A stretch of 64,000 bases of DNA, from positions 29,669 through 93,668 of the forward strand of contig JABMNL010000028.1 of NCBI GenBank assembly GCA_013204585.1, read 5' to 3'. Within the stretch, counting starts at the first letter, position 1. Each line of letters begins with the position of its first letter. This DNA comes from SAR202 cluster bacterium. Lineage in GTDB: Bacteria > Chloroflexota > Dehalococcoidia > Lucifugimonadales > UBA3495. Both the position numbers and the translations under genes were made by a program. The notes below the pieces were generated by a model. That model saw nothing but the letters and a program-made list of their open reading frames with translations, did not search any database and was not told the origin of the DNA. This document shows positions 1 to 64,000 of the stretch, piece by piece.

Positions 1-15
1 TTCGGAGGCTTCGAC

Positions 16-642
16 TTGATAATCGACCCAAACACATTTGAAGGATTCAACCGCGTGCTGACAGGAGTGATTGTGCCCCGCCCCATCGCGTTTGTCTCCA
101 CTGTATCCACCGACGGGGTGGTCAATCTGGCGCCCTACTCTTTCTTCAACGCCGTGTCCTATACCACCGTTGTCTTTTCTTCCTCACGCCATGTGGGGAA
201 GAAGAGTAAAGACACCCTGCGGAACGTGGAGGAGACCGGGGAATTCGTGGTTAACATTGTCGTCGACCCCATCGCCGAAGCCATGAATGCCACCGCTGCT
301 GAGTTCCCTGAGGACGTGGACGAGTTCGAGATTGCTGGCCTGACCCATGCGCCCTCCCAGATGGTTAAGGCGCCCAGGGTGGTTGAGTCTCCGGTGAACA
401 TTGAATGCAAGCTGGACCAGGTGGTGCAAATCGGTTCCGGCGACCACGAACACGGTTTGGTTATCGGCACCATCTTGTGTATGCACGTCCGCGACGACAT
501 CATCGACGGGCACCGTATCGACCAGGCCAAGCTAATGGCCACCGGTCGGATGGCAGGCAACATGTATTGCCGCACCAATGACCGGTACGAGATGGTGCGC
601 CCGGTCTACAACCCAGAAAAGAGCGTGACGGCCAACGGGTAA
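16..642 (+). CDS. Flavin reductase-like (FMN-binding split-barrel) protein
   Basis: 208-aa ORF. Motif PRPIAFVSTVSTDGVVNLAPYSFFN is typical of the flavin reductase domain family. GGAGG lies 8 nt upstream of the TTG start. A hairpin terminator follows. Confidence 0.75.
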   Translation: MIIDPNTFEGFNRVLTGVIVPRPIAFVSTVSTDGVVNLAPYSFFNAVSYTTVVFSSSRHVGKKSKDTLRNVEETGEFVVNIVVDPIAEAMNATAAEFPEDVDEFEIAGLTHAPSQMVKAPRVVESPVNIECKLDQVVQIGSGDHEHGLVIGTILCMHVRDDIIDGHRIDQAKLMATGRMAGNMYCRTNDRYEMVRPVYNPEKSVTANG

Positions 643-660
643 ACCCCGCTCTGGGAAGAC

Positions 661-697
661 AAAAACCCGACCCTTTAAAAGGGGCCGGGTTTTTTAT
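661..697. terminator. Bidirectional rho-independent terminator between convergent genes
   Basis: A-run, imperfect GC-rich stem ACCCGACCC/GGGGCCGGGT with a short loop, then a T-run. Confidence 0.6.
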
Positions 698-716
698 TGG
701 TTCTTATTTTGCCGGT

Positions 717-1223
717 CTAATACGGAACGTTGTCGTCTTCGCTGGAACTCTCGCCCAGTTGGTTCTCTGCCGGGCGCTCGTGCTCGATTACCTGACCCTC
801 CCCTGGAGTCCATTGTCCGCCGTGAAACGCGTCCAGCGCTTCATCAAGCTTGACCCGGAAGGTCTCAGGATCCTTATTCATCAGCATTATCCGCCGACCA
901 TTGGCCATACGGACTCTCAACCGATTGCCAATAGGCAGTTCCAACAACTCAAGATTGGCAATCTCCTGGAAAGGGTAAGCCTTGACCCTTGGCTTGCCGT
1001 AAATCAGCACCAGGGCGTCCCGATAAATCAGGTATTGCTTGGGAGTGCTCAACCAACTGTAGAGTGCCACGCCAATTCCCATGAAGAAGAGCACTGGCTG
1101 GCCGAAAATTCCGATTATGGCGACGACCAACGCGAAGATGAACGTCAAATTGAGGCTGGTCCGGTGTTTGTCCCAATGAAGGGGTTGTTCTGGTGTTTGC
1201 ATCGGCGATATTTTAACACACAA
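717..1223 (-). CDS. Hypothetical membrane protein (N-terminal TM helices, C-terminal soluble PH-like domain)
   Basis: 168-aa ORF with hydrophobic stretches LNLTFIFALVVAIIGIFGQPVLFFMGIGVALYSWL. No family recognised with certainty. The start (1223 or 1202) is uncertain. Confidence 0.4.
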   Translation of the reverse strand: MCVKISPMQTPEQPLHWDKHRTSLNLTFIFALVVAIIGIFGQPVLFFMGIGVALYSWLSTPKQYLIYRDALVLIYGKPRVKAYPFQEIANLELLELPIGNRLRVRMANGRRIMLMNKDPETFRVKLDEALDAFHGGQWTPGEGQVIEHERPAENQLGESSSEDDNVPY

Positions 1224-1362
1224 CCGAAGACACCACGCCTATGGAGATGGAAGACACCAGATGTCTAATCCCTCGTCGATTCATAGGCTCAAGGCATGTT
1301 AGTATCGGGACACTTTTTCACCGGTCAAATTAACCGGGCTGGCTCTAATTAGAGGAGATGCT

Positions 1363-2202
1363 ATGAAAGTCGGGGTAAACGTAGCCGTAGGCAGCAAGTC
1401 CATGGACATCGGCGCTCTGGCCAAGAAGGCGGAAGACCTAGGGTTTGAGTCCATCTGGATGGCCGAGCATCCCATCATTCCCGTGCACTCCGATTCCAAA
1501 TACGGCGGCACACCCGATGGCAGCATCCCAGATTACATGAGCGACATGGCCGACCCGTTCATATCCCTGGCCATCGCGTCCGCCACCACGAGTAAAATCA
1601 TGCTCGGCACCAGCATCTGCCTCATTCCCGAGCACAACCCCCTAGTCCAAGCCAAGCAGATAGCGGCCCTCGACTTCCATTCGGGCGGGCGGTTCATCTT
1701 TGGCATCGGCACCGGCTGGCTGCGGGAAGAAACCGAAATCATGGGCGGCGACTTCGACCACCGCTGGACCCAGGCCCGTGAGTCAGTGGAAGCCATGAAA
1801 GAGCTGTGGACCAAGGACGAGGCCGAATACCACGGCCGTTACTTCGACTTTCCGCCGGTAAGGGTCTTCCCGAAACCGATTCAAAAGCCCAACCCTCCCG
1901 TGTTCCTGGGCGGAGCAGCCAAGAACGTGTTCAAGCGCGTTATCTCCTACGGCGACGGCTGGATGCCCGTACGGGCCACTCCCGAGAGCGTGAAAGCCGG
2001 ACGGGCGTCCCTGGACGAACTGGCCGACGCTGCTGGCCGCGACCCCAATAGCATCCAAATTATGATTTACGGCGCGTCCAGTCGCGACGAGATAAAACAG
2101 ATGGAAGACGCCGGAGCCAACATGGCCACCGTTCGCCTAGCCTCCTCCGAACCTGGCGCTCTGGAAGGGCTAGAGAAACTGGCCGAAGAGATGTTGGGGT
2201 AA
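1363..2202 (+). CDS. LLM-class F420/flavin-dependent oxidoreductase (luciferase-like)
   Basis: 279-aa ORF with GGAG RBS. The N-terminus KVGVNV...DIGALAKKAEDLGFESIWMAEH and the GIGTGW motif are typical of luciferase-like monooxygenase family proteins. Confidence 0.8.
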   Translation: MKVGVNVAVGSKSMDIGALAKKAEDLGFESIWMAEHPIIPVHSDSKYGGTPDGSIPDYMSDMADPFISLAIASATTSKIMLGTSICLIPEHNPLVQAKQIAALDFHSGGRFIFGIGTGWLREETEIMGGDFDHRWTQARESVEAMKELWTKDEAEYHGRYFDFPPVRVFPKPIQKPNPPVFLGGAAKNVFKRVISYGDGWMPVRATPESVKAGRASLDELADAAGRDPNSIQIMIYGASSRDEIKQMEDAGANMATVRLASSEPGALEGLEKLAEEMLG

Positions 2203-2266
2203 TCCTTGCACGGAGGTAACCCTGGTGTATTATTTTGCTTAACCACTTCGGTGTTGGGGAAGCAGC

Positions 2267-3346
2267 ATGATTTTTTCGTACCAGTGGATTAGGCGTCACG
2301 CGAGAGCAATCTTAGCTACGCTGGTCACTATACCGTCAGTTACTGCGGCGGTAATTGCTTTGGTTCCAATTGATAATACAATCACCGCCGTAACTTATGA
2401 AATCTTAGAGACGGTAGATGTCCTCGATGTTCGTACTCCACTGCAAGGTCTGAATATTACTTTCCAAGGTGCAGACCTTGAACAAGATAATCTCAACCTC
2501 CGAATTTTCACAATCCGAATCAGGAATACAGGAACCGAAGACATACTACAGAATTATTATGCCGACGAAGTCCCGTGGGGCTTAACGGTTGAAAACGGAA
2601 ACGTAATTGAAGCGAGGCTTACAGGGGCGAGTACAGATTATCTTAAAGACCAATCAATACCACAAATAGAAGGCGAAAATTTCGTTCACTTCGAAAAAGT
2701 AATCTTCGAAAATCAACAATTTTTCACATTTACCATATTAGTCCTGCATACGAAAGAGACACCTCCAGAACTTGTTCCTGTGGGGAAAATTGCGGGTGTC
2801 GCAGAAATTCGTATTGTACCTGAGCCTATTCAAGACCCTGGAATAAGTTTCTTTGCCAGCATTTTTTTTGGTGGATGGAAAGTTCAGATTGTCCGGTTGC
2901 TGCTGATTATACTTGGTGGATTTGCAACCTTGATTGGCGTGGTCGCGTCGATGATTTGGTTGTCGGAAATATCTGAAAGGCATCGGCGATCAGACAGGGA
3001 AAAAATTGCAGACAACCTCCTATCATTACAAAAGATAGACGATTCAAGAATTCGGGATGGTTTGAAGGCCCAGTACGTTGATAGTGGAGCTAGTGCATTA
3101 ATGCGGTTAAAATCCCAATTGGATTCTCCCGAAACCATCCACGAAGGCCGACTTGAACACCCAGATATTGATGGAAAATTCGCACTTGGCCCGTCCGAAT
3201 ATTGGTCCCCTGGTCACTCGGCAAATTACTTATCTCAAATCGGAGCAATTAAGCCACTTAGAAAGAGACATTTCACTTCAACACCCCACTTTATGGCTGC
3301 TCTTGACGACATGTTGAACGAGTTATCTGAAAAAGGGAGGGCTTGA
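2267..3346 (+). CDS. Hypothetical membrane protein in an AT-rich segment
   Basis: 359-aa ORF with an N-terminal TM and a central TM pair (VRLLLIILGGFATLIGVVASMIWL). No recognisable family. Composition is visibly more AT-rich than the neighbours. Confidence 0.5.
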   Translation: MIFSYQWIRRHARAILATLVTIPSVTAAVIALVPIDNTITAVTYEILETVDVLDVRTPLQGLNITFQGADLEQDNLNLRIFTIRIRNTGTEDILQNYYADEVPWGLTVENGNVIEARLTGASTDYLKDQSIPQIEGENFVHFEKVIFENQQFFTFTILVLHTKETPPELVPVGKIAGVAEIRIVPEPIQDPGISFFASIFFGGWKVQIVRLLLIILGGFATLIGVVASMIWLSEISERHRRSDREKIADNLLSLQKIDDSRIRDGLKAQYVDSGASALMRLKSQLDSPETIHEGRLEHPDIDGKFALGPSEYWSPGHSANYLSQIGAIKPLRKRHFTSTPHFMAALDDMLNELSEKGRA

Positions 3347-3441
3347 ACTTCGATTGATGCTCCAAAATCGGTCTCTTTGATTTCACTCACAAAAAGACCG
3401 ATTCCATATACGACTTTCAACTGCTAGGTAAGGCTTAGTTC

Positions 3442-4242
3442 ATGCGCATAGATGTCCACACCCACATTTCCCCCGACCGCATCGCCGCGCCGATATTGGA
3501 GAACATGACCGAGACCTTCGGCTATCCCGCCGTTGGTATCAACACCATCGAAGGTATCAAGGCCCACATGCGGGCTTCCGGCGTGGATAAGTCGGTGGTG
3601 TTGGGCGTGGTGGAGCGGGTAGACCATGTAATACCGGCCAACGACTGGCTAATCAGCATTCAAGACGACATGCTGGTGCCCTTCGGAGCCATCCACCCCG
3701 ACATGGATGACATGCCCGGCGAGGTACGCCGTCTGCGCGAAGCGGGCATCAAGGGCATCAAACTGCACCCCATGGTGAACCAATTCTTCCCCGACGACCC
3801 CAAGATGTTCCCGCTCTACGAGGAATTGGGCGACGACATGGTGGTGGAAATCCACTCGGGACGCTTTAACCACACCAAGCCGGGTGAGACGGTCTATTCG
3901 CCGCCCAACCGGGTGATGAACATGGTACGACAATTCCCCAAGCTAAAAGTAATCGCCCTCCATTTGGGTGGCTTCTACATGCTGGACGAAGCCGAGCGAG
4001 AACTAATCGGCCACGACAACATCCTCATCGACACCACTTGGCCGCCGAAACTAAAAGAAGTCGGCACCAAGACCCTGGCCGCCATCATCAACAAACACGG
4101 CGCGGACAAGGTCTGCTTCGGCACCGACTTCCCCCTGGCCGACATGGCTACCGACTCCCAATTCATCGAAAGCCTACCCGTCCCCGATGCCGCCAAAGAG
4201 CGAATCTTGGGTGAGAATTTCCGCGAGTTGGTGGGCCTGTAG
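3442..4242 (+). CDS. Amidohydrolase-2 family metal-dependent hydrolase (TIM barrel)
   Basis: 266-aa ORF. The N-terminal MRIDVHTHI metal-binding HxH signature and the C-terminal FGTDFP motif are typical of the PF04909-type amidohydrolases. Confidence 0.75.
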   Translation: MRIDVHTHISPDRIAAPILENMTETFGYPAVGINTIEGIKAHMRASGVDKSVVLGVVERVDHVIPANDWLISIQDDMLVPFGAIHPDMDDMPGEVRRLREAGIKGIKLHPMVNQFFPDDPKMFPLYEELGDDMVVEIHSGRFNHTKPGETVYSPPNRVMNMVRQFPKLKVIALHLGGFYMLDEAERELIGHDNILIDTTWPPKLKEVGTKTLAAIINKHGADKVCFGTDFPLADMATDSQFIESLPVPDAAKERILGENFRELVGL

Positions 4243-4412
4243 TAACGCGTTACCCCTTCCTCTCCAACGACCGTCGTGGTGGGTTGAGCAATCGTCGCCA
4301 ACATACGCTTTGGCCGCTCTGGCCGCTCTGGCCGCTTTGGTCTTAAATTTTATCGTCTTAGATGTCGGCAATAATGTAGGAATTGGGTCCCATTCTTGGA
4401 CCGGAGAGAGCT

Positions 4413-5699
4413 ATGAAAGTCCTGTTAATCGCAACCAACCGCCACGGACGTTACATGAGCAACGTCCAGGCCCAGCCCCTGCCAATAGGCTTGGCCTACA
4501 TTGCCGGGTCCTTGGACCCTGAACAACACAGCACCAAAATGTTGGACCTCATGTTTGCCGATGACTATTTGGGTGATGTTGAAAGGGCGGTGAAGGAATT
4601 CCAGCCCGGCTTAGTGGGACTTTCCATCCGAAACCTGGACAATGGTAGTAATTTAAACCCCCAGTCGGTGCTTCCGATTACCAAGGAGGTCACTGACCTG
4701 ATTCGGTCAATCAGCCAAGCCACGATCGTCTGCGGGGGGCCTGCTTTCAGTATTCTCCCAAGCGAGTGCTTTGATTATGTTGGGCCTGATGTGGGTATCG
4801 CCGGGAGCGGCGGCGATTCCTTTTCCGACTTGGCTGACCGCCTCGAACGAGGGGAGTCATATAGAGACTTGCCTGGTCTGGTGTACCGGGCAGACGGCAA
4901 GATTACAGTAACTGAACAACAGTCGACATCAGGGGTCATGAAGCCGCCGCGTCTGGAAGATTTGGAGCTAGACAAATACGCTGAGGCCGGTTTCGGCATC
5001 GGTGTGATTACCAAATGGTTTGGCAATACTACTCCTTCGGGTAACGAATCTAGCGAGGATTTGCACCGGAAAAACCTGCGGCCCACCCAAGAGGTGATCG
5101 CCGAAGTGAAGGATTTGGGGCAGCGGCTTGGGTTGAGTAAGTTCTTCTTCATCGCCAACGGTTTCAACGTCCCTACCGACAACGCCAAGTCCTTTTGCCA
5201 AGCTCTGATTGACTCTGATCTGAAGATTGAATGGAATACCGGCCTTGTTCCCCGGAACTGCGACCAGGAATTGATTGGCTTAATGAAAAAAGCTGGGTGC
5301 GGTTTGGTAATAATCGGCGACTTAGTAGTCGATGCCTACGACCCGGAGAATCTCGCTGCCCGCCTGGACCAGATGCTTCAAGTTTGCCGCTTGTGTGAGG
5401 AAGGTGGACTTCCATACACCGTCGGTCAGACCTTCGGCGCCCCCGGAGAAACCCGAGAAACCGTGGAGCAGAAACTGGTCTTTCTTCGGGACATCAGACC
5501 GGTGGTGGCCAACCTAAGGGTGGGGATACGGATGTTGCCCGGATCGAAGTCGGCGGACCAAGCGAGATTGGAAGGACAGGTCTTTGACGACGGAGATTTG
5601 CTTCAACCCACCTTTTACGTGGCGGGATCGGTGAAGGATTGGATTGTCGATTATCTACAAACCGAGGCCACCCATAACCCTCTGTGGAGCGTTGACTGA
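4413..5699 (+). CDS. B12-binding-domain / radical-SAM-like protein lacking the CxxxCxxC cluster motif
   Basis: Start chosen at ATG 4413 (GGAGAGAG RBS). The N-terminus KVLLIATN...PLPIGLAYIAGSL...GLSIRN resembles the cobalamin-binding domain of class B radical SAM enzymes. Where the CxxxCxxC loop is expected the sequence reads ITKWFGNTTPSGNES. Confidence 0.55.
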   Translation: MKVLLIATNRHGRYMSNVQAQPLPIGLAYIAGSLDPEQHSTKMLDLMFADDYLGDVERAVKEFQPGLVGLSIRNLDNGSNLNPQSVLPITKEVTDLIRSISQATIVCGGPAFSILPSECFDYVGPDVGIAGSGGDSFSDLADRLERGESYRDLPGLVYRADGKITVTEQQSTSGVMKPPRLEDLELDKYAEAGFGIGVITKWFGNTTPSGNESSEDLHRKNLRPTQEVIAEVKDLGQRLGLSKFFFIANGFNVPTDNAKSFCQALIDSDLKIEWNTGLVPRNCDQELIGLMKKAGCGLVIIGDLVVDAYDPENLAARLDQMLQVCRLCEEGGLPYTVGQTFGAPGETRETVEQKLVFLRDIRPVVANLRVGIRMLPGSKSADQARLEGQVFDDGDLLQPTFYVAGSVKDWIVDYLQTEATHNPLWSVD

Positions 5700-5956
5700 C
5701 ACCTATTATTGAACCGCCGACTATCAGGCCCACCGTCTTGCCAGCGAAAGCTGGAACCCAGAATGCTCTGCTTGGAAGACGGTTGACCAACCCAGCCAAT
5801 CCGGATTCCAGTACAGGCCGGAATGACTACCGCGGGCTACGGGACTAGGTTTGCGCTCCCAGTCCGTTCAGTGTGAGCGGGAATTACCGTTCGAATTGAC
5901 AAGCAAAGCCCCACCCTTAAAATGGCAGGAGCCAATTTAGACCTAGGACTATAACC

Positions 5957-7144
5957 ATGATTAAGAATTTCGGTAGTTTGTACGCCGGACACGTTGACCT
6001 TGGAGACATCGGACTGGCAGGCACAGCCGTCAACGAACGCCGCTTCGACAATGACCACCTCATAACCATCTACGACCGCGTTGAGCAGATAGTCAAAGTG
6101 ATGGACGACCTTCGCTACCACAGCTTCTGGGCCGCCGAGCACCACTTCCAACACGAGGGCAACGAGACCATCCCGAATTTACTCTTGCTCTACGTGCATC
6201 TGGCCAATATCACCAAGAACTTAAAGTTCGGCTGCGGGTTCAACATCAACCCCATGTGGCACCCACTGCGATTGGCCGAAGACTACGCCACCGCCGACAT
6301 ACTGACCAACGGTCGAGTAATCTTCGGCGTGGGCCGTGGTTACCACTCGCGTGAGGTGGCCACTTTCGGCGTCCCCAGCACCGACATGGACAGCGACACC
6401 AACCGGGAGGTATTCGAAGAGCAGGTCGAAATCATGATGAAGGCCTTCAACCAGGTGTCCTTCTCCCATCACGGCAAGCATTACGACCTGCCACCCGAAG
6501 TCCCATACCGTGGCTATACGCTCAAAGAAATAACGCTGGTGCCACGGCCCAAACACCTGCCAGTGGAGACCTGGCAACCCATGGTCAGCGCTGGCCAGCG
6601 GGCCATGGACTTCATGGCCAAGCACGGCATCCAGGCGATTGTCGGCGGCGGAGCCGTCACCGGCGGCCCCAACGATGAGGTAATCAAGCGTTGGACCGAG
6701 ACCCTGGTCAACCACGGCCATACCGACGCCCAGTTGGGCAGTCGCCTGACAATTGGGCTGCCCACATTCATCGCCGATTCCGAGAAAGAGGCCATCGACC
6801 AGGCCAGGAAGTACTTCGAAGAGGACATGAAGATGTTCGGCCCCTTGGGCTTCTTCCGTGGGTTCACCCCGGAGATGCTCGACGCCTTGGGCGACCCCAA
6901 GCGGGCACCCACAACCTCTAGTCTGCCAACCTTCGAAGAAACCGTAGCCGCGGGCGCTTGGCTCTGCGGCACCGCCGAGCAAATCACAGAACGCATCATG
7001 GAGATTCAAGACAAGTTCCCCGGACTTGAGTACATGCACGTTGGCTGTGTCCGTCAGGGTACGCCTTTGAACGTGATGATTGAACAACTCGAGCGCTTCG
7101 GCAAAGAGGTCATGCCCAAGTTCAACGTGGCGAAACCTGGCTAG
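5957..7144 (+). CDS. LLM-class flavin-dependent oxidoreductase (luciferase-like monooxygenase)
   Basis: 395-aa ORF. Motifs FWAAEHHF, GRVIFGVGRGY and PRPKH are typical of the family. Confidence 0.8.
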   Translation: MIKNFGSLYAGHVDLGDIGLAGTAVNERRFDNDHLITIYDRVEQIVKVMDDLRYHSFWAAEHHFQHEGNETIPNLLLLYVHLANITKNLKFGCGFNINPMWHPLRLAEDYATADILTNGRVIFGVGRGYHSREVATFGVPSTDMDSDTNREVFEEQVEIMMKAFNQVSFSHHGKHYDLPPEVPYRGYTLKEITLVPRPKHLPVETWQPMVSAGQRAMDFMAKHGIQAIVGGGAVTGGPNDEVIKRWTETLVNHGHTDAQLGSRLTIGLPTFIADSEKEAIDQARKYFEEDMKMFGPLGFFRGFTPEMLDALGDPKRAPTTSSLPTFEETVAAGAWLCGTAEQITERIMEIQDKFPGLEYMHVGCVRQGTPLNVMIEQLERFGKEVMPKFNVAKPG

Positions 7145-7180
7145 CATCGACATCCAAGTCATACGGCATCCAGCAAACAT

Positions 7181-7220
7181 AAAAAGAGGCCTCTCGTAAT
7201 GAGAGGCCTCTTTTGTTTTC
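7181..7220 (+). terminator. Rho-independent terminator
   Basis: Perfect stem AAGAGGCCTCTC/GAGAGGCCTCTT with loop GTAAT, followed by TTGTTTT. Confidence 0.8.
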
Positions 7221-7224
7221 AAAT

Positions 7225-7301
7225 TGGTCGGGGTGGTCGGATTCGAACCGACGACCCCCTACACCCCATGCAGGTGCCCTACCGGACTGGGCCACACCCC
7301 G
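7225..7301 (-). tRNA. tRNA-Pro (anticodon GGG), CCA encoded
   Basis: 77-nt cloverleaf folded by hand on the minus strand. Acceptor CGGGGTG/CACCCCG, D stem GCCC/GGGC, anticodon stem CCTGC/GTAGG with loop ATGGGGT, T arm GTCGG-TTCGAAT-CCGAC, discriminator A plus CCA. Confidence 0.9.
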
Positions 7302-7417
7302 ACGCGTTGATAATTATAGCACGCACAATCCAGGCGCGGGGTATCCTGCAAATATTATCTTCCTATTGCAAGGGGGAGAGTTGTTTGCCTACAGAAGAAT
7401 GACATCCCATTGAGGAC

Positions 7418-7478
7418 TGCCCCCATCTCCGACAATGTCGCGAGTCTCCCCGATGCATCGGGGGACCTAACCTTCCCC
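7418..7478. repeat. Dispersed ~60-nt repeat with central palindrome CCCCGATGCATCGGGG (copy A)
   Basis: Matches the reverse complement of 35061..35122 with a few substitutions (hand alignment). Confidence 0.7.
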
Positions 7479-7700
7479 CTTGCGAGAGCGCTACCTCAAA
7501 AGTAGCGAAAGAACCTAGTTTTCGGTCCGAACAGCCCTGTCCACATGCCACCCTTCGCTACGCTCAAAATGACAGTTTTGAACTAAAGCCCCTTGCAAGG
7601 GGGAAGGGACTTTAGTTCGGCCCGTTGCGGCGGTTTACTTGCTTGGGCATAATAGCTGCACGCTGACCGCTTACAGTTGCCAGCTAGGAGGTAACGCCCC

Positions 7701-8972
7701 ATGCCCGGACCCCTGGACGGCGTAAAAGTGGTGGACTTCACCGAGATTATCGCTGGGCCTTTAGCTGGCAGGTTGTTAGCCGACCAAGGCGCCGATGTAA
7801 TTAAGGTTGAGCCTCCCTGGGGCGAGCCCTGGCGGCTCACCCAGCGCTTTACCCCCACCGAAAGTCGCACCTTCATGACCTACAACCGGGGCAAGCGCAG
7901 TCTTCCCCTTAACCTGACCAAGGAAGGGGCCGCCGAGATAATCAAGCGGCTCATTCCAGAGATGGACATCGCCTTGGTCAACTTTCGGCCCGACGTGGCG
8001 GCCAAACTGGGTGTGGACTATGAAACCCTCTCCGCCATCAACCCACGGCTGATTTACTGCGAGTTAACCGCCTACGGACGTGAAGGCCCCGACGCCCACC
8101 GCCCAGGCTACGACATGATTGTGCAGGCGATGACCGGAATGGTCGCCTCGGAGACCAAGACCCTAGACGGCGTTCCATCTTGGGTCTGGTCCAGCCCGTT
8201 GATTGACACCTCAGCTGGCATCTGCATGGCCTGGTCGGTCTGCGCTGCTCTCTACGCCAGGGAGCGCACCGGCGTGGGCCAGAAGATTGAGACCAGCCTG
8301 TTAGCCTCGGCCCTGTCTCTGATGGGAGCCAGGTTCTTGCACGTTGAATCCCTGGACGCCGAGACCAGGGAAAAGACCATCAAGGAATTGGAGTCCAAAC
8401 GATTGGACGGCGCGTCTTATGATGAGATGGTCGCCGTCTCGCCGGGAAGCCGCCGCCGCGAGCACCACGGCAACCTCTACTACCGGGTCTATTACACCAA
8501 GGACGCCCCCATCGGCGTGGGTTGCCTTAGCGACCCGTTGCGCCGCCGGCTGCTGGACACGTTGGGACTCACTGACGACGGCATGGAGCCGGGCTGGGAC
8601 TCCACTACGCCCGAATCCCAAGCCTACAACCGGGCGCTGGAGAAGACCGCTGAGGAATTGCTGGCGTCCAAGTCCAGCGCGGAATGGCTGGAAATATTCG
8701 AGGACCGGGGCATCCCCGCCGGTCCGGTGCGGTTCATCGAGGAGTTGTTTGACGACCCCCAGGTGGTCGCCAACGGATTAGTCACCGAGACAGAACACAT
8801 TCAAGAAGGCAAAGTGAAGATGATGGGCCCCATGGCCCACTTCCGAGGCACCGTTCCCGAGCCACCCCAGGCATCCCCTGCGCTGGGACAGCACGCGGCG
8901 GAAATACTGGAATGGCTAGGCTTCACCCAACAAGAGATTGATGCTTGGCGTAATGATGGCGTCATCGCCTAA
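7701..8972 (+). CDS. CoA-transferase family III (CaiB/BaiF-type)
   Basis: 423-aa ORF with AGGAGG RBS. The N-terminus GPLDGVKVVDFTEIIAGPLAGRLLADQGADVIKVEPP is the family hallmark. Confidence 0.85.
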   Translation: MPGPLDGVKVVDFTEIIAGPLAGRLLADQGADVIKVEPPWGEPWRLTQRFTPTESRTFMTYNRGKRSLPLNLTKEGAAEIIKRLIPEMDIALVNFRPDVAAKLGVDYETLSAINPRLIYCELTAYGREGPDAHRPGYDMIVQAMTGMVASETKTLDGVPSWVWSSPLIDTSAGICMAWSVCAALYARERTGVGQKIETSLLASALSLMGARFLHVESLDAETREKTIKELESKRLDGASYDEMVAVSPGSRRREHHGNLYYRVYYTKDAPIGVGCLSDPLRRRLLDTLGLTDDGMEPGWDSTTPESQAYNRALEKTAEELLASKSSAEWLEIFEDRGIPAGPVRFIEELFDDPQVVANGLVTETEHIQEGKVKMMGPMAHFRGTVPEPPQASPALGQHAAEILEWLGFTQQEIDAWRNDGVIA

Positions 8973-8996
8973 TACGGCAACTTTTACCGTCCAAAA

Positions 8997-9030
8997 GGAA
9001 GAGGCCCGCCAATGGCGGGCCTCTTTTGTA
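8997..9030. terminator. Bidirectional rho-independent terminator
   Basis: Stem AAGAGGCCCGCC/GGCGGGCCTCTT with loop AAT, flanked by an A-run and a T-run, between convergent genes. Confidence 0.8.
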
Positions 9031-9063
9031 TCCAGGGTTAGCAGGGTTGAATTGATTGGCCGG

Positions 9064-9861
9064 TTACTTTAGCCCGTCCAAGAACGCAGTTACCGCGTCG
9101 TTAAATTCCTGCGGTTTTTCCATCTGGGGACGATGGCCGCAGTTGTCAATCGACTTCAAGGTGGCGTTGGGCATCACCTTTGCGTAAATCTCTCCGCATT
9201 CCACCGGGATGATGGCGTCTTGCTTGCCCCAAACGACCAATGTCTTGGTTTGCACTCCGCCAAGATAATAGGGCAGACTGGGGTTGTGCAGATAGGGCTT
9301 CCAACACAGCCGCGACATCATCTCCATGTTGGCATGGTCGACCGCTGACTGCTCGGGTGTCATTTCAGCGGTGAATGCTTCGAAATTGGGCACCTGTGAC
9401 GCATCGTGGAACCCAAGTTTGAGACGGGCATCAGATGAAACCATGAAAATCTCGGTTATCTCGCCCTTCTCGGGCCGGATGCCAGCCGGGTCGACGAGCA
9501 CTATGCCCTTAATGTTGTGGCTGTCCATCGCTGCCATTTCGGCGGCAATCCAGCCACCAATCGAATGCCCAACCAAGACATAATCGTCTAGGCCCAACTC
9601 CCGAACCAAGTCCAAGGTGAAGTGGGCTACGTCATTAATCGTATACAGCCATTCCGGCCTGGAAGTGCCAAAGAAGCCGGGAAGAGAAGGCGCATATACG
9701 GTGAAGCGCTCTGCCAATGGTCCGGTGGTGGGGTCATAGGTGCCGAACCCCCCGCCTCCGTGCAGGAACAGAAGGGGCGAACCTGAACCGCCTTTATGCA
9801 TCTCAACTTCGTGTCCTGAAACCGTGACCATCGATTGGTTTGCGGTTTTCGCTAGAGTCAT
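9064..9861 (-). CDS. Alpha/beta-fold hydrolase (meta-cleavage-product hydrolase-like)
   Basis: 265-aa ORF. It has the oxyanion motif LLFLHGGGG, the nucleophile elbow GHSIGG and a C-terminal CGH catalytic His context. Confidence 0.8.
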   Translation of the reverse strand: MTLAKTANQSMVTVSGHEVEMHKGGSGSPLLFLHGGGGFGTYDPTTGPLAERFTVYAPSLPGFFGTSRPEWLYTINDVAHFTLDLVRELGLDDYVLVGHSIGGWIAAEMAAMDSHNIKGIVLVDPAGIRPEKGEITEIFMVSSDARLKLGFHDASQVPNFEAFTAEMTPEQSAVDHANMEMMSRLCWKPYLHNPSLPYYLGGVQTKTLVVWGKQDAIIPVECGEIYAKVMPNATLKSIDNCGHRPQMEKPQEFNDAVTAFLDGLK

Positions 9862-10006
9862 GCTTAGTCCCTCGTTCTTAACCGGATTTACCGCAGACTA
9901 TCCCTATGCCAGATAGGACTGGGGAGCTATTATTCAAGCCTGGCGCGCGGCACACCGATTCTGTTACAAACATAAGGTGATGTCAAGCCAGCGCCAGGCG
10001 AGCATC

Positions 10007-10035
10007 TTGACACCGTTCTGGCCCGTCAATACCAT
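10007..10035 (+). promoter_or_regulatory. Candidate sigma-70-type promoter for tRNA-Gln
   Basis: TTGACA, 17 nt spacer, TACCAT, about 90 nt upstream of the tRNA. Motif match only. Confidence 0.3.
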
Positions 10036-10126
10036 AGTTCTATTGTCATGTGACTGTGGACGCCAGTGTGATTGCCTGTCCGGCTGGCGTTCCAGGCTCA
10101 CGGGCTGCTGTATGCAGCCACAATGT

Positions 10127-10200
10127 TGGGGATTAGTCCAGCGGTAGGACGCCTGACTCTGAATCAGGAAACGGAGGTTCGAACCCTCCATCCCCAGCCA
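10127..10200 (+). tRNA. tRNA-Gln (anticodon CTG), CCA encoded
   Basis: 74-nt cloverleaf. Acceptor TGGGGAT/ATCCCCA, D stem GTCC/GGAC, anticodon stem CCTGA/TCAGG with loop CTCTGAA, T arm GGAGG-TTCGAAC-CCTCC, G plus CCA. Confidence 0.9.
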
Positions 10201-10259
10201 TTCGTATTGGCATTTGCGTAACTTCAGCGGTGTTACGCAATTTCAGGAGGAACCGAAAA

Positions 10260-10550
10260 ATGGCGCTATTTGTAGTTACCCACGAGCACACTGCCGAAAC
10301 TTGCCCTTCAGGGGACAAGCAGATGGCTCCGATGCTGCTTCAGCACCTATCCAAGCCAAATGCCAGCAAATTTGGCATCGACATCAAAGCATCAGCCGTC
10401 ATTGACGGAAAGCACACCTTGCAAATGATTCTGGACGCCGGTGACAGCGCAAAGGTCCATGAATTTATGGCGCCATTCAATCAGATGGGAACCGTTAATA
10501 TCTCCGAGGCCAACAGTTGCGAAACTGTGGTCGAACGGGCGAAGTGTTAG
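10260..10550 (+). CDS. Small conserved Cys/His protein, paralog 1 (possible dimeric alpha/beta-barrel, DUF3303/DUF4242-like fold)
   Basis: 96-aa ORF from ATG 10260 with AGGAGG RBS. Collinear with the 10824..11114 product: MxLFVVxHxHTxExCP ... FMAPF ... CETVV ... C at the C-terminus. Confidence 0.6.
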   Translation: MALFVVTHEHTAETCPSGDKQMAPMLLQHLSKPNASKFGIDIKASAVIDGKHTLQMILDAGDSAKVHEFMAPFNQMGTVNISEANSCETVVERAKC

Positions 10551-10639
10551 AAAGCTTCCTCGTTAATTAAAAATAATTAACAATTTCGGGAAATAACTTC
10601 CGGACCTGTGACAACAGGTTCATTAGAAATCGGGACATT

Positions 10640-10670
10640 AAAAAGGCAGCTCCCTGAGCTGCCTTTTTGT
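10640..10670 (+). terminator. Rho-independent terminator
   Basis: Stem AAGGCAGCTC/GAGCTGCCTT with a short loop, followed by TTTTG. Confidence 0.75.
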
Positions 10671-10823
10671 ATTCATCAATCATGGGTTTCATGCATGGGT
10701 TTCATGGATTTATTTATATTGGCAACCAGGATTCAACATTGGCGGTTAGTTTTTAATCAAGGCCGGACATACACTGGTAATTGACAGGTAACAGTAGAAG
10801 TAGCGCAATGCCTGGCACCCAAA

Positions 10824-11114
10824 ATGTCATTATTCGTTGTTAAACATCGCCATACACCGGAATCCTGCCCGGCCAAAGACCGGATATCTGGCACCTTTCT
10901 TTTAAGCCATCTGTCCCAAGCCACTGCAAGCCAATTCGGCGTCAAAATTCGGGCTACTGCAGTCTTAGATGGGCAGCACATCTTGGAATTAATTGTTGAT
11001 GCCAGCGACGAAATTTTAGTTGAGCGGTTCATGGCCCCGTTTGCGAAACTCGGCAATGTCGACATCATTCCAGCCAATACCTGCGAAACGGTGGTCTTAA
11101 GAGCCCAGTGCTAA
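10824..11114 (+). CDS. Small conserved Cys/His protein, paralog 2
   Basis: 96-aa ORF, same length and same conserved positions as 10260..10550. TTGACA-17-CGCAAT lies just upstream and there is no obvious SD. Confidence 0.6.
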   Translation: MSLFVVKHRHTPESCPAKDRISGTFLLSHLSQATASQFGVKIRATAVLDGQHILELIVDASDEILVERFMAPFAKLGNVDIIPANTCETVVLRAQC

Positions 11115-11665
11115 TCCTAACGCTTGGGTTGATACTCCCGGCCTGACCGTCTTCTGCTACAACGTTCCTCTCCAATAATCCTCCAGTGCCCCAGAATGCC
11201 CCCTTCCCCAGTAGGCAAGAAATTTCAGTAACCCTTTCTTCCCAGCCTGCCTGTACAAAACCTTTTGTGTGAATTCCGTATGAATTTAACGCTTGATTAT
11301 GATAGCTGGTACGCACAAATGCGCGTATCAGCCTCAAAATGAGCAATCAACTCCGAATACCGTGATAGCTCACCAAATTTAGTGCCCATATCGGTATTGT
11401 TGCAATCGTGGCCATACGGGCACACGGGAGTATAATTTCAATACTAAAGCTCGTAGAATGACGGATGAATGACGGATTTGATGTTACGTTAACTAAATTC
11501 GCTAACAAGTTACGGGTTTCAAAAGCGGTATAGCGTCATGGTTTACATGTTACCGGCGTTATTACCCCATATATGTCCGCACGATGGATGGACGCAGCCG
11601 GATCTCATACCGGCGGCGTCGGACCTCACCCTGATTGCTGGATACGTAGATATATAAGAGGATCC

Positions 11666-13390
11666 ATGGTTAGTCGAGCAACCCCCTCATTTGAAGAAAG
11701 GGTGGGCCAAGTCCTATTAGAGGGCGGGTTCATCACACAAGAGCAGTTAGACGGCGCTAGAACGGCCAGCGAGGCAGAATCTTCCAGTCTTCTAGACGCC
11801 ATGGTTTCCCATGGCATGCTTGCCCAAGAAACCTTAGTAACTGTCCTCAGCTTCCAACTTCGCATCCCCGTTGTTGACCTCCGGCATGTTCAAGTTGACC
11901 CCGACGCAGTTGCCTTGGTACCGGAAGATTACGCCCGTGCGCACCGGGTAATGCCCACTGGATTCGATGCCGACGGCTCCCTTCGCATCGCCACCCGGAT
12001 GCCCAACGATTTCCAGCTATCCTCAGAGCTTTCATCCATTACAGGTCGCCAAACCAAGTTCGTTTTGGCCATCGGTGGAAAACTAGACGACCTGATTAAC
12101 CGGGTCTACAACTCGGCTCCGTCCGCGCCTGTAGCCGCGCCCCCTGGTAATAATGGCGGCGGCACTAGAACTATTTCTCCTGCGGCGGCCAAGGGCGAAG
12201 CCACCTTCTTGGGCCAGGACATTAGTACGTTACCCGCCATGCAAGCGGTGGACATGGTGACCTTGCAGGCAGTCAAAGCCAATGCTTCCGATATCCACAT
12301 GGTTCCCACCGCTGACTCGGCCAAGGTACTGTTCCGAATGGACGGCCAGCTACGACAAATGGTGGTACTGCCCCTAACCCTGCATGAAAGTATGGTTTCC
12401 AGAATCAAAGTCGAATCTGGAATGGACATCTCTGAAGACCGGCGTCCCCAGGACGGTGGATTCAGCTTGAAATTCGGCGAGCGCCGAGTGGAATTTCGTG
12501 TCGCTTCCATTGGGACCACCTGGGGCGAGATGATGGTAATTCGTGTTCTCGACCAGTCCGGCGGTCTCTTATCGCTTGAAGCATTGGGCATGGACCCCCA
12601 GAGCCTACAGGTATGGCGTTCCTTATTGGATTTGCCCTACGGTATGTTGCTGGTGTCTGGTCCTACCGGCTCAGGAAAGACCACCACCCTCTACGCCTCG
12701 GTTGCCGAACTAATCACATCCCGTGGCAACATCATGTCCGTCGAAGACCCCATTGAATACCGCATGGACGGGGTCAATCAGATCCAAGTAAACCGAGCGG
12801 CTGGAGTCGACTTCCCGGCGGGACTCAGGTCCATCATGCGCCTTGACCCCGACATTATCTTGGTCGGTGAGATACGGGACAAAGAAACAGCGACCACCGC
12901 CGTCAACGCCGCAATGACCGGCCACTTGGTTCTAGCTTCCATTCACAGCAACGATGCAGCATCATCCATCGTCCGCCTAATTGATTTAGGCGTGGAGCCA
13001 TTTCTGGCCGCTACCGGCGTTATTGGCTGCCTGGCCCAGCGCTTGGTACGCCAAGTATGCCCTCAGTGCAGCCAGCCTAAGGAAGCAACGGCAACCGAGG
13101 CGATTGCTTACGAGCAGGAGATGCAACAGCCAGTGCCACAGTTCATGTCCGGGCCGGGGTGCAATTTCTGCGGCGACTCTGGTTTCGTGGGGCGGAGCGG
13201 AGTGTTTGAAGTCCTCTCCGTAGACGAATCAATGCGGAGAAAGATTTCTCAGGGCTCCAGCGGCCCTGATATTCGTGAATCGGCGGTTAAGAGCGGAATG
13301 GTCACCATGCGCCGGGCCGGGATGCAAATGGCCCAAGCCGGAAAGACCACCCTGTCTGAAGTATTCCGTAGCGTCTTCTTCCTCGATTGA
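11666..13390 (+). CDS. pilB: Type IV pilus assembly ATPase (GspE/PilB family)
   Basis: Start chosen at ATG 11666 (AAGAGGA RBS). It has an N-terminal T2SSE_N-like domain, Walker A GPTGSGKTTT, Walker B DPDIILVGEIRD, His box GHLVLASIHSN and a tetracysteine CPQC...CNFC. Confidence 0.9.
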   Translation: MVSRATPSFEERVGQVLLEGGFITQEQLDGARTASEAESSSLLDAMVSHGMLAQETLVTVLSFQLRIPVVDLRHVQVDPDAVALVPEDYARAHRVMPTGFDADGSLRIATRMPNDFQLSSELSSITGRQTKFVLAIGGKLDDLINRVYNSAPSAPVAAPPGNNGGGTRTISPAAAKGEATFLGQDISTLPAMQAVDMVTLQAVKANASDIHMVPTADSAKVLFRMDGQLRQMVVLPLTLHESMVSRIKVESGMDISEDRRPQDGGFSLKFGERRVEFRVASIGTTWGEMMVIRVLDQSGGLLSLEALGMDPQSLQVWRSLLDLPYGMLLVSGPTGSGKTTTLYASVAELITSRGNIMSVEDPIEYRMDGVNQIQVNRAAGVDFPAGLRSIMRLDPDIILVGEIRDKETATTAVNAAMTGHLVLASIHSNDAASSIVRLIDLGVEPFLAATGVIGCLAQRLVRQVCPQCSQPKEATATEAIAYEQEMQQPVPQFMSGPGCNFCGDSGFVGRSGVFEVLSVDESMRRKISQGSSGPDIRESAVKSGMVTMRRAGMQMAQAGKTTLSEVFRSVFFLD

Positions 13391-13510
13391 TTGATGATAA
13401 AAACTCATCTGGGACATAGACTAGGCAGCGTGGCTGTCGTGCTGGCTTGACCACGGTGGGGATTGGGAAGACGATAGCCTTAAAGACACCAATAGCGCAG
13501 TTAGATTGCA

Positions 13511-14719
13511 ATGGTAGTTAGATACGTAGCATATACATGGCAAGGTGAAAAGGTTGAGGGCGTCTTGAACGTCGACCGGGAAGATGTAGCCCGGGAGATG
13601 CTTCAGAAAGACGACCTAATACCGTACGAAGTGGTACGAGTACGGCCAATCCCTTCTCTCTCACGTTTTGCTCCAATGCTGTTTCAACCTAAGCCCCAAG
13701 AAGTGATTGAATTCACCCGGGGTCTAGCGGCGTTGATTCGCTCCGGAATTCCCATACGCGAAGGACTGACCATTCTGCGAGGTCAGGGCGTTGGGTTGGG
13801 CATGAAAGAGATTGTGCGGCAGCTAATTGCTGCCATCGAGGACGGAAGCCGGTTGTCCGACGCCTGCGCTAGGCATCCTAGAGTGTTTTCCGGCTTCTAC
13901 ATAAGATTGTTGCGTGTGGGAGAAGCCACCGGAAGAATGCCCGAGTCGTTACAGCAACTTGCGGAAACCTTACTTAAGGGCAAGGCCATGCGGGACAAAG
14001 TTAAAGGCGCATTGGTCTACCCCGCCATCAGCATGGTTGTAGCCATTCTTGTCGCCGTTATTCTGTTGGTCTACTCTTTGCCCGCAATCGTTAACCTGCT
14101 TGCCGAGTTCGGCGGTGAACTGCCGTTGGCCACACGATTGTTAATTGAAGTTTCTGAATTCGTTCAGGCCTACAAGATGGTCATATTCATCGTATTAGCA
14201 ACCGTACTGGTCGGCAGTTGGCTGACTTCTAAGACTGTGCGTGGCCGCCGCGTAATGGACAGATATTTCCTAAAGTTTCCGATAATTGGCAGCGTGTTGA
14301 TGCAGAGTAACCTCTTCAACCTCACGTCCACTTTCGGAACATTACTACGTTCTGGTATCCCATCCATGGAAGCTCTAAGATTGTCAAAAGACAGCCTGGG
14401 AAATGTAATTCTGCGGGAACGGCTGGACGACATCATCAACGATGTGGAAGGTGGAACTCGATTGGGGTCTTCATTCCGCGAATATTGGCCTAGCCCACCT
14501 CTCCTCTCCCAAGGCATGATTACCGGCGAGGCAACCGGAAACTTGCCGGAAGCTCTCAACAACATGGCGGAATACTACGAGCAAGAAGCAACCAGGACTG
14601 TTAGTGGAGCTACCGAGTTGATTCAGCCGGCGGTCATCCTATTGGTCGCAGGACTGGTAGGTTTCGTGGCTATCGCCGTGGTGGGAGGAGTCTACTCCGC
14701 TCTTGATTCAATTGAATAA
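13511..14719 (+). CDS. pilC: Type IV pilus platform protein (GspF/PilC family)
   Basis: 402-aa ORF with two T2SSF-like repeats and three TM segments, immediately downstream of pilB. Confidence 0.85.
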   Translation: MVVRYVAYTWQGEKVEGVLNVDREDVAREMLQKDDLIPYEVVRVRPIPSLSRFAPMLFQPKPQEVIEFTRGLAALIRSGIPIREGLTILRGQGVGLGMKEIVRQLIAAIEDGSRLSDACARHPRVFSGFYIRLLRVGEATGRMPESLQQLAETLLKGKAMRDKVKGALVYPAISMVVAILVAVILLVYSLPAIVNLLAEFGGELPLATRLLIEVSEFVQAYKMVIFIVLATVLVGSWLTSKTVRGRRVMDRYFLKFPIIGSVLMQSNLFNLTSTFGTLLRSGIPSMEALRLSKDSLGNVILRERLDDIINDVEGGTRLGSSFREYWPSPPLLSQGMITGEATGNLPEALNNMAEYYEQEATRTVSGATELIQPAVILLVAGLVGFVAIAVVGGVYSALDSIE

Positions 14720-14883
14720 TCATCTGTATAGACGGCATAGCGGATAACCTGGGCATATCATCAATAATCGCCAAGTTTTGGAGCTTGACGGCCCAGAATA
14801 GTCTGGCACATTAATTGCGTTAGTCTGACGGTCAAGAGCTCTCTTGGGAGCCACTAGACCGAATCGTCAAAAAGGTCGGACCC

Positions 14884-15204
14884 GTGGCAGAAAATCAACC
14901 CAATGACTATCCCGTAGAACTGGAAGACACCTACGAGGACGAAGCCAACCAGAACCGGGACAAGTCGCGGAAGAGCAGAAATGCCTCCCGGGAACAGACC
15001 CGTTACTGGCGCAGAGTGCCCTCTGTTAACGTTCTTCCCGGCGAAAAGAAGCAGCTTCCCGCCAATTTCCTGATGCGTAGCGTGCTGGTTGTTGCCATCG
15101 GGTTGCTGGTATTGGTATCTGTGGCCAGGTACCTAGACTGGCACGACTTCGAGAAACGGGCTGAGACATCTTTGGTGTTATCTCAATCAGTCCAGGGAAT
15201 TTAG
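14884..15204 (+). CDS. PilN-like protein, N-terminal part (cytoplasmic tail plus single TM)
   Basis: 106-aa ORF (GTG start) with a charged N-terminus then TM LMRSVLVVAIGLLVLVSVARYL. It ends inside what looks like the coiled-coil start. The next frame continues from 15165. Confidence 0.4.
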   Translation: MAENQPNDYPVELEDTYEDEANQNRDKSRKSRNASREQTRYWRRVPSVNVLPGEKKQLPANFLMRSVLVVAIGLLVLVSVARYLDWHDFEKRAETSLVLSQSVQGI

Positions 15205-15251
15205 ACGCCCGAAAAAGTGAAATCGAGCCCCTTCAATCTCAAATTAACCTG

Positions 15252-15554
15252 TTGGCGTCGGAACTGGATTCAGCTCAGACGACCTACACTTTAGCAACTG
15301 CGGCGAACACCGATTGGTTCACCGCCATGAACGGCTTATTCGCCATCTCAGTAAGCGGCGTGGAGTTCCTATCAGTCACGGCTGATGAAGATGGCAAGGT
15401 AACCCTGGTCGGCATCGCGACTAGTCCCGATGCCATCTCATCCCTTCCCATCCAGTTAAGCCAATTAGCTGGCATCGTAAACCTACTGGGAATCCAATGG
15501 GATGCAGCAGTCACACCGCCAGCGTTTACCGCAAAGTTTCAGGTGGACCGATGA
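15252..15554 (+). CDS. PilN-like protein, C-terminal part (possible frameshifted continuation)
   Basis: The frame is open from 15165 and reads ...NLDARKSEIEPLQSQINLLASELDSAQ..., a coiled-coil plus beta-rich domain as in PilN periplasmic parts. The stop overlaps the next ATG. Confidence 0.4.
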   Translation: MASELDSAQTTYTLATAANTDWFTAMNGLFAISVSGVEFLSVTADEDGKVTLVGIATSPDAISSLPIQLSQLAGIVNLLGIQWDAAVTPPAFTAKFQVDR

Positions 15555-16120
15555 ACCGTCGATTCTCGTTAGAACAATTGCAATCCCTGCGTAAACCGGA
15601 ATCATTGCTGGTTCTCATCCTTTTGGTCGTCGTCGTTGCTTGGTACTACCTCGACGGGAAGGCCAGCGATGCCGATGCGGAGCTACTCTCCGTCGAAACG
15701 ACCCTTGCTGCCGCCCAAGATGACCTAAGGTATTGGACCAATAATTTCGACCAACTAACGCTCCAAGACGAATTAGCGGTCATAATTTCCGCTCCCAAAC
15801 CACCCACTCTGCCCACCCAATCCGAAGCCCTAGGGTTCAGGACCTCCCTGATGACCTACGCTTCGCAGCAACAACTGCCCTTAAGTTCATTAGAGGTCTT
15901 GGATATCACCCGTGAACTGGGCGATTCCCAGTATCCGGCTGTCCGCTACGTAATAGTCATCAGCGGAGAATTAAATGCACTGGTGGGGTCAATGCGTATC
16001 TTTGAGTCATTCTCAACAGCGTCGGTCCAGAGCATGGATTTCTTTCGCGCTGATCAAGGGCCAAACATTTGGGGGCTGAGCATCACCCTGGACGTTATTC
16101 ACCAGCCGGAGGAAACATAG
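15551..16120 (+). CDS. PilO-like pilus alignment protein
   Basis: Start at ATG 15551 (ATGA overlap with the previous stop). Short N-terminus, TM LLVLILLVVVVAWYY, coiled-coil, then a C-terminal domain. Position is between the PilN-like and PilM-like genes. Confidence 0.45.
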   Translation: MNRRFSLEQLQSLRKPESLLVLILLVVVVAWYYLDGKASDADAELLSVETTLAAAQDDLRYWTNNFDQLTLQDELAVIISAPKPPTLPTQSEALGFRTSLMTYASQQQLPLSSLEVLDITRELGDSQYPAVRYVIVISGELNALVGSMRIFESFSTASVQSMDFFRADQGPNIWGLSITLDVIHQPEET

Positions 16121-16124
16121 CAAA

Positions 16125-17048
16125 ATGGCCGACACTTATTCGTCCAAGGGAAAAAGGACTGCCTCAATATCCATTGAACACGGCTTGGTAAAGTTGATGG
16201 TCTCCAAAGGTCAGATTATCAACGACTACCGCGTGGTACTGGCCAACCCCCGTTTCTTCCGTGAAGGCCACATCAGCAACGCGTCCAGAGTCGCCAACCT
16301 GCTTGAAGATGTGCTACCCCAGATGAACGGCAAGTACAAACTCGCCACCGCTGTGGTTCCTGGGTTCCAAAACCGATTGCGCATTCTGGAATTCCCCAAG
16401 GGAACTGGGTTCGACCCTCGGAAAGTGATTACCCAAGAGGCAGCCCGCACAATGCACGTTACTCCAGAAAACTATTACATCACCTGGCACAGATTGCCAG
16501 ACAGTTTCGACCGGTCTCGCTGGCTGGTGTTGGCTGCGCTTCGCCGGGCCATCACATCGCTCATAGAAACCGCTAATAAGGCGGATATGCACATATCTGC
16601 CATGGAACTTCGTCCCTTCGCTCTGGCCAGAGCCATTAACCAACCTGAGGCCGTCATCACTTGGGCGGCGCCGGACGGTTGCGACGTGGTCATCGTTAAA
16701 AACTCTGTTCCCGTTGAGCACCAGAGCCTTTTCTGGGGCGCAGACTTGGTTGAAGATGCAGTCCTCATAGACCGGCTCACCGAGGTGACCTCCCGAACTC
16801 TAAACACATTCAGCGAAAGCTCTCCTGAAGGGCCTTTGCCCGACGATACTCCGTTATACATCTGCGGGTCGCCCATCAGTCGGCAACCGATTCTCCACGA
16901 CGACCAAAGAGGGTTCGCCATTACCCAGCAGATATGCCAGAGCCTGCGCCTGCCCAGAGGTGAGATAAATCTACCCATGAAATGCGGCGAAGATTTCCCT
17001 TCCAATGACCTTATCGTTAACGCTGGCCTTGCCCTTCGCGGCGTCTAA
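16125..17048 (+). CDS. PilM-like actin-fold pilus assembly protein
   Basis: 307-aa ORF. Its pattern resembles PilM (VVPGFQNRLRILEFP..., ANKADMHISAMELRPFALARA). The N-terminal phosphate-1 Asp appears replaced (SIEHG). Confidence 0.5.
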   Translation: MADTYSSKGKRTASISIEHGLVKLMVSKGQIINDYRVVLANPRFFREGHISNASRVANLLEDVLPQMNGKYKLATAVVPGFQNRLRILEFPKGTGFDPRKVITQEAARTMHVTPENYYITWHRLPDSFDRSRWLVLAALRRAITSLIETANKADMHISAMELRPFALARAINQPEAVITWAAPDGCDVVIVKNSVPVEHQSLFWGADLVEDAVLIDRLTEVTSRTLNTFSESSPEGPLPDDTPLYICGSPISRQPILHDDQRGFAITQQICQSLRLPRGEINLPMKCGEDFPSNDLIVNAGLALRGV

Positions 17049-17062
17049 ACAATAACCGATTT

Positions 17063-17866
17063 ATGTTGGGCATAATCGCCTTCTTCATTGGCGCATCCGT
17101 AGGTAGCTTCCTCAATGTAGCAGCCGACCGGGTGCCAGACGGTCGGTCTTTGATACGCCCCAAATCTTATTGTGAAAGTTGCGAGCGTTCGTTGGCGTAT
17201 ATCGACATGGTCCCAGTGCTCAGCTACCTCTGGCTGAGAGGGAAATGTCGCAACTGCAAGGCCAAAATTCCCCTTCGCGTCGCTGTGGTGGAGGCAGCCA
17301 CCGGAGCATTATTTTTGTCCGTCTACTTGCTCTATGGATTTGGACTGGACTTCGTGGTCGTCTCCGCTTGCCTAGCTCTGCTTGTTGTCGTCTCCATGAC
17401 CGACCTGGAACGCGGGCTGATTCTAGACGTGATGGTCTTTCCAGCCATAGTTCTGTTGCTGTTCATGGCCCCTTTTTGGACGGAAATTGGGTTCCCTAGA
17501 GGGTTCTTAGGCGATGAAACCTTAATCGCTTCGTTCGCTAATTCAACTCTGTCGGGGCTGGGGGCATTTCTCGCCTTTTTGATAGTCGCCATGATTAATC
17601 CGGCTGGCATGGGCGGTGGAGACGTCAAATTCGCCGCCGTTTTGGGGCTAATGGTGGGCTTCCCAGGAATCCTAATCTCGTTGTGGATTTCGGTGATTGG
17701 AGGCGGGCTCATTGCCATTACCCTGATATTGACTGGAAAGAAGAACCGCAAGGACACCATACCCTTCGGGCCTTTTATGGCCATCGGCACGGCTGCGGTT
17801 CTCATCGCCGGGCCGGACATCATTCACTGGTATCAAGATTTGGCAACTGCGGTCTCAGGCACATGA
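17063..17866 (+). CDS. pilD: Prepilin peptidase (A24 family)
   Basis: 267-aa polytopic ORF. It has an N-terminal FLNVAADRVP plus Cys pairs CESC...CRNC, and the catalytic region GMGGGDVKFAAVLG. Confidence 0.85.
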   Translation: MLGIIAFFIGASVGSFLNVAADRVPDGRSLIRPKSYCESCERSLAYIDMVPVLSYLWLRGKCRNCKAKIPLRVAVVEAATGALFLSVYLLYGFGLDFVVVSACLALLVVVSMTDLERGLILDVMVFPAIVLLLFMAPFWTEIGFPRGFLGDETLIASFANSTLSGLGAFLAFLIVAMINPAGMGGGDVKFAAVLGLMVGFPGILISLWISVIGGGLIAITLILTGKKNRKDTIPFGPFMAIGTAAVLIAGPDIIHWYQDLATAVSGT

Positions 17867-19152
17867 ACACGAAACCAACAACTTCGCCATTTCAAGAGGC
17901 TGGCAAAGGGCTAAAACGCTTAGCCTCCAGCCTCGCCATATCTGAAAGGTCAATCTGGCTCCTGCGGTCAAATGCCAAAGGCAGGCAGCCCGATGCCGGA
18001 GAACGGTACGTTGTTGCCGTGCTCCAATCTCTGGCGGTTTTCCGCCTTGTCTCCTTCGCCCTGGGCTCGACTTTGGTGTTCTTCCTCAACCCAAGCGATT
18101 TGGACTCTTTGGCCTTGGGCTCGGTAGTTTTGGGCGTTGGCATGTTCAACGTCTACCGGATTCTTTGGCGGTTCGATCCTTCCAATCCAAGGTTGTTTAT
18201 CGAATGGGGGAGTCTCTGCGCCGATGTGGCCCTTAGTATCACCATGATATTGGTATCTGGCGGGCTCGATAGTCCATTTCTAATCTATTCCCTCTCACCC
18301 GTTCTCACGGCAAGTCTGCTATTAACCATGCGCGGCGCGGTAGCCATTGCGCTGGTATTAGCCCTGTCAGTCTCCGGGGCCCATATTGCCGCGGGGCTCG
18401 ACGTAAACGACCTGCCATGGCTGCTTAGTCGCAATTATCTGGTCTTGTCCCTCCTCTACTCGGCTGTTTGCCTATTGGTTGTGAGCCTGCCATTCTTAGC
18501 AAACCTAAACTGGCAACACAGAGTACGTTCCGAGTCCCTAGCCAGCGAACGCCAGCGGCTGAGGAGAGACGTCCACGACAATGTAGCCCAAACCTTGGCC
18601 TTTCTTTCCCTAAAGATGAAGCTAGCTAGCCAACGCTCATCGGAGGGACGAAGCCCGATTACCGAGCAAGACGTAGCCGACATCAGCAGCATCGTTGAAC
18701 GGACCTATCTAACGGTCAGAGACTATCTGGACGGCAACGAAGAAGAGAACCAGGAGCCGCTGCACCAACAATTGTCCGCCATCGCAAGCCAGTGGAACCG
18801 GGACACCGGATTGTCGGCGAAGCTCGACATGGACCGAGACGAAGAAGACCTTAATCCAACGGTCAAATTCCAACTCCTACAAGTCACCCGAGAAGCATTG
18901 GCTAACGTGGCCAAACACGCCTACCCGGACAACGTTTGGGTGTCCCTAAAATGCTCCAACGGTAACGTGAACATACGGGTTAAAGACGATGGCCGAGGAT
19001 TCGCCAGCACAGAGCTTAGGGGGCATGGCATGGGCATAATGAGCGAACGTGCCGCTATGGCTGGCGCCAACCTGAGCATTGAAAGCTCACCTGGGAACGG
19101 CACTACTGTGACCATCGAATACACAAGAAATGCGGAGCGTGTTAGCTCATGA
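17863..19152 (+). CDS. Sensor histidine kinase (HisKA_3 / NarX-like class) with multi-TM sensor
   Basis: Start at ATG 17863 (ATGA overlap with the pilD stop). It has five to six TM helices, H-box RRDVHDNVAQTL, N-box NVAKHA, G1 DDGRGF and G2 GHGMGI. Confidence 0.85.
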   Translation: MNTKPTTSPFQEAGKGLKRLASSLAISERSIWLLRSNAKGRQPDAGERYVVAVLQSLAVFRLVSFALGSTLVFFLNPSDLDSLALGSVVLGVGMFNVYRILWRFDPSNPRLFIEWGSLCADVALSITMILVSGGLDSPFLIYSLSPVLTASLLLTMRGAVAIALVLALSVSGAHIAAGLDVNDLPWLLSRNYLVLSLLYSAVCLLVVSLPFLANLNWQHRVRSESLASERQRLRRDVHDNVAQTLAFLSLKMKLASQRSSEGRSPITEQDVADISSIVERTYLTVRDYLDGNEEENQEPLHQQLSAIASQWNRDTGLSAKLDMDRDEEDLNPTVKFQLLQVTREALANVAKHAYPDNVWVSLKCSNGNVNIRVKDDGRGFASTELRGHGMGIMSERAAMAGANLSIESSPGNGTTVTIEYTRNAERVSS

Positions 19153-19835
19153 GTAACATCAGGGTGTTAGTAGTCGACGATCACGATCTCTTCCGGCGCG
19201 GACTTATTGAGGTCCTGCAAGAAGACCCGGACATGGAAGTAATCGGAGAGGCCCGTAACGGCAAAGAAGCAATTGAAATGGCCGGGGAATTAAGTCCCGA
19301 CCTAGTCTTCATGGACCTTAATATGCCTGGCCAGAACGGGATTGAGGCCACTGCCTTCATTACCCAGAAATGGCCCGATATGAAGGTTCTGGTCTTGACT
19401 GTCTCCGAAGAAGCTGGCGACTTATATCAGGCGTTAAGCGTCGGAGCCCGTGGCTATGTCCTAAAGATTTCTAGTCCAGCAGAGATATTGGATGCGCTGC
19501 GGCAAGTCCACCAAGGCTGGGTGGTAGTATCCCCCGCCATGGCACCCAGGTTCCTATCAGACCTGTCCCAGGCAACCGGAAATGCCGGCGGTGGCAGAGG
19601 GCAAGGCAGAGGCGGTAACAACGATGTGGTTTTGACTGTCCGCGAGCAAGAGATTCTGCGGCTTGTTGCCCGAGGTTTGTCCAATGCGGGAATCGCTGGA
19701 GAACTGATGGTCTCCGAGAATACAGTAAAAACCCATATCAAGAACATTTTGGGAAAGCTTCACATGAAGAACCGAAGCGAGGCTGCCAACTACGCCAACA
19801 GGCTGGGCATTACGCAATCCGATGGCTCTCCATAA
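19149..19835 (+). CDS. Response regulator, NarL/LuxR family
   Basis: ATGA overlap with the kinase stop. REC domain (VLVVDDHDLFRRG, DLVFMDLNMPG) and LuxR HTH (LTVREQEILRLVARGLSN...TVKTHIKNILGKL). The linker is unusually Gly/Arg-rich (GNAGGGRGQGRGGNN). Confidence 0.9.
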   Translation: MSNIRVLVVDDHDLFRRGLIEVLQEDPDMEVIGEARNGKEAIEMAGELSPDLVFMDLNMPGQNGIEATAFITQKWPDMKVLVLTVSEEAGDLYQALSVGARGYVLKISSPAEILDALRQVHQGWVVVSPAMAPRFLSDLSQATGNAGGGRGQGRGGNNDVVLTVREQEILRLVARGLSNAGIAGELMVSENTVKTHIKNILGKLHMKNRSEAANYANRLGITQSDGSP

Positions 19836-19874
19836 GCCTGAAACAGGGGAGCTAAATCGGGTTCAGAAACTAGG

Positions 19875-20630
19875 CTAGCAACTAGCTGTCTTGACCACGA
19901 AATCACGGGTACTGGCTCGGTCATTATCTGGAGTGATTTTCCCGTAAGTTTTATCCACTCTCCAAACCCCATAGAAATTCGCGCTGCCCTTGTCTTTGAC
20001 CAAGTATTCTCCCGCAGGGGCGTCATACGCAGCCTCAAAATCGGTGGTCTTGAGGTCAGGGAAGCACTTAACTAGGTAAGCCCAAACCGTATTGATGGCA
20101 TCGCTGGAGGTTTGCAGCACCGGGGCAGGCAAAACCAACCTGGGAGTCTGCGTCGGCAATACCAGAATGGAGCTAGTCGCCGAATTACAATTTGAATCTA
20201 AAAACTTCTGCCACTCATCCGCCAACGGGTCGTGTGGATTAAGTCTCCCCGAAAAAGAGTCAATCTTCCAGATGCCAAATTGCTGGCTAGAATCAAGCTG
20301 AGCTTTAACGTACCAATCATTTTGGACCTGGTATGAAACCAAGTCCTGGGGGTCAAAGCTTACGCAGCGGCTAAGGTAGGCCCACACCAAATTTCTGGCG
20401 TCGTTCCCCGCCTGGACAGACCGGGTTACCGGGGTTGCCGTGCGCCCTCCCAAAAACGACGGGAGAATCGGCCGCAACGTAGGCGTAGGCGTAGGTGCTG
20501 CAGCCGTAAAGGTGGGCCTAAGGGTGGGCCTAGGCGTTCTGGTAGGCCTGGGCGTGGGGTCACGGCCAGTTAGGCCGCAAGCGACGCCAACAGTAAGCAG
20601 AACCAATAATAAAAGAAAGACTTTAGCCAC
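19875..20630 (-). CDS. Putative lipoprotein with Pro/Thr-rich linker and two tandem copies of an unknown Cys-containing domain
   Basis: Signal peptide plus lipobox LLTVGVAC. An internal duplication is visible (NLVWAYLSRC...FGIWKID...NC versus NTVWAYLVKC...YGVWRVD...SC). Confidence 0.6.
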   Translation of the reverse strand: MAKVFLLLLVLLTVGVACGLTGRDPTPRPTRTPRPTLRPTFTAAAPTPTPTLRPILPSFLGGRTATPVTRSVQAGNDARNLVWAYLSRCVSFDPQDLVSYQVQNDWYVKAQLDSSQQFGIWKIDSFSGRLNPHDPLADEWQKFLDSNCNSATSSILVLPTQTPRLVLPAPVLQTSSDAINTVWAYLVKCFPDLKTTDFEAAYDAPAGEYLVKDKGSANFYGVWRVDKTYGKITPDNDRASTRDFVVKTASC

Positions 20631-20891
20631 TAATTTTCTTTGTCTCCCGCGCTATTCGCTAAAAATACTGTACCCCATCAACATAGCCCAGACAACGGCC
20701 TCAACCGACACACAATTAAACATTCAACCAGATTGCCCGCCTATCTGAGGCAACGTGGCCAAAAAGGGCTAGCCCGTTAATCACCCTCACTTTCACCCAA
20801 AATAGGGATTTAAATATCTCAGGGTAGATGCAAAATGAGTTCAGTCGGTTCTAGCGCGCCGACATAATTAGGAAAGGGGAGCACAAACCAA

Positions 20892-21587
20892 ATGGTACAA
20901 AGACTTAAAAGGGCAGTTTTCAACAACCAGCGTGGTTTCACACTTCTGGAGTTGCTCGCAGTCATGTCGATTATGGCCGTTCTCGCTGGCATCGTCACAA
21001 CTTCCGTTAGCGGAACAAGTGAAGACAGCCGCGACGCCCAGGCGATACAGGACTCAACCACTGTTGGCAGCGCCGCAGCCGATTATTTTTCAGACCAGGA
21101 CGGCGCGGAGATTATTACGCCTGAAGAAGTAGAAGTGTTAAGCCTTTTCCCGAACACTACTCAAGAGATTAGCACCCGGTGGCCTGAGGACTTCGTAACC
21201 AGCGTTTACCGGAACGTCTTACCTCCGGACAACGCAACCACAGTTACCGACATAGCCTTCTTAGACTCAGAAGGCGCAATCTTGACCGCCGTAGTGGCAG
21301 AAACCAACGAAGCAATTAACTTTACCGTGCCAGACCTATTGACCGGATTCACTGCCGTTGATTTCAATATTTTGATTGATCAGAACTACATGAGCTCTGT
21401 ACCCGACAGCTATAGCCAGAAAAGCGGGCTTTACGCCAACTACCTGTGGCTATTTGAAAAGGCTGACTCCGCTGGCAGCGCCGGAGAGTCCGTCTCCCGT
21501 AACGTGGCATTGTTCAAACTCATCGTAGTACAGAAGTTAGATGCAGGCACCGAACATGTATCCTTGGTCTACCAAAGAGTCCATTAA
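20892..21587 (+). CDS. Type IV pilin (prepilin-type N-terminal cleavage/methylation domain), candidate major pilin
   Basis: Class III signal peptide ...NNQRG|FTLLELLAVMSIMAVLAGIV with Glu at +5. GGGGAG RBS. Confidence 0.85.
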   Translation: MVQRLKRAVFNNQRGFTLLELLAVMSIMAVLAGIVTTSVSGTSEDSRDAQAIQDSTTVGSAAADYFSDQDGAEIITPEEVEVLSLFPNTTQEISTRWPEDFVTSVYRNVLPPDNATTVTDIAFLDSEGAILTAVVAETNEAINFTVPDLLTGFTAVDFNILIDQNYMSSVPDSYSQKSGLYANYLWLFEKADSAGSAGESVSRNVALFKLIVVQKLDAGTEHVSLVYQRVH

Positions 21588-21706
21588 AGGTCTCGGTAGC
21601 CCGCGACAAATGCGGGAATATGAGCAGGACTTACGTTCTCAATCTTTACCGCTGAATTAGAGACCAGGCGAAATAATCCGAAAGGAAGATGGATGGGAGG
21701 CATACA

Positions 21707-22489
21707 ATGAACCTACTAAAGCAAATCCTAAAAGGGCAACGAGGCTTCACACTGGTGGAGATGGTCGTGGTCGTCGCCATCATGGGCGTAATGGCCGCGG
21801 TAGCCGTCCCCGTAGTGACGAACAACCTCAATAAATCTAAGGAACGTGCCTACGCCCAGGACGTTGCCATGATTCAGACGTCGATAGACAGCTATTTCAC
21901 GGCTGCCGATAACCCGCGTCACCTCGGACTCCGCCAGTACCCAATCAGGGCAAAAAGCGACTCCGGCACGCCTATCAAATGGTCCGATTTTGCTTCTGGT
22001 AACGTGACAGCGATTAACCCGATGCTTGGCACCCAGGGAGGTCAGCCTTTCTGGAGAGACAACGCAAACGGCGAGCGCGACGTACTAAAGACCAACGGCG
22101 CCGCTGAATTGCTTAGTCCGGTCAAAGACATTGATATCAACTCCGCAGCCCCAGGCACCGATAGCTGGTATGCCGGGAAAGTTGACCTACAGGGCACGAT
22201 GTACGCAGTAGACACCCGTGGGTACTTCATCGACTTCGATGTACTGATTAAGGCAGGCCTGCTTAAGGCCGCTCCCGAGTCCGCTTCGACCGACAACGGC
22301 GGAGTGTCCACCGGCGGCGGATCCTATGGTTGGTTCGTGAACGCCAACGGATCGGTAGACTCCATTCTGTCGGTGTTCCCATACAACGGTCAGCTGCTAA
22401 CCGACGGAATCGTCGGTAGCGCCATCACCGATGCATCGGGAGTAAAGGCCTCCGACCTGAGGGGCTTCGTGGCAGGGATTTACCCGTAA
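21707..22489 (+). CDS. Type IV pilin-like protein (prepilin-type N-terminus)
   Basis: Start at ATG 21707 (GGGAGG RBS). Leader MNLLKQILKGQRG|FTLVEMVVVVAIMGVMAAV. Confidence 0.8.
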   Translation: MNLLKQILKGQRGFTLVEMVVVVAIMGVMAAVAVPVVTNNLNKSKERAYAQDVAMIQTSIDSYFTAADNPRHLGLRQYPIRAKSDSGTPIKWSDFASGNVTAINPMLGTQGGQPFWRDNANGERDVLKTNGAAELLSPVKDIDINSAAPGTDSWYAGKVDLQGTMYAVDTRGYFIDFDVLIKAGLLKAAPESASTDNGGVSTGGGSYGWFVNANGSVDSILSVFPYNGQLLTDGIVGSAITDASGVKASDLRGFVAGIYP

Positions 22490-22657
22490 TCCCCCTCTCT
22501 TAGCGCAGAGTGCCAACGGTACTCGTTAGTATGCCTCCTAGGCCCATCTCCCACCTAAACCTGGGAGATGGGCCCGCCTCGGACCCACCCACCCTCAGCC
22601 AGTCTGAGCGAATAGATTAACCGATTGAACCCACCCGAAGGACCAAAGGAGCATCCA

Positions 22658-23161
22658 ATGCTCCCACAACAAATGAAAACTCCCGAACATGCCGGGTCGC
22701 CGAAAACGGCTGGCTGTAGTCTTTTGACTACGGCTATCATGCGTTGTGGGGCTTGGCTAGGCTCCCTGAGACGCTCATTAAGCCTCCAGCGTGGGTTTTC
22801 TCTCCTCGAGTCCATTGCTGCAATCGGCGTAATCGGAATTGCAGTTGTGGGCAGCGTCAACTTATTGAACAGCACGGTGCAAACGTCACACGACACCCAG
22901 GGCGACCTTGGATTAATCCAGTTGCTCAGGGCACAAGTAGAGACAATAGAAAACGTCCCCTATAACGATGATGTTTCGAAGTATCCACAAATCTTAAATA
23001 TTCCGGATAACGTATTCCTTTCAATTGAATCGTTCGATCCTGGGATCACCTATGTCTCCAACGGCGTCGCCCTTGGTCAGGTGATTCAACAGATTGAAGT
23101 CACCGCGAAGAAGGACGAAGAAAAGGCCAGCATGATCTTCTACAAGATTAAGAAACGTTGA
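22658..23161 (+). CDS. Minor pilin-like protein (prepilin-type N-terminus)
   Basis: Motif LQRG|FSLLESIAAIGVIGIAVVG. The start is uncertain (22625, 22658 with AAGGAG RBS, or 22739) and the leader would be unusually long. Confidence 0.65.
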   Translation: MLPQQMKTPEHAGSPKTAGCSLLTTAIMRCGAWLGSLRRSLSLQRGFSLLESIAAIGVIGIAVVGSVNLLNSTVQTSHDTQGDLGLIQLLRAQVETIENVPYNDDVSKYPQILNIPDNVFLSIESFDPGITYVSNGVALGQVIQQIEVTAKKDEEKASMIFYKIKKR

Positions 23162-23162
23162 A

Positions 23163-23195
23163 GATTAACAAACGATTAACAAACGATTAACAAAC
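23163..23195. repeat. Tandem repeat, 11 bp x 3 (GATTAACAAAC)
   Basis: Three perfect copies end 1 nt before the ATG of the next pilin gene and replace any SD sequence. Confidence 0.9.
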
Positions 23196-23196
23196 C

Positions 23197-23793
23197 ATGA
23201 AAATCTTTAAGTCGCAACTAGGGAACTCACTGATTGAATTAACGGTGGCAATGGCCATTGCGGGCGTAATGTCTGTGCCCTTGACTGGGATAATTGCCGC
23301 ACAGCTGCGAGTGCCGCTACGGATTTCAAACGAGGTAAGCACGGCCAGCAAGCTCCAGTCTTCGACGATTGTTCTGCTCAACGATGCCGTTTCCGCCCAG
23401 TCATTCACCCCTGGCGAAAGCCCAGAGTACGGAACATTTAAGTGGCTAGAGTTCGCCGGCACCGTCCCTATTGCCGCCCAAGCGCGATACTTCTGGCAAG
23501 AAGAGGCTGTGTGGCGGGTATTGACCCGTCAAGGCTCTGCTTCGCCACCATTCCTGGTCCTTACAGACATTAAAACCCCTACCGACGTTGTATTCACACA
23601 CACACCGTCAGAATGGGTCTTCGACAACGACACCAAGAGCTGGAATTACGTTAGAGGACGGATTGCGGTCGACTTGGACGTCGATAGGGAATCGACTTCA
23701 GATTTCAAGAAGTTGCTAAGCCGTGGTGTATTAGTCGCCGACTTTAGGCCAGCGCTGGAACGGCCAGCGCCATTCCCGAGTCCGCTGCGCTGA
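23197..23793 (+). CDS. Minor pilin-like protein (prepilin-type N-terminus)
   Basis: Leader MKIFKSQLG|NSLIELTVAMAIAGVMSV with Glu at +5. 198 aa. Confidence 0.7.
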   Translation: MKIFKSQLGNSLIELTVAMAIAGVMSVPLTGIIAAQLRVPLRISNEVSTASKLQSSTIVLLNDAVSAQSFTPGESPEYGTFKWLEFAGTVPIAAQARYFWQEEAVWRVLTRQGSASPPFLVLTDIKTPTDVVFTHTPSEWVFDNDTKSWNYVRGRIAVDLDVDRESTSDFKKLLSRGVLVADFRPALERPAPFPSPLR

Positions 23794-23908
23794 AAAACCG
23801 AAACGGCGCGAGTCTTAGGATTCTCGGCGTATATGACTCCAAACATTTTAAAGAAACTAAAAGGGAGCGGATGACCGCTCTTAACGCTTAACCTACCTTG
23901 AAAAAACT

Positions 23909-26900
23909 TTGAAAAAACTTTTCACATTAATCGCCAATAGCCAATCAGGTGCCATTCTCCCAATGGCAATTCTGTCGTCTCTAATTGGCATTTTGGTGAT
24001 TGTTCCGGTGGCGGTCACGGTTGCTACCACCGCCCGCAGCCAAGGCGACCTGTTGGACATAACCAACGAGGCCTATCTTGCTGAGGCGGGCGTCGCGGTA
24101 GTGATTGAAGACCTAATTCGCGGCGCCGATGGCGACCCACCCAACCCGTTCAATTACGTACCGCCGGTAGTAAACATCGGCGGCAAGGTACCCTACACAA
24201 CCGTCGAGTCTCTGAAAGACGATGCCGCACCAACCATAACCAGCCGACGGCTACTGAATTACGGCAAAGCTGGAGACCCCACAGTCACCGTAGGCACATT
24301 ATCCGTCGACCCAGATAAAGACGACCACTCGTACGATCATTCGTACGAAGGTGACGGTTACGGCTACGATGACGACTACGAAAAAAAGAAGTACCAATAC
24401 CCATTCGTCTTCGATGTGAAAGGTGGAGGCTTAGCGGACGGCACTGCAACTGCAGGTGTTCTTCCTGACGGTCTCTCGGATGTAGGCATCGGCTACAACG
24501 CCGACCCACAGAGGGTGGAATTTACCATTGTCAGCGAGATTGTGGCATTCGACCCGACCCTAACCGGCGAAGTCCAAATTGACCTCCAAGCATGGGAAGA
24601 ATCGGCTCAGCTAGAAGTTTACGTCTATGAATTAGATTCAGACGCGGACGACAAGGCCATCGGCAAATTACCGGACGAACCTGATGAGACCCGTGTTATT
24701 GACCACGACCACGACAAAAAGAAGTCGGACCATCTCCACGACGCCCTCCATGACGACCACTCTGAAAATGACGCTACAGAAGGGCACGTAGACCATTTTG
24801 GCGGCGACCACCACGGCCACGTAGCTGGCATCGGCGGCCCGCATCCCCATTTGACCCATAATGACCATCACTACGGCCAGGTGGTCGGTGACGACGATGA
24901 CGATGCGCATCATAGTCACCACGGGTATCACGAATATGAAGACGACGACCTTCTTCACCACCACGCGGCGACCGGCGATATTCTGTTGTTACATGAAGAA
25001 GACCATCCTCACCACAAAGGGCATGGCCATAAGCACCACAAGCACGAGGGAGACCATTACCATCACGGGTCAACGGACGTAACCGTTACCCTGAGCGAGG
25101 GCGCTCTGGAGTACCTCAATCAAAATAAGTACGTAAAGATTAAGGTCGTGGCCACGGTCTACTCAGACCCAGAGCATCATCACCTTGCCCACACAAATGA
25201 TGATAGCCAGGTCGAAATCAAAGGCAACAGTTTCAAGCACGACCACTATCACCATTGGCTTCGAAAAGACCGGCCAAACTTTGAACTCCATGTGGGAGGG
25301 GTCAACTTTGCGTTGGTCGGTCCGGTAACGGTCGATACTCGGTTCATGGCCGGACCCATTGTTTTGAACCGTGGCTCTCTAGTGTCCGGCGGCCCCGTCG
25401 ATACGAAAGAAGACGATTTGTCGTATTACATATTCGAAAGCGACGACGAAAGGGTCGAATTCGAGTTGACCAGTAATAAATTCGACCTGAAAAATCTAGA
25501 CACCCTCGTAGTGCCGTTCATTGTTCGGACCCACCAAATCAACTTGCCCGGTGGCGATAAATACCCCCATGAGCATGACCATGATTATGATGGAAAACAT
25601 GACGACGACGGTCACGACCACAAAGACGATCACAAAGACGTAGAAGTAGAAATTAGGGTGTACAACCCCAATGATCCCAAGGCCGACAAATATGACGGCT
25701 TCAGCAAGATTGACCGGTTCAAGCAGAAGATTGAGGCGAGTTACGTAGACCGATACATGGCCTTCGAGATTGGCCAAGACGGCATTGACTACGTCAACAG
25801 CTTGGCAGACAAACAAGTCCGGGTGCGGTTCACATTCAAAGGCTCTAAAGAATTCCGGGTTGAACTCGACCGGCTAACGTTCTTTGCGACATCCACCGAG
25901 TCACGGAATACTCTGCTGGCTGAAGCATCGCACCAATATATTGACCCTGCGACCAGCGATGATAATTTCAAGGTTGTACCGGCGGGAAGCAGCTATGTCC
26001 TCCAATTGAACAACGTCCGTTCCGGGCTGATGAGCGTCAACTGGGCGTTCCTGCCGTTGCCCATAACTGGCGCAAAGCATAAAGACAAGCATAACGAAAT
26101 ATCAATCAAGGTCTTCCGTGGCACGGTACTAGACCACGGTGATGTAATTCCGGCTGGCCGATATTTCGGTGACCCCAAAGACAAAGACGGCAACGACCTA
26201 GTCGAAAAAGCCCATATCCACCCTGGGCACGGCGAGACCTTCGTAAGGACGGGTTTGTTTGAGGTCCAACCCGGAATTTACACCATTGTGTTCGCCAACG
26301 ACGTGGACGACCACGACTACTATGATAATGACGACGATGACCGCGACGGCAAATATAAGGGTCCTCCGCCGTCGGTGTACACCAAAAAATTCTCAGACAG
26401 CGGCAGGACCGATAGCACATGGGTATTTGGTTCCTCTTACCGAGACTACCTAATCCAGAGCAAGTTCGGTCAGGTCGCTGTGAAAACGGTGGTTCGCCAG
26501 GTGCCAGGCCCCATCGCAGCTCTGCCATGGACGCCAGAAAAGGCTTCTCTATCACCACATCAGGTGTTCGTCCAGTCATGGCATGAACCGGTTGGCATAG
26601 CAGAAATAATTGTCGACAAGGATAGCGACTACATCTGGGACACGATTGACGGCGCGTGGGAAATAGATGCGTTCGAAAAAGGTACGTTCGTTGACGAAAG
26701 CGACATAACTTCGAAACGGTTCACCGACCAGCACCGCAAGGGCACTACCTACGGACAGGTTGTGGAGTCGGGAGGCCTAATCGTCAACGTTGTCGACGTC
26801 AATTCCGACGACCTGGGAGTCCTTATTACAGTAACCGGCCGGGGCACAAACCAGGCCACATTGAGCGTCTGTGGAAGCACTGTGTATTTGACCAACGGCG

Positions 26901-28366
26901 ACGCGCTGATAGCCACCTGCGGATCCACTGAAGTCGATGTCCATAGTGGACCAATCGAGATTGTGTTGGCTGGCGATATCGTCGCAACGATTCCAACCGA
27001 CGGTGCAATCAAAGTAACCAAAGTCGACAGTAAAAAAGTCAATGTGAAGAACACCGACGATGACGAATTAATCGTAATTACTAGCAAAAAAGGAACAGTT
27101 GAGTTATTGGCGGGCACAGAAGTAATTGTGGTTGACGGCGAGGAATTGCCTTCCCCGACGGCCACTCCGATTGGCACGGCCACGCCGGTTCCGACACCTA
27201 CTCCAACAACTACGCCGTTCCCTACTGCTACACCAATTGCGGCGGCGGACACAGCAACTCCGGTGCCTGGTTCTACGGCTACGCCAGTTCCGGCTACCGC
27301 AACCCCGGTGCCACCGACGGCTACACCAGTTCCCGGTACGGCTACACCAGTTCCGGCTACGGCTACACCAGTTCCGGCTACGGCTACACCGGTTCCGGCT
27401 ACGGCCACACCAGTTCCGGCTACGGCCACGCCAGTTCCGGCTACGGCCACGCCAGTTCCGGCTACGGCCACGCCAGTTCCGGCTACAGCCACGCCAGTTC
27501 CGGCTACGGCTACGCCAGTTCCGGCTACGGCTACGGCGACCCCGACACCGTCGCCAAGCAGTTCGCTGGACTCGTCAAGTTGGACCTCGTTGGACCACAC
27601 GCCTAGCAATGTTACGGGTGGTGGCGCCCTAACCACCGATGGCACGAACATATTTGCGCTGAGGGGAGACGGTAAAGACGATTTCTGGCGTTACAGCGTA
27701 GCCAACGACTCGTGGAGTTCTCTAGCTAATACGCCGAGCAACGTTGATTCAGGCAGCGCCATGACCTACGCTGGCGGGTATATCTACACCCTACGGGGAG
27801 ACGGTAAAAACGATTTCTGGCGCTACAACATAAGCGCCAATTCCTGGCAGAACTTGGACGACGCCCCTGAAACAGTGGACTGGGGCGGCTCCCTAACCTA
27901 TGACGGATCGAACACAATCTATGCGTTCCGCGGCACGGGCACCAATGACTTCTGGAGTTACTCCATCTCCGCCGGAACGTGGAGCACGAAAGCAAACGCA
28001 CCGGCAAGTGTCAAAGCTGGAGGCGCACTTCTGTACGACAACGGGTTTGTCTACGCCCTACGTGGCGACAATAACCAGAACTTCTGGCGGTACACGGTAT
28101 CCAGCAATAGCTGGACATCAATGGCATCAACACCGTCAGACATCTACCAGGGAGGCTCGTTGGCCTACTTTGGCGATGGCTCAATCTACGTCTTACGTGG
28201 AGACCGTCAGGATGATTTCTGGCGTTACAGCATCAGTAGCAATAGTTTCACCACCCTATCGAACACTCCTGGCAATATCGACGACGGTGGTAGCATGATT
28301 GCCGTAAACGGCGCTCTGTACGCCCTTAGAGGCGACAACAAGAATGACTTCTACGGCCTTGAATAG
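23909..28366 (+). CDS. Giant pilus-associated protein: PilX-like N-terminal anchor, His/Asp-rich tracts, Pro/Thr repeat linker, C-terminal six-bladed Kelch-like propeller
   Basis: 1485-aa ORF with TTG start, the only start in the open frame from 23885. The N-terminal hydrophobic segment is SGAILPMAILSSLIGILVIVPVAV. H/D-rich tracts lie at 24701-25069, 25562-25640 and 26300-26360. There are about 12 ATPVPAT repeats and six ~45-aa repeats with GG...IY.LRGD...DFWRY...W. Confidence 0.8.
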   Translation: MKKLFTLIANSQSGAILPMAILSSLIGILVIVPVAVTVATTARSQGDLLDITNEAYLAEAGVAVVIEDLIRGADGDPPNPFNYVPPVVNIGGKVPYTTVESLKDDAAPTITSRRLLNYGKAGDPTVTVGTLSVDPDKDDHSYDHSYEGDGYGYDDDYEKKKYQYPFVFDVKGGGLADGTATAGVLPDGLSDVGIGYNADPQRVEFTIVSEIVAFDPTLTGEVQIDLQAWEESAQLEVYVYELDSDADDKAIGKLPDEPDETRVIDHDHDKKKSDHLHDALHDDHSENDATEGHVDHFGGDHHGHVAGIGGPHPHLTHNDHHYGQVVGDDDDDAHHSHHGYHEYEDDDLLHHHAATGDILLLHEEDHPHHKGHGHKHHKHEGDHYHHGSTDVTVTLSEGALEYLNQNKYVKIKVVATVYSDPEHHHLAHTNDDSQVEIKGNSFKHDHYHHWLRKDRPNFELHVGGVNFALVGPVTVDTRFMAGPIVLNRGSLVSGGPVDTKEDDLSYYIFESDDERVEFELTSNKFDLKNLDTLVVPFIVRTHQINLPGGDKYPHEHDHDYDGKHDDDGHDHKDDHKDVEVEIRVYNPNDPKADKYDGFSKIDRFKQKIEASYVDRYMAFEIGQDGIDYVNSLADKQVRVRFTFKGSKEFRVELDRLTFFATSTESRNTLLAEASHQYIDPATSDDNFKVVPAGSSYVLQLNNVRSGLMSVNWAFLPLPITGAKHKDKHNEISIKVFRGTVLDHGDVIPAGRYFGDPKDKDGNDLVEKAHIHPGHGETFVRTGLFEVQPGIYTIVFANDVDDHDYYDNDDDDRDGKYKGPPPSVYTKKFSDSGRTDSTWVFGSSYRDYLIQSKFGQVAVKTVVRQVPGPIAALPWTPEKASLSPHQVFVQSWHEPVGIAEIIVDKDSDYIWDTIDGAWEIDAFEKGTFVDESDITSKRFTDQHRKGTTYGQVVESGGLIVNVVDVNSDDLGVLITVTGRGTNQATLSVCGSTVYLTNGDALIATCGSTEVDVHSGPIEIVLAGDIVATIPTDGAIKVTKVDSKKVNVKNTDDDELIVITSKKGTVELLAGTEVIVVDGEELPSPTATPIGTATPVPTPTPTTTPFPTATPIAAADTATPVPGSTATPVPATATPVPPTATPVPGTATPVPATATPVPATATPVPATATPVPATATPVPATATPVPATATPVPATATPVPATATPVPATATATPTPSPSSSLDSSSWTSLDHTPSNVTGGGALTTDGTNIFALRGDGKDDFWRYSVANDSWSSLANTPSNVDSGSAMTYAGGYIYTLRGDGKNDFWRYNISANSWQNLDDAPETVDWGGSLTYDGSNTIYAFRGTGTNDFWSYSISAGTWSTKANAPASVKAGGALLYDNGFVYALRGDNNQNFWRYTVSSNSWTSMASTPSDIYQGGSLAYFGDGSIYVLRGDRQDDFWRYSISSNSFTTLSNTPGNIDDGGSMIAVNGALYALRGDNKNDFYGLE
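27270..27545 (+). repeat. Tandem 21-bp repeat array (ACGGCYACRCCAGTTCCGGCT) inside the giant gene
   Basis: About a dozen near-identical in-frame units encoding (T)ATPVPA. Units differ only at one or two synonymous or third positions. Confidence 0.9.
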
Positions 28367-28605
28367 AACCTCGTAGATTGGAAACTGAAATTAAAGGAAT
28401 TTTGACCTAGATGTGGAGCAGGACAGATAACGGAAAAGAAAAGCGGCTAACCGTGGTCGCTTTGCGTCTGTCGACGGAGATCCAACCAGAACACGCCCTG
28501 GCTGAAACAGGGGAACATGCTGACGGTGGGCCGTCGGAAAACGACGAAGATCAGATTGTTCCGGACACTCTTTCTGCCTGACACACATCACTGGTAACTA
28601 GTAAC

Positions 28606-28644
28606 AAAAATAATGGCGGGTTAAAACCCGCCATTATTTTTTAT
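28606..28644. terminator. Bidirectional rho-independent terminator
   Basis: AAAAATAATGGCGGG-TTAAAA-CCCGCCATTATTTTTT: a perfect 11-bp stem flanked by A- and T-runs, between convergent genes. Confidence 0.85.
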
Positions 28645-28690
28645 CTTCAATTATCTACAGGTATCTACAGGCAGACCGCCCGTAGGGAAA

Positions 28691-29569
28691 TCAGCTCGCC
28701 GACCACTTGTGGGGCAAGTCAGCCAACCTGCCGAAGCCTAATTCCTCGCACAAGTCTTGATATTTCTTGCGATTCACCCCAGCCCATTCCAGCGTTGCCA
28801 GGGAAGAGTCCAACAGCACGTTAGTCCGTAGCGTTGCTAGCTCTTTATACAGTTTGGCCTCAATAATATGCGCATTCAGGCTCTCAGAGGCTCCAGCGGC
28901 CCCTCTGACCTGGACATCCCATGCCGAAACGTCTTGAGGAATGTCCTCTAGGTGCCCGTAGCGGGCCAGCACCTGCGCCGATGTCTTAGCCCCCCATTTC
29001 GGCACTCCGGGGATTCCGTCAGCCGCATCCCCGGTTAGGGCCAGGAAATCTGGGATTGAACTGGGGGAAACTCCGAACTTCTCAACCACTCCAGCTTGGT
29101 TCATTATCTTTTCTCGGCGTCGGTCGTAGCAGACCACTGAATCGCCCACCACCATCTGGGCCAGGTCTTTATCCGGTGAGCAAATAATCACCTGCTCGAC
29201 CTCGGCAAGGTTACTACAGGTGATTGCAGCGGTGGCCAAGGCGTCGTCTGCCTCGAATTCAATCATCGGCCAGACCAGTATTCCCAGGGCGTCCACCGCG
29301 CGTTCTGCCAATTCAAACTGGCCGATGAGGTCCTCTGGTGTGCCTTCTCCAGTTTTGTAGCCAGAGAACATGTCGTTTCGGAAGGACCAAACAACGTGGT
29401 CGAAAGCACAGCCAATGTGTGTCACTTCTTCTTCCCGCAGCAGGAAAAGCAGACTCTGCACAATGCCGCGCACCGCTCCCACGGAGCGGCCATCGGGGGA
29501 CATGATTGGAGGGAGGGCGAAATAAGACCGGAAAAGCTCGTAGGTGCCATCCACCAGATAGACCTTCAT
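28691..29569 (-). CDS. 5'-3' exonuclease / flap endonuclease (Pol I N-terminal domain-like)
   Basis: Start chosen at MKVYLVDGTYELFRSYFA (29569). It has a PIN-like domain with acidic residues and an H3TH region (LTGDAADGIPGVPKWGAKTS). Confidence 0.8.
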   Translation of the reverse strand: MKVYLVDGTYELFRSYFALPPIMSPDGRSVGAVRGIVQSLLFLLREEEVTHIGCAFDHVVWSFRNDMFSGYKTGEGTPEDLIGQFELAERAVDALGILVWPMIEFEADDALATAAITCSNLAEVEQVIICSPDKDLAQMVVGDSVVCYDRRREKIMNQAGVVEKFGVSPSSIPDFLALTGDAADGIPGVPKWGAKTSAQVLARYGHLEDIPQDVSAWDVQVRGAAGASESLNAHIIEAKLYKELATLRTNVLLDSSLATLEWAGVNRKKYQDLCEELGFGRLADLPHKWSAS

Positions 29570-29640
29570 GTAAACCAACCAACGCTGGGTATTCTTTCCG
29601 TCAATGCCAATACGATTATCGCGGGGCGGAGCCACTAATC

Positions 29641-29685
29641 CCGGTTGCACTATTCCCGGTTGCACTATTCCCGGTTGCACTATTC
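29641..29685. repeat. Tandem repeat, 15 bp x 3 (CCGGTTGCACTATTC)
   Basis: Three perfect copies overlap the stop codon of the substrate-binding protein gene and lie upstream of the exonuclease start. Confidence 0.9.
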
Positions 29686-31374
29686 AGTGAAGTAAACGTA
29701 GCGATACTTGGGAATCACCATTGGGAACGAGAAGTAATCGTTGACGAACGGCTTAACCAGGATAGAACCACCATTGGAATGCCACAACGGCACCCAGGCT
29801 GCATCATCAACGATTATCGATTCGGCCTCATTGTAAAGGCCGAACCTGGTAGCTTCATCCCGCTCGCCACGAGCGCGCTCCAACAAAAGGTCTACCTGGC
29901 CGTTAGAGTACTCCGATTGGTTATTATCGCTCCCGCTATGGAACAAGACATCCAAGAAGTTTTCTGGGTCTGGATAGTCTGCAATCCACCCGATACCGCC
30001 AAACATCTGGAACCTATTCTTATGCAGGTCCGAGAGGAATATTGCCCACTCAGTTTGTAGTATCGAAATTTCCACACCAAGATTCTCTTGCCACATAGAT
30101 AGTAAGGCTTCAACCGACGGGCTTACTGGAGCGCCAAATGAACCCGGCACGGTCAAGGTGATTCGGGGCATCTCGGCACCGGACCCGTATTTGGATTCTG
30201 CGATTAACTGGCGAGCCTTGTCCGGGTTGTACTCATACCCCTTCAGGTCGGGATTAAAGCCAGGGAAACCAGGCGGCAGAATACCAGTCGCCGGAATCAC
30301 CAAATCTTGAAGCAGGGCGGTCGCCAAGGTCTGTCGGTCTATGGCGTAGTTGAAGGCCTGCCTAACTTTGACATCGTCGAACGGCGGCTCGGTAGTGTTG
30401 AGCCCAAAGTAATCGACGTCGAACTGCGGCGGGGCCAACACTACATCGTCAGCGAGCGGATTTGACGGGTCATCGAATCCAGGCAACAACGCAAGCCCGA
30501 TTCCGGTGATGTGTATTTCGTCGTTTTCGTACATCAGCATGCTGTTGCCGCCGCTGAGCAAGAATTCAACCTCATCCAATTTCGCCGGCCCCAGGTGGTA
30601 GTCTTCAAACCTGGTCAGGCGCAAAACTTCGCCTGGAGTGTATTCGGCCAGCCGGAAAGGCCCAGTACCGTTCGGCTTTAGTATCCAATTGCGGCCAGAT
30701 TCCACATTCTGTTGATCCAAGACGAATGTGACCGGGTAGGTTAATTTGGAGATGAACGATACTCGGGGGGAGACGAGTTTGATGGTCAACGTCCGGTCGT
30801 CGACGACTTGAACACCGGATATCTCAGTGGCCGCGCCTGCCAGCCTCTGGCTAACTCCCACAATGTCGCTCAGGAACACGCTGGCGTTGAACGACTCGGT
30901 TGCCGGGTCGGCTGCCCTCTCCAATGACCACTTCACGTCGCGGGCCGTTACGCCGCGCCCATCATGAAACTTGGCATTCGGCCGGAGTCGGAACGTAAAC
31001 GTAGTGCCGTCTTGGCTGACATCCCAGCCCTCGGCAAGGTCACCCACAATCGACAGGTCTTGGTTGATGGTCATCAGGCCGCCGAATATCTCAACCGCAT
31101 AGGTGGCAGAGTCCGTATCAGTGGTGAGATGTGGGTCCAAGGTCGGCGGTTCAGCTCCCAACCGGAGCAAGGTGCCTCCCTCAACTATCGTGCTTCCTGC
31201 AGAGCGAGTCCTAGGCGCACTGGCCAATCTTGGAGTTGGTGTGGGAGTTGCTCCAGATACAGACGTGGGCTCGGCAGTCGCGTTGGTCTCGCCAGTCGAG
31301 TCAGTGGTGGAGCCCGATGAACAAGCAACAGCCACCAAAAGAATCAAAGATATAAGTGCGAAAAGGGGTTTCAT
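29680..31374 (-). CDS. ABC transporter substrate-binding lipoprotein, family 5 (peptide/nickel type)
   Basis: Start chosen at MKPLFALISLILLVAVAC (lipobox). The body has typical SBP_bac_5 features (GGTLLRLG...PPTLDP, ...FHDG...TA.DVKWS). Confidence 0.8.
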   Translation of the reverse strand: MKPLFALISLILLVAVACSSGSTTDSTGETNATAEPTSVSGATPTPTPRLASAPRTRSAGSTIVEGGTLLRLGAEPPTLDPHLTTDTDSATYAVEIFGGLMTINQDLSIVGDLAEGWDVSQDGTTFTFRLRPNAKFHDGRGVTARDVKWSLERAADPATESFNASVFLSDIVGVSQRLAGAATEISGVQVVDDRTLTIKLVSPRVSFISKLTYPVTFVLDQQNVESGRNWILKPNGTGPFRLAEYTPGEVLRLTRFEDYHLGPAKLDEVEFLLSGGNSMLMYENDEIHITGIGLALLPGFDDPSNPLADDVVLAPPQFDVDYFGLNTTEPPFDDVKVRQAFNYAIDRQTLATALLQDLVIPATGILPPGFPGFNPDLKGYEYNPDKARQLIAESKYGSGAEMPRITLTVPGSFGAPVSPSVEALLSMWQENLGVEISILQTEWAIFLSDLHKNRFQMFGGIGWIADYPDPENFLDVLFHSGSDNNQSEYSNGQVDLLLERARGERDEATRFGLYNEAESIIVDDAAWVPLWHSNGGSILVKPFVNDYFSFPMVIPKYRYVYFTE

Positions 31375-31716
31375 CCTAGTCCTCGTAAAACGGGTTGTAG
31401 GGAACATTGCCCGCTGTATGCAGCCTTGAAACAATCCGGTAGTCGGCTGCTCTGCCAATTCGGCAATCCAGCCTTAATTCCCACTCTAATGAGGCCTCTA
31501 CCTAGAGTCAATGGAGTCTGGCTGTCCTCAGGAGCAAGTTTCCATCATTCACAATCATTCACAATTTCCGGCAGGCTTCTCGGCAGGTTGCTCGGCAGGT
31601 TTTTAAAAATGAGCCGGGCTGACTAGACCACCGATTAGCTATACTAGTTAATAATAAAATACGAGCTAAATTCGACATCGGATTGTCTCTACTTTGACTA
31701 TCAACGACCATCAACC

Positions 31717-32682
31717 ATGCGAAACACCAATAACAATCAAGAATCCAACGGCGCTTCCAACAAAGAAGTGGTGTGCTTTGGCGTGCTGAGTTACCTGCAA
31801 TTGATGGTCGTGGACCAAGCGCCCGTCTACAACGGTGGAACACAGATTCAGCAGTTAACCGACTCCTACGGCGACGACGCGGCCATCGTGGCCGACATGC
31901 TCCACCAGTTCGGCCAGCGAACAAAGTTCATCCCCTCTGCCATCGGCGACGACGAACTAGGGAGAAAGGTTGCTGCCACCATCAAACAATTGGGCGTGCC
32001 AACCCAGGTCATCGTTAAACCGGGCGTCGCAACCGTGGCTGAGCTGTCAATCGCTGACCCCAGCGGAGGGCGCACTTATTTCTACCAGCGCACACCCGAT
32101 TTGTTGGACACACTGGACGAAGCAGACCTGACATCATTGGAGAACGCGGCCTACCTGTACGTAGACTGGTATGACGGCGACCACATTCTTCGTCCCATGA
32201 AAGCGGCCTCCCAACTGGGAGTGCCCGTGTTCGTAAACATCGAGTCTCAATACCGCAACCAGGGGTTGTTAGCGAAGCTTGCGCCACACGCGACCATGTG
32301 CCAGGTTTCACTGGATGATTCGGGCGATGAACCAGAAATTTCAGAAGACATGGCAACTATCGCCGCCAGCTTGCTGGATGCCGGGTTCAAGGTTGCGGTG
32401 GTCACCGGCGGTAGCCGTGGCTCGGTGGCCGCAGACGCCAGCCAAACCATTCGGGTCGCCGCTCCGCAGGTAGCGGTCGTGGACGGCACTGGGGCTGGTT
32501 CCTGTTTCTCAGCGGGGATGATTTACGGGCAAATACGGGGATGGACGTTGGAGCAATGCGCGCGCTTCGCCACGGCCCAAGCCAGCTTGAAATGCAGCAC
32601 CCCAGGCTTCAAAGTGCCATCGGTGGCTCAGGGTGAACAATTATCCGCAACATTAAACGTAGAGATAACGTCCCGCCCCTAA
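31717..32682 (+). CDS. PfkB-family carbohydrate/nucleoside kinase
   Basis: 321-aa ORF with the C-terminal ATP/anion-hole motif VVDGTGAGSCFSAGMIYG. Substrate is unknown. Confidence 0.7.
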   Translation: MRNTNNNQESNGASNKEVVCFGVLSYLQLMVVDQAPVYNGGTQIQQLTDSYGDDAAIVADMLHQFGQRTKFIPSAIGDDELGRKVAATIKQLGVPTQVIVKPGVATVAELSIADPSGGRTYFYQRTPDLLDTLDEADLTSLENAAYLYVDWYDGDHILRPMKAASQLGVPVFVNIESQYRNQGLLAKLAPHATMCQVSLDDSGDEPEISEDMATIAASLLDAGFKVAVVTGGSRGSVAADASQTIRVAAPQVAVVDGTGAGSCFSAGMIYGQIRGWTLEQCARFATAQASLKCSTPGFKVPSVAQGEQLSATLNVEITSRP

Positions 32683-32697
32683 GTCTTGGGAAAACAC

Positions 32698-32739
32698 AAA
32701 CACCGCTGGTCTCAGAAAATCGAGACCAGCGGTGTTTTC
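32698..32739. terminator. Bidirectional rho-independent terminator
   Basis: AAACACCGCTGGTCTC-loop-GAGACCAGCGGTGTTTT, a perfect 14-bp stem between convergent genes. Confidence 0.85.
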
Positions 32740-32800
32740 AATTCCAACTACTTGTTACGGCTTAGTGGGTCTTGGCGCCACTGAACGCCGGGATAACCTC

Positions 32801-33943
32801 TTAGCCGAACAATTCGATGGATTCCATAACCTTTTCATGGGGTATGGTCTCCGTCTGCATGATCAGCATAACTTGGTCGACACCGATGTCTTCGTAGGTC
32901 TTGATGGTCTTGATACAGCTCTCGGGACTGCCAGCGATGATGACACCCCGGTCGGCTAGAACGTTGGCGTCCAACTCGGCCACGGCTGCACGGGCAGCGC
33001 TGGGACCCGAGTCTAGCGAGATACCCGCTTCCGCCGCTTGGGCTTTGTGCTCGTCGTCTGACTGACGCAACCAGCGGCCAAAGTCGGCCTTCAAGTTGTC
33101 GGGCACTCCGCCCCAGGCCTCCAAAAGCTCTTCATAGGCATTAATGCGGCCTTGAATGTAAGGCTTGTCCGGCCCGAAGAAGGCCTTCATGGAGTCCGCG
33201 CACAATTCCTTGGCGGCCTGGTCGTCCTTGCCGCAAAAAGAGTGGACGTTATTACCCCAGAACTCGTTAATTTCCGCGCCCACCGGGTCGGCGTCTTTAA
33301 TGGCGTCGCGGTAGACCTTGACGTGCTCTTTGAGGATGTCCACAGCGTACGAGGCTGACGACAGTACTCCGATACCTTTCTGAGCGGCCAAGCGGAAGCT
33401 CTCGGTCTGGGTGCAGGCCAAATACATTCGCGGGTGGGGCTTCTGGAAGGGCCTAGGCAGCACCTGCCGCTCAGGTACGTTCCAGAACTTGCCTTCCCAG
33501 GAAAATTTGTCGGACTGCCATATCTGGGGAAGCATGGACAGCGCTTCTTCCCAGCGGTCTCTGGTCTCCCGGGGGTCGATGCCCTGTCCGGTCTGCTCGT
33601 AGGCGTTGGACCGCCCGGTGCCAACCTCCACGCGACCATTGCTAAGTTGGTCAATCATTGCCACCCGTTCCGCCACGTGAATGGGGTGGTGAGCGGGCAA
33701 AATAGACACGCCAAATCCAAGGCGTATCTGTTTGGTTCGCTGGGTCAGGGCACCCAAAAAGACTTCAGAACAAGGCGATCCGGAGAAGCCCATCAAGAAA
33801 TGGTGCTCCACGAACCAGAGGTTGTTAAAGCCAACTTGGTCGGCCAATTCGCACTGGTCGAGGGTCTCGCGGTACAAGGCATTCCAATCTACTTCTACGC
33901 CGTCGAAGGGCCGTTGCATCTCAAACAAAAGTCCGAATTTCAT
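32801..33943 (-). CDS. LLM-class flavin-dependent oxidoreductase
   Basis: 380-aa ORF starting MKFGLLFEMQ..., with FNNLWFVEHHF and GRVEVGTGR motifs. Confidence 0.8.
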   Translation of the reverse strand: MKFGLLFEMQRPFDGVEVDWNALYRETLDQCELADQVGFNNLWFVEHHFLMGFSGSPCSEVFLGALTQRTKQIRLGFGVSILPAHHPIHVAERVAMIDQLSNGRVEVGTGRSNAYEQTGQGIDPRETRDRWEEALSMLPQIWQSDKFSWEGKFWNVPERQVLPRPFQKPHPRMYLACTQTESFRLAAQKGIGVLSSASYAVDILKEHVKVYRDAIKDADPVGAEINEFWGNNVHSFCGKDDQAAKELCADSMKAFFGPDKPYIQGRINAYEELLEAWGGVPDNLKADFGRWLRQSDDEHKAQAAEAGISLDSGPSAARAAVAELDANVLADRGVIIAGSPESCIKTIKTYEDIGVDQVMLIMQTETIPHEKVMESIELFG

Positions 33944-34154
33944 GTATTCGCTCCTTCAATATTGGTTTCAGGGGTTCGTAATCGCCAGGCTGCCTGGTCG
34001 AAATTACGGGGAGTATACCGCATTAGTCCGCCTGCGGGGACGGGCCGTTCCGCGGGCCGTTTCAATGAAAGTTGACGGCGGCTAGCCAACCCTGGATACT
34101 GGGCGTGATTTGAGGCCGTTGCCTCTAACATTTAATGACTAAATGGAGGGCAAA

Positions 34155-35021
34155 ATGCGACTAGGAGCAATCTTCCCCCAAACCGAGATCGGCGCAGACC
34201 CCGCCGCCGTTAAGGACTTCGCCCAAGCCGCCGAGGACCTGGGCTACGACCACTTATTGGTCTTCGACCACGTCTTGGGCGCAGACGCCAGCAAACGGGA
34301 AAAATGGGAACGACCTTACAGCAGCGTCGACACGTTCCACGAGCCTTTCGTCATGTTCGGCTACCTGGGTGCCGTGACCGAGAAGCTAGAGTTCACCACC
34401 GGTGTGCTGATTCTTGGACAACGCCAGACCGCACTGGTGGCCAAGCAGGCGGCCGAGGTCGACATACTAACCGGTGGCCGCCTACGTCTGGGCATCGGCA
34501 TCGGCTGGAACGATGTTGAGTACGAGGCTTTGGGCCAGAGCTTCACTAACCGGGGCCGCCGCAGCGAAGAACAGATAGAACTGCTCCGACTGCTCTGGAC
34601 GCAAGAAGTGGTGGACTTCCACGGCAAGTACCACAACATCACCAATGCGGGCATTAACCCTCTGCCGGTACAGCGACCAATACCCATCTGGCTGGGTGGC
34701 GGAGATGACCGGGTAATCGAGCGAATCGGCAAGATAGCCGACGGCTGGTTCCCCCAGTTCCAGCCCGATAGCGCCGGACAAGAACGCCTCCACCAGATGC
34801 GGGAACACGCAGTGAAAGCAGGCCGCGACCCCAAGGCCATCGGAATTGAAGGCCGTATCTCCTATGCTGCCGACAAACAAGAAGACTGGGAGAAAATGGC
34901 CGCCGCCTGGGACGAAGTAGACGCCACGCACCTGTCCATCAACACCATGAAAGCCGGACTCAAAGGCCCAGACCAACACATTGAGGCCATCAAACGCTTC
35001 AAGGAAACCGTCTCGGACTAG
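34155..35021 (+). CDS. LLM-class F420-dependent oxidoreductase
   Basis: Start at ATG 34155 (GGAGGG RBS). Motifs MRLGAIFPQTEIG, YDHLLVFDHV and RLGIGIGW. Confidence 0.8.
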   Translation: MRLGAIFPQTEIGADPAAVKDFAQAAEDLGYDHLLVFDHVLGADASKREKWERPYSSVDTFHEPFVMFGYLGAVTEKLEFTTGVLILGQRQTALVAKQAAEVDILTGGRLRLGIGIGWNDVEYEALGQSFTNRGRRSEEQIELLRLLWTQEVVDFHGKYHNITNAGINPLPVQRPIPIWLGGGDDRVIERIGKIADGWFPQFQPDSAGQERLHQMREHAVKAGRDPKAIGIEGRISYAADKQEDWEKMAAAWDEVDATHLSINTMKAGLKGPDQHIEAIKRFKETVSD

Positions 35022-35060
35022 ACCTTAATATCCGCGAACCAGTCCCTTCCCCCGCGTCGA

Positions 35061-35122
35061 GGAGAAGGTTAGGTTCCCCGATGCATCGGGGAGACTCTCT
35101 ACGAAGTCGGAGATGGGGGCAT
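35061..35122. repeat. Dispersed ~60-nt repeat with central palindrome CCCCGATGCATCGGGG (copy B, inverted relative to copy A)
   Basis: Reverse complement aligns to 7418..7478. Confidence 0.7.
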
Positions 35123-35134
35123 CCCAAAGCGTGG

Positions 35135-35407
35135 TTCGACAAGCTCACCATGAGCGGATTTGGGCTGCCACATTGCTATACAAATAGAAAGTTGATTTAC
35201 GCAAGTAGGGGCGTCCCGATGAATCGGGACACCCCTACGTTTTTGCCTAGTGCTTTTTCTGGATAGGCCAATCTACCCACCCGCTCGACCTGCGGGTCGA
35301 AGCTCTCCATGAGCGGTCTGGGTGGGAGTGCAGGTCCATCTGGCAAAATGAAATTTGGCTTACGCAAAGAAGGGCGTCCCGATGAATCGGGACACCCTTA
35401 CGTTTTT
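35135..35407. repeat. Two direct copies (~110 nt each, period ~161 nt) of a composite intergenic element
   Basis: Each copy is the motif TTCGA(C)ARGCTCWCCATGAGCGG, about 45 nt, then the hairpin GGGCGTCCCGATGAATCGGGACACCC followed by ACGTTTTT. Copies lie at 35135-35245 and 35296-35407. Confidence 0.75.
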
Positions 35408-35489
35408 ACGGCATTAATCCTAGTTTCTAACCGTTCGTCCTGAGCCCCGTCGAAGGGTGTGCAGCAGTCACGTTCTGACCTGGAAAGCG

Positions 35490-36686
35490 CTAGTCCTTAA
35501 ACAAGGCCTTCACTCGGTCTAGTATCCGGTTGCTAACATCGTACTTGGTTAGTAGGGGTAGTTCTTCTACGGCCAGGTCGCGGTCGATGAGGGTGACTTT
35601 GTTAGTGTCTGAGCCAAAGCCACTGCCCTCGGCGGTGATGTCGTTGGCCACAATTAAATCCAGTTTTTTACTGGTGACCTTGGACTTGGCGTTCTCCACC
35701 AGGTTTTCGCTCTCGGCGGCGAACCCCACTCGCACGAAATTACCCTTGGCAGTTTTGAGTATGTCCTCGGTCTTAGCCAGGGAAATATTCAACTCGTCGT
35801 CATTCTTCTTAATCTTCTGCCCCGCCTCAACAGCCGGTTTGTAATCAGCCACGGCGGCGGCCATCACCAATGCATCGGCTTTTGTGGCGTGTTCTTGAAC
35901 AGCTTTGCCCATCTGTTCGGCGGTGCGCACGTGGACCACTTTCACCAACGCAGGATCGGCCAAATTTGTGGGCGCTGTCACCAGCACGACATTGGCGCCC
36001 CGGTCTCGGGCAGCTTCAGCCAATGCGTAGCCCATTTTGCCCGATGAGTGATTGGTGATTACCCGCACCGGGTCGATGGGTTCCATGGTTCCGCCAGCAC
36101 TGACCACGACAGTGCGCCCGGCGAAGTCGCCGTCTTTGCCCATGGCATACGAAATGTAGCCCAGCAACTCCGGGGTTTCCAGCAACCGGCCCACGCCGCT
36201 CAAGCCAGAGGCCAGCCGGCCAATGCCGGGACCGGCGATGACCACGCCCCGTTCTTTTAGCGTGGCAATATTGGCCTGGGTGGCCGGATGGTCGTACATG
36301 TTGCCGTCCATGGCCGGAGCGACGACCAACGGGGCCGTGGCAGCGATAATCGTGGTGGTCAGCGGGTCGTCGGCCAGGCCAAGGGCCAGCTTGGCGATGC
36401 AATGCACGGTGGCCGGGGCCACCACAATAACGTCGGCCTGTTGGGCCAAAGCCACATGCTCGACGCTGTATTCGGAGTCGGGGTCAAAGGAGTCGGTCAC
36501 CACCGCACGGTGGGTGATGCTGCGAAAGGCCAAGGGCGTTACGAACTGGGTGGCACCATAGCTCATGATGGTATCCACCAAGGCCCCAGCCTGCACCAGC
36601 TTGCTGGCCAGGTCGAGCGCCTTGTAACAGGCAATACTCCCGGTGACGCCCAGGACTACGTGTTTATTCGCTAGCGGTCCGGCCAC
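35490..36686 (-). CDS. coaBC: Bifunctional phosphopantothenoylcysteine decarboxylase / phosphopantothenate-cysteine ligase
   Basis: 398-aa ORF. It has an N-terminal flavoprotein domain (VVLGVTGSIACYKALDL) and a C-terminal DFP ligase domain (VTAGGTxEPIDPVRxITNxSSGKMG). Confidence 0.9.
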   Translation of the reverse strand: MAGPLANKHVVLGVTGSIACYKALDLASKLVQAGALVDTIMSYGATQFVTPLAFRSITHRAVVTDSFDPDSEYSVEHVALAQQADVIVVAPATVHCIAKLALGLADDPLTTTIIAATAPLVVAPAMDGNMYDHPATQANIATLKERGVVIAGPGIGRLASGLSGVGRLLETPELLGYISYAMGKDGDFAGRTVVVSAGGTMEPIDPVRVITNHSSGKMGYALAEAARDRGANVVLVTAPTNLADPALVKVVHVRTAEQMGKAVQEHATKADALVMAAAVADYKPAVEAGQKIKKNDDELNISLAKTEDILKTAKGNFVRVGFAAESENLVENAKSKVTSKKLDLIVANDITAEGSGFGSDTNKVTLIDRDLAVEELPLLTKYDVSNRILDRVKALFKD

Positions 36687-37491
36687 GAGTCTCTTCCAAT
36701 TGGGCGGCTTTGGTTAAAGGCCCTTTGCCCTTGTTCATGTTGTAGATTAGGCGCAGACCAATCAACGTCAGGTCTTGGTTGATGGCGTCAAATACATCGG
36801 ATTCTTTGGAGATGATGTTCGCTAGTCCGCCGGTGCCAATTACCTTGGCATCTTGGCCCAACTCGCTCTTAAACCGGCCCACCAACCCAGTGACCAAGTC
36901 GGCATAACCCAACACCAAGCCTGCCTGTAGTGCGGCCGAGGTATTCTGGCCGATGGCCGACTTGGGCGCTACCAGTTCGACCCGGCGCAGTTGGGATGTA
37001 TTCAGGAACAGGGCTTCGGCAGCCACGTTAATGCCAGGAGCAATGGCCCCACCAAGGTAGACCCCATCTCTGGAGACGGCGTCGAACACTGTCGCGGTGC
37101 CGAAGTCGACGATAATTGTTGGCTGGCCATACAGTTCTATCGCCGCCACAGCGTCCACAATTCGGTCGGCACCGACATCCCGGGGGTTGTCGTAACTAAT
37201 CTGCAACCCAGTCCGCACGCCGGCAGTAACAGTTAAGGGCTTAACCTTGAAATAGGTTTCGCAAAGCTCTTCAAAAACCCCGGTCAGGGGCGGGACGACG
37301 CTGCACATGCACACGCCAGTAATCCTTGAAGCCTCAACTCCGTTCAAAGCCAGTAGGTCTCGCAGTGTGAGGCCGTACTCGTCGGCGGACCGGCGGGCAT
37401 CGGTCGAAACACGCAGGTTGGCCACCAGGTTCTCGTCCTCGAAAACGCCCAGGTTAATCATGCTATTGCCGACGTCTACCGCTAGAAGCAT
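36664..37491 (-). CDS. coaX: Type III pantothenate kinase
   Basis: 275-aa ORF. Motifs MLLAVDVGNS, IIVDFGTATVFD and VIGTGGLA. It overlaps the coaBC start. Confidence 0.9.
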   Translation of the reverse strand: MLLAVDVGNSMINLGVFEDENLVANLRVSTDARRSADEYGLTLRDLLALNGVEASRITGVCMCSVVPPLTGVFEELCETYFKVKPLTVTAGVRTGLQISYDNPRDVGADRIVDAVAAIELYGQPTIIVDFGTATVFDAVSRDGVYLGGAIAPGINVAAEALFLNTSQLRRVELVAPKSAIGQNTSAALQAGLVLGYADLVTGLVGRFKSELGQDAKVIGTGGLANIISKESDVFDAINQDLTLIGLRLIYNMNKGKGPLTKAAQLEETRGRTASE

Positions 37492-37734
37492 GTTCTGAAA
37501 CTTACCAAAATCTTAGTAATCTCCTGTGTTCGCAATTATACGGTACCCCTGCGAAAGGGGGCAATGTAAGGCACTGGAACCACCAACCCCAGCAGTACCG
37601 TCCGATTAGGGCCGAAGGTCTCGTCTACAGACTGCGTTCGGCCCTATTGGTGTTCCAATCACTCCGTTAAATTAGACAAAGTGGGCGTTCCTAGGTTCGC
37701 ACTACTGTCACGAATCGCGGGTAAGGAGGCCAAT

Positions 37735-38136
37735 ATGTCTAAGCAAAACAAGGAAATTGTTTGCCGTTTCCTAACAGAACTCCAAGTCAACAAAAACCTG
37801 GCTGTAATCGACGAGTTGGTTGCCGATAATTTCGTTGGTCGCACCGCCGACATACATGGACCCGCAGAACTAAAAAAGGTGGTCGGCGACAATATGTCTG
37901 CCTTCCCTGGTATGACGATAACCATTGAAGACCAAGCCGCCGAAGATGACCTGGTCTTCACCAGATACACCGCCAATGGACTCCATGAAGGCGTCTACCG
38001 TGGTGTTCTGCCCACCGGGCAGCCGGTTACCTACACCGTGGTTACCATTCACCGCCTAGCCAATGGCAAAATCATGGAGGGTTGGCGAGTGGTCGACCGG
38101 CTAGACATCGTTCATCAAATTGGCGCCGTTTCATAG
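37735..38136 (+). CDS. SnoaL-like / ester cyclase family protein
   Basis: Start at ATG 37735 (AAGGAGG RBS). NKEIVCRFLTELQVNKNLAVIDELVADNFV... is typical of the NTF2-like ester cyclase family. Confidence 0.7.
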   Translation: MSKQNKEIVCRFLTELQVNKNLAVIDELVADNFVGRTADIHGPAELKKVVGDNMSAFPGMTITIEDQAAEDDLVFTRYTANGLHEGVYRGVLPTGQPVTYTVVTIHRLANGKIMEGWRVVDRLDIVHQIGAVS

Positions 38137-38193
38137 TTGAGTTCAAGGCGGCAGCACACGTATCCCTTATCACATATCGGTGGAGGCTAGCCC

Positions 38194-38475
38194 ATGCTGA
38201 AAGGAATTGAAAAGACTTCTACTAAACTTCCTACTAAACTTCCCGGCAAACTCCTTGGCAAAAAGGCATCTACCCACAAGGCATTGCTTAAACTATCCGG
38301 CGACGACTTCCTCCGCAATGAAGACGGATTTTGGGTGGCGACCAAAGATATTTTCATTACGGGAGCAACCGAAAATCAACTGTTAATTAAGGCGGGTAGG
38401 GAGTTCAAGAAAGGCAATCTCGCCATCGTCGGCTTGGATTTAGCGGCGGTTCTTGAAAAGCATTGTCCGCAGTAA
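38194..38475 (+). CDS. Hypothetical small protein
   Basis: 93-aa ORF with an N-terminal Lys-rich repeat (TKLPTKLPGKLLGK) encoded by a short tandem DNA repeat. No family recognised. Confidence 0.35.
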   Translation: MLKGIEKTSTKLPTKLPGKLLGKKASTHKALLKLSGDDFLRNEDGFWVATKDIFITGATENQLLIKAGREFKKGNLAIVGLDLAAVLEKHCPQ

Positions 38476-38549
38476 CCCATACTTCAAGACTGGTAGAATT
38501 GTCCCCAGACGTACCCGACGCACAGAAGCTTCGTTAAGGCGCATCGACC

Positions 38550-39503
38550 ATGAACGAGTCCATTGTCCACACGGACCACCTAACCAAGTTTTATGGCAAA
38601 CATCTCGCCTTGTCCGAACTCAGCCTCGACGTGCGACAGGGTGAGGTATTCGCGTTCCTAGGCCCAAACGGGGCGGGCAAAACGACCACCATCCGAATTT
38701 TATTGGATTTCATCCGCCCAACCCAGGGCGGGGCCAAGGTATTCGGGTTGGACAGTCATACCCACAGCCGAGAAATCCGTCGCCGGATTGGTTACCTCCC
38801 CGGCAACCTGGAAATGTACGAAGGCCTCACTGGGCGGGAGTTGCTTGCCTATCTGGCCAACTTGCAGGGTGGAATAGACTGGCAATCCGTCTTGGATTTA
38901 TCCGCCCGCCTCGCCATCGACTTGGACCGCAAAATTAAGACTCTTTCCCAAGGCAACAAACAAAAAGTCGGCCTGGCACAGGCCCTCATGGGCCAACCGG
39001 AATTGCTGATTTTGGACGAACCCACCGCAGGTCTGGACCCGCTGGTGCGTCAGGAGTTTTACCAAATGGTCCGCGAGGCTACCGCCCGCGGCCAGACCGT
39101 TTTTCTCTCGTCCCACATCCTGGCGGAAGTCGAACGTATCGCAGACCGCGTGGCCATGATTCGTAGTGGACGACTGGTCTTGGTCGATGAGGTGACAGCC
39201 CTAAAAGCCAAAGCGCCACGGCGGCTTGAATTGACCTTCGCCCACACAGCTCCCCAGGACGGGTTTCGCGACCTACCTGGAGTGCTGAACCTCAAAATTG
39301 AAGACAACATTCTGCATTGCACCGTAGAAGGGTCGGTGGACCGGTTTTTGAAGGCGGCGTCCAAATTTGAAGTAACCAACATAATCAGCCACGAACCCGA
39401 CCTGGAAGAGATTTTCTTGGACTACTACCGCGAAGTAAGTCCAGAGGAAAGCCCCAACGGAATTCCCGAAGGGGCCACAGAAGGAGCCACAAGTGCTTCG
39501 TAA
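38550..39503 (+). CDS. ABC transporter ATP-binding protein (ABC-2 exporter type)
   Basis: Walker A GPNGAGKTTT, signature LSQGNKQKV, Walker B LLILDEPTAGLD. Confidence 0.9.
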   Translation: MNESIVHTDHLTKFYGKHLALSELSLDVRQGEVFAFLGPNGAGKTTTIRILLDFIRPTQGGAKVFGLDSHTHSREIRRRIGYLPGNLEMYEGLTGRELLAYLANLQGGIDWQSVLDLSARLAIDLDRKIKTLSQGNKQKVGLAQALMGQPELLILDEPTAGLDPLVRQEFYQMVREATARGQTVFLSSHILAEVERIADRVAMIRSGRLVLVDEVTALKAKAPRRLELTFAHTAPQDGFRDLPGVLNLKIEDNILHCTVEGSVDRFLKAASKFEVTNIISHEPDLEEIFLDYYREVSPEESPNGIPEGATEGATSAS

Positions 39504-40293
39504 CGTGTTTCTTAAGACCCTACGTGACCAACGAAACTCCCTGATGTGGTGGGTGGCTGGGATTGCTGCGTTGGCCATTTTCACCATGCTCTTCTACCCC
39601 AGCATCGCCGACTCTACGGAATTCGACCAAATGCTGGAAGACTTGCCCGAGGCATTATCCCGAGCGATGCTGGGCGATGTCACCAGTCTCACATCGCCGG
39701 AAGGGTATCTAAACAGTCAGCTCTTCGTGTTCATGATTCCCATGCTGTTCTTAGTCTTTACCGTAAACCGGGGCAGTGGGGCCATTGCTGCGGAGGAAGA
39801 ACGCGGCACGCTGGAACTGCTGCTGTCGTATCCCCTGCGACGGTGGCGGTTGGTCGCAGATAAGTTCCTAGCCATGTGCGTGGCCACCCTGGTAATTACG
39901 ATTGCCACCTGGCTTTCATTGCTCGGGGGAGCGGTGATAGTAGACATGGAGATTGGGGCGGGGAGACTCGCCGAGGCGACGCTCAGCGCGGCGATGCTTG
40001 GCCTGGTTTTCGGCGCATTCTCCCTGGCCTTGGGCAGCGCCACGGGCAAACGGACGTTGAGCGTCGGCATTACTGCTGGCTTGGCGGTGGCGGCGTATCT
40101 GCTTAACGCATTTGCTCCGCTGGCCGACTGGCTTGAGCCCGCTAGGTGGTTTTCGCCGTTCTACTATTACAGTGGCGGCGACCCGCTCAGCAACGGGTTA
40201 GACTTGGTGCATGTGGGAGTGATGGCTGGACTGGTTGCGGCGTTTGTCGTTGTGGCAATGCTTACATTTGAACGCCGGGACGTTGGCGTCTAA
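39493..40293 (+). CDS. ABC-2 family transporter permease
   Basis: 266-aa polytopic ORF overlapping the ATPase stop. N-terminus MLRNVFLKTLRDQRNSLMWW is typical of ABC-2 permeases. Confidence 0.75.
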   Translation: MLRNVFLKTLRDQRNSLMWWVAGIAALAIFTMLFYPSIADSTEFDQMLEDLPEALSRAMLGDVTSLTSPEGYLNSQLFVFMIPMLFLVFTVNRGSGAIAAEEERGTLELLLSYPLRRWRLVADKFLAMCVATLVITIATWLSLLGGAVIVDMEIGAGRLAEATLSAAMLGLVFGAFSLALGSATGKRTLSVGITAGLAVAAYLLNAFAPLADWLEPARWFSPFYYYSGGDPLSNGLDLVHVGVMAGLVAAFVVVAMLTFERRDVGV

Positions 40294-40330
40294 TTTAGGT
40301 GAACGCCGGGACGTTGGCGTCTAATTTAGG
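40269..40330. repeat. Perfect 31-bp tandem duplication spanning the permease stop codon
   Basis: TGAACGCCGGGACGTTGGCGTCTAATTTAGG occurs twice back to back. Confidence 0.9.
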
Positions 40331-40345
40331 ACCTCTCCACAAAGC

Positions 40346-41290
40346 CTAGAGACCGGCAGACATCCCTCCGTGACGTTCAGCAAGGATGCGGCTGTAGTCT
40401 TCTCTGCGCCAGCGATAGGGCATGGTGCGTATTTCTCCCGGCTCACGGCACGAACTGAGCATGGTGAGCGCGTCTTCCAACACAACCCGTTGTTGGTCCG
40501 GGTTCCCTGGCGCTCCAAATGGGCGACCAAAGGGAAACCGCAGCACCAGCCCACGAGGAACAGACATGGTCTCAGCCTTGGTGCGGTCCACCATGACCAC
40601 CACCGTGGGGATACCAGCCGATTCTATGGCCCGTGCTATCAGTCCGCCGGACTGATGACAGAGGGGTCAAGTTGTGCCAATGACCACTCCATCCACACCG
40701 TCTTCCTTCAGCCGTCCGGCCACCTCCGGCCCCGTTACTTCCATCAACTTCGACGGATCGGGTATATAGCCCATAAAGCTGTACGTCGGCGTCTGAGCCT
40801 CTCCCACCATGCCCTCGGCCACCATGTCCTGCAGGCGGTGGATGGCTAAGACCGCGTCCACGTCTCCGGCAACTCCGTTGGTGTCATAGTGGGTGTGGGC
40901 CACCCGCAACTGGTCTAAAGGAGTGTCCAAAGGAATCTCACGGTAGCTCCAGTCGCCATCAGTGTTAAATGGCTCCTGACCCTCAACGTAGACGCCGCCG
41001 GTGGACATGACCGCAATTTTGGACTCGGACAATCTTTTCTTGAATGGTGCCCAAGGGGCTTCGTCGAAACCCATGGGTAGGGCCAGACGCGCCGACAGTT
41101 TGTCTTCTTGCTCCTCTAGGAACTGGTCAACTAAAGGCCAGTTTCCAGACTCTCGCGCCTCTGCGCTCACATGAAACAGGCGATTGAAAAACTGGGTAAC
41201 CTCTTCGTCCTGCATCCTGCTTAGGTACTTCAACCGGGAGAAGGGTGTTGTCTCCGGGTTTTTAATCAGGTCTGCTTTTTCGATTGCCAT
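40346..41290 (-). CDS. GrdB/PrdB-superfamily reductase-like selenoprotein (in-frame TGA = Sec, UxxC motif)
   Basis: ORFs 40667..41290 and 40346..40603 are in the same frame, separated only by TGA at 40669..40667. The read-through sequence is ...VVIGTT-U-PLCHQSGGLIARAIESAGIPTVVV...RFPFGRPFGAPGNPD. A SECIS-like hairpin starts 10 nt after the TGA. Confidence 0.65.
40638..40656 (-). promoter_or_regulatory. Candidate bacterial SECIS hairpin
   Basis: The mRNA reads UGA-CCCCUCUGUC-AUCAGUCC-GGC-GGACUGAU. It has a perfect 8-bp stem with G-rich apical loop, and the loop lies 18 nt from the UGA. Confidence 0.55.
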
Positions 41291-41550
41291 GTTCCATCCC
41301 CCTTTAGTAACGACTGGGCGTTAGCGAGTTTGATGTGCCACCCAGCCGGAAAGATGCATTACACTAAGCGCAGTGTCAAGGATACAAAAAATCGATTCTT
41401 CAGGTCTGCCGGTGGATTCAACTTTAGAGTATAATCAGCGCGGAGCGTGGCCACGGCGTAATTTCACGCCCGCACCACTCTCGCGTATCGCCGGCATCGA
41501 ATTACGATCTTCCATCAACTAAACCGGCAACTAAACAGGAACTAGGTTGA

Positions 41551-42324
41551 ATGAGTAAATTTATTGACCGTCTGGACGAGATAATTGAAGGTGCCCCAGC
41601 CAGCATGGGCTTTGGGCCAGCTAGGTCCGAGAAGCCCCCAGGGCTGGCGCTGATAGTCCAGGTTTCCAGCAGCCATAAAACAGGTACTGCCACCGCCACC
41701 GGAGTTTCCCCCGACGGAATCATCATCTCTGGGGTAAAAAGCCCTGCCGAAGTCACCGCGTTGAAAGACTCCCTCTCCGACTCGATATGGGGAGTCCGGA
41801 CCGATTCCCTTAGCTCCGAGGATGCCAAGGCTTATCTGGAGGACGGCTGCGATTTGTTGGCGTTCCAGCTTAAAGGCACCTCTATTGGGGCAGTATCGTC
41901 CGAGGACTCCACCAGGGTTTTGTGCATTGACTCCAACTCCGACGTTGAAGACCTCAGGGACATCAACGCCCTTCCCGTGGATGCCGTGTTATTTCCCCTC
42001 AGTGGGGCATCATCATCTTGGACGCTGGACGACCTGGCCAAGGTAGCCCGTATCCGCGGACGCCTGGGCAAGTATCTCCTGGCCGAAATTTCTGAATCGC
42101 CCAACGCCGACGAATTAAAGGTATTGCGCACCGCCGGTATTAACGGGTTGGTGCTGGACGTTTCCGCTGGCAAGGAAGCCCTGGAATCGCTGAAGAAATT
42201 GCTCATGGACATGCCCAAGCCCGGACCAAAACGTGCTGGCAAGTCCACCGCCATCCTACCCGGCGCTTCCTTCTCCCCCCAAAGCGAGGAACCGGCGGAA
42301 GAGCCCGACGAGGACGACGAGTAA
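41551..42324 (+). CDS. Hypothetical protein with acidic C-terminal tail
   Basis: 257-aa ORF, no family recognised, upstream of and co-directional with the M50 peptidase gene. Confidence 0.4.
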   Translation: MSKFIDRLDEIIEGAPASMGFGPARSEKPPGLALIVQVSSSHKTGTATATGVSPDGIIISGVKSPAEVTALKDSLSDSIWGVRTDSLSSEDAKAYLEDGCDLLAFQLKGTSIGAVSSEDSTRVLCIDSNSDVEDLRDINALPVDAVLFPLSGASSSWTLDDLAKVARIRGRLGKYLLAEISESPNADELKVLRTAGINGLVLDVSAGKEALESLKKLLMDMPKPGPKRAGKSTAILPGASFSPQSEEPAEEPDEDDE

Positions 42325-42348
42325 CCGGGCTTCCGGTCTGGCTACCCC

Positions 42349-43050
42349 ATGCTACTCGGTTCTTACCAACTAATTCAGGACGACCTTTCCGGCTTTGTCC
42401 GGTTGACGGTGTTGATTGCGTTCGCCCTAGTCACCGCCGTAACCGTCCACGAATTTAGCCACGCCTTGGTGGCCAACGGACTGGGCGACACCACCGCCCG
42501 CCGCTTGGGCCGCCTGAGCATCAACCCACTGCGCCATTTAGACACCGGCGGCACCATCATGATGCTTATTGCTGGGTTTGGCTGGGGCAAACCGGTGCCA
42601 GTAGACCCTCGTCAGCTTTCCCACGGGCACACCGACATGGCCTTGGTGGCGGCCGCCGGACCCTTGTCCAACTTGATTACCGCCTTTCTGCTGGCCATCC
42701 CTTTCAAGGTTGGATTGTTGATTCCCACTGGCTTATCTTTGGACCGGGTCGCCCATGTGATGACCGGAGGCCTCAGCGAGGGCATCGGCGACATTCTTGC
42801 CTTGGTCATCTTCTTCAATCTGCTATTGGGCGTGTTTAACCTGCTGCCATTGGCCCCATTAGACGGCTCCCGGGTCTTTGCGGGTTTTATCCCCAAGGAA
42901 CACGCAGCCGCGTACAACAAGCTCCAGCGCAGCGGCCCAGGTCTGCTGGTGGCGATTATCATGCTGGACTATGCCCTGGGCTTCGGCATACTTTGGAGCA
43001 TAATCGGCCCGGTAGTGCGGGTTCTCACCACTGCGGCCACCGGCTACTAA
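42349..43050 (+). CDS. Site-2 protease family (M50) zinc metallopeptidase
   Basis: HEFSHAL zinc motif in a TM helix and NLLPLAPLDGSRV second motif. Polytopic, 233 aa. Confidence 0.85.
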   Translation: MLLGSYQLIQDDLSGFVRLTVLIAFALVTAVTVHEFSHALVANGLGDTTARRLGRLSINPLRHLDTGGTIMMLIAGFGWGKPVPVDPRQLSHGHTDMALVAAAGPLSNLITAFLLAIPFKVGLLIPTGLSLDRVAHVMTGGLSEGIGDILALVIFFNLLLGVFNLLPLAPLDGSRVFAGFIPKEHAAAYNKLQRSGPGLLVAIIMLDYALGFGILWSIIGPVVRVLTTAATGY

Positions 43051-43117
43051 AACCGCCCTTACAGGCTAGGCGTGTTAAACTAAATTTCGCCCATCCCAGC
43101 CTGGGAGACCTCTATTT

Positions 43118-43624
43118 ATGACAACCGAACACACCCACGAACATATCCCGGAAGAAGTCTATGGCATCCTGCCTCCAGAGGGCATCGTCGATTTGACCGA
43201 TTCCTTGACCGGATACATGAACGAAATTGAGCTTGGTGGACTAACCGACATCATGGGCCAGGTTCTTGACGATTTTCTCGACCAATCGGGCAGCATGCCC
43301 GAAGACCTAAAGGTTGGTGACGCCTTCGAGCAAATTACCCACAATCAATTGGCCGTCACCCTTGCCTACCACCTTGGCCGTCTGGAAGGACGGTCACCCC
43401 AGGTAGTCCAAAAAATGATGGACGACGCAATTGAAAAATGGGGCATCTCTGAAGTTGAAGAGTCCGCAGAGATTACCGACCAGGATTTGGAAAGCCCCAA
43501 GATGCAGGTGTACCCGCGCCTAAGACGCATCAACTATACGGAAGCCCCTGAACCTAATGTGGAGCTCGGCTGGGAGATTAAAGGGGAGACCGGCGGGGAG
43601 ACCGGCGGAGAGACTAGCGAATAA
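43118..43624 (+). CDS. Hypothetical acidic protein
   Basis: 168-aa ORF. The C-terminus GETGGETGGETS is encoded by a 12-bp x 3 repeat. No family recognised. Confidence 0.4.
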   Translation: MTTEHTHEHIPEEVYGILPPEGIVDLTDSLTGYMNEIELGGLTDIMGQVLDDFLDQSGSMPEDLKVGDAFEQITHNQLAVTLAYHLGRLEGRSPQVVQKMMDDAIEKWGISEVEESAEITDQDLESPKMQVYPRLRRINYTEAPEPNVELGWEIKGETGGETGGETSE

Positions 43625-43686
43625 ACCGGCGGGGCGGGCGATTCCTCAGCATAGCCATTTCACAAATTTGAATTAGAGAGACGCAA

Positions 43687-44865
43687 ATGACTACCGCACC
43701 CGCTTACGATTTGGTGCTCACCGGAGGAACCCTACTCGACCCGGCCCAAGGCATTCACGACCGCCGCGATATTGCCTTCAAAGGCGGCGTTGTCGCCGAG
43801 GTCGCAACGAGAATCGACACTGCCACGGCACGCATATCGGTCGATGCCACCGGCAAGCTCATCACCCCAGGGCTGATTGACCTGCACGGCCACTTCTACC
43901 ACGGTGGCAACGCATCCGCAGTCCATGCCGACCAGATTTGCCTATCTTCGGGCACTACCACCGGTATTGACGCCGGGAGTGCTGGCTGCCTGAATTACCC
44001 GGCCATGCGCGACTACGTATTTCCCGCCCACCGCACCCGTCTGCTGGCCTTTCTGCACGTCAGCGGAGTCGGCTTGGCCAACAACGCTCTTCTTGGGGGC
44101 GGACTACATGACATGCGCATGATTGATGTTGACCGCACCTCCGACGCCATCAAAGAAAACCCCGGCTTTTGCTTTGGCGTCAAAGTGCGGATGCACACAA
44201 ACGCGGTGGCCGCTTGGAACGCCCACGAGGCCATGAGAGCCGCCAGGGCGGTGGCCGACCAGTCTGGTACACGCCTAATGGTTCACGTCAGCGGCACACC
44301 CATTCCCCTGCCCGACGTGCTGGAATTCCTGGGCCCTGGCGACATTTGCACCCACGCATTTAACGGCAACCCAGAGAATATATTGGACCGGAACTTCAAG
44401 ATTCGTCCAGAAGTCCGCACCGCTGTTGACCGTGGCGTAATCATGGACGTGGCCCACGCCGGAGTCCACTGCGACGTTAAAGTCGCTCAGGCTGCGTTGG
44501 AACAAGGGCTGCCGCCGACCACCATCAGCACCGACATCCACAACCCGCCCCCAGGCCGCACGGTCTATAAGATGAACGACTTGGTCAGCAAGTTCCACGC
44601 CATGGGCATGACCTTGCCCGAAGCTGTTGCCGCCAGCACCAGCGCCCCAGCCAAAATTCTGGGACTGGAAAGCGCCATCGGCTCCCTGGCTCCTGGCATG
44701 TGCGGTGACGCCGCCGTGTTCGATATGCGTGAGGGCAATTTCAAGTGGATGGACATGGCCGGAAACAACCAGGAAGGTAAAGTCCGCTTGGACACCTTCT
44801 TGACCGTCCGTGGCGGCCAAGTAGCCTGGCGGGAAGGTCGCCTATTAGAAATGGGCGAGTGCTAG
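43687..44865 (+). CDS. Amidohydrolase/deacetylase family metallohydrolase (dihydroorotase-like)
   Basis: N-terminus YDLVLTGGTLLDPAQG...DIAFKGGVVAEV and the metal motif DLHGHFYHGG. Confidence 0.75.
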   Translation: MTTAPAYDLVLTGGTLLDPAQGIHDRRDIAFKGGVVAEVATRIDTATARISVDATGKLITPGLIDLHGHFYHGGNASAVHADQICLSSGTTTGIDAGSAGCLNYPAMRDYVFPAHRTRLLAFLHVSGVGLANNALLGGGLHDMRMIDVDRTSDAIKENPGFCFGVKVRMHTNAVAAWNAHEAMRAARAVADQSGTRLMVHVSGTPIPLPDVLEFLGPGDICTHAFNGNPENILDRNFKIRPEVRTAVDRGVIMDVAHAGVHCDVKVAQAALEQGLPPTTISTDIHNPPPGRTVYKMNDLVSKFHAMGMTLPEAVAASTSAPAKILGLESAIGSLAPGMCGDAAVFDMREGNFKWMDMAGNNQEGKVRLDTFLTVRGGQVAWREGRLLEMGEC

Positions 44866-44969
44866 ACTGCCCAACGGCTTAGCTGCGTTTTCATATTAGT
44901 CCGTTTGCATTCCTTAACTTGAAGCAAACGGTCCTTCGACAGGCTCAGGATGAGCGGTGGGGGACGGTC

Positions 44970-45545
44970 CTACTCCAGAGCGACCATAACTGTAACCGTA
45001 GTCTCGTCGTCCAGTCTGAATTCAAACTCTACCAGCCCTGTTGCGGGTAAATCCGACCGGTCAACGGTGACCATGGTCATGGGCGCAAATAGGTAGGGAT
45101 AGGCCCGACCTTGGGCGTCTTCCTCAAGCTCTAATTGCACCACGACCCGGTTGCCCTCAATCTCCATCTCGACCACGGTTAGCGGGTCGCCCTGGACGGG
45201 AAGCCACATCAGATAGACCGCCAGGACCACCGAACCGGGAAACTCAGCGCGGCTGAGAGTGGCGCTGGTGCCATTGGTGCGTTTGCTAACCACGGCGCGG
45301 TTGAATTCGGCCATCTCTGCAGCGCTGGTTATCACCGCCGCCCTAAGTTCCCTTGAGAACGCATTAGAACCCTGAATATCCGATGGAGACACCCAGCCGC
45401 TGTTCACGTAACGCCACAGTGGAAGACTGGCAGGCACGTCTGCGCTAACACTATCTTTGGTCGGCGTCACCGTGCCGCCGCCACAGGCAGCCACGAGGAA
45501 CGTGACTAGCAAGACAGTCAGGATAGCTGGGTAGATGGTTCGCAT
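44970..45545 (-). CDS. Hypothetical lipoprotein
   Basis: Signal peptide plus lipobox FLVAACGGG. 191 aa, no family recognised. Confidence 0.5.
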   Translation of the reverse strand: MRTIYPAILTVLLVTFLVAACGGGTVTPTKDSVSADVPASLPLWRYVNSGWVSPSDIQGSNAFSRELRAAVITSAAEMAEFNRAVVSKRTNGTSATLSRAEFPGSVVLAVYLMWLPVQGDPLTVVEMEIEGNRVVVQLELEEDAQGRAYPYLFAPMTMVTVDRSDLPATGLVEFEFRLDDETTVTVMVALE

Positions 45546-45748
45546 TCGCCCTTCTTGAGGCTGATGTTCAAAGCCGTGGATTCCGGGAAATACTGGCTTA
45601 CAACCAGATAATCCCTAGCTATGTATGGTATCAAAGTTAGGGTTTTCAGCACCCACCTACCGCGCCGGGGAATGCCGGGTATTCGAAATACTTGTAGCCC
45701 GAATTGCCTGCCCTTGTAAATCCAATTATCCACTGTCAAACTAAGGCC

Positions 45749-46687
45749 ATGCGCATCGGCGACTTTGAATTACAAGAGCCACTCCCAGAGTTAAAAGACC
45801 CCCACGTACTGGCGGTTCTCCGGCCGTGGATTGACGTGGGAAACGTCGGGACGCTGGCCATGCGGCGATTGGAGCGGCATCTCGAATCCAAAGAGATTGG
45901 TCGGCTGGTGCGTCCTGGCCGTTATTACGACTTCACCCGCTACCGTCCCAAGTCGGTATTAAAACAGGGAGTGCGCGAGTACAACATTCCCTCCACCACC
46001 ATCAGCGCCTGTGTCCGCGAACACGGCCCGGACATCATCACACTGCACCTGCTTGAGCCCCACCTGTATGGCGAGGATTTCACCGACTCGGTGCTGGAAG
46101 TTCTCAAGTATCTCGGGGTTAAGCGTTACTCCATGATTGGAGCAATGTACGACATGGTGCCCCATACCCGCCCGCTCTTGGTTTCAGGAGGGACGGTTGA
46201 CCCCAAAAATGAAGAAGAATACAAGCTGGTCGGCGTGCGCCCCAGCGACTACGAAGGCCCCTCGACAATCACTTACCTGATTTCTAAGACCCTGGAAGAA
46301 ATGGACATCGAGACGCGCATATTCGTGGTCCATCTGCCGCAGTACTTCCAGGTCGAAGAGGACTTCACTGGAACGGCCCGACTAATGGAAGTCTTAACCA
46401 CCATCTACGGGTTGCCGAGTCGCCTGGCTGACCAAGACCGAGGACGACAACAGTACGCTTCGCTCCAAGACGTTGTTGCTGGCACCTCAGAAGTCGCCAA
46501 CTTGCTGGAGCGTCTGGAAGAGCGGTATGACCGGGAGAATCAAGGAGAGAGCGCCTCGTCTACACCGCTTTCCCCGATGGTCGAGCAATTCTTGCACGAC
46601 CTAGACCAAGACCTGGGTTCAAGTAGAGGCGGGGATATCGACTCGGATTCAGACTCGGACTTGGACGACGACCCCGACGACGAATAA
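45749..46687 (+). CDS. PAC2 (proteasome assembly chaperone 2-like) family protein
   Basis: Start at ATG 45749. The pattern PHVLAVLRPWIDVGNVGTLAMRRLERHL resembles PAC2 family N-termini. The C-tail is highly acidic. Confidence 0.5.
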   Translation: MRIGDFELQEPLPELKDPHVLAVLRPWIDVGNVGTLAMRRLERHLESKEIGRLVRPGRYYDFTRYRPKSVLKQGVREYNIPSTTISACVREHGPDIITLHLLEPHLYGEDFTDSVLEVLKYLGVKRYSMIGAMYDMVPHTRPLLVSGGTVDPKNEEEYKLVGVRPSDYEGPSTITYLISKTLEEMDIETRIFVVHLPQYFQVEEDFTGTARLMEVLTTIYGLPSRLADQDRGRQQYASLQDVVAGTSEVANLLERLEERYDRENQGESASSTPLSPMVEQFLHDLDQDLGSSRGGDIDSDSDSDLDDDPDDE

Positions 46688-46745
46688 CCGCCCAACGCCC
46701 TGCTGCTTAACCTCTTCTGGACCTCTTCTGACGCCGGGATTAAAA

Positions 46746-48113
46746 GTGTCCGCCAACCCTTCTTCTTTCCCAAATTCCGCGACCGGTTCCGCATTGAATG
46801 ACCCAGGTATTGACCCGGTCGCGCTGACCCAGCAGTTGGTGCGTTTCGATACCTCAAACCCGCCTGGTAACGAAGGGCCGTGCATCGAGCACATTAAATC
46901 GCTGCTCGACGGCGCTGGCATACCAAACCAGGTGCTAGCCCAATCACCCAATAGGCCCAACCTCATTGCCCGCCTGCCCGGCGACGGCAGCGCTCCCCCA
47001 TTGCTGCTCCAAGGCCACGTAGATGTGGTTCCAGCCGACCCTGCCCTTTGGCAACAACCGCCCTTCGGCGGCGACGTCGTGGACGGTTACCTTTGGGGCC
47101 GCGGTTCGCTGGACATGAAGAGCGGCATTGTCATGATGGTTGCCGCCATGATTCGGGCCAAGGTCCAAGGAATTACTCCCGCTGGCGATATTATCCTAGC
47201 CTTGGTCTGTGACGAAGAGTCAGGAGGAGACCAGGGCGCTCGATTTCTGGTCGAGAACCACCAGGAGCAATTCATCGGGGTCAAATACGCCATTGGTGAG
47301 TTCGGGGGATTCAGCTTCAAGCTGGGCCGCCGCCGGTTCTACCCCATCATGGTCGCAGAGAAACAAGTCTGCCATCTTCGGGCCACGTTCCGGGGCATTG
47401 GCGGCCACGCGTCCCTCGCTCAGCAAAGCAATCCGATGATGGCACTGGGCCAATTCTTGCAGCGGGTGCAATCACGGGACTTGCCCATCCACGTGACGCC
47501 CGAAGCCCGGTTGATGTTCAAGGCCATCAGCCAACACCTACCTCTACCTGTTCGGTACGGTATGGCGGCGTTGCTTAATCCCCGCCTCACAGCCCTCACG
47601 CTGAAACTGTTGGGGGCGAAGGGCCGTACTTTTGGCCCGCTGTTCCGCAACACGGTCACACCCACGGTGGTACGCGGTGGCGAGCAGACCAACGTCGTGC
47701 CTAGCGAGGTATCGGTGGACCTAGACGGTCGGCTGCTCCCTGGTTTCAGCCCAGAGCTGCTGGTCGCAGAGCTAACTGAGATTGCCGAGGCCGGGGCAGA
47801 GATTGAAGTGCTGCGTTACGACCAAGGGTCAGGGCAGCCCGACCTAGGCCTGTTCGACACGCTAGGCGGTATCTTGAAGGACGCCGATCCCGATGGAATA
47901 CCGGTACCCATGCTGATGCCAGCAGCCACCGATGGCAGGATATTTGCGCGTTTAGGTATCCAAACTTACGGATTTCTGCCAATGATGCTGCCGGACGCGC
48001 TGAATTTCGCCGCAACCATTCACGGTCCAAATGAGCGTGTCCCGGTTGACGCAATCAACTTTGGAGCGGCCGCTTTTTATGCTTTATTGCAGCGTTACGG
48101 ACGCAGGGCGTAG
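46746..48113 (+). CDS. M20 family metallopeptidase (ArgE/DapE/CPG2-like)
   Basis: Motifs LLLQGHVDVVPA, WGRGSLDMKSG and CDEESGG. GTG start. Confidence 0.8.
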   Translation: MSANPSSFPNSATGSALNDPGIDPVALTQQLVRFDTSNPPGNEGPCIEHIKSLLDGAGIPNQVLAQSPNRPNLIARLPGDGSAPPLLLQGHVDVVPADPALWQQPPFGGDVVDGYLWGRGSLDMKSGIVMMVAAMIRAKVQGITPAGDIILALVCDEESGGDQGARFLVENHQEQFIGVKYAIGEFGGFSFKLGRRRFYPIMVAEKQVCHLRATFRGIGGHASLAQQSNPMMALGQFLQRVQSRDLPIHVTPEARLMFKAISQHLPLPVRYGMAALLNPRLTALTLKLLGAKGRTFGPLFRNTVTPTVVRGGEQTNVVPSEVSVDLDGRLLPGFSPELLVAELTEIAEAGAEIEVLRYDQGSGQPDLGLFDTLGGILKDADPDGIPVPMLMPAATDGRIFARLGIQTYGFLPMMLPDALNFAATIHGPNERVPVDAINFGAAAFYALLQRYGRRA

Positions 48114-48139
48114 GCAGGCGGGCAAACGTTGATTTTTGT

Positions 48140-48168
48140 TTGACGTCACAGGGGGGGTATGCTATCGT
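48140..48168 (+). promoter_or_regulatory. Candidate promoter of the infC-rpmI-rplT operon
   Basis: TTGACG, 17 nt spacer, TATCGT with TGC (extended -10 TGn) immediately upstream. Motif match only. Confidence 0.4.
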
Positions 48169-48222
48169 GAATTCACCTATCTTTCCCGTAAATGGCGAGG
48201 ATTTTATCGGAGGTAGCAGAGC

Positions 48223-48822
48223 ATAGCTAGACAATATCGAGTCAACGAGCGCATTAACTGTCCCCAGGTACGAGTCATCGGTGACAACGGGGCCCAGCTC
48301 GGAGTGATGGACGTCGCCCGAGCGCTTCAACTTGCGCGCGAGGGTGAAGTCGACTTGGTTGAAGTGGCTCCCAACTCTGACCCGCCTGTCTGCAGGCTAC
48401 TGGACTACGGAAAACTCCTTTACCTCACATCAAAGAAAGAACGCGAGTCCAAGAAAGGCCAGAGAAGCACCGAGCAGAAAGAGGTGCGTTTTCGGCCAAA
48501 CATCGGGACTCATGACCTCGACGCCAAGACTCGCAAAATTCGTGAGTTCATCAGCGAAGGGTCAAAGGTCAAACTCACAGTCCGTTTCCGCGGTCGTGAG
48601 GCTGCCCACCAGCAATTGGGTCTTGCCGTCTTGAAAAGAGTGGCGGACGAATTAAAAGATCAAGTGCGATTAGAGCGTCCGCCGTCAATGGAAGGTCGGG
48701 CGTTGTCCATGGTGCTGATTCCGGCACTAACGAATGCGGAAAAGAGTGCGGAAGCCGCAGCGGCCGCAGCCTCTGAAGATAAAAAACAGGACCAAGAAGT
48801 ACTGGCAGATGCCAAAACTTAA
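48223..48822 (+). CDS. infC: Translation initiation factor IF-3, non-canonical ATA start
   Basis: The conserved IF-3 N-terminus (RVNERINCPQVRVIGDNGAQLGV) lies upstream of the first GTG/ATG. The frame opens after TAG at 48214-16. The only AUN codon is ATA at 48223, 9 nt after GGAGG. Confidence 0.8.
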   Translation: MARQYRVNERINCPQVRVIGDNGAQLGVMDVARALQLAREGEVDLVEVAPNSDPPVCRLLDYGKLLYLTSKKERESKKGQRSTEQKEVRFRPNIGTHDLDAKTRKIREFISEGSKVKLTVRFRGREAAHQQLGLAVLKRVADELKDQVRLERPPSMEGRALSMVLIPALTNAEKSAEAAAAAASEDKKQDQEVLADAKT

Positions 48823-49006
48823 AACACATAAAGGGGCCAAGGCCCGTATACACATCACCGCCACTGGTAAGTTGCTTCGCCGCAAGCGTATGAGCAGCCA
48901 CCTACGGCGGAAGAAACCCACCAAAGTGACCAGAAAGTTTGCTGATAAACTGGCTGTTTCCAGTTCAGACTACAAGCGCTTGCATAAAATGCTCCCCTAC
49001 GGGTGA
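48809..49006 (+). CDS. rpmI: 50S ribosomal protein L35
   Basis: MPKLKTHKGAKARIHITATGKLLRRK... is the canonical L35 sequence. It overlaps the end of infC. Confidence 0.9.
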   Translation: MPKLKTHKGAKARIHITATGKLLRRKRMSSHLRRKKPTKVTRKFADKLAVSSSDYKRLHKMLPYG

Positions 49007-49035
49007 GCTAGTAATACCATTCCGGAGATTATCCC

Positions 49036-49398
49036 TTGTCTAGAGTAAAACGTGGCGTCACTAAACACGCCCGCCACCAAAAAATCATCAAGGCCGCTAA
49101 AGGCTACACAGGCGCCTCGTCTCGTAACTACAAAACGGCCAAAGAAGCCGTCATGCACGCCTGGGCTTACGCCTACAGGCATCGCCGCGAACGCAAAGGC
49201 GACTTTCGCCGTTTGTGGATTGTTCGCATCGGCGCAGCCTGCCGCGAAGGCGGAACTTCCTACAGCCAGTTCATGCACGGCCTGAAGCTGGCCGGAATAG
49301 AACTGGACCGAAAGATATTGGCCGACTTGGCAGTACAGGACGCCGAAGCTTTCACCAAGCTGATTGGTGTTTCCAACGATCAGTTGGTCGCCGCCTAG
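49036..49398 (+). CDS. rplT: 50S ribosomal protein L20
   Basis: [24 protein letters not shown]... is the canonical L20 sequence. TTG start. Confidence 0.9.
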
Positions 49399-49421
49399 CC
49401 GGAGTCCTAAACGAAGCAAAT

Positions 49422-49457
49422 AAAAACCGGGGTGTGAATTACACCCCGGTTTTTTTG
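49422..49457 (+). terminator. Rho-independent terminator
   Basis: AAAAACCGGGGTGT-GAATT-ACACCCCGGTTTTTTT. Confidence 0.85.
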
Positions 49458-49523
49458 TTGTCCCGTGAACGGACCGGTCAATGCCTAAATTAACCTGACC
49501 ACCGATAATCCTATTTGGCTGTT

Positions 49524-49958
49524 TTACTTCCTTACGAAACCGTAATAAGTGTCGCAGTCCAAGATACGGAGCAACCGTTCTTCGGTTACAACAATCGGCC
49601 GCATGGGGGTGGCCCAGCGTTCGGTCAGTTCGTAATGCAGGTCCGAAAGTGACATAGGCCGATTGTTCCGGGCCAATAGGGTCCGGAAGATGATCTCTTG
49701 CACCGGCATGTCCGACCGGATATAGGAGGCATCGGTCTTGTAGTTCTGGGAAATCTCGCGAATCAGACTCTTCACGTCCCCAAGTTCGTTAACCGGTTTG
49801 GACTTGGACGGGCTGGTGGATGCCAGACGTCCCGCCACCAAATGCACTGGCGACCGCTCCAATTGGTTCAAGCGTTCAGCGCTAATCAAGAACATGGGGT
49901 TCTCGCTTTCCGACTGTTCTTCAGCCAATTCTTCCGTTTGTGGGTCGGGGGTAGTCAT
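49524..49958 (-). CDS. Hypothetical protein translationally coupled to moeA
   Basis: Start chosen at MTTPDPQ (49958), overlapping the moeA stop by 4 nt. Acidic N-terminus, no family recognised. Confidence 0.4.
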   Translation of the reverse strand: MTTPDPQTEELAEEQSESENPMFLISAERLNQLERSPVHLVAGRLASTSPSKSKPVNELGDVKSLIREISQNYKTDASYIRSDMPVQEIIFRTLLARNNRPMSLSDLHYELTERWATPMRPIVVTEERLLRILDCDTYYGFVRK

Positions 49959-51307
49959 ATTTGCACCTCTTCGTTCCAATCCAGCATAATAATCTGCACT
50001 TGGTCGCCCGTGTTCTTGCTTGGCAAGTCCTCGGGACAAATCGCCAAGCCGTTCGCTTTAGACATTGAAGTCAAGATATTGGAGCCCTGAGGCCCCGTCG
50101 GCGTGGCGAGATATTTTCCGTCTCTTAATTCTACTTCTACCCTAGCATATACCCTTCGGCCATCTTCGTTGTAAATCGGGCCGGTAAGAACACCGTCTAC
50201 CATGGGCCGGGGCAATTTCGCTTTGCCGAGCATTGTGCGAATGGCGGGCCTGGCAAACATTTCAAAGGCCACCATTGCGCTCACCGGGTTACCAGGCAGG
50301 CCCATCAGGGGAATGTTCTTCCCGCCCGGTCCGTTCAGATGCCCAAATGCCAACGGTTTGGCTGGGCGCATACGCACCGACCAGAAGTTCATTTCTCCTC
50401 TCTGGTTAAGTACGTCTTTCACGATATCATAATCGCCCTTGGAAACACCTGCCGAGGTGACCACCAGGTCGGCGTCCGCGGCGGCTTCCAATTTGGCGTT
50501 CAGGTCTGCCAGGTTATCCCGGGCAATGCCAAGCAGCTTGGGCACGCCGCCGCTGGCCAACACCGAGGCCGCAACGCTGAAGCTGTTGGAATCATAGATC
50601 TTCCCGCCAGACAGGGCAGTCCCGGTGGTCTCCAATTCGTCCCCGGTCGCCAACACAGCTACCACAGGACGGCGAATCACCTTAACCTTGTCCAAACCCA
50701 GAGAGGCGATTACCCCAACTTCTGCGGCCCGGACGACGGTGCCTTTCTCAAGCACCAAAGCGCCTTTACTTACGTCCTCACCGGCTGGGCGCACATTGCA
50801 CCCCACGGGCATGTCGGCGAAGATCGCCACTTGGTCCAGGGTCTTGCCTTCCCGTTTGCGCTGCACCTCGTCGGTCTCTTCAAAGGGGACCACGGTGTCG
50901 GCGCCATCGGGCACCGGAGCGCCAGTCATAATCCGAATGGCTGTGCCGGCGGCGACTGACTTGTCGGGCATTTGTCCGGCGGCCACAATGCCAATTACGC
51001 TCAAGTTACTCGGGGTCTCCGGGGACGCGCCAATAATGTCGCTGTGACGCAGGGCATACCCGTCCATCCCTGAGTTGGCCAACGGCGGAAGCGCCAGGGG
51101 AGAATGGATGTCCTCGGCCAACACCTGACCTATGCATTCCAGCAGGGGTTTTTCTTCGGCTTCAAGAACCTGGAAGCTGGCCATCACTCGCTCGTAAGCC
51201 TGCTCCACGCTGAGCATGTCCTCATTTCCGTGATTACGGCCATGGCTGTGCGTGCTGGCCGGGGCGTGGTTCCCGCTATCATGATGGCCCTGATTGTGAC
51301 TAGTCAT
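49955..51307 (-). CDS. moeA: Molybdopterin molybdotransferase
   Basis: MLSVEQAYERV...LANSGMDGYALR and the downstream MoeA domains are present. There is a possible 30-aa His-rich N-terminal extension, so the start (51307 or 51217) is uncertain. Confidence 0.85.
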   Translation of the reverse strand: MTSHNQGHHDSGNHAPASTHSHGRNHGNEDMLSVEQAYERVMASFQVLEAEEKPLLECIGQVLAEDIHSPLALPPLANSGMDGYALRHSDIIGASPETPSNLSVIGIVAAGQMPDKSVAAGTAIRIMTGAPVPDGADTVVPFEETDEVQRKREGKTLDQVAIFADMPVGCNVRPAGEDVSKGALVLEKGTVVRAAEVGVIASLGLDKVKVIRRPVVAVLATGDELETTGTALSGGKIYDSNSFSVAASVLASGGVPKLLGIARDNLADLNAKLEAAADADLVVTSAGVSKGDYDIVKDVLNQRGEMNFWSVRMRPAKPLAFGHLNGPGGKNIPLMGLPGNPVSAMVAFEMFARPAIRTMLGKAKLPRPMVDGVLTGPIYNEDGRRVYARVEVELRDGKYLATPTGPQGSNILTSMSKANGLAICPEDLPSKNTGDQVQIIMLDWNEEVQI

Positions 51308-51353
51308 ATCTACTACCGTTTCCGGGTTTCTGCTCTCGAATGGTTCCGGCTGG

Positions 51354-53756
51354 TTAGGCCCGAAGTATGGCGTTTAATTCCCGTTCTAACGTCCGAAGCA
51401 GACCGTCCAACGAGCGGTTCACCTCTTCGTTAGTCAGTGTGCGGTCCCTGGCCTGAAAGTATACGTGAAATGCCAGGGACTTGGAGCCTGCGTCGATATT
51501 CTCACCGGCGTAGATGTCGAACAACTCGACGCGGTCGATCCCTCGGTGGCGCAGGATTAATTGGGTCACTCGCCCAGCCGTCACGTCGCTTGGAACCACC
51601 AGCGCTAGGTCGCGAGTTGCGGAGGGATATATGGGAAGTGGCTCGAACTGCCGCTGAGACGAGGGCAAAGCAGCCAATATAGGCGCTAGGTACAGTTCAA
51701 AGGCGGCTACCTGTGGTTGATTGAGACTCAAGCGCTCTTTAACGGCGGGGTGAATCTCGCCGACCATGCCCAGCACTGCCTTGTCCGCCTTGATGACCGC
51801 GCACCGTCCAGGGTGAAAACCCAGGTCGTCGGCCGATTCGTAGGTGGCAGCCACACCCAGCCGCTCCAACACGGACTCAACCACACCCTTGGCATCGTAG
51901 AAGTCCAGCAGACTTTCATCTTCCAGCCACGAAGGTTCATGGCGGAGCCCAGCCAGCACGACGGCGATGGTCTCGTGTTCTTCCGGGAGGTCACCTTTAC
52001 GGGGATGGAATGTTCTCCCGGCCTCAAACAACCGGAACGGCCCGGCGCTGTGTCCCTGGTTGGAAGCCAGATTAGCCAACACGCTGGCCCGTAGCGTGGT
52101 GCGCAGGTACTCGCGGTCGGAACTCATGGGATTGGCCATGCGCAGTGGCAGGGCCAATTGGTCTAGCTGTTCAACCTGTTCGAGTTGCTCCAGGGTCACC
52201 AACGGATAGTTGATTACCTCTTGGATTCCAGCAGCGGCTAACAGGTCTTTTATCTGATCCCTTAACCCCATGATTGGCATGGGTTGTTGGAAGGGGATGG
52301 GACTGGAGAGCATGGTGGTTGGAACGGCATCGTAACCGATGGTTCGCACCACTTCCTCAACCAAGTCTTCTTCGATGTTGACGTCGTTACGCCAGTAGGG
52401 CACGGTGACTTTCAACTCGCCTTTGCTTGCGGATTCCCAGGTGAACCCCAAGGCGTCCAAGGTCTCTTCGACCTGTTTTGCTGGCACTTCCATGCCCAGC
52501 ATCCGCTTGATTTTTTCGCTGGTCAGCGGCACAACGGGGGCATCAATACCCTCGTCAGAAATAATATCCACGATACCGGGGGCAACGGTCCCACCCGCCA
52601 CCTCTTGAATCAGCGCGGTAGCCCGGCGTAGGGCGATGGGCGCTAGCTCGGGGCGAAGTCCTTTCTCAAACCGTAGCGTGGCCTCAGTGCGCAGTTCCAT
52701 CGACTGAGCGGTTTCACGGTTGTTCGACCCGTTGAAGGTGGCTGCCTCCAACAGAACATTCACGGTGCCGTCGCTTATCTCGCTATTGGCCCCACCAATA
52801 ACCCCGCCAAGGCCAATAGGGTCGTTGGCGTCGGCGATAACCAGGTTTTCGGCGCTCAGCTTGCGTTCCGCGCCGTCCAGGGTCGTTAGCGTCTCACTTG
52901 GCTTGGCGCGCCGAACGATGATGGTGGCGTCTTTAATCAGGTCAAAATCGAATGAATGCAGCGGCTGGTTGTACTCCAGCATGACAAAGTTGGTGACGTC
53001 CACGACGTTGCTAATTGGCCTCAGGCCAGCGCTGGTCAGCCGGTCTTGCAACCACTGGGGTGAAGGCCCAATTTTGACGCCTTGAATCAGGCTGGCGGTA
53101 TAACGGCGGCACAGCTCTGGATTGGCGACGCTAATGTTTATCTGTTCGATGATTGGCGCGCCCGATTCTTTGTAGTCGGCGACCGGTTCTTTGACCTTCT
53201 TGCCAGTGAGAGCCGCCACCTCATGGGCCACACCCAAGATTGACAGGCAGTCCAGGCGATTGGGAGTCAGTTCCAAGTCCAATACCGTGTCGCCCAAATA
53301 GTCGTTGAGTAGTGCGCCGGTGGGGGCATCCTCTGGGAGTTCAATGATGCCAGAGTGGTCATCACCCAGACCCAGCTCCAACCCGGAGCAAATCATCCCC
53401 TGGGACTCGACACCGCGTATTTTGGCGACCGCCAAGGGTTCATGCCGCTCGGTGTGGGTGTTGTAGAGATTGGCCCCAATTTTGGCGAAGCAGACCTTCA
53501 GCCCGGTTGCCACGTTGGGCGCACCGCAGACCACTTCCATCTCTTCGGTACCGGTGGTCACCACGCAGAGGCGCAGGCGATCGGCATTGGGGTGAGGGCG
53601 AACGTCGGTTACTTGCCCGACAAAGACCTCGTTCCAGCCGCCAATAACCTCGACCTCGCCAACCTCGATACCCGCCATGGTCAGCCGGTGGGCCAATTCT
53701 TGGGCCGGGATATCAACGTCTACGTATTGTTTAAGCCAGCTAAGGGGCAATCTCAT
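51354..53756 (-). CDS. pheT: Phenylalanine-tRNA ligase beta subunit
   Basis: Start chosen at MRLPLSWLKQYVDV. tRNA-binding, B3/4, B5 and FDX-ACB regions are recognisable. Confidence 0.9.
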   Translation of the reverse strand: MRLPLSWLKQYVDVDIPAQELAHRLTMAGIEVGEVEVIGGWNEVFVGQVTDVRPHPNADRLRLCVVTTGTEEMEVVCGAPNVATGLKVCFAKIGANLYNTHTERHEPLAVAKIRGVESQGMICSGLELGLGDDHSGIIELPEDAPTGALLNDYLGDTVLDLELTPNRLDCLSILGVAHEVAALTGKKVKEPVADYKESGAPIIEQINISVANPELCRRYTASLIQGVKIGPSPQWLQDRLTSAGLRPISNVVDVTNFVMLEYNQPLHSFDFDLIKDATIIVRRAKPSETLTTLDGAERKLSAENLVIADANDPIGLGGVIGGANSEISDGTVNVLLEAATFNGSNNRETAQSMELRTEATLRFEKGLRPELAPIALRRATALIQEVAGGTVAPGIVDIISDEGIDAPVVPLTSEKIKRMLGMEVPAKQVEETLDALGFTWESASKGELKVTVPYWRNDVNIEEDLVEEVVRTIGYDAVPTTMLSSPIPFQQPMPIMGLRDQIKDLLAAAGIQEVINYPLVTLEQLEQVEQLDQLALPLRMANPMSSDREYLRTTLRASVLANLASNQGHSAGPFRLFEAGRTFHPRKGDLPEEHETIAVVLAGLRHEPSWLEDESLLDFYDAKGVVESVLERLGVAATYESADDLGFHPGRCAVIKADKAVLGMVGEIHPAVKERLSLNQPQVAAFELYLAPILAALPSSQRQFEPLPIYPSATRDLALVVPSDVTAGRVTQLILRHRGIDRVELFDIYAGENIDAGSKSLAFHVYFQARDRTLTNEEVNRSLDGLLRTLERELNAILRA

Positions 53757-53816
53757 GAATCTAAATGGTCCTGAAAAGTAACTTGGGCACCCGGCCACGC
53801 CGGAACGGGTAGGCTA

Positions 53817-54920
53817 TTAAAATTGACGCAAGAACCGAAGGTCGTTGGCGTAGAAATGCCGGATGTCGTCGATACCGTATTTCAGCATTGCAATGCGTTC
53901 CGGGCCCATGCCAAAGGCGAACCCGGTGTATTTCTCGGTGTCGTAACCCACACCCTCAAGCACCTTGGGATGAATCATCCCGGCGCCCATTATCTCAATC
54001 CAGCCGCTGTCCCGGCAGATGCGGCAGCCTTCGCCATCGCCATCGCAGGCGAAACAATCGATGGACATATCCACGCCGGGTTCTACGAAGGGGAAGTAGT
54101 CACAACGGAAGCGTATCTTACGTTCCTCGCCAAACATTCTGCGGGCGAATTCGTAAAGGGTGCCCTTGAGGTCGGCAAAGGTGATTCCCTCGCCAACGGC
54201 CAGACCCTCTACCTGGTAGAAATGCCATTCGTGGGTGGCGTCTGTCGCCTCGTACCGATAGCACTTGCCTGGCACGACTACCCTGATGGGCGGCTCCCGA
54301 CCTTCCATGACCCTGGCCTGCATGGGCGAGGTGTGGGTCCGAAGCAGCATGTTGCTACCGCCCGATGGGTCCTGATTGTCGACCCATAGCGTGTTCCACA
54401 TGTCCCGGGCCGGGTGGCCTTTGGGGATGTTCAACATCTCGAAGTTGTAATGGTCCCACTCGACCTCCGGGCCTTCGACAACGCCAAAGCCCATGGCTAC
54501 GAAGGCGTCGCAAATCTCCCGGACTATCTTGGTCGTGGGGTGAAGGCGGCCTCCCAAAGCGGGGCGACCGGGGAGGGTAACATCCAATCGGCCCTGATTG
54601 GCGGATAAATCCAAGGCCGCCACATTAATCTGGCGCACTCGTTCTTCCAGTCGTTCTTCCAGGGTGTTCTTGGCCTGGTTGGCCAGGGCGCCAATGGTCC
54701 GGCGCTCCTCCACGTCCAGGGACGCCAGTCCGCGCAGAACCGTTGTCAGGCTGCCCCGGCGGCCCAGATACGAAACGCGCCATTGGTCCACGGCTTCTAG
54801 ATCGGCTAGGGTGTCCAGCTCGGCCGAGGCCGAGCCGATAAGTTCATCGATGCTCTGCGCCGTTGGTGGCTGGGTCGAAGGTTCGGTCAATCGGGATCTT
54901 CCTCCAGGGGTAGTTGCCAA
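53817..54920 (-). CDS. pheS: Phenylalanine-tRNA ligase alpha subunit
   Basis: Class II core motifs are present (HPARDMWNT, LLRTHTSPMQAR, FRCDYFPFVEPG, GAGMIHPKVL). The exact start is uncertain. Confidence 0.9.
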   Translation of the reverse strand: MATTPGGRSRLTEPSTQPPTAQSIDELIGSASAELDTLADLEAVDQWRVSYLGRRGSLTTVLRGLASLDVEERRTIGALANQAKNTLEERLEERVRQINVAALDLSANQGRLDVTLPGRPALGGRLHPTTKIVREICDAFVAMGFGVVEGPEVEWDHYNFEMLNIPKGHPARDMWNTLWVDNQDPSGGSNMLLRTHTSPMQARVMEGREPPIRVVVPGKCYRYEATDATHEWHFYQVEGLAVGEGITFADLKGTLYEFARRMFGEERKIRFRCDYFPFVEPGVDMSIDCFACDGDGEGCRICRDSGWIEIMGAGMIHPKVLEGVGYDTEKYTGFAFGMGPERIAMLKYGIDDIRHFYANDLRFLRQF

Positions 54921-55066
54921 TCGGCAGGGTCGGAAACAGGCACGAACAAATCACGCCCGCGACAAGCAATTATAGGAACCGTCAAATCAAGGGTCAAGGC
55001 AGCCAAGCTCCTGCAGCCTGGGTTATGGCCGAAAAATGGTCGTGGCTGACACAGAATCATTGTATT

Positions 55067-55080
55067 AGAACATTTGTTCT
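55067..55080. promoter_or_regulatory. Candidate LexA operator (Cheo-box type, GAAC-N4-GTTC)
   Basis: A perfect 14-bp palindrome AGAACATTTGTTCT sits between a TTGTAT (-35-like) and a TAACTT (-10-like) element, about 95 nt upstream of the 55176 ORF. Confidence 0.5.
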
Positions 55081-55175
55081 GATAACTTAGCTCTATTACT
55101 TACGGAGCAGACGTGCTCTAAGTCTATAACACCCCAGACCGCAAACTTAATGGGACAGACCTGAACGGATGAATC

Positions 55176-55478
55176 GTGAACTGGTTTAGGCTAAAGACCT
55201 GCATAAAATGTCAGGGCGACTTGGCGTCGGACAACAATGACTGGATTTGCCTACAGTGCGGCACTTACTACTATACCGGTTTGTACCAGTTAGACCCTCA
55301 CATTGAAGACGGCCCGGACGACGGCCCGCAAATCACGAATCTCTGTGTTTCGGGGCAGCCACCTGAGCGGCCCAAGCAAAAACTTTTGGGCAGTCTAGCC
55401 ACTCCTCGGTTTGCAGCTACCCAATCTTCCAAGGTAGCCGTCGAGGTAGCCGTTTTTAACGCAGTGGCGGCGCTATGA
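55176..55478 (+). CDS. Hypothetical zinc-ribbon protein
   Basis: 100-aa ORF (GTG start) with CIKC...x15...CLQC. It overlaps the next gene's start. Confidence 0.45.
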   Translation: MNWFRLKTCIKCQGDLASDNNDWICLQCGTYYYTGLYQLDPHIEDGPDDGPQITNLCVSGQPPERPKQKLLGSLATPRFAATQSSKVAVEVAVFNAVAAL

Positions 55479-55966
55479 CGACCGCGCCTGGTCGCCCGGT
55501 GCTGCTGGCCCTGGACGCAGGCGTCCGGGAAACGGGATGGGCGGTGTTCAGGGATGGCCAGGTGATTGAAAGCGGGGTTGCCGGACTCAAGTCACGGCAG
55601 AAATTGGAACCAGAGGTCCGAATACGCCACCTGATTGAGTCGCTCAGTGAGCTGGCCGTCCGATGGAGCCCCCAAGTCGTGGCCCTTTCCCAGCCCAGCG
55701 GCATCAACTGGCCTGTGCCAGCATTGGACTTGCTAGTGTCGTCATTGAGCCAGTGGACTTCGGAACGTAACCTTCCCCAATTTTCTTATACAGCCCAAGA
55801 GGTTAGAGCAGCCATCGCCGGGCATCCCAACGCCTCTCGAGACCAACTTGGGTACGCCATCATGCTGTTGTTGGGGTTAATTGGACAGGGACGCTCCACC
55901 CACGAATGGGAAGCCATCGCCGTTGGGCATTACCACCTAACCCATAGGGAGCAGACGCCCGCCTAG
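55475..55966 (+). CDS. RuvC-like (RNase H-fold) nuclease family protein, divergent active site
   Basis: Collinear by eye with RuvC: LLALDAGVRETGWAVF versus ILGIDPGSRVTGYGVI, and C-terminal EWEAIAVGHYH versus ADALAIAITH. The position of catalytic Glu66 reads Ser. Confidence 0.45.
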   Translation: MTTAPGRPVLLALDAGVRETGWAVFRDGQVIESGVAGLKSRQKLEPEVRIRHLIESLSELAVRWSPQVVALSQPSGINWPVPALDLLVSSLSQWTSERNLPQFSYTAQEVRAAIAGHPNASRDQLGYAIMLLLGLIGQGRSTHEWEAIAVGHYHLTHREQTPA

Positions 55967-56493
55967 TGGTCTAGTTGGTCGGGGTAGACTTTCTCACCGG
56001 CCCTGACTGCCACCGAAAGCCGGTTCTCGGCAGGGGCAATGGGGCAACTCCATTGGGGGTTATAGGCACAGTAGGGGTTGTAAGCGTAGTTGAAGTCCAA
56101 CACCAAACGCCCGTCTCCAGTGTCGGATAGGTCTAGGTAGCGGCCGGTGGCATAAGACTCATTGCCGGTGGTGGCGTCCTTGAACGGCAGGAAATACTCG
56201 CCTCCGTCCACGTCTTTGTATACCGTCAGGGCCAAGGCCACGCCATCAATCTCGAATTTAAATTGGCCCCACCGCAAATGGGGCGCTGAGTCTCCGGTAC
56301 TAGTGGCAATCTCGATTACTTCTTTCTCGCCCTCCGAAAACTCCTCCACGGTCAGCAAAAACTGTAGCTCCGGGTCTTCCGGAAAGTACTCCAATCCTGC
56401 AAATCGTTTCCGCTGCTCCGGGGTCAGCGGTGAATCATCGCTGCCTCCAAAGTATTGGTCTTTCTTCTTCCTGAATTCTTCAATTTCTGACAT
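55963..56493 (-). CDS. DUF1684 domain-containing protein
   Basis: N-terminus FRKKKDQYFGGSDDSPLTPEQRKRFAGLEYFPEDPELQF matches the DUF1684 pattern as I recall it. Confidence 0.6.
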   Translation of the reverse strand: MSEIEEFRKKKDQYFGGSDDSPLTPEQRKRFAGLEYFPEDPELQFLLTVEEFSEGEKEVIEIATSTGDSAPHLRWGQFKFEIDGVALALTVYKDVDGGEYFLPFKDATTGNESYATGRYLDLSDTGDGRLVLDFNYAYNPYCAYNPQWSCPIAPAENRLSVAVRAGEKVYPDQLDH

Positions 56494-56712
56494 TACATTA
56501 TCTGGCCCCCTGGCGCCTTCTTGGCCTGCTTAAATCGTTCTTTAATTATGATGCACCAACCGAGGTTTTGGTTCGGCCAAGTTGGGCCAGAGAACAGGCG
56601 ATGCCAGGCGTGTATAATAAGGCCTGCTCCAGACCGGCAGGTCTAAGCGCAACATTAAACTGCGAATTAAAGCGTCCCCAAGCTGCACGAACCCGATACC
56701 TGTGGAGGTTCC

Positions 56713-57105
56713 ATGCCCATCATTCAACGGCCCTATGTTCCCCCAGAAGACCAGGTGCCCAAAGAAGATTCTTACGTGAACCCGGGCGAAAGCGCCGTCA
56801 GCGGTAAAAACGACGAAGACGCATCCCTTGACCCCATCACGTTCTATAGCGACTCGATGCACATCTTCAGCAGCCTGTATTCTGCCGTGCTGTTTTTCGG
56901 AGAACAGATGGAGGAGCGGGAGCCGATACTGCGGGCCCGCATCAAGGTTAGCCCCCAAATGCTCAAGGCGATTGCCCTGCTTACCGCCAAACACGTGAAG
57001 GAATACGAAGACGCGGTTGGTCCCATCAATCTGCCGGACCAGGTCTACGCGGCCTGGGAGTTGGAAGGCTCAGGAGAGGGAGAACACGGTCATGCCGCAG
57101 GATGA
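56713..57105 (+). CDS. DUF3467-like protein
   Basis: FYSDSMHIFSSLYSAVLFFGEQ...RIKVSPQMLKAIALLTAKHVKEYEDAVGPI resembles the DUF3467 pattern. Confidence 0.45.
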   Translation: MPIIQRPYVPPEDQVPKEDSYVNPGESAVSGKNDEDASLDPITFYSDSMHIFSSLYSAVLFFGEQMEEREPILRARIKVSPQMLKAIALLTAKHVKEYEDAVGPINLPDQVYAAWELEGSGEGEHGHAAG

Positions 57106-57610
57106 TGGGAATGACGCCCAGCCACTAGATGACCGACCCCTGGCCGAGGACATTACCACACCGGTGGAGATTCAACCTGGGCTGGACCGGGCCACTCCAG
57201 ACGACTGGACATGGAGCAATACGTCGACCAGTCAGCCCAACGCCGCTGTCTTCCACATCAGCCATTCCGAGTCCACACGGGTATTAATTGACTCGATTGG
57301 CCCCTCGGACAGCGCGCCTGACGCCAACTTCGTGTTGAAAAAAGAAATTCCCATCGTGGTATTGGACAGCCTGGATAGCTACTGGGCCGGGGAATCGCAC
57401 ACCCAAATGCCATTGGCCGGAATCAGGGTGCCGGTTGAAGGAGACACAGTAGATGCAGCGAAGAAAGCGTTGGCTGCGGATCTAGCGGCCCAATTACGCT
57501 TGCTGCTGCTGCTGTCTAGCTCTCACAAAGGAAGAATTGCACCGGCGCTGCTGGCAAATCTGGAGTACCTGTCTTCGTGCATGGAGCCGAACCCCACGGC
57601 CCAAAAGTAG
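57092..57610 (+). CDS. Hypothetical protein
   Basis: Start chosen at ATG 57092 (GGAGA upstream), overlapping the preceding gene by 14 nt. No family recognised. Confidence 0.4.
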   Translation: MPQDDGNDAQPLDDRPLAEDITTPVEIQPGLDRATPDDWTWSNTSTSQPNAAVFHISHSESTRVLIDSIGPSDSAPDANFVLKKEIPIVVLDSLDSYWAGESHTQMPLAGIRVPVEGDTVDAAKKALAADLAAQLRLLLLLSSSHKGRIAPALLANLEYLSSCMEPNPTAQK

Positions 57611-57626
57611 CTAACGCGTAGAAAAG

Positions 57627-59336
57627 TTAATCCGCCGCAGCCGCTAGGCGTTTTCGAACATCTGCCAGCACGCCGGCCAGCGGCACACTGCCAGCCTCAG
57701 ACTCAGTACGTCCCTTTACCTCGGCCATCCCGTTCTTCAAGTTACGGGGACTGACCACCAGCCTCACCGGCAGACCCATCAAGTCGGCGTCGTTAAACTT
57801 CACGCCTGCCGCCGAGTCTTCCCGGTCGTCGTACAGCACTTCGATGCCCCCCGCCTCTAGTTCCTTGTATAGCTGGTCTGCAGCCTCGGCTACCGCTTGG
57901 TCGGCAAGATTCAACCCCACAAGGTGGACCTGATACGGGGCAATCGAAGCCGGGAACACAATGCCTTTTTCGTCGTTGCTCTGCTCTATCGCCGCAGCCA
58001 GCAGCCGACCCACACCAATTCCGTAGCAACCCATGATGATTGGGTGTTGCTGCCCTTCACTGTCTAGGAACATCGCACCAAGGCTCTCACTAAAGAACGT
58101 TCCAAGCTTGAAGATATGCCCGACTTCAACGCCCCGCGTAGATTCCAGGGCGTGTCCGCAACGTACACAAAGCTGCCCTGGCTGGGCCAACGCTATATCA
58201 GCCACGATGTCGGCCTTGAAATCTCTTGGGTAGTTGGCGGCCTTGAAATGGGTGTCCGCCTTATTTGCCCCTACCACGAAGTTGTTGCCCTTGGTTATCG
58301 ATACGTCGGCTACATGCTTGATCCCGCTAAGCCCAACGGCTGATGCAGAACCGGCAACCAGACCCGCAGCTTTGACCTCGTGGTCTTCCGCCAACCGCAG
58401 ATCATGGGATTGGATGGCATTCTTCAGCTTGGTTTCATTCACGTCCAGGTCGCCCCGGATGGTGACGAATAGTGGCGCGCCGTCGGATATGTAGAAAACA
58501 GCTTTTAGCGTCTTCGACTCGGGTATCTTGAGAAACTCGGCCAGCCCGGCGATGGTTTTCAGGCCCGGAGTGCTAATCTCTTCCAGCGCTTCTTCCGGCT
58601 CGGCGGGGACTTCAGCGTAGTTGGACTCGGCCTTTTCAGCGTTGGCGGTGTAAGAACATGATGAACAGGTGATAACCGTGTCCTCTCCGGTCTCGGTGGC
58701 GAGCAGAAACTCGTGGGAGTCTTTGCCGCCGATGGCCCCGCTGTCGGCCTCGGCCATCAACACCGGGATGCCGCAACGCCGGAAGATGTTGTGGTAGGCC
58801 TGGGCCATGGCCTGATAGCTTTCGTCGAGACTGGCATCGTCGGCGTTGAAGCTATAGGCGTCTTTCATATCGAATTCCCGCACGCGAACCAGACCGGCCC
58901 TGGGACGGGGTTCGTCACGGAACTTGGTCTGAATTTGGTACAAGATGAGCGGCAAGTCCCGGTAACTCTGGACATTGGCCTTGACCACGTTGGTGACGAC
59001 TTCCTCGTGGGTTGGCGCCAACACCATGGGACGCCCTCTGCGGTCTTCAAAAGAGAATAGATTGTCCCCGAAGGCTTCCCGTCGGCCCGTTTCTTCCCAC
59101 AGTTCCTGGGGCTGGAGCGCGGGCATCAATAACTCCTGACCGCCGACTGCATCTATTTCTTCCCGGATTATGTTTTCAATCTTGCGCAACGACCGCAGGG
59201 CCAACGGCAGGTAGGTATAGACCCCCGAAGCCACCTGATGAATTAGTCCGGCGCGAAGCAAAAGCCGGTGACTCGCGGTTTCGGCTTCGGGCGGGTCGTC
59301 TCGCAGCGTCTTGGATAACATCCGGGAGAATCTCAT
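57627..59336 (-). CDS. proS: Proline-tRNA ligase (bacterial type with INS editing domain)
   Basis: 569-aa ORF. It starts MRFSRMLSKTLRDDP..HRLLLRAGLI and has class II motifs and a C-terminal anticodon-binding domain. Confidence 0.9.
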   Translation of the reverse strand: MRFSRMLSKTLRDDPPEAETASHRLLLRAGLIHQVASGVYTYLPLALRSLRKIENIIREEIDAVGGQELLMPALQPQELWEETGRREAFGDNLFSFEDRRGRPMVLAPTHEEVVTNVVKANVQSYRDLPLILYQIQTKFRDEPRPRAGLVRVREFDMKDAYSFNADDASLDESYQAMAQAYHNIFRRCGIPVLMAEADSGAIGGKDSHEFLLATETGEDTVITCSSCSYTANAEKAESNYAEVPAEPEEALEEISTPGLKTIAGLAEFLKIPESKTLKAVFYISDGAPLFVTIRGDLDVNETKLKNAIQSHDLRLAEDHEVKAAGLVAGSASAVGLSGIKHVADVSITKGNNFVVGANKADTHFKAANYPRDFKADIVADIALAQPGQLCVRCGHALESTRGVEVGHIFKLGTFFSESLGAMFLDSEGQQHPIIMGCYGIGVGRLLAAAIEQSNDEKGIVFPASIAPYQVHLVGLNLADQAVAEAADQLYKELEAGGIEVLYDDREDSAAGVKFNDADLMGLPVRLVVSPRNLKNGMAEVKGRTESEAGSVPLAGVLADVRKRLAAAAD

Positions 59337-59619
59337 ATTTGGACAATGCCTCTCTTGGGGGTTCTTATGGTGTGTTTAAATCCGGCCAGCCGGAGCCAAT
59401 ACATTATAACGACTGACGGTGGGATAGCGACTGACAATAGAAATGCCCTTATAGGCCTTGAGAAGGCCGTAGCTGTGTCGGTGACCCTTCCAACACCTAG
59501 ATGGTTCTGAATCGGGTTTTATCTGGCGAGAGGGCTTCTACGGGTAAAGGCCGTGGCGCAATCTTTGGTATAAGACTTTGATATGATTCCGGAAGAAGTA
59601 GAGACGGCAATACGCATTT

Positions 59620-60474
59620 ATGAATATGAAACCAGACTCTTCCCACCAGGAACAAATCGACGATGCTGTGGTAGAGAGCTATTTTGATGGTGCAGGCGGA
59701 ACAAATGCCGCCTCAATGAGCATGATGGCTCACGGGCACAACTTACCCTCAAATTCAGTCGCCCAACGGCTAGCCAACGAGCAAAGAACTATTGGCAAAT
59801 GGCTCGCTACGGTGCCTGACTCCGGAAGGATACTCGATGTTGGCTGTGGCGCTGGGGCCTGGGTAGAGATTTTCGCCAATCGCTACGACAGCGTCATTGG
59901 AGTCGAGCGAAGCCAGCTAATGGTCGATGCGGCGAGAATTCGAGTCAGCCATCTGGCCAATGCTCAGATTCTAAGCGGTGATGGGCGAAAAGACTTACCA
60001 GAAGGGCCCTTCGATATGATATTCGTGGGCGGCCTTTTCATGTATCTCAACGACTCAGACGCGGTCTCACTTCTTCAAGCCTTGAAAGACCGCCTTAGCT
60101 CTGGCGGCTCGATTATTCTCCGTGAATCGACAGTGCGGACAGGAGCGTTGTTAGCCAAAGGCGAGTACCAAGCAATCTACCGCAGCGTGGACTTGTACCA
60201 GAATCTATTCCAAGAGGCCGACATCACTTGTCTGGAGGTCCAACAAAACGCTGGCTACAGGAATATGGTGATTGCCGAGGAAATAGTAAGTTTTCGCCGT
60301 AAATGGCTGCCCTTCTTGCCCAAGGATTCTGCTTTGCTGGGCAACCTTACATGGTGGGCATTAAGAGGGATTGCGCCAATTAGCTTCGGGGCATTGCCAA
60401 AGGCTTTGTCGGTAGTAAATGTCCCATGGCCTCGGCTGCAGAACCACTTCTTCTTGCTGCAACTCGCCAGTTAA
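59620..60474 (+). CDS. Class I SAM-dependent methyltransferase
   Basis: Motif I ILDVGCGAGAW and post-I/II pattern DMIFVGGLFMYL. 284 aa. Confidence 0.7.
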   Translation: MNMKPDSSHQEQIDDAVVESYFDGAGGTNAASMSMMAHGHNLPSNSVAQRLANEQRTIGKWLATVPDSGRILDVGCGAGAWVEIFANRYDSVIGVERSQLMVDAARIRVSHLANAQILSGDGRKDLPEGPFDMIFVGGLFMYLNDSDAVSLLQALKDRLSSGGSIILRESTVRTGALLAKGEYQAIYRSVDLYQNLFQEADITCLEVQQNAGYRNMVIAEEIVSFRRKWLPFLPKDSALLGNLTWWALRGIAPISFGALPKALSVVNVPWPRLQNHFFLLQLAS

Positions 60475-60485
60475 AAAGCCAGCGG

Positions 60486-61154
60486 TTATTCCGTCCAAAT
60501 GATATATGTGTACGCTGCGGTCAAGATTAAGACGTACGCGGTAACGACGTAATACCACCGACCTTCCAATTTGCCCATTCGAAACGGCGCAACGTGTAAG
60601 TACGCCAAAACCAACACCGTAACGTAGAGCACGGCAGCAAATATGTCGCTGTTGATTATTGTGTGCAACAAGAACACCGCTGAAATGACAAGCGGTGAGT
60701 TGTCGATGGTTAGACCGGCGTGGGCACCGTTTTTATCGAGTCCGTAAACATCGAAGTAAGCAAGGCGAAGAACCCCTGCCACGACTATGGCCAGCGCCCC
60801 TGGGTAGAACCACGGACTGAAATTCCCGACGCTGAGCAGCAGAATTGCCGGCCCCACCGCCGACGTCACCATATCAACCAACGAATCCATACGGGCGCCA
60901 AATTGTTTTTGTGACTCGGTCCTGTTCGGCATGCTTCTAGCGACCAAGCCGTCGAACCAGTCCATCAAAACAGCCCAAAGAATCGCAATTATCGCGGCTG
61001 GAAAATTCTGATTCAGCGCGAAGTAGATGGCCAGCAGCCCACCACTAAGCCCGAGCAGTGTGACAATGTTGGCCCGATCAACGACAAACGACAGGATATC
61101 CGGCAATCGCGTTTCGTCGCCTGGTTCACCGCCGAGTACTCTAGGCTCTGTCAA
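60486..61154 (-). CDS. CDP-alcohol phosphatidyltransferase family protein (PssA-like motif)
   Basis: DWFDGLVARSMPNRTESQKQFGARMDSLVDMV fits D-x2-DG-x2-AR-...-G-x3-D-x3-D. Polytopic, 222 aa. Confidence 0.8.
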   Translation of the reverse strand: MTEPRVLGGEPGDETRLPDILSFVVDRANIVTLLGLSGGLLAIYFALNQNFPAAIIAILWAVLMDWFDGLVARSMPNRTESQKQFGARMDSLVDMVTSAVGPAILLLSVGNFSPWFYPGALAIVVAGVLRLAYFDVYGLDKNGAHAGLTIDNSPLVISAVFLLHTIINSDIFAAVLYVTVLVLAYLHVAPFRMGKLEGRWYYVVTAYVLILTAAYTYIIWTE

Positions 61155-61197
61155 TTTCCCCTCTTTTTGTTTAATAGCAAACCAAAAGTTAACCGGC

Positions 61198-61926
61198 CTA
61201 CGAATTAGAAATGGAAAACTCTATGGGTAGGTCTTCCAAGTCTAGCGTCGTCGGCCCACCTTCAAGGACACCCTTTTGGATTAACAACATCGTCATACAG
61301 ACTTCGTTGTGCGGCGGTTCAACTTCCTTAGCGACCTGGTGGAAGTACCCGGTACCGCGCAGCGCCTTGGGCTTGGGCTCCAACTGTAGGATAAAGTTGG
61401 CCACCTCGTCTGCGTCGTTCACCACGTACGGGACCGTGGCTTCAACGTTTTGGCCATTGAATTGGATATCGTAGACCGATTCCAGCTGGTTCCCGATGCC
61501 TTTCAACAGCCTAATATCGACGAGAACGAAACGGTTGGACACGCGGTACATCTCTTTCAGCATCTCTTGATAATTGGGTTCGTTATTGAAAACGCTAGTG
61601 CAGTGAACAACGTCAAAGGTGTTGTCATCGAAGGGCAACCCGAAACCTTCTGTGACCATGAACTTAGCTTCGGGGTAGCGTTCCTCAGCTAATGCCACGG
61701 CCCTTTCCGACAGATCGACTCCGGTGTATTCGATATGCGGCTCATAAGAGCGCATGATGTTGAAGAATCCGCCCGAAGCGCAGCCCACGTCCAGAACCAT
61801 GGCGCCAGGGAACAAGACTCGTGGCAGGAATATCTTTTCCGACGCATAGAGGTCCGAAATCTCATGGCGATTTTGAGAGTAAAAGTCTATCGCGCTCTGA
61901 TTGGACCATTCTTGGGCTGTACTCAA
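61198..61926 (-). CDS. Class I SAM-dependent methyltransferase
   Basis: Motif I VLDVGCASGGF. 242 aa. Same strand and operon-like spacing with its neighbours. Confidence 0.7.
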   Translation of the reverse strand: MSTAQEWSNQSAIDFYSQNRHEISDLYASEKIFLPRVLFPGAMVLDVGCASGGFFNIMRSYEPHIEYTGVDLSERAVALAEERYPEAKFMVTEGFGLPFDDNTFDVVHCTSVFNNEPNYQEMLKEMYRVSNRFVLVDIRLLKGIGNQLESVYDIQFNGQNVEATVPYVVNDADEVANFILQLEPKPKALRGTGYFHQVAKEVEPPHNEVCMTMLLIQKGVLEGGPTTLDLEDLPIEFSISNS

Positions 61927-61993
61927 TCGAAGTCTCCTACTGAATGATGGCCTGAATGATAACGGCCCGGTCAGGCCACGTTAGCTTACCCAG

Positions 61994-62740
61994 CTAACTG
62001 ACTGCGGCAATGTCGAACATCCTATCTGCTTCCAAAAGGTCGCCCAAGGTATCAATCTCCGCCCATTTCCTGTTTCCGGTATCCATTAGCGCCATACGCA
62101 TATCGTTGGAGCTGATAAGACTGGCGAACACCGCCTCGTAGTACAGGTCGGTCCGGTCCGCTGCCAAGAATTCTGACATCTTTGGAACAATGGTTTCCAC
62201 CAACGTGTCTTTAGCAAAGCGATAAATATTCACAGTTTTGAAGGCGGAACCATAATCAAAATCCGGGCCTTGGTCCGACTTTAAGACCATCTGTTTCGCA
62301 ACGCCCCAACCCGCCATGATGACCGTACCGTCCATTGTTGGCTGAAATTGGTCGACTACTGCCACATTTGGTTCGTCCATTAGCAGCAGGTCACAGAGCA
62401 ACAGGTCGTCAAACACCAAGTCTGACTCTAGGAGCACGATGTCGTCGTCAAATTCCGCCCTGGCCAGCCATAGGGAATAGAGGTTATTGGTCGTTTCGTA
62501 GGCTGTGTTCTCCACATAGGAGAGTTTTACCCCTCGGTAGTCCAATCCAAAATAGCTTCGAATTGCATCGGCCATACACCCAACGACAATGGTGCACTCT
62601 GCGATTCCGGCCCTTCGCAGGGAATCCAGTTGATATTGCATCATGGGCCTACCTGCCACTTCGACCAGGCTTTTTGGACGCATGCGAGTCATTGGATGGA
62701 GTCTCGTGCCCATACCTGCAGCTAAAATTAGTCCTTTCAT
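61994..62740 (-). CDS. LicC-like nucleotidyltransferase (phospho-alcohol / phosphonate cytidylyltransferase family)
   Basis: MKGLILAAGMGTRLHPMTRMRPKSLVEV plus TNNLYSLWLA, a pattern I associate with the LicC/PntC-type NTP transferases. Confidence 0.65.
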   Translation of the reverse strand: MKGLILAAGMGTRLHPMTRMRPKSLVEVAGRPMMQYQLDSLRRAGIAECTIVVGCMADAIRSYFGLDYRGVKLSYVENTAYETTNNLYSLWLARAEFDDDIVLLESDLVFDDLLLCDLLLMDEPNVAVVDQFQPTMDGTVIMAGWGVAKQMVLKSDQGPDFDYGSAFKTVNIYRFAKDTLVETIVPKMSEFLAADRTDLYYEAVFASLISSNDMRMALMDTGNRKWAEIDTLGDLLEADRMFDIAAVS

Positions 62741-62743
62741 CGG

Positions 62744-63853
62744 TTACCTCACTTCCGCGGCATCAAACTTGCCGGGCTCAGTAAATTTCTCCAGACGCAT
62801 AAACGCCTCGACGAGACGGGTATTATCTTCCTCGGTGCGGCAGGCAATTCGTATGTAGTTGCCCTCCAAACCTTCTTTTGCCCCACAATTGTTGACCAAG
62901 ACACGGCAGTCCTCGAACAGGTGTGCCGTAAGCTCTTCTCCGGTGATGCCATTCAAGATTCGACAGAGGATGAAATTACCCTGGGTTGGGAATGGCTCAA
63001 GAAATGGAACTTGCTGGAGCCCGCGGGCTAATTTTTGCGTTGCCTCTCTAACCTGGCGGCAAGATTCGGTGTATTCCGTGCGGTATTCGCCCATCTCCTC
63101 AAGGAAATACTGGGCGAATGAATTGATGCTCCAAATGGGCAAATCCTTACGCAGGTCCGCCAACCGCTCTGCATTACCAGTGGCCGCGTAGCCAAGCCGG
63201 ATCCCCGGTATGCCACAGTTTTTGGAAAGACTCTTCAGCACCAATAGATTGGGATACTCGTTGATTAGGTCTAACGCCGATGGATTTGGCTCAGCATCAA
63301 CAAAGTCCAAGAAGGACTCATCCACCAATACCAAGTTGAGTGTCTTCATGCGGTCTAAGAAATAAACCAGGTCGCTCTTTGACAGATAACTACCCGTTGG
63401 GTTGTTAGGACGGATGAGGAGTGCAGAGTCTGAACCAGTGTTTCTAACGTGTTCAATGAACGCGTCAATATCCAGGTCAAAACCCTGTGACGGCGTGAAT
63501 GGACAAACCTCTCTACCCAAGATCTTGGCTCGATTCACGAACTCCTCAAACGTAGGCATTGGCACTGCCAACCGATGCACATATCGTGAAACTACGGCGT
63601 TAATAAGTTCACTTGCGCCGTTACCAATCACCAACTCGTTCTGCGTGAGGCCTATCTGCTCGGCCAACAATGATGAAAGATACCAATTGGTAGAAGGGTA
63701 ATTGCCGATCAATTCAGGCAATCTGGCCTGCATGTCTTCAATCATTCGTTGCTGAGGAAAGTACCGGTTGGTCATATAACAAAAATCTAGAACGTTTTTA
63801 TTCCAATAGCCGCCATATAGGGAAGAAAGGCGGCTAAGTTCATTGGTTTGCAT
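62744..63853 (-). CDS. PLP-dependent class I/II aminotransferase-fold enzyme (HisC/CobD-like; aminotransferase or phospho-amino-acid decarboxylase)
   Basis: Start at ATG 63853 (GGAG RBS). Motifs NPNNPTGSY-type (RPNNPTGSYL) and PLP-lysine LKSLSKNCGIPGIRLGY. Confidence 0.7.
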   Translation of the reverse strand: MQTNELSRLSSLYGGYWNKNVLDFCYMTNRYFPQQRMIEDMQARLPELIGNYPSTNWYLSSLLAEQIGLTQNELVIGNGASELINAVVSRYVHRLAVPMPTFEEFVNRAKILGREVCPFTPSQGFDLDIDAFIEHVRNTGSDSALLIRPNNPTGSYLSKSDLVYFLDRMKTLNLVLVDESFLDFVDAEPNPSALDLINEYPNLLVLKSLSKNCGIPGIRLGYAATGNAERLADLRKDLPIWSINSFAQYFLEEMGEYRTEYTESCRQVREATQKLARGLQQVPFLEPFPTQGNFILCRILNGITGEELTAHLFEDCRVLVNNCGAKEGLEGNYIRIACRTEEDNTRLVEAFMRLEKFTEPGKFDAAEVR

Positions 63854-64000
63854 GGTCCACTCCAATTGGATACAAAGGTTGCGCAAACACGAGAATTGCG
63901 CGAATACGAAAGGTGCGCAGATAGAAAAGGTCCCGGGAAAGCTAATCGAGGGCTGCGACGCAAATGCAACGCAATAAGGTTTTATAGCGGGATACGACTT

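What the first reader, a model, noticed from the sequence alone, without database searches (positions are those of the whole stretch)
23909..28366. Giant 1485-aa pilus-locus protein with a new architecture (PilX-like anchor, unknown core, His/Asp tracts, PT linker, Kelch-like propeller)
Seen in sequence: a single 4.46-kb ORF follows four prepilin genes on the same strand and is closed by a strong bidirectional terminator.

Reading the translation gives four parts:
- An N-terminal hydrophobic segment SGAILPMAILSSLIGILVIVPVAV without the G|FTLxE prepilin cleavage motif. This is reminiscent of PilX_N-type anchors.
- About 1000 aa that I cannot assign to any family, interrupted by three His/Asp-rich tracts.
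- A Pro/Thr linker of about 12 ATPVPAT units.
- Six ~45-aa Kelch-like repeats.

Established knowledge: in Pseudomonas and Neisseria T4aP systems, minor pilins (FimU/PilV/PilW/PilX) prime the fibre. They present the large PilY1/PilC adhesin, whose C-terminal domain is a beta-propeller.

Inference: this protein may be a fused PilX-anchor plus PilY1-analogous tip adhesin of a type not described for monoderm or Chloroflexota pili. It is my best candidate for the novel element in this window.
Basis: partly seen in the sequence, partly recalled or inferred. Interest (0 to 1): 0.85.

Follow-up and report, generated by a model that had tools for sequence, protein, structure and literature searches.

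The report
Giant modular pilus-tip cap protein
This 1485-residue gene most likely encodes an oversized "cap" subunit for the tip of a type IV pilus in a Chloroflexota bacterium; it carries swappable binding modules, including a Kelch propeller, and is a new, unannotated variant of the already known "modular pilin" idea.

Summary
One intact ORF (23909-28366, +, 1485 aa) follows four Glu5-containing prepilin genes and precedes a strong hairpin terminator.

The roughly 1000 unassigned residues resolve into these parts:
- a short basic leader ending in a family-conserved Gly;
- a hydrophobic N-terminus without Glu5, predicted as a 55-residue helix;
- two homologous beta-sandwich modules carrying disordered His/Asp loops;
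- a jelly-roll core, which defines the family;
- a widespread domain of about 170 aa with no Pfam model;
- a Pro/Thr linker encoded by 12.5 copies of a 21-bp repeat;
- a six-bladed Kelch propeller.

Relatives occur only in Chloroflexota/Dehalococcoidia. Most are about 300 aa (helix plus jelly-roll), and they nearly always follow GspI-like and GspJ-like minor pilin genes. That is the GspK/PilX/ComGG "cap" position. Larger relatives swap the C-terminal modules (Kelch x1-3, LamG, CBM-like). The same Kelch module is also fused to J-type prepilins and to another K-position protein.

Best reading: a tip-displayed modular adhesin. It is a functional analogue of PilY1, not a homologue. PilX_N, GspK and PilY1 membership was tested and not met. 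Adhesion, processing and ligand are inferred. Novelty: new variant of a known kind.

The parts
23909..23950 (+). Leader MKKLFTLIANSQSG: basic, ending in the family-conserved Gly14 (putative prepilin-peptidase site G|AILPM, no Glu at +5)
   Evidence: Translation. Gly is conserved in all full-length relatives and no member has Glu5. The TTG start is supported by homologue N-termini.
23951..24118 (+). Hydrophobic N-terminus continuing as a long alpha1-type helix (residues ~15-70) with the conserved motif Y-x-AEAG...DL-x-RGADG
   Evidence: AF2 predicts helix 16-70 and the equivalent helix 4-64 in the small homologue. Invariant columns.
24119..24265 (+). First conserved strands after the helix (residues 71-119), shared with the ~300-aa family members
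   Evidence: tblastn matches to query residues 12-~100; alignment A4; AF2 strands 96-119.
24386..25348 (+). Beta-sandwich module A (residues ~160-480), interrupted by disordered His/Asp loops
   Evidence: AF2 strands 201-264 and 386-478. hhalign to module B gives probability 96.5%, E 9.5e-10.
24701..25063 (+). Main His/Asp-rich tract (residues 265-385; 29% His, 18% Asp), a lineage-variable insertion flanked by invariant His residues
   Evidence: Composition. Absent in P0002-P0005 and larger in P0006-P0008. pLDDT <50.
25349..25912 (+). Beta-sandwich module B (residues 481-668), a tandem duplicate of module A; carries the His/Asp loop at residues 549-577 (25553-25639)
   Evidence: hhalign; AF2; composition. 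The same module type occurs in J-like pilins of L006 and L008.
25913..26596 (+). Family-defining jelly-roll core (residues 669-896), shared with all small relatives (NWAF, GIYTIVF, TW.F...DY, VRQVPG motifs)
   Evidence: tblastn matches to residues 668-894; invariant columns. The AF2 model of the small member (pLDDT 85) matches GOLD, collagen-binding and CBM6 sandwiches only.
26609..27133 (+). 'Domain D' (residues ~901-1075): begins with a DxDxDxxxDxxDG motif and is beta-rich; a widespread module without a Pfam model
   Evidence: Profile positions 829-998 match hundreds of unrelated multidomain proteins. AF2 pLDDT 80-92.
27143..27553 (+). Pro/Thr/Ala linker (residues ~1079-1215), including about 12 ATPVPAT units
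   Evidence: Translation. TRF finds a 21-bp period x 12.5 copies at 27273-27535. Composition: 29% P, 31% T, 23% A.
27572..28363 (+). Six-bladed Kelch beta-propeller (residues 1222-1485), the putative ligand-binding effector module
   Evidence: Pfam Kelch_6 at 1.7e-13 and Kelch_3 at 4.3e-13; blades listed. The module profile hits solved Kelch propellers 8pjs (6e-13) and KLHL22 (1.6e-8).
28606..28641 (.). Bidirectional intrinsic terminator hairpin shared with the convergent 5'-3' exonuclease gene
   Evidence: 16-bp stem, -24.9 kcal/mol, z -7.2.
22739..23161 (+). GspI/PilV/ComGE-like minor pilin (RG|FSLLE), orthologous to the ~135-aa gene of the conserved I-J-K cassette
23197..23793 (+). GspJ/PilW-like minor pilin (LG|NSLIE), orthologous to the gene directly upstream of K-like genes in related loci
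20892..22489 (+). Two larger prepilins (231 aa GFTLLE; 266 aa GFTLVE), candidate major pilin and H-type pilin
11573..17866 (+). Pilus machinery: PilB-type ATPase with MshEN domain, PilC platform protein, small PilN/O-like ORFs, PilM-like protein, A24 prepilin peptidase

Best explanation
The gene encodes the Glu5-less "cap" subunit of the minor-pilin tip complex of a Chloroflexota type IV pilus. This is the position held by GspK, PilX/PilK and ComGG in other systems. Here the subunit has been enlarged into a modular, tip-displayed binding protein.

**Proposed mechanism**
1. The short leader is removed after Gly14 by the locus-encoded A24 prepilin peptidase (inferred).
2. The 55-residue alpha1 helix docks with the I-like and J-like minor pilins encoded just upstream. 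Together they prime the fibre and end up at its tip (inferred from gene order and from the known role of Glu5-less subunits).
3. The rest of the protein projects outward: the jelly-roll core, two CBM-like sandwiches with His/Asp loops, domain D, a ~135-residue Pro/Thr spacer and a six-bladed Kelch propeller. This part binds an external ligand, probably a glycan or a surface. The His/Asp tracts possibly add metal-dependent or mineral binding (inferred, low confidence).

In function it therefore combines what PilX-type cap pilins and PilY1-type adhesins do in diderm systems, but it is homologous to neither by the tests run here.
For: **Shown**
- Intact ORF in a complete pilus locus.
- Family restricted to Chloroflexota/Dehalococcoidia MAGs.
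- Small (~300 aa) and giant members share the N-terminal helix and jelly-roll core.
- In 11 of 13 loci the gene directly follows orthologous I-like and J-like prepilin genes.
- All members have a basic leader ending in Gly and none has Glu5, whereas the four upstream pilins all do.
- AF2 predicts an N-terminal helix of 55-61 residues.
- NCBI names one family member a PilX N-terminal domain protein, and PilX_N is the commonest sub-threshold Pfam match.

**Module shuffling, as expected of effector modules**
- Relatives carry one, two or three Kelch propellers, LamG, or CBM-like repeats. Some lack domain D or the His/Asp tracts.
- The same Kelch module is fused to a K-position protein in another full T4P locus (P0050, L014).
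- It is also fused to a J-type prepilin that is followed by a small K-like gene (P0053, L015).
- The Kelch fold is supported by Pfam and by solved homologues.
Against: - Pfam N_methyl, PilX_N, T2SSK and Neisseria_PilC are not reached.
- Foldseek finds no pilin, GspK or PilX match for the core, only generic jelly-rolls with E >= 1e-3.
- One small homologue is an orphan without neighbouring pilins (L007).
- In L001 the giant gene survives although the adjacent machinery block is gone.
- Several related loci are IS-disrupted.
- There is no experimental evidence for processing, pilus incorporation or binding, and the ligand is unknown.
- The giant model is only moderately confident overall (pLDDT 68, pTM 0.61).
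Confidence: 0.65

Rival explanations
1. It is a membrane-anchored (signal-anchor) cell-surface protein that is never incorporated into the fibre. It would be co-transcribed with the pilins and either act as part of the assembly platform or serve as a cell-body adhesin, held away from the envelope by the Pro/Thr spacer.
For: - No canonical GFxxxE motif and no N_methyl hit.
- The globular core is not a pilin fold.
- There is an orphan homologue in L007.
- The giant gene is retained without adjacent machinery in L001.
Against: - A conserved Gly ends a short basic leader, followed by a pilin-length alpha1 helix.
- The position after I-like and J-like minor pilins is fixed.
- The same Kelch module is fused to a bona fide GFTMVE prepilin.
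- The Pro/Thr spacer is distal, not next to the anchor.
Confidence: 0.17
2. It is the tip subunit of a short pseudopilus, in a Com-like DNA-uptake or T2SS-like secretion system rather than an adhesive pilus. The large ectodomain would capture DNA or a secreted substrate.
For: - The I-J-K gene order is shared by T2SS and Com systems (PMC10191384).
- No PilT retraction ATPase was seen in the locus.
- ComZ-type large tip proteins bind DNA (discussed in PMC8179133).
Against: - The locus has PilM-like and PilN/O-like genes and a PilB with an MshEN domain, which are typical of T4aP-like pili.
- The related locus L014 does contain a PilT-like ATPase.
- Kelch, LamG and CBM-like modules point to glycan or surface binding rather than DNA.
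- No DNA-binding domain was detected.
Confidence: 0.1
3. It is primarily a metal-binding or enzymatic protein. The His/Asp tracts would sequester Ni, Zn, Cu or Fe, or the Kelch domain would act as a mutarotase- or galactose-oxidase-like enzyme, and the pilus association would be incidental.
For: - 68 His and 157 Asp residues, with invariant His flanking the tracts.
- Weak NCBIfam similarity to mutarotase/NanM families, E 5e-5 to 2e-3 and far below the cut-offs.
Against: - The tracts are absent or tiny in close relatives (P0002-P0005, P0179) and are predicted to be disordered loops.
- The NCBIfam scores of 17-23 bits fall far short of cut-offs of 100-416.
- Kelch is replaced by non-enzymatic lectin-like modules in relatives.
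Confidence: 0.05

Closest known systems
GspK / PilX (P. aeruginosa) / PilK / ComGG: the Glu5-less cap subunit of the minor-pilin tip complex
   Same: - Last gene after I-type and J-type minor pilins.
- Leader ending in Gly and no Glu5.
- Long hydrophobic alpha1 helix.
- Larger than ordinary pilins because of an extra domain, as GspK has its alpha-domain.
- Presumed tip location.
   Different: - No significant PilX_N or T2SSK HMM match.
- The globular part is a jelly-roll sandwich, not a pilin alpha-beta roll with an inserted alpha-domain.
- 5-10 times larger, with six or more extra modules.
- Restricted to Chloroflexota.
Modular type IV pilins (S. sanguinis PilB-vWA and PilC-lectin; CofB; ComZ), Raynaud et al. 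2021 (PMC8179133)
   Same: - A pilin-type N-terminal carrier fused to effector modules that are not specific to pili.
- The modules are swapped between relatives.
- Predicted tip exposure and adhesion.
   Different: - Those proteins have canonical IPR012902 signals with Glu5 and a true pilin module.
- The largest example cited is 860 aa.
- Here the carrier is a Glu5-less K-type protein of 1485 aa (up to 1649 aa in relatives), with His/Asp tracts and a long Pro/Thr spacer.
PilY1 / PilC tip adhesin of T4aP (IPR008707 beta-propeller)
   Same: A large protein encoded next to the minor pilins, with a C-terminal beta-propeller and variable additional modules. It is thought to be presented at the tip by the minor pilins.
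   Different: - PilY1 is not a pilin and has no alpha1 anchor.
- I recall its propeller as a distinct seven-bladed PilC-type fold; this was not tested here.
- The protein here shows no Neisseria_PilC HMM hit, and its propeller is a six-bladed Kelch type.
- Here anchor and adhesin are one polypeptide.
~435-aa pilin-Kelch fusion proteins of Chloroflexota (P0050, P0053) found here
   Same: - Same Kelch propeller subtype, 45-54% identity.
- Same K or J position in pilin operons.
- Same phylum.
   Different: These are minimal versions, a helix or pilin fused directly to Kelch. They lack the jelly-roll core, the duplicated sandwiches, domain D, the His/Asp tracts and the Pro/Thr spacer.

Membership tests
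Type IV pilin (class III signal peptide, IPR012902 / PF07963 N_methyl) | Short basic leader ending in Gly, immediately before a ~20-residue hydrophobic stretch | tested here: met
   QSG|AILPMAILSSLIGILVIVPVAV. The Gly is conserved in all full-length giant and small relatives and is >=90% conserved as G8 in alignment A5.
Type IV pilin (class III signal peptide, IPR012902 / PF07963 N_methyl) | Glu at position +5 and a significant N_methyl / TIGR02532 HMM match | tested here: not met
   There is no N_methyl or TIGR02532 hit for the giant protein or its N-terminal 120 aa. No family member has Glu5.
Type IV pilin (class III signal peptide, IPR012902 / PF07963 N_methyl) | N-terminal alpha1 helix of about 50 residues | tested here: met
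   AF2 predicts helix 16-70 in the window protein and helix 4-64 in small member P0017, with pLDDT >90 there.
Type IV pilin (class III signal peptide, IPR012902 / PF07963 N_methyl) | Globular alpha-beta-roll pilin head | tested here: not met
   Foldseek against the PDB returns no pilin. The best matches are GOLD, ColH collagen-binding and CBM6 jelly-rolls, at E 1.5e-3 to 5e-2. The giant model gives no hit at E <= 1e-3.
Type IV pilin (class III signal peptide, IPR012902 / PF07963 N_methyl) | Cleavage and N-methylation by the prepilin peptidase; polymerisation into the fibre | not testable with these tools
   This needs biochemistry. An A24 peptidase gene is present at 17063-17866.
GspK / PilX / PilK / ComGG cap minor pilin | Encoded last, after I-type and J-type minor pilins | tested here: met
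   True for the window and for 10 further loci. The I-like and J-like genes are orthologous across loci. Exceptions are L007 (orphan) and L004 (truncated).
GspK / PilX / PilK / ComGG cap minor pilin | Lacks the conserved Glu5 | tested here: met
   The criterion comes from PMC10191384.
GspK / PilX / PilK / ComGG cap minor pilin | Sequence membership: Pfam PilX_N (PF14341) or T2SSK at the gathering score | tested here: not met
   No hit for the giant protein. Among the small members, 6 of 37 match PilX_N, with a best E of 0.025, below the cut-off of 25.5 bits. One member is nevertheless named a PilX_N protein by NCBI.
GspK / PilX / PilK / ComGG cap minor pilin | Forms a heterotrimer with the I and J subunits at the filament tip | not tested
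   This would need AF2-multimer or experiments.
PilY1 / PilC adhesin | C-terminal PilC/PilY1 beta-propeller (PF05567 / IPR008707) | tested here: not met
   There is no Neisseria_PilC hit at E <= 1. The propeller is Kelch-type.
Kelch beta-propeller | Kelch repeat HMMs above the curated cut-offs, with six tandem ~45-aa repeats | tested here: met
   Scores against cut-offs: Kelch_6 50.5 bits (25.3), Kelch_3 49.5 (22), Kelch_1 32.1 (20.1), Kelch_4 30.1 (21.6). The six blades are listed.
Kelch beta-propeller | Homology to solved Kelch propellers | tested here: met
   Profile A6 hits 8pjs at E 6.1e-13 and the KLHL22 Kelch domain at 1.6e-8.
Modular pilins sensu Raynaud et al. 2021 | N-terminal pilin carrier plus one or more modules not specific to T4P biology, with modules varying between relatives | tested here: inconclusive
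   The architecture and the module swapping are met. The operational criterion used in that paper, an IPR012902 match, is not met.

The most novel reading that the evidence does not exclude
Chloroflexota pili use a previously unrecognised family of cap proteins. In this family a Glu5-less alpha1 helix is joined to a jelly-roll head that is not a pilin fold. This replaces both the PilX/GspK cap and the PilY1 adhesin of diderm systems and serves as a platform for exchangeable effector modules. In this lineage the His/Asp-rich loops would give the pilus tip metal-dependent or mineral-surface binding, a function not known for type IV pili.
Probability: 0.2. Interest if true: 0.7.

Novelty: new variant of a known kind. 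Interest (0 to 1): 0.5.

Why it matters
- Type IV pili of Chloroflexota, including the abundant and mostly uncultured Dehalococcoidia, are almost unstudied.
- This family gives a concrete, sequence-defined candidate for what those pili present at their tips.
- It shows that effector modules (Kelch, LamG, CBM-like) are exchanged among J-type and K-type tip subunits.
- It extends the modular-pilin principle to a Glu5-less cap protein about twice the size of the largest example cited so far.
- It defines at least two unannotated domains that could become new family models: the jelly-roll core and the widespread domain D.
- If the His/Asp tracts bind metals or minerals, this would link pili to surface colonisation in subsurface habitats.

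Tried and rejected
- **Family scans of the giant protein and its N-terminal 120 aa** (Pfam, NCBIfam). Only Kelch was found. There was no PilX_N, T2SSK, N_methyl or Neisseria_PilC hit.
- **Sequence search of the PDB** with the protein and with the small-family profile. Nothing was significant: a geopilin N-terminus at E 0.28 and internalin K at E 0.022.
- **Foldseek of the 1120-residue model and of the small-member model against the PDB.** No pilin or GspK match appeared, only generic beta-sandwiches at marginal E-values. A GspK-like fold could therefore not be claimed.
- **The consensus terminator scan** missed the real hairpin. Direct folding confirmed it.
- **The 56-aa ORF between the stop codon and the terminator** (28411-28581) is not conserved in related loci and was dismissed as a gene.
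- **An ordinary cleaved Sec signal** was rejected. The hydrophobic stretch runs straight into a conserved 55-residue helix, and no signal-peptidase I site pattern is conserved.
- **Enzymatic mutarotase membership** was rejected because scores are far below the cut-offs.
- **Literature searches** found no description of Kelch-bearing pilins or of Chloroflexota minor pilins.

Full report
**1. Observation**

The window holds one uninterrupted ORF at 23909-28366 (+), 1485 aa from a TTG start. A gene caller used the internal ATG at 23963, giving 1467 aa (P0001). Full-length relatives conserve the extra N-terminal residues (VKQIFNTFTNDQSGAILPMAIL, MNRVLDILLARQEGAVLSLAIL; L002 MKQIFNIATKSQSGAILPMAIL), so the TTG start is the better one.

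Four same-strand genes upstream are prepilins with Glu5: GFTLLE, GFTLVE, GFSLLE and G|NSLIE. Further upstream lie a PilB-type ATPase with an MshEN domain, PilC, a PilM-like gene and an A24 prepilin peptidase. Downstream, 240 nt after the stop codon, is a 16-bp hairpin flanked by A- and U-runs (-24.9 kcal/mol, z -7.2). It is shared with a convergent 5'-3' exonuclease gene.

- the hydrophobic N-terminus;
- a large unassigned middle with His/Asp tracts (265-385, 421-452 and 549-577, plus Asp-rich 135-160 and 799-812);
- a Pro/Thr linker encoded by 12.5 copies of a 21-bp repeat;
- six Kelch repeats that pass the Pfam cut-offs.

**2. Anatomy**

Homologues are rare. Eight clusters were found among 5.8 billion proteins by word-seeded search. 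An exhaustive profile search gave about 90 at E <= 1e-30. All named sources are Chloroflexota/Dehalococcoidia MAGs.

A genome scan showed that most relatives are small, 273-347 aa. They match only residues ~12-100 and ~668-894 of the giant protein. The family core is therefore an N-terminal helix plus a C-terminal beta domain, and the giant protein carries insertions and extensions.

AF2 results:
- **Small member.** pLDDT 85, a 61-residue helix followed by a beta-sandwich.
- **Residues 1-1120 of the window protein.** pLDDT 68, pTM 0.61. The model has a 55-residue helix (16-70) and well-predicted beta modules. The His/Asp tracts are disordered.

Profile-profile comparison shows that residues ~160-480 and 481-668 are tandem copies of one sandwich module (probability 96.5%, E 9.5e-10). 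The same module type occurs in the enlarged J-like pilins of L006 and L008.

Residues ~901-1075 ("domain D") begin with a DxDxDxxxDxxDG motif. They match hundreds of unrelated multidomain extracellular proteins and have no Pfam model.

The His/Asp tracts are lineage-variable loop insertions. They are absent in P0002-P0005 and P0179 and larger in P0006-P0008 and P0171. About eight flanking His residues are invariant among the eight closest relatives.

**3. Why a pilus-tip cap**

Every family member has a short basic leader ending in Gly, followed by about 22 hydrophobic residues. None of about 45 members has Glu at +5. [quoted passage not shown]

In the window and in 10 further loci, the gene directly follows a ~135-aa I-like pilin and a J-like pilin. 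These are orthologous across loci: win_J against L010_J gives E 2e-14, and win_I against L010_I gives E 1.5e-8.

Exceptions are:
- an orphan copy (L007);
- a 5'-truncated copy (L004);
- IS-damaged loci (L001, L002).

NCBI names one small member a "PilX N-terminal domain-containing protein", and PilX_N is the most frequent sub-threshold Pfam match (6 of 37, best E 0.025). By sequence, however, membership in PilX_N, T2SSK and N_methyl is not met. By structure the head is a jelly-roll (GOLD, collagen-binding and CBM6-like, E >= 1.5e-3) rather than a pilin or GspK fold.

The protein therefore works like a K-type cap subunit by position and N-terminal logic, but I do not file it as a member of those families.

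**4. Why an effector-bearing adhesin**

The C-terminal modules are exchanged between relatives:
- **P0006:** two Kelch propellers.
- **P0191:** LamG plus three Kelch propellers.
- **P0171:** two CBM-like repeats instead of Kelch.
- **P0190:** LamG.
- **P0179:** Kelch, without domain D or His/Asp tracts.

A search with the Kelch module alone found 249 close relatives. Most are ~435-aa proteins in which the same propeller is fused directly to a pilin-type N-terminus.

- P0050 sits in the K position of a complete T4P locus: PilB, PilC, I, J, K-Kelch, PilM, A24 peptidase, PilT and a pilin.
- P0053 is a canonical GFTMVE J-type prepilin fused to Kelch, followed by a small K-like gene.
- P0073 and P0088 carry an archaeal-flagellin-type N-terminus.

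The Kelch profile hits solved Kelch propellers: 8pjs at 6e-13 and KLHL22 at 1.6e-8.

This is the "modular pilin" logic of Raynaud et al. 2021 (PMC8179133): a carrier for tip presentation fused to varied effector modules. That paper draws an explicit parallel to PilY1. Its dataset lists one IPR012902-IPR006652 architecture; I read IPR006652 as a Kelch repeat from my own knowledge.

The ligand is unknown. Kelch, LamG and CBM-like modules suggest glycans or surfaces. The His/Asp tracts suggest metal-dependent binding. Both points are inference.

**5. Comparison and novelty**

- **Closest in logic:** GspK/PilX/ComGG (cap position, no Glu5) and the modular pilins PilB, PilC, CofB and ComZ.
- **Closest in role:** PilY1. 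There is no homology to it: no PF05567 hit, and the propeller is a six-bladed Kelch type.

What is new:
- a Chloroflexota-restricted, unannotated family whose head is a jelly-roll;
- extreme size (1485-1649 aa, against 860 aa for the largest example cited);
- duplicated sandwiches with His/Asp loops;
- recurrent use of one Kelch subtype on J-type and K-type tip subunits.

The literature searches found no description of any of this. I rate it a new variant of a known kind, with interest about 0.5. A pilus specialist would find it a neat and testable extension rather than a surprise.

**6. Limits**

- Processing, incorporation into the fibre, tip location and binding are all inferred.
- The heterotrimer with the I and J subunits was not modelled.
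- Genomic context was inspected for 13 loci of the core family plus 3 loci of Kelch-module proteins, not for all relatives.

Noticed in passing
window 26609-27133 (protein residues ~901-1075): A ~170-aa beta-rich domain beginning with a DxDxDxxxDxxDG motif has no Pfam model. It matches hundreds of unrelated multidomain extracellular proteins, which also carry RCC1, PKD, DUF11, sortilin/BNR or other propeller domains. It is a candidate new domain family.
   Followed up: partly
P0050/L014 6001-7320; P0053/L015 6001-7374; P0073; P0088/L016 6001-7311: The same Kelch propeller subtype is fused directly to other filament-subunit N-termini. P0050 is a K-position protein in a full T4P locus. P0053 is a canonical J-type prepilin. 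P0073 and P0088 have archaeal-flagellin-type (PF01917) N-termini in Dehalococcoidia-type MAGs.
   Followed up: partly
L002 8099-9917 and 12838-16115; L001 8184-9901; L004 10137-13346: Related loci are decaying. In L002 an IS21 element splits the giant gene, leaving a Kelch remnant ORF at 15471-16115, and a DDE_3 IS splits the J-like pilin. In L001 an IS truncates the J-like pilin and the whole machinery block is missing, yet the 1649-aa gene is intact. L004 holds a 5'-truncated copy.
   Followed up: partly
window 17683-19835: A histidine kinase and LuxR-type response regulator pair lies inside the pilus locus, between the prepilin peptidase and the pilin genes. The same arrangement appears in L006. 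It may regulate pilin expression.
   Followed up: no
window 19875-20630 (-): A divergent 251-aa ORF with a signal-like N-terminus, a Pro/Thr-rich stretch and two repeated ~90-aa units. It has no Pfam match.
   Followed up: no
window 23898-23919: An 11-bp direct repeat, TTGAAAAAACT x2, spans the TTG start codon of the giant gene. No obvious Shine-Dalgarno sequence precedes either the TTG or the internal ATG at 23963.
   Followed up: no
window 28411-28581 (+): A 56-aa acidic ORF lies between the stop codon of the giant gene and the terminator. It is not conserved in related loci and is probably not a gene.
   Followed up: yes
L006 9185-10750; L008 6482-7540; L003 8633-9973: J-like minor pilins are themselves enlarged (352-521 aa) in some lineages. 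In L006 and L008 this is by the same sandwich module that is duplicated in the giant protein, so module grafting affects several tip subunits. The L003 copy was not compared.
   Followed up: partly

What the first reader, a model, noticed from the sequence alone, without database searches (positions are those of the whole stretch)
40346..41290. Selenoprotein: in-frame TGA with UxxC motif and SECIS-like hairpin in a GrdB/PrdB-family gene
Seen in sequence:
- Two minus-strand ORFs are in the same reading frame, with first bases 41290 and 40603 exactly 687 nt apart. They are separated only by TGA at 40669..40667.
- Read-through gives ...DGVDGVVIGTT-U-PLCHQSGGLIARAIESAGIPTVVVMVDR...RFPFGRPFGAPGNPD.
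- Ten nucleotides after the TGA is a perfect 8-bp hairpin AUCAGUCC-GGC-GGACUGAU with a G-rich apical loop.

Established knowledge: the glycine/sarcosine/betaine/D-proline reductase B family (PF07355) contains Sec in a redox-active U/C-x-x-C context. Bacterial SECIS elements are hairpins whose apical loop lies roughly 16-37 nt from the UGA.

Automated callers would split or truncate this gene. The protein is much shorter than canonical GrdB and no grdA/grdC/prdA partners are adjacent, so its substrate is unknown.
Basis: partly seen in the sequence, partly recalled or inferred. Interest (0 to 1): 0.75.

Follow-up and report, generated by a model that had tools for sequence, protein, structure and literature searches.

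The report
Split selenoprotein gene, PrdB-like, SAR202
This is one real 314-residue selenoprotein gene, whose in-frame TGA encodes selenocysteine, from a marine SAR202/Dehalococcoidia bacterium; the family has been known from ocean metagenomes since 2005, databases routinely split the gene in two, and its substrate is still unknown.

Summary
One minus-strand frame runs from ATG 41290 to TAG 40346 and is interrupted only by TGA 40669-40667. A perfect 8-bp hairpin starts 10 nt after the TGA.

The selenoprotein reading is strongly supported:
- 38 of 40 related genome loci (33-85% identity) keep TGA at this codon, with conserved in-frame coding after it.
- Public databases hold the gene as 207-aa N-terminal fragments and 64-117-aa C-terminal "hypothetical proteins".
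- Synonymous-site variation is lowest in the whole gene at the hairpin stem codons, while the loop codon varies freely.
- Two distant loci carry compensatory stem changes.
- A homologue with Ser at this position has lost the hairpin.

The protein is PrdB-like: Pfam GRDB passes, but the NCBIfam PrdB equivalog scores 186 bits against a cutoff of 300. It has an extra ~75-residue N-terminal helical region. No prdA, grdA or prdC partner lies within 10 kb in the neighbour genes examined, and no neighbour is conserved across clades.

"Proline reductase PrdB (UxxC)" is already one of the most abundant marine selenoprotein families, so this is a new member of a known kind. Sec machinery could not be checked in this genome, and the substrate remains unknown.

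The parts
40346..41290 (-). Complete selenoprotein coding sequence: 314 codons plus TAG stop, with Sec at codon 208.
   Evidence: A single frame has one internal TGA. The same architecture is found in 38 related loci.
41297..41304 (-). Shine-Dalgarno-like AAGGGGGA, 6 nt upstream of ATG 41290-41288.
   Evidence: Read directly from the sequence. No consensus promoter was found in 40100-41700.
41063..41290 (-). N-terminal extension, residues 1-76. It has a conserved NPETTPFSRLKYL motif followed by a predicted helical hairpin, and lies outside the PrdB profile match.
   Evidence: The NCBIfam PrdB match starts at residue 77. Conserved columns are listed in A1. The AF2 model of homologue P0113 has helices at 27-47 and 50-68. 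The shorter homologues L037-L040 lack this region.
40403..41062 (-). PrdB-like core, residues 77-296.
   Evidence: TIGR04483 scores 185.9 bits over profile positions 17-236 of 238. PF07355 matches residues 33-207.
40667..40669 (-). UGA codon 208, read as selenocysteine.
   Evidence: TGA is at the aligned codon in 38 of 40 loci. One locus has Ser and one is frameshifted. Database homologues have Cys, Ser or Glu here.
40658..40660 (-). Cys211 codon (UGU), the presumed resolving cysteine of the U-P-L-C motif.
   Evidence: Cys is at this codon in all 38 TGA-bearing loci and in the Ser locus L036, read directly from the translations (U-P-[VILR]-C, or U-Y-I-C in L040). Among database homologues, the Ser variants also keep it (P0113, P0226, P0232-4), as does P0228 in a CPQVC motif. 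P0230 and P0231 have Ser here and P0229 has Asp.
40635..40659 (-). SECIS-like hairpin. The 8-bp perfect stem is 40656-40649 paired with 40645-40638. The GGC loop is 40648-40646. Two outer pairs lie beyond a C.A mismatch.
   Evidence: The fold is shown. The hairpin is conserved in all TGA-bearing loci and absent in the Ser locus L036. Synonymous entropy is lowest here for the whole gene. 97.5% of cells are paired and 2 pairs are compensatory, against 0.2 in shuffles.

Best explanation
Positions 41290-40346 (minus strand) hold one gene for a 314-residue cytoplasmic selenoprotein of the GrdB/PrdB superfamily, in a SAR202/Dehalococcoidia (Chloroflexota) genome.

Recoding. UGA208 is recoded to selenocysteine. 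A hairpin 10 nt downstream acts as the bacterial SECIS that recruits SelB with Sec-tRNA(Sec) to the ribosome. The hairpin has an 8-bp stem, a three-base loop that always starts with G, and its loop begins 18 nt after the UGA. This step is inferred from conservation; it has not been shown biochemically.

Active site. Sec208 and Cys211 form a U-x-x-C pair. In an AlphaFold model of a 42%-identical homologue, the pair sits at the junction of a beta-strand and the N-terminus of a helix. By analogy with PrdB and GrdB, the selenolate is the nucleophile or reductant. It is regenerated through a selenenylsulfide with Cys211, which is then reduced by a thiol system.

Relation to D-proline reductase. The protein is not a canonical D-proline reductase subunit:
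- it scores below the PrdB equivalog threshold;
- it carries an extra conserved ~75-residue N-terminal region;
- it is monocistronic;
- no conserved neighbour and no PrdA, GrdE, GrdA or PrdC was found in the neighbour genes examined across 40 loci.

It most likely works as a stand-alone selenol/thiol reductase, or with a partner encoded elsewhere, on a substrate not yet identified.
For: Shown here:
- One frame with a single TGA.
- TGA conserved in 38 of 40 genome loci at 33-85% protein identity (tblastn best segments). The in-frame downstream sequence U-P-x-C-[HNQ]-Q-S-[GV]-G-L-[IVLM]-A/Q-R is also conserved.
- The 21 codons between the TGA and the first possible restart (GTG 40603) are conserved as protein while still varying synonymously, for example codons 218-226.
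- Databases contain the two halves only as separate fragments.
- The hairpin is present in every TGA-bearing locus and destroyed in the Ser-containing locus L036.
- Stem codons TCC, GGA and CTG are invariant in 31 of 31 loci, although only 4-6% of comparable 4- and 6-fold codons are invariant. The loop Gly codon varies freely. Normalised synonymous entropy is 0.24-0.28 at codons 207-217 against about 0.6 gene-wide.
- Stem pairing is 97.5%, with U-A to C-G (L033) and G-C to A-U (L040) double changes. Shuffles give 0.2.
- Family assignment comes from PF07355 and TIGR04483.
- Cys stands at the Sec position in P0228, P0230 and P0231.
- TGA is an ordinary stop in 4 of 28 other genes in the window, so the code is not reassigned.
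- No partner genes are adjacent.
- The AF2 model has pLDDT 88 with the motif at a strand-helix junction.

From the literature:
- PrdB-type UxxC selenoproteins are abundant in marine metagenomes (PMC1088965, PMC2398784).
- Dehalococcoidia MAGs rank among the most selenoprotein-rich genomes (PMC13326102).
- SelA and SelB co-occurred in the majority of sponge-symbiont bins of various phyla, in a dataset that included SAR202 (PMC5649159).
Against: - No tRNA-Sec, selA, selB or selD was found in the window or in about 0.7 Mb of related loci. This is uninformative rather than negative, but the machinery is unverified for this genome.
- There is no direct evidence of selenium incorporation.
- The hairpin stem overlaps codons of a conserved peptide (HQSGGL), so part of its conservation is protein-driven.
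- Only two compensatory events were seen.
- The local folding energy is unremarkable (z = -0.85).
- No Rfam model matches.
- Ser (five clusters) and Glu (one cluster) occur at the Sec position in some homologues. The fold can therefore exist without a redox-active residue there.
- The catalytic cycle and the stand-alone status are inferred by analogy and from synteny only. A PrdA/GrdE-like partner elsewhere in the genome is not excluded.
Confidence: 0.9

Rival explanations
1. It is a genuine D-proline reductase PrdB subunit, or another Stickland-type reductase B subunit. Its pyruvoyl partner (PrdA/GrdE) and electron-transfer partners are simply encoded elsewhere in the genome.
For: The best family match is the PrdB equivalog, over nearly the whole profile (E = 8e-55). 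The UxxC motif is the same. Earlier metagenome surveys filed such genes under 'proline reductase PrdB' (PMC1088965, PMC2398784).
Against: - The score of 186 bits is far below the equivalog cutoff of 300. All orphan relatives score 115-191 bits.
- There is an extra conserved 75-residue N-terminus.
- No prdA, prdC, prdD, prdE or prdF was found in the neighbour genes examined within 6-10 kb across 40 loci, and no neighbour is conserved across clades.
- From general knowledge, prd genes are operonic in Clostridia and SAR202 are aerobic marine heterotrophs.
Confidence: 0.1
2. The TGA is a true stop. The locus holds a 207-residue protein followed by either a separate small gene or a decaying remnant, that is, a split gene or pseudogene.
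For: This is how every automated annotation in the databases treats it. One related locus, L034, really is frameshifted.
Against: - A nonsense mutation would not be kept at the identical codon in 38 loci that have diverged to 33% identity.
- The 21 codons before the first possible restart are under protein-level purifying selection.
- No start codon or ribosome-binding site follows the TGA.
- Full-length homologues with Cys or Ser at the same position are single polypeptides.
Confidence: 0.03
3. The UGA is read through by a mechanism that does not insert selenocysteine. Examples are near-cognate Trp or Cys insertion stimulated by the hairpin, or a reassigned genetic code.
For: The Sec machinery was not observed. 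Downstream hairpins can stimulate read-through in general.
Against: - The codon aligns with the catalytic Sec/Cys position of the GrdB/PrdB family UxxC motif.
- TGA terminates 4 of 28 other well-supported genes in the window.
- The class Dehalococcoidia includes selenoprotein-rich genomes (PMC13326102).
Confidence: 0.04

Closest known systems
Marine 'Proline reductase PrdB' selenoprotein family of the Sargasso Sea and GOS selenoproteome surveys (Zhang, Fomenko & Gladyshev 2005; Zhang & Gladyshev 2008)
   Same: It has a pfam07355 domain, a UxxC Sec motif and a SECIS hairpin with G in a small apical loop. The origin is marine metagenomic. Sec forms far outnumber Cys forms: 42 Sec to 1 Cys in the Sargasso Sea and 235 to 110 in GOS (PMC1088965, PMC2398784).
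   Different: Those surveys did not assign the sequences to SAR202. They did not separate orphan PrdB-like proteins from true PrdB, and they did not describe the N-terminal extension. I could not align the window protein directly to their sequences.
D-proline reductase selenoprotein PrdB (NCBIfam TIGR04483; Clostridium sticklandii, Clostridioides difficile)
   Same: Homology runs over essentially the whole PrdB profile (positions 17-236 of 238). Sec is in a U-x-x-C motif. The presumed selenolate/thiol chemistry is the same (PMC13188914).
   Different: The score is 186 bits against a cutoff of 300. About 75 extra N-terminal residues are present. No prdA, prdC, prdD, prdE or prdF neighbours were found. 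The hosts are marine Chloroflexota rather than Stickland fermenters.
Glycine/sarcosine/betaine reductase protein B selenoproteins GrdB, GrdF and GrdH (Pfam PF07355; TIGR01917, NF040794, NF040795)
   Same: It passes the Pfam GRDB gathering threshold. It aligns to the C-terminal half of GrdB, including the Sec position.
   Different: It is 314 aa, against about 431-436. It scores 46-52 bits against cutoffs of 602-800. No grdA, grdE, grdC or grdD is nearby.
Bacterial SECIS elements (E. coli fdhF type and the bacterial SECIS consensus)
   Same: A hairpin lies inside the coding sequence just 3' of the UGA. It has a small apical loop beginning with G, and the loop starts 18 nt after the UGA.
   Different: The loop is only 3 nt (GGY, GGA, GUG or GUA), and no bulged U was identified. 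Binding to SelB is untested. No Rfam model matches.

Membership tests
Bacterial selenoprotein gene (UGA recoded to Sec) | In-frame UGA with protein-coding conservation on both sides | tested here: met
   38 of 40 loci have TGA at the aligned codon with conserved downstream frame. Synonymous variation with a conserved protein is seen after the TGA.
Bacterial selenoprotein gene (UGA recoded to Sec) | SECIS hairpin a short distance 3' of the UGA, with G in a small apical loop | tested here: met
   The 8+2-bp hairpin has its loop 18 nt after the UGA, and the first loop base is G in all 39 sequences. Pairing is 97.5% with 2 compensatory pairs. Stem codons are invariant while the loop codon is free. 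The hairpin is lost in the Ser locus. bSECISearch itself was not available.
Bacterial selenoprotein gene (UGA recoded to Sec) | Cys at the aligned position in non-Sec homologues | tested here: met
   Cys is found in P0228, P0230 and P0231. However, Ser is found in P0113, P0226 and P0232-4, and Glu in P0229.
Bacterial selenoprotein gene (UGA recoded to Sec) | selA, selB, selD and tRNA-Sec present in the same genome | not testable with these tools
   None was found in the 64-kb window or in 40 related loci. The only support is from the literature, for the class Dehalococcoidia and for sponge-symbiont bins (PMC13326102, PMC5649159).
Bacterial selenoprotein gene (UGA recoded to Sec) | Selenium physically incorporated at the UGA position | not testable with these tools
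   This needs 75Se labelling or mass spectrometry.
Pfam PF07355 GRDB (glycine/sarcosine/betaine reductase selenoprotein B superfamily) | Score at or above the Pfam gathering threshold | tested here: met
   37.4 bits against 22, E = 2.5e-9, residues 33-207.
D-proline reductase PrdB (NCBIfam TIGR04483 equivalog) | Score at or above the curated equivalog cutoff of 300 bits | tested here: not met
   185.9 bits. Relatives score 115-191 bits.
D-proline reductase PrdB (NCBIfam TIGR04483 equivalog) | Encoded next to prdA (pyruvoyl proprotein) within a prd operon | tested here: not met
   The window neighbours are an ABC-2 transporter, an unknown 257-aa protein, an M50 peptidase and an amidohydrolase. 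No PrdA-like gene was found among the conserved neighbour clusters or the individually scanned neighbours in 40 loci. Not every ORF in the flanks was scanned.
D-proline reductase PrdB (NCBIfam TIGR04483 equivalog) | U-x-x-C redox motif | tested here: met
   U208-P-L-C211. The UxxC motif is listed for PrdB in PMC13188914 and PMC2398784.
Glycine reductase GrdB / sarcosine GrdF / betaine GrdH | Score at or above the curated cutoffs (602-800 bits), length ~431-436 aa, and grdA/grdE/grdC/grdD context | tested here: not met
   Scores are 46-52 bits and the protein is 314 aa. No grd genes are nearby.
Marine 'Proline reductase PrdB' selenoprotein family (GOS and Sargasso surveys) | pfam07355 domain plus a UxxC Sec motif, as tabulated in the surveys | tested here: met
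   against Table 2 of PMC2398784. No direct alignment to the survey sequences was made.

The most novel reading that the evidence does not exclude
The orphan PrdB-like proteins of SAR202 and other Chloroflexota may form a functionally distinct selenoenzyme family rather than D-proline reductase subunits. They would have their own conserved N-terminal NPETTPFSRLKYL/helical module. That module is conserved in sequence but predicted with low confidence, so it might be a docking segment. They would use Sec almost obligately and would lack a pyruvoyl partner. If so, one of the most abundant selenoprotein families in the ocean catalyses an unknown reaction, such as a reductive cleavage acting on a dissolved-organic-matter compound or a dedicated thiol/selenol redox role, and has been mis-filed for two decades.
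Probability: 0.45. Interest if true: 0.55.

Novelty: new member of a known kind. Interest (0 to 1): 0.3.

Why it matters
- Annotation. This gene is split or truncated in essentially every public record found here: more than 110 clusters of 207-aa fragments and about 100 C-terminal 'hypothetical proteins'. SAR202 proteomes and metaproteomic search databases therefore miss the active-site peptide.
- Biology. It places a Sec-dependent enzyme in SAR202, an abundant deep-ocean lineage. It also shows that the marine 'PrdB' selenoproteins are orphan, sub-threshold relatives of proline reductase. They have no adjacent partner and no relative of solved structure, so their name probably overstates what is known about their function.
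- Limits. None of this changes the known principles of Sec decoding.

Tried and rejected
- Rfam gathering and permissive searches found no SECIS family match.
- The folding z-score of the 71-nt region is not significant on its own.
- A PDB sequence search found no relative. A Foldseek search of the PDB with a confident model found no match at E <= 0.001, and the best TM-score was 0.25. Structure therefore gave no functional lead.
- tblastn with E. coli SelA, SelB and SelD against the window plus 40 loci gave no hits. ARAGORN found no tRNA-Sec in the window or loci.
- A motif scan for other in-frame-TGA selenoprotein candidates in the window returned 59 raw hits. None except this gene had a long ORF on both sides with a clean hairpin, and they were not followed up by homology.
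- Alignment A3 misaligned the fragments and was discarded in favour of A4.
- The idea that the 579-aa gene upstream in the second SAR202 clade, or the 603-aa gene upstream in L038, might be PrdA was tested and rejected. They are a Na+/H+ exchanger and an Elp3-type radical SAM enzyme.

Full report
**1. Observation**

- A 207-codon ORF starts at ATG 41290, with AAGGGGGA 6 nt upstream, and ends in TGA at 40669-40667.
- The same frame then runs a further 106 sense codons to TAG at 40348-40346.
- The read-through product is 314 aa with the sequence ...VVIGTT-U-PLC-HQSGGLIARAIESAGIPTVVVMVDR...
- The ORF that callers list after the TGA starts at GTG 40603, which is 22 codons after the TGA.
- The hairpin AUCAGUCC-GGC-GGACUGAU lies at 40656-40638, exactly 10 nt after the TGA. 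Two further pairs extend it to 40659-40635.
- Perfect 8-bp hairpins with 3-8 nt loops occur at only about 11 sites in the 64-kb window. The juxtaposition with this TGA is therefore roughly a 0.3% coincidence.
- The folding energy of the surrounding 71 nt is not unusual (z = -0.85).

**2. Is the TGA a conserved sense codon?**

A search of 5.8 billion proteins with the read-through product (Sec replaced by Cys) listed 120 hits.
- Almost all are exactly 207 aa, that is, truncated at this codon.
- They come from SAR202, Dehalococcoidia and Chloroflexota MAGs, at 50-96% identity.
- Where named, they are called 'GrdB family protein', 'PrdB' or 'hypothetical'.

A search with the C-terminal part returned about 100 clusters of 64-117 aa 'hypothetical proteins' and no full-length Cys form.

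A scan of 185,579 species genomes gave 40 loci. Translating them shows:
- TGA at the aligned codon in 38 loci, followed in frame by U-P-[VILR]-C-[HNQ]-Q-S-G-G-L-[IVLM]-A-R... (L040 reads U-Y-I-C-H-Q-S-V-G-L-I-Q-R);
- the remaining conserved C-terminal motifs (PRxxxxRFPFGRPFGxPG, QQRVVLEDAL, PYRWRREDY);
- one locus (L036) with Ser (TCG) at this position;
- one locus (L034) that is frameshifted.

The most distant TGA-bearing loci (L037-L039 from Anaerolineae and other Chloroflexota, and L040 from Tissierellaceae) are only 33-45% identical.

**3. The hairpin**

The stem-loop is present in every TGA-bearing locus. It is abolished in the Ser locus L036.

The stem overlaps codons for a conserved peptide (H-Q-S-G-G-L-I), so I measured synonymous-codon entropy across 31 ungapped SAR202 sequences.
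- Gene-wide, 4- and 6-fold codons at conserved residues have mean entropy 1.2-1.4 bits, and only 4-6% are invariant.
- In the stem, Ser214 is TCC in 31 of 31, Gly216 is GGA in 31 of 31 and Leu217 is CTG in 31 of 31. His212 is CAT in 29 of 30 and Gln213 is CAG in 30 of 31.
- The loop codon Gly215 varies freely (GGC 17, GGT 12, GGA 2).
- The 7-codon sliding mean of normalised entropy reaches the minimum for the whole gene (0.24-0.28, against about 0.6) at codons 207-217.
- Codons just beyond the stem (218-226) vary synonymously while the protein is conserved. This shows both an RNA-level constraint on the stem and protein-level selection downstream of the TGA.

On a 39-sequence alignment, the 10-pair structure is 97.5% paired. 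It has two double-sided changes: U-A to C-G in L033 and G-C to A-U in L040. Shuffles give 0.2, and slid registers give 13-43% pairing.

The first loop base is G in all sequences, and the loop begins 18 nt after the UGA. [quoted passage not shown] No Rfam family matches.

**4. What the protein is**

- Pfam GRDB (PF07355) matches residues 33-207 above the gathering score.
- The best NCBIfam match is the PrdB equivalog TIGR04483: E = 8e-55, residues 77-296, profile positions 17-236 of 238. At 185.9 bits it falls below the 300-bit cutoff.
- GrdB, GrdF and GrdH models score about 50 bits against cutoffs of 600-800.
- The protein is therefore PrdB-like, with an additional ~75-residue N-terminus. That N-terminus is itself conserved within SAR202 (NPETTPFSRLKYL...). 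It is absent from the shorter relatives L037-L040.
- All relatives tested, whether Sec, Cys or Ser forms, score 115-191 bits. None is a canonical PrdB.
- Non-Sec homologues have Cys (P0228, P0230, P0231), Ser (P0113, P0226, P0232-4) or Glu (P0229) at the Sec position.

An AlphaFold2 model of the full-length Ser homologue P0113 (42% identical) is confident, with pLDDT 88 and pTM 0.86.
- It shows an alpha/beta core.
- The motif sits between strand 203-207 and helix 211-226.
- A helical hairpin (27-68) lies in the N-terminal extension.
- The first ~20 residues are predicted with low confidence.

Neither a sequence search nor a fold search finds a solved relative.

**5. Context**

- The window gene is monocistronic. 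Upstream and divergent lies a 257-aa protein without a Pfam match, followed by an M50 peptidase, an unknown protein and an amidohydrolase. Downstream and convergent lies an ABC-2 transporter pair.
- Synteny holds only among close relatives.
- A second SAR202 clade has a Na+/H+ exchanger upstream and DUF1800, DUF1501 and NHL-repeat genes downstream.
- The distant loci sit next to Elp3, a dihydroorotate-dehydrogenase-like gene, a biotin carboxylase or a peroxiredoxin.
- Among the conserved neighbour clusters and the neighbours scanned individually, no PrdA, GrdE, GrdA, PrdC or thioredoxin-reductase gene appears, and no neighbour is conserved across clades.

**6. Sec machinery**

The window has only tRNA-Pro and tRNA-Gln. 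The 40 loci have no tRNA-Sec. tblastn with E. coli SelA, SelB and SelD finds nothing in the window or the loci.

This covers only about 0.7 Mb of many different genomes, so it is uninformative. TGA terminates 4 of 28 well-supported genes in the window, so the genetic code is not reassigned.

From the literature:
- Two Dehalococcoidia MAGs are listed with 46 and 49 selenoproteins in BSepDB (PMC13326102).

**7. Comparison with what is known**

'Proline reductase PrdB' with a UxxC motif and a pfam07355 domain was the third most abundant selenoprotein family in the Sargasso Sea, with 42 Sec genes and 1 Cys homologue (PMC1088965). It was among the most abundant in GOS, with 235 Sec and 110 Cys (PMC2398784).

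The kind of element is therefore already known. What this analysis adds:
- an assignment to SAR202;
- the distinction between these orphan proteins and true PrdB;
- the N-terminal module;
- the synonymous-site signature of the SECIS;
- the Ser variants that have lost the hairpin;
- the observation that public annotation systematically splits the gene.

I found no paper linking SAR202 to this selenoprotein.

**8. Verdict**

This is a real selenoprotein gene, with confidence about 0.9. It is a new member of a known family. The mechanism of Sec insertion is inferred from strong comparative evidence. The enzymatic function remains unknown and is probably not D-proline reduction.

Noticed in passing
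window 40269-40330: A perfect 31-bp tandem duplication (2.0 copies, unit TGAACGCCGGGACGTTGGCGTCTAATTTAGG). Each copy contains a short ACGCC/GGCGT inverted repeat. It lies 16 nt past the selenoprotein stop codon and overlaps the last codons of the convergent ABC-2 permease ORF, which ends at 40293. It may be a duplicated bidirectional terminator or a small repeat element.
   Followed up: partly
window 40670-40672 (codon 207) and the aligned codon in L001-L035: The Thr codon immediately 5' of the Sec UGA is ACU in 31 of 31 SAR202 sequences, although it is a four-fold degenerate site. This suggests a constraint on the context upstream of the UGA.
   Followed up: no
L036 10001-10996; proteins P0113, P0226, P0232-P0234, P0229: Some full-length homologues have Ser (TCG in L036) or Glu at the Sec position instead of Cys, and L036 has lost the hairpin. 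Ser replacing Sec is unusual and suggests either loss or change of the redox function in these lineages.
   Followed up: partly
L034 10001-10820: One related Dehalococcoidia MAG carries a frameshifted copy of the gene. This is either a pseudogene or an assembly error.
   Followed up: no
L040 2609-4520: In a Tissierellaceae MAG, the distant Sec-containing PrdB-like gene (G-U-Y-I-C) lies directly downstream of a peroxiredoxin gene. This hints at a thiol/peroxide redox context rather than Stickland metabolism.
   Followed up: partly
window, 28 Pfam-supported genes: Stop-codon usage is TAA 15, TAG 9 and TGA 4 at 54.6% GC. TGA seems under-used for this GC content.
   Followed up: no
window 16-642, 1363-2202, 5957-7144, 32801-33943, 34143-35021: There are four luciferase-like flavin monooxygenase paralogues plus a flavin reductase in 64 kb. 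From general knowledge, this fits the expanded monooxygenase repertoire reported for SAR202.
   Followed up: no
window 41551-42324 (+): A 257-aa protein without any Pfam match is transcribed divergently from the selenoprotein gene. It keeps this position in 12 related loci of the closest clade, but not in the second SAR202 clade.
   Followed up: partly
window 23909-28366 (+): A 1485-aa ORF has only C-terminal Kelch repeats recognised; the rest is unannotated.
   Followed up: no
window 11573-14719 (+): Type II/IV secretion ATPase (T2SSE with an MshEN domain) and platform protein (T2SSF) genes, which suggest a pilus or secretion locus.
   Followed up: no

What the first reader, a model, noticed from the sequence alone, without database searches (positions are those of the whole stretch)
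59620..63853. Operon resembling a bacterial Kennedy-type head-group activation pathway
Seen in sequence: four co-directional, closely spaced minus-strand genes.
- A HisC/CobD-like PLP enzyme (62744-63853).
- A LicC-like nucleotidyltransferase (61994-62740), 3 nt away.
- A SAM methyltransferase (61198-61926).
- A CDP-alcohol phosphatidyltransferase with a PssA-like FG..(L/M)DSL.D motif (60486-61154).

A second SAM methyltransferase converges on them 11 nt away (59620-60474). The segment looks more AT-rich than the neighbouring proS region.

Established knowledge:
- CobD-type enzymes decarboxylate phospho-amino acids to phospho-amino-alcohols.
- LicC/PntC enzymes make CDP/CMP-activated phosphocholine, phosphoethanolamine or aminoethylphosphonate.
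- Phosphoethanolamine N-methyltransferases make phosphocholine in plants and Plasmodium.
- CDP-alcohol phosphatidyltransferases install head groups on lipids.

Inference: this may be a self-contained route from a phospho-amino acid to a methylated amino-alcohol phospholipid (PE/PMME/PC-like or aminopropanol-type head group). That would be distinct from the usual bacterial Pmt/Pcs routes. Alternatively the transferase uses CDP-diacylglycerol, as PssA does, and the other enzymes decorate something else, such as a glycan or phosphonate.
Basis: partly seen in the sequence, partly recalled or inferred. Interest (0 to 1): 0.65.

Follow-up and report, generated by a model that had tools for sequence, protein, structure and literature searches.

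The report
Mobile kinase-free Kennedy-type head-group cassette
A SAR202-type ocean bacterium recently acquired a five-gene cassette that most likely turns phosphoserine into a CDP-activated, N-methylated amino-alcohol and attaches it to a membrane lipid, a route to PE/PC-type lipids that I could not find described for bacteria.

Summary
All five ORFs, their spacing, the intact CDP-alcohol phosphotransferase motif and the lower GC are as described.

- **Linkage:** the transferase defines a distinct clade found in more than 10 phyla. It almost always sits beside a LicC-like cytidylyltransferase and a CobD-like PLP enzyme, which are fused into one protein in about 25 loci. A PF01467 cytidylyltransferase stands beside the transferase in the three loci with neither a LicC-type enzyme nor MT2.
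- **Recent insertion:** ten same-genus genomes have ispG directly followed by proS. About 4.9 kb is inserted there in this genome.
- **Co-inheritance:** sister species carry the module split in two loci, PLP-NT-MT1 and transferase plus MT2, or lack it entirely.
- **Genome background:** no Psd, PssA, Pcs, PEP mutase or choline kinase was found.
- **Methyltransferases:** MT2 is a homologue of the first-methylation domain of plant and nematode phosphoethanolamine N-methyltransferases. MT1 is unassignable.

Best model: phosphoserine to CDP-ethanolamine, with N-methylation, then transfer to diacylglycerol. The main doubt is that the transferase looks PssA/Pcs-like, so it might use CDP-diacylglycerol. 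No biochemistry exists, and no paper describing the pathway was found.

The parts
59419..64000 (.). Inserted segment of about 4.94 kb, continuing to window-equivalent 64356 beyond the window end. It carries the five genes plus a roughly 500-nt AT-rich leader.
   Evidence: Homology to ten same-genus ispG-proS loci stops at about 59418 and resumes at 64357. GC is 0.46-0.52 against 0.55-0.60 in the flanks.
62744..63853 (-). CobD-like PLP enzyme of 369 aa. Proposed phosphoserine (or CDP-serine) decarboxylase.
   Evidence: PF00155. TIGR01140 scores 185.8 bits against hisC 159, both below cut-off. Best PDB hit is 6OUX, a threonine-phosphate decarboxylase-like enzyme, at 2.4e-42, then CobD 1LC5. SLSK lysine, PNNPTG and IPGxRLGY are shared. 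It is fused C-terminally to the cytidylyltransferase in about 25 loci.
61994..62740 (-). LicC-like cytidylyltransferase of 248 aa.
   Evidence: PF00483/PF12804. The G-x-G-T-R-x8-P-K signature is present. Best PDB hit is LicC 1JYK at 3.3e-17; it also hits PntC-AEPT 6PD1.
61198..61926 (-). MT1, a class I SAM methyltransferase of 242 aa with unassigned substrate.
   Evidence: Only the Rossmann core matches solved structures; PMT C-domain hits are weak at 2e-06. It travels with PLP-NT in the split loci L146, L148 and L149. It is restricted to SAR202/Dehalococcoidia and is abundant in metagenomes.
60486..61154 (-). CDP-alcohol phosphotransferase of 222 aa, a distinct PssA-like clade.
   Evidence: PF01066. 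PssA TIGR00473 scores 80.9 against a cut-off of 107. The AF2 model has pLDDT 91.9 and its nearest fold is MjPSS, TM 0.67-0.73. Clade signatures are AR-x12-G and RL[AS][YHF]F.
59620..60474 (+). MT2, a PMT-like N-methyltransferase of 284 aa, convergent with the transferase.
   Evidence: The family profile hits AtPMT1 at 2.5e-23, AtPMT2 at 4.9e-23, nematode PMT-1 at about 1e-14 and Plasmodium PMT at about 1e-10. The alignment extends past the SAM core. It lies beside the transferase in 41 of 82 loci across phyla.
63854..64000 (-). Start of the 5' leader of the operon. The rest, with a conserved small uORF and a hairpin, lies just beyond the window.
   Evidence: There is no Rfam match.
57627..59336 (-). 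proS, the downstream flank of the insertion site (context only).

Best explanation
A horizontally acquired cassette encodes a kinase-independent, Kennedy-type head-group pathway. All steps below are inferred.

1. The CobD-like PLP enzyme and the LicC-like cytidylyltransferase together convert O-phospho-L-serine, a central metabolite, into CDP-ethanolamine. Either decarboxylation comes first (P-Ser to P-Etn to CDP-Etn), or cytidylylation comes first as in FrbH (P-Ser to CDP-Ser to CDP-Etn).
2. MT2, a homologue of the first-methylation domain of phosphoethanolamine N-methyltransferases, N-methylates the head group. MT1 probably does too. Methylation most likely happens at the phosphobase stage and gives monomethyl- to trimethyl- (choline) forms.
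3. The six-helix CDP-alcohol phosphotransferase moves the phospho-amino-alcohol from the CDP donor to diacylglycerol or another membrane alcohol. The product would be PE, N-methyl-PE or PC-type lipids in a bacterium that otherwise has only a PIP-synthase-like head-group enzyme.
For: Linkage: in 82 loci of the transferase clade, a PLP/NT partner lies within 5 kb in 66. NT and PLP are fused (603-708 aa, NT then PLP) directly upstream of the transferase in about 25 loci. These come from Bipolaricaulota, Thermotogae, Dehalococcoidia, Acidobacteriota, Ignavibacteria, Acidimicrobiia, Planctomycetaceae, Thiomargarita and Rhodospirillaceae.

Replacement: a PF01467 (ECT/CCT/TagD-type) cytidylyltransferase flanks the transferase or MT2 in seven loci. 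In six of them no LicC-type NT lies nearby; L006 has both. The transferase's constant partner is therefore a cytidylyltransferase activity.

Genome-level co-occurrence in the genus: six species have the transferase and all six have PLP-NT orthologues. In G201, G204, G206 and G208 these lie at another locus. Two species lack both.

No conserved kinase occurs in any neighbourhood. No choline kinase or PEP mutase is found in the genome. This fits a substrate that is already phosphorylated.

The PLP enzyme is closest to decarboxylases of phospho-amino acids. MT2 is closest to PMT. In L021, L023 and L031 MT2 lies directly downstream of a PF01467 cytidylyltransferase on the same strand.

The FrbH precedent for a cytidylyltransferase acting on an amino-acid phosphonate is in PMC6697681. 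No Psd is present, and there are only two PF01066 genes.
Against: By sequence and by predicted fold the transferase is nearest to CDP-diacylglycerol-using enzymes: MjPSS, then PIP synthases. It is far from CEPT1 and AF2299. Its 12-residue motif spacing matches phosphatidylcholine synthase, which uses CDP-diacylglycerol plus free choline.

MT1 has no informative homologue. The catalytic residues of PMT were not checked in MT2. MT2 also resembles lipid-acting methyltransferases such as CFA synthase, so it could methylate the lipid instead.

Phosphoserine supply was not verified: no canonical SerC_1 was found, which is inconclusive. A source of diacylglycerol was not examined. No expression data exist, and there is no biochemistry for any member.
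Confidence: 0.55

Rival explanations
1. The transferase is CDP-diacylglycerol-dependent, like PssA or Pcs. It would condense CDP-diacylglycerol with free serine or a free (methylated) amino-alcohol. The cytidylyltransferase, PLP enzyme and methyltransferases would supply or modify that alcohol, or serve another acceptor.
For: The best sequence models and the nearest fold are phosphatidylserine synthases. Ser63 and Arg101 of MjPSS are kept. The AR-x12-G spacing equals that of the Pcs motif DGX2ARX8PX3GX3DX3D. cdsA lies 5 kb away, though it is part of the ancestral flank.
Against: This leaves the near-universal adjacent cytidylyltransferase unexplained, including its fusion to the PLP enzyme and its replacement by an unrelated cytidylyltransferase family. 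No phosphatase is conserved that could free the base. No Psd is present to use phosphatidylserine. The second Arg of RLxRF and Ser65 of MjPSS are lost throughout the clade, and scores fall below the PssA and Pcs cut-offs.
Confidence: 0.17
2. The CDP-amino-alcohol is transferred to a non-glycerolipid or soluble acceptor, such as a sugar phosphate, glycan, polyprenol or ceramide. The product would be a phosphodiester solute or a surface decoration, as in the IPCT/DIPPS system.
For: Members of PF01066 such as DIPPS are membrane proteins that act on soluble acceptors; 4MND is among the fold neighbours. Variant cassettes add an ATP-grasp ligase or a second PF01066 gene, which suggests further elaboration.
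Against: No glycosyltransferase, flippase or polymer gene is conserved with the module. The compact PLP-NT-transferase core recurs in very different genomic settings. The nearest relatives of the transferase are lipid synthases.
Confidence: 0.12
3. The pathway logic is the same but the head group differs. Candidates are 1-amino-2-propanol phosphate from threonine phosphate, serinol phosphate made by transamination of dihydroxyacetone phosphate, or 2-aminoethylphosphonate.
For: The CobD family includes threonine-phosphate decarboxylases. From my own knowledge, related HisC/CobD-type enzymes of Campylobacter capsule synthesis make ethanolamine phosphate or serinol phosphate. LicC relatives (PntC) activate aminoethylphosphonate.
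Against: No threonine kinase or any other kinase is conserved with the module. The genome has no PEP mutase: the best hit scores 147 bits against a cut-off of 319.55, with EDQ..PK.CG in place of EDKxxxxxNS. MT2's homology is to phosphoethanolamine methyltransferases.
Confidence: 0.1

Closest known systems
Eukaryotic Kennedy pathway (CDP-ethanolamine and CDP-choline branches) and the Treponema denticola LicCA-CPT pathway
   Same: A phospho-amino-alcohol is activated with CTP and transferred by a PF01066 enzyme to diacylglycerol. In Treponema the cytidylyltransferase is LicC-type.
   Different: Those pathways start from a free base and a kinase. Here no kinase is present, and a PLP decarboxylase of a phospho-amino acid is the proposed entry point. 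The transferase is a small six-helix PssA-like protein, not a CPT/EPT-type enzyme.
Phosphobase methylation by PEAMT/PMT (plants, nematodes, Plasmodium)
   Same: MT2 is a sequence homologue of the N-terminal domain of plant PMT and nematode PMT-1, which methylates phosphoethanolamine first. Shared motifs lie beyond the SAM site.
   Different: MT2 is a single-domain bacterial protein with its own conserved C-terminal helical segment. Its substrate is untested. In this genome the second methyltransferase, MT1, is not recognisably PMT-like.
FrbH of FR-900098 biosynthesis (Streptomyces rubellomurinus)
   Same: It has the same two-domain logic, a nucleotidyltransferase followed by a CobD-like PLP decarboxylase, as the fused NT-PLP proteins of this module. 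FrbH cytidylylates an amino-acid phosphonate (PMC6697681). Its subsequent decarboxylation of the CMP conjugate is from my own knowledge.
   Different: FrbH belongs to a phosphonate antibiotic pathway. In this genome the two domains are separate genes in PLP-NT order, there is no PEP mutase, and a membrane transferase follows.
CobD and SMUL_1544 (threonine- or serine-phosphate decarboxylases of cobamide synthesis)
   Same: These are the best-scoring family and the best solved structure. The PLP lysine and the surrounding motifs are shared.
   Different: The score is below the CobD trusted cut-off. The context is not cobamide synthesis, and the enzyme is coupled or fused to a cytidylyltransferase.
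Phosphatidylserine synthase PssA (MjPSS) and phosphatidylcholine synthase Pcs
   Same: Fold, size and catalytic motif residues resemble PssA. The 12-residue motif spacing resembles Pcs.
   Different: Scores are below the PssA and Pcs cut-offs. The second Arg of RLxRF is replaced by Tyr, His or Phe, and Ser65 by Val. The partner is a cytidylyltransferase rather than Psd.

Membership tests
PssA, CDP-diacylglycerol--serine O-phosphatidyltransferase (TIGR00473 / MjPSS type) | Score at or above the curated family cut-off | tested here: not met
   TIGR00473 scores 80.9 bits against a cut-off of 107. Archaetidylserine synthase NF038087 scores 87.5 against 240.
PssA, CDP-diacylglycerol--serine O-phosphatidyltransferase (TIGR00473 / MjPSS type) | Motif DxxDGxxAR-x8-GxxxDxxxD and the conserved RLxRF arginines (Arg101 and Arg104 of MjPSS) | tested here: not met
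   The catalytic residues are present, but the spacing is x12 and the second Arg is Tyr133. Of 72 full-length top representatives in which the motif was found, 69 have x11-x12. Nearly all in which the second motif was found read RL[AS][YHF]F.
PssA, CDP-diacylglycerol--serine O-phosphatidyltransferase (TIGR00473 / MjPSS type) | Works with phosphatidylserine decarboxylase in PE synthesis | tested here: not met
   There is no PF02666 match in the 92%-complete genome.
PssA, CDP-diacylglycerol--serine O-phosphatidyltransferase (TIGR00473 / MjPSS type) | Uses CDP-diacylglycerol as donor and L-serine as acceptor | not testable with these tools
   This needs an enzyme assay.
Kennedy-type choline/ethanolamine phosphotransferase (CPT/EPT/CEPT) | Belongs to the CPT/EPT structural class | tested here: not met
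   The Foldseek hit to CEPT1 8GYW has E 0.96 and TMq 0.36, against MjPSS at 1.9e-06 and TMq 0.67. This lowers membership, not the functional analogy.
Kennedy-type choline/ethanolamine phosphotransferase (CPT/EPT/CEPT) | Uses a CDP-amino-alcohol supplied by a dedicated cytidylyltransferase | tested here: inconclusive
   Only genomic evidence is available. An adjacent or fused cytidylyltransferase is found in most loci, and a PF01467 enzyme flanks the transferase where the LicC type is absent.
CobD, threonine-phosphate decarboxylase (TIGR01140) | Score at or above the cut-off, with the PLP lysine | tested here: not met
   The score is 185.8 bits against a cut-off of 290.55. CobD is the best family, ahead of hisC at 159. 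The SLSK lysine is conserved.
HisC, histidinol-phosphate aminotransferase (TIGR01141) | Score at or above the cut-off, as the housekeeping copy | tested here: not met
   The score is 159 bits against a cut-off of 276.55. Separate HisC-like paralogues exist at about 31% identity, at G000:C65 and C33.
LicC/PntC-type cytidylyltransferase | GxG(T/S)R-x4-8-PK signature and closest similarity to LicC | tested here: met
   The sequence GMGTRLHPMTRMRPK is present. 1JYK is the best solved relative at 3.3e-17, and 6PD1 is also hit. Substrate preference was not tested.
Phosphoethanolamine N-methyltransferase (PMT/PEAMT) | Homology to the PMT catalytic domain beyond the SAM-binding core | tested here: met
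   For MT2, AtPMT1 and AtPMT2 are the top PDB hits of the family profile, at 2.5e-23 and 4.9e-23. The alignment runs through LMYL(S/D)D, (F/L)RES and YR.
Phosphoethanolamine N-methyltransferase (PMT/PEAMT) | Catalytic and phosphate-binding residues; activity on phosphoethanolamine | not tested
   Residue-level mapping onto PfPMT or AtPMT active sites was not done, and the activity needs an assay. MT1 shows only Rossmann-core similarity.

The most novel reading that the evidence does not exclude
SAR202 and many other marine bacteria make phosphatidylcholine or N-methylated PE entirely de novo from phosphoserine. The route would be a mobile, kinase-free pathway combining phosphobase methylation with a CDP-amino-alcohol donor and a new PssA-derived class of choline/ethanolamine phosphotransferase. 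That would add a further bacterial route to PC and PE, independent of PssA/Psd, Pmt and Pcs. It would also provide a genetic marker for the N-methylated phospholipids of the deep ocean.
Probability: 0.35. Interest if true: 0.8.

Novelty: new variant of a known kind. Interest (0 to 1): 0.68.

Why it matters
Textbook bacterial routes make PE through PssA/Psd. They make PC through Pmt or Pcs, or rarely by scavenging choline through LicCA-CPT.

A pathway that starts from the central metabolite phosphoserine would need no free base and no kinase. Because it moves as a cassette between phyla, it would change how amino-phospholipid capacity is predicted from genomes.

It would also explain how lineages with no PssA, Psd or Pcs could acquire zwitterionic lipids. 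It could identify producers of N-methyl-PE and PC signals in the deep ocean, where SAR202 is abundant. The transferase clade would be a new functional class within the CDP-alcohol phosphotransferases.

The whole hypothesis can be tested directly by expressing 4.3 kb of DNA in E. coli, which makes neither N-methyl-PE nor PC.

Tried and rejected
- **Phosphonate head group:** rejected for this genome. There is no PEP mutase. The best ICL/PEPM-family hits score at most 147 bits and carry EDQ..PK.CG rather than EDKxxxxxNS.
- **Choline salvage:** no choline kinase family match.
- **Housekeeping PssA:** rejected.
- **Housekeeping HisC:** rejected.
- **Riboswitch or known RNA in the leader:** no Rfam match at E up to 1. 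The promoter and terminator scans found no more than shuffled controls. The small leader hairpin has only weak covariation.
- **Expression evidence:** no RNA run holds the sequence.
- **Phosphoserine supply:** only a 25.6-bit hit to SerC_1, which is inconclusive because other SerC types exist.
- **MT1 assignment:** neither the single sequence nor the family profile gave anything beyond the SAM core.
- **Fold search for MT2:** a flat list of N-methyltransferases, all at about 1e-13, which does not discriminate.
- **Literature:** nine full-text searches found no description of this cassette. The SMUL_1544 paper could not be opened.

Full report
**Observation.**
- The PLP gene most likely starts at the ATG at 63853, which has a GGAG 8 nt upstream.
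- Gene spacing is 3, 67 and 43 nt. The two convergent stops are 11 nt apart.
- Pfam and NCBIfam give PF00155, with CobD TIGR01140 best at 185.8 bits and hisC at 159, both below cut-off. They also give PF00483/PF12804, two class I SAM methyltransferases, and PF01066, with archaetidylserine synthase and PssA best but below cut-off.
- The closest solved relatives are 6OUX, a threonine-phosphate decarboxylase-like enzyme (SMUL_1544 of Sulfurospirillum, by my own knowledge a serine-phosphate decarboxylase), at 2.4e-42, and LicC 1JYK at 3.3e-17. MjPSS scores 7e-07 for the transferase.
- GC is 0.50-0.52 in the segment and 0.55-0.61 around it.

**Setting and recent acquisition.**
The window is contig C17 of a 3.1-Mb, 92%-complete genome. 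Contigs of same-genus genomes carry public titles such as "SAR202 cluster bacterium" and "Dehalococcoidia bacterium".

Beyond the window end lie ispG, rseP, dxr, cdsA, uppS, frr, pyrH and rpsB. There is no pepM and no kinase.

In ten of ten same-genus genomes with enough contig, ispG is followed directly by proS. Homology to the window breaks at about 59418 and resumes at 64357. About 4.94 kb has therefore been inserted here.

The transferase is found in only 5 of 201 sampled genomes of the class and in 6 of 13 species of the genus.

**Conserved module.**
A scan of one genome per species found 101 relatives of the transferase, at 45-80% identity among the 80 loci kept. They come from Dehalococcoidia/SAR202, Bipolaricaulota, Thermotogae, Acidobacteriota, Ignavibacteria, Acidimicrobiia, Planctomycetaceae, Desulfobulbales, and Alpha- and Gammaproteobacteria. 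The Gammaproteobacteria include Shewanella benthica KT99, S. maritima, Moritella, Colwellia, a Solemya symbiont and Thiomargarita.

Neighbourhood clustering of 82 loci gave these results:
- The PLP/cytidylyltransferase cluster is present in 66 loci.
- MT2 is present in 41 loci.
- MT1 is present in 11 loci, all of them close Dehalococcoidia.
- In about 25 loci from many phyla the cytidylyltransferase and the PLP enzyme are one 603-708-aa protein placed directly upstream of the transferase.
- A small PF01467 cytidylyltransferase flanks the transferase or MT2 in seven loci: L076, L083, L086, L021, L023, L031 and L006. In the first six no LicC-type enzyme lies nearby; L006 has both.
- No kinase is conserved.
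- Minor variants add an ATP-grasp ligase, or a class V aminotransferase plus a second PF01066 gene.

**Co-inheritance when unlinked.**
In same-genus genomes G201, G204, G206 and G208 the module is split. One locus carries PLP-NT-MT1 and another carries the transferase with convergent MT2. G202 and G205 lack both. G211 has PLP-NT, a frameshifted MT1 and no detectable transferase.

The window's cassette joins the two halves. The window's transferase and MT2 are closer to joined cassettes of other Dehalococcoidia (73-81% identity) than to the split copies of its own genus (56-65%). This agrees with transfer of the complete unit.

**The transferase is not a housekeeping PssA.**
The genome has two PF01066 genes. 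The other is PIP-synthase-like and sits beside a GT4 glycosyltransferase. There is no Psd. Most genomes of the order have only the PIP-synthase-like gene.

Against MjPSS, Ser63 and Arg101 are kept. Ser65 is Val, Arg104 is an invariant Tyr, and the motif loop is 12 residues rather than 8.

An exhaustive HMMER search found 96 clusters (at 50% identity) with E at or below 1e-30. Nearly all of the top 150 share the x11-x12 spacing and RL[AS][YHF]F. The canonical x8 spacing with RLARF appears only at the bottom of the list.

The 12-residue spacing equals that of the Pcs motif DGX2ARX8PX3GX3DX3D (PMC7867332). The AF2 model (pLDDT 91.9) is nearest to MjPSS, with TM 0.67-0.73. It is far from CEPT1 and AF2299.

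This is the main evidence for the rival view that the donor is CDP-diacylglycerol.

**The methyltransferases.**
The top solved relatives of MT2 are phosphoethanolamine N-methyltransferases. With the family profile they are AtPMT1 at 2.5e-23, AtPMT2 at 4.9e-23, nematode PMT-1 at about 1e-14 and Plasmodium PMT at about 1e-10.

The best match is to the N-terminal domain. By my own knowledge of the plant and nematode enzymes, that domain performs the first methylation. The alignment runs beyond the SAM core through LMYL(S/D)D, (F/L)RES and YR.

The MT2 model (pLDDT 85.4) has a conserved three-helix C-terminal insert. Its fold neighbours are amine N-methyltransferases, along with CFA synthase.

MT1 matches only Rossmann cores. 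It is abundant in SAR202 metagenome contigs. Its role in methylation is inferred from context only.

**Exclusions.**
There is no PEP mutase and no choline kinase. There is no Rfam element in the leader.

**Mechanism.**
The most economical reading is a kinase-free Kennedy-type route:
1. Phosphoserine becomes CDP-ethanolamine. Either decarboxylation comes first, or cytidylylation comes first as in FrbH (the FrbH precedent is in PMC6697681).
2. MT2 N-methylates the head group, and MT1 probably does too.
3. The phospho-amino-alcohol is transferred to diacylglycerol.

The parts shown here are gene content, homologies, fusion, co-occurrence, insertion, and the absence of alternative pathways. Every chemical step is inferred.

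**Literature and earlier notes.**
Nine full-text searches found no description of this pathway in bacteria.

Earlier agents of this scan flagged the three-gene core in other genomes. Those notes are leads, not independent support.

New in this report are the five-gene methylating version, the empty-site proof, the split and joined arrangements within one genus, the PF01467 replacement, the PMT homology of MT2, and the clade signatures of the transferase.

Noticed in passing
L002:4741-4818 (-), window-equivalent 64072-64149, just beyond the window end: A 25-codon upstream ORF (MTKSSPITPCITDYKVLTLILLSFG) with a GGAGG Shine-Dalgarno lies 296 nt upstream of the PLP gene. A 25-26-codon uORF ending in F-G or F-R recurs in L003, L010, L011, L016 and L148. 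It is followed by a small hairpin (GGTTTCC-TTCG-GGAAGTC) with weak covariation. It may be a leader peptide or attenuator, or a tiny membrane peptide.
   Followed up: partly
G000:C30:72990-73451 (L007) and the whole genome: The genome, like most genomes of its order, has a single housekeeping PF01066 gene. It is PIP-synthase-like and sits next to a GT4 glycosyltransferase. No PgsA, PssA, Pcs or Psd was detected, which is an unusually small repertoire of phospholipid head-group enzymes.
   Followed up: partly
L147 (G211:C69), MT1 region 6609-7335: A same-genus genome keeps PLP-NT, but its MT1 is split into two frames and no transferase of this clade was found. The pathway may be decaying there, or this may be an assembly gap.
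   Followed up: no
L049, L050, L055, L068, L075, L082: Alphaproteobacterial and Desulfobulbales versions of the module carry an ATP-grasp (CPSase_L_D2-like) gene next to the transferase. This suggests an extra amide-forming step on the head group.
   Followed up: no
L056 (Shewanella benthica KT99) 5884-9492; also L070: This variant operon has a class V aminotransferase, a second PF01066 transferase, the transferase of this clade and a LicC-like cytidylyltransferase. It sits next to fadR and a transposase fragment. It is a cultured organism in which the module could be tested.
   Followed up: partly
window 59400-64000: The only run holding the whole cassette is labelled a freshwater metagenome, whereas partial holders and relatives are marine. 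No RNA run holds it.
   Followed up: no
G000:C72:31705-32403: No canonical SerC_1 phosphoserine aminotransferase was found; the best hit scores 25.6 bits. The genome may use another class V aminotransferase for phosphoserine synthesis.
   Followed up: no
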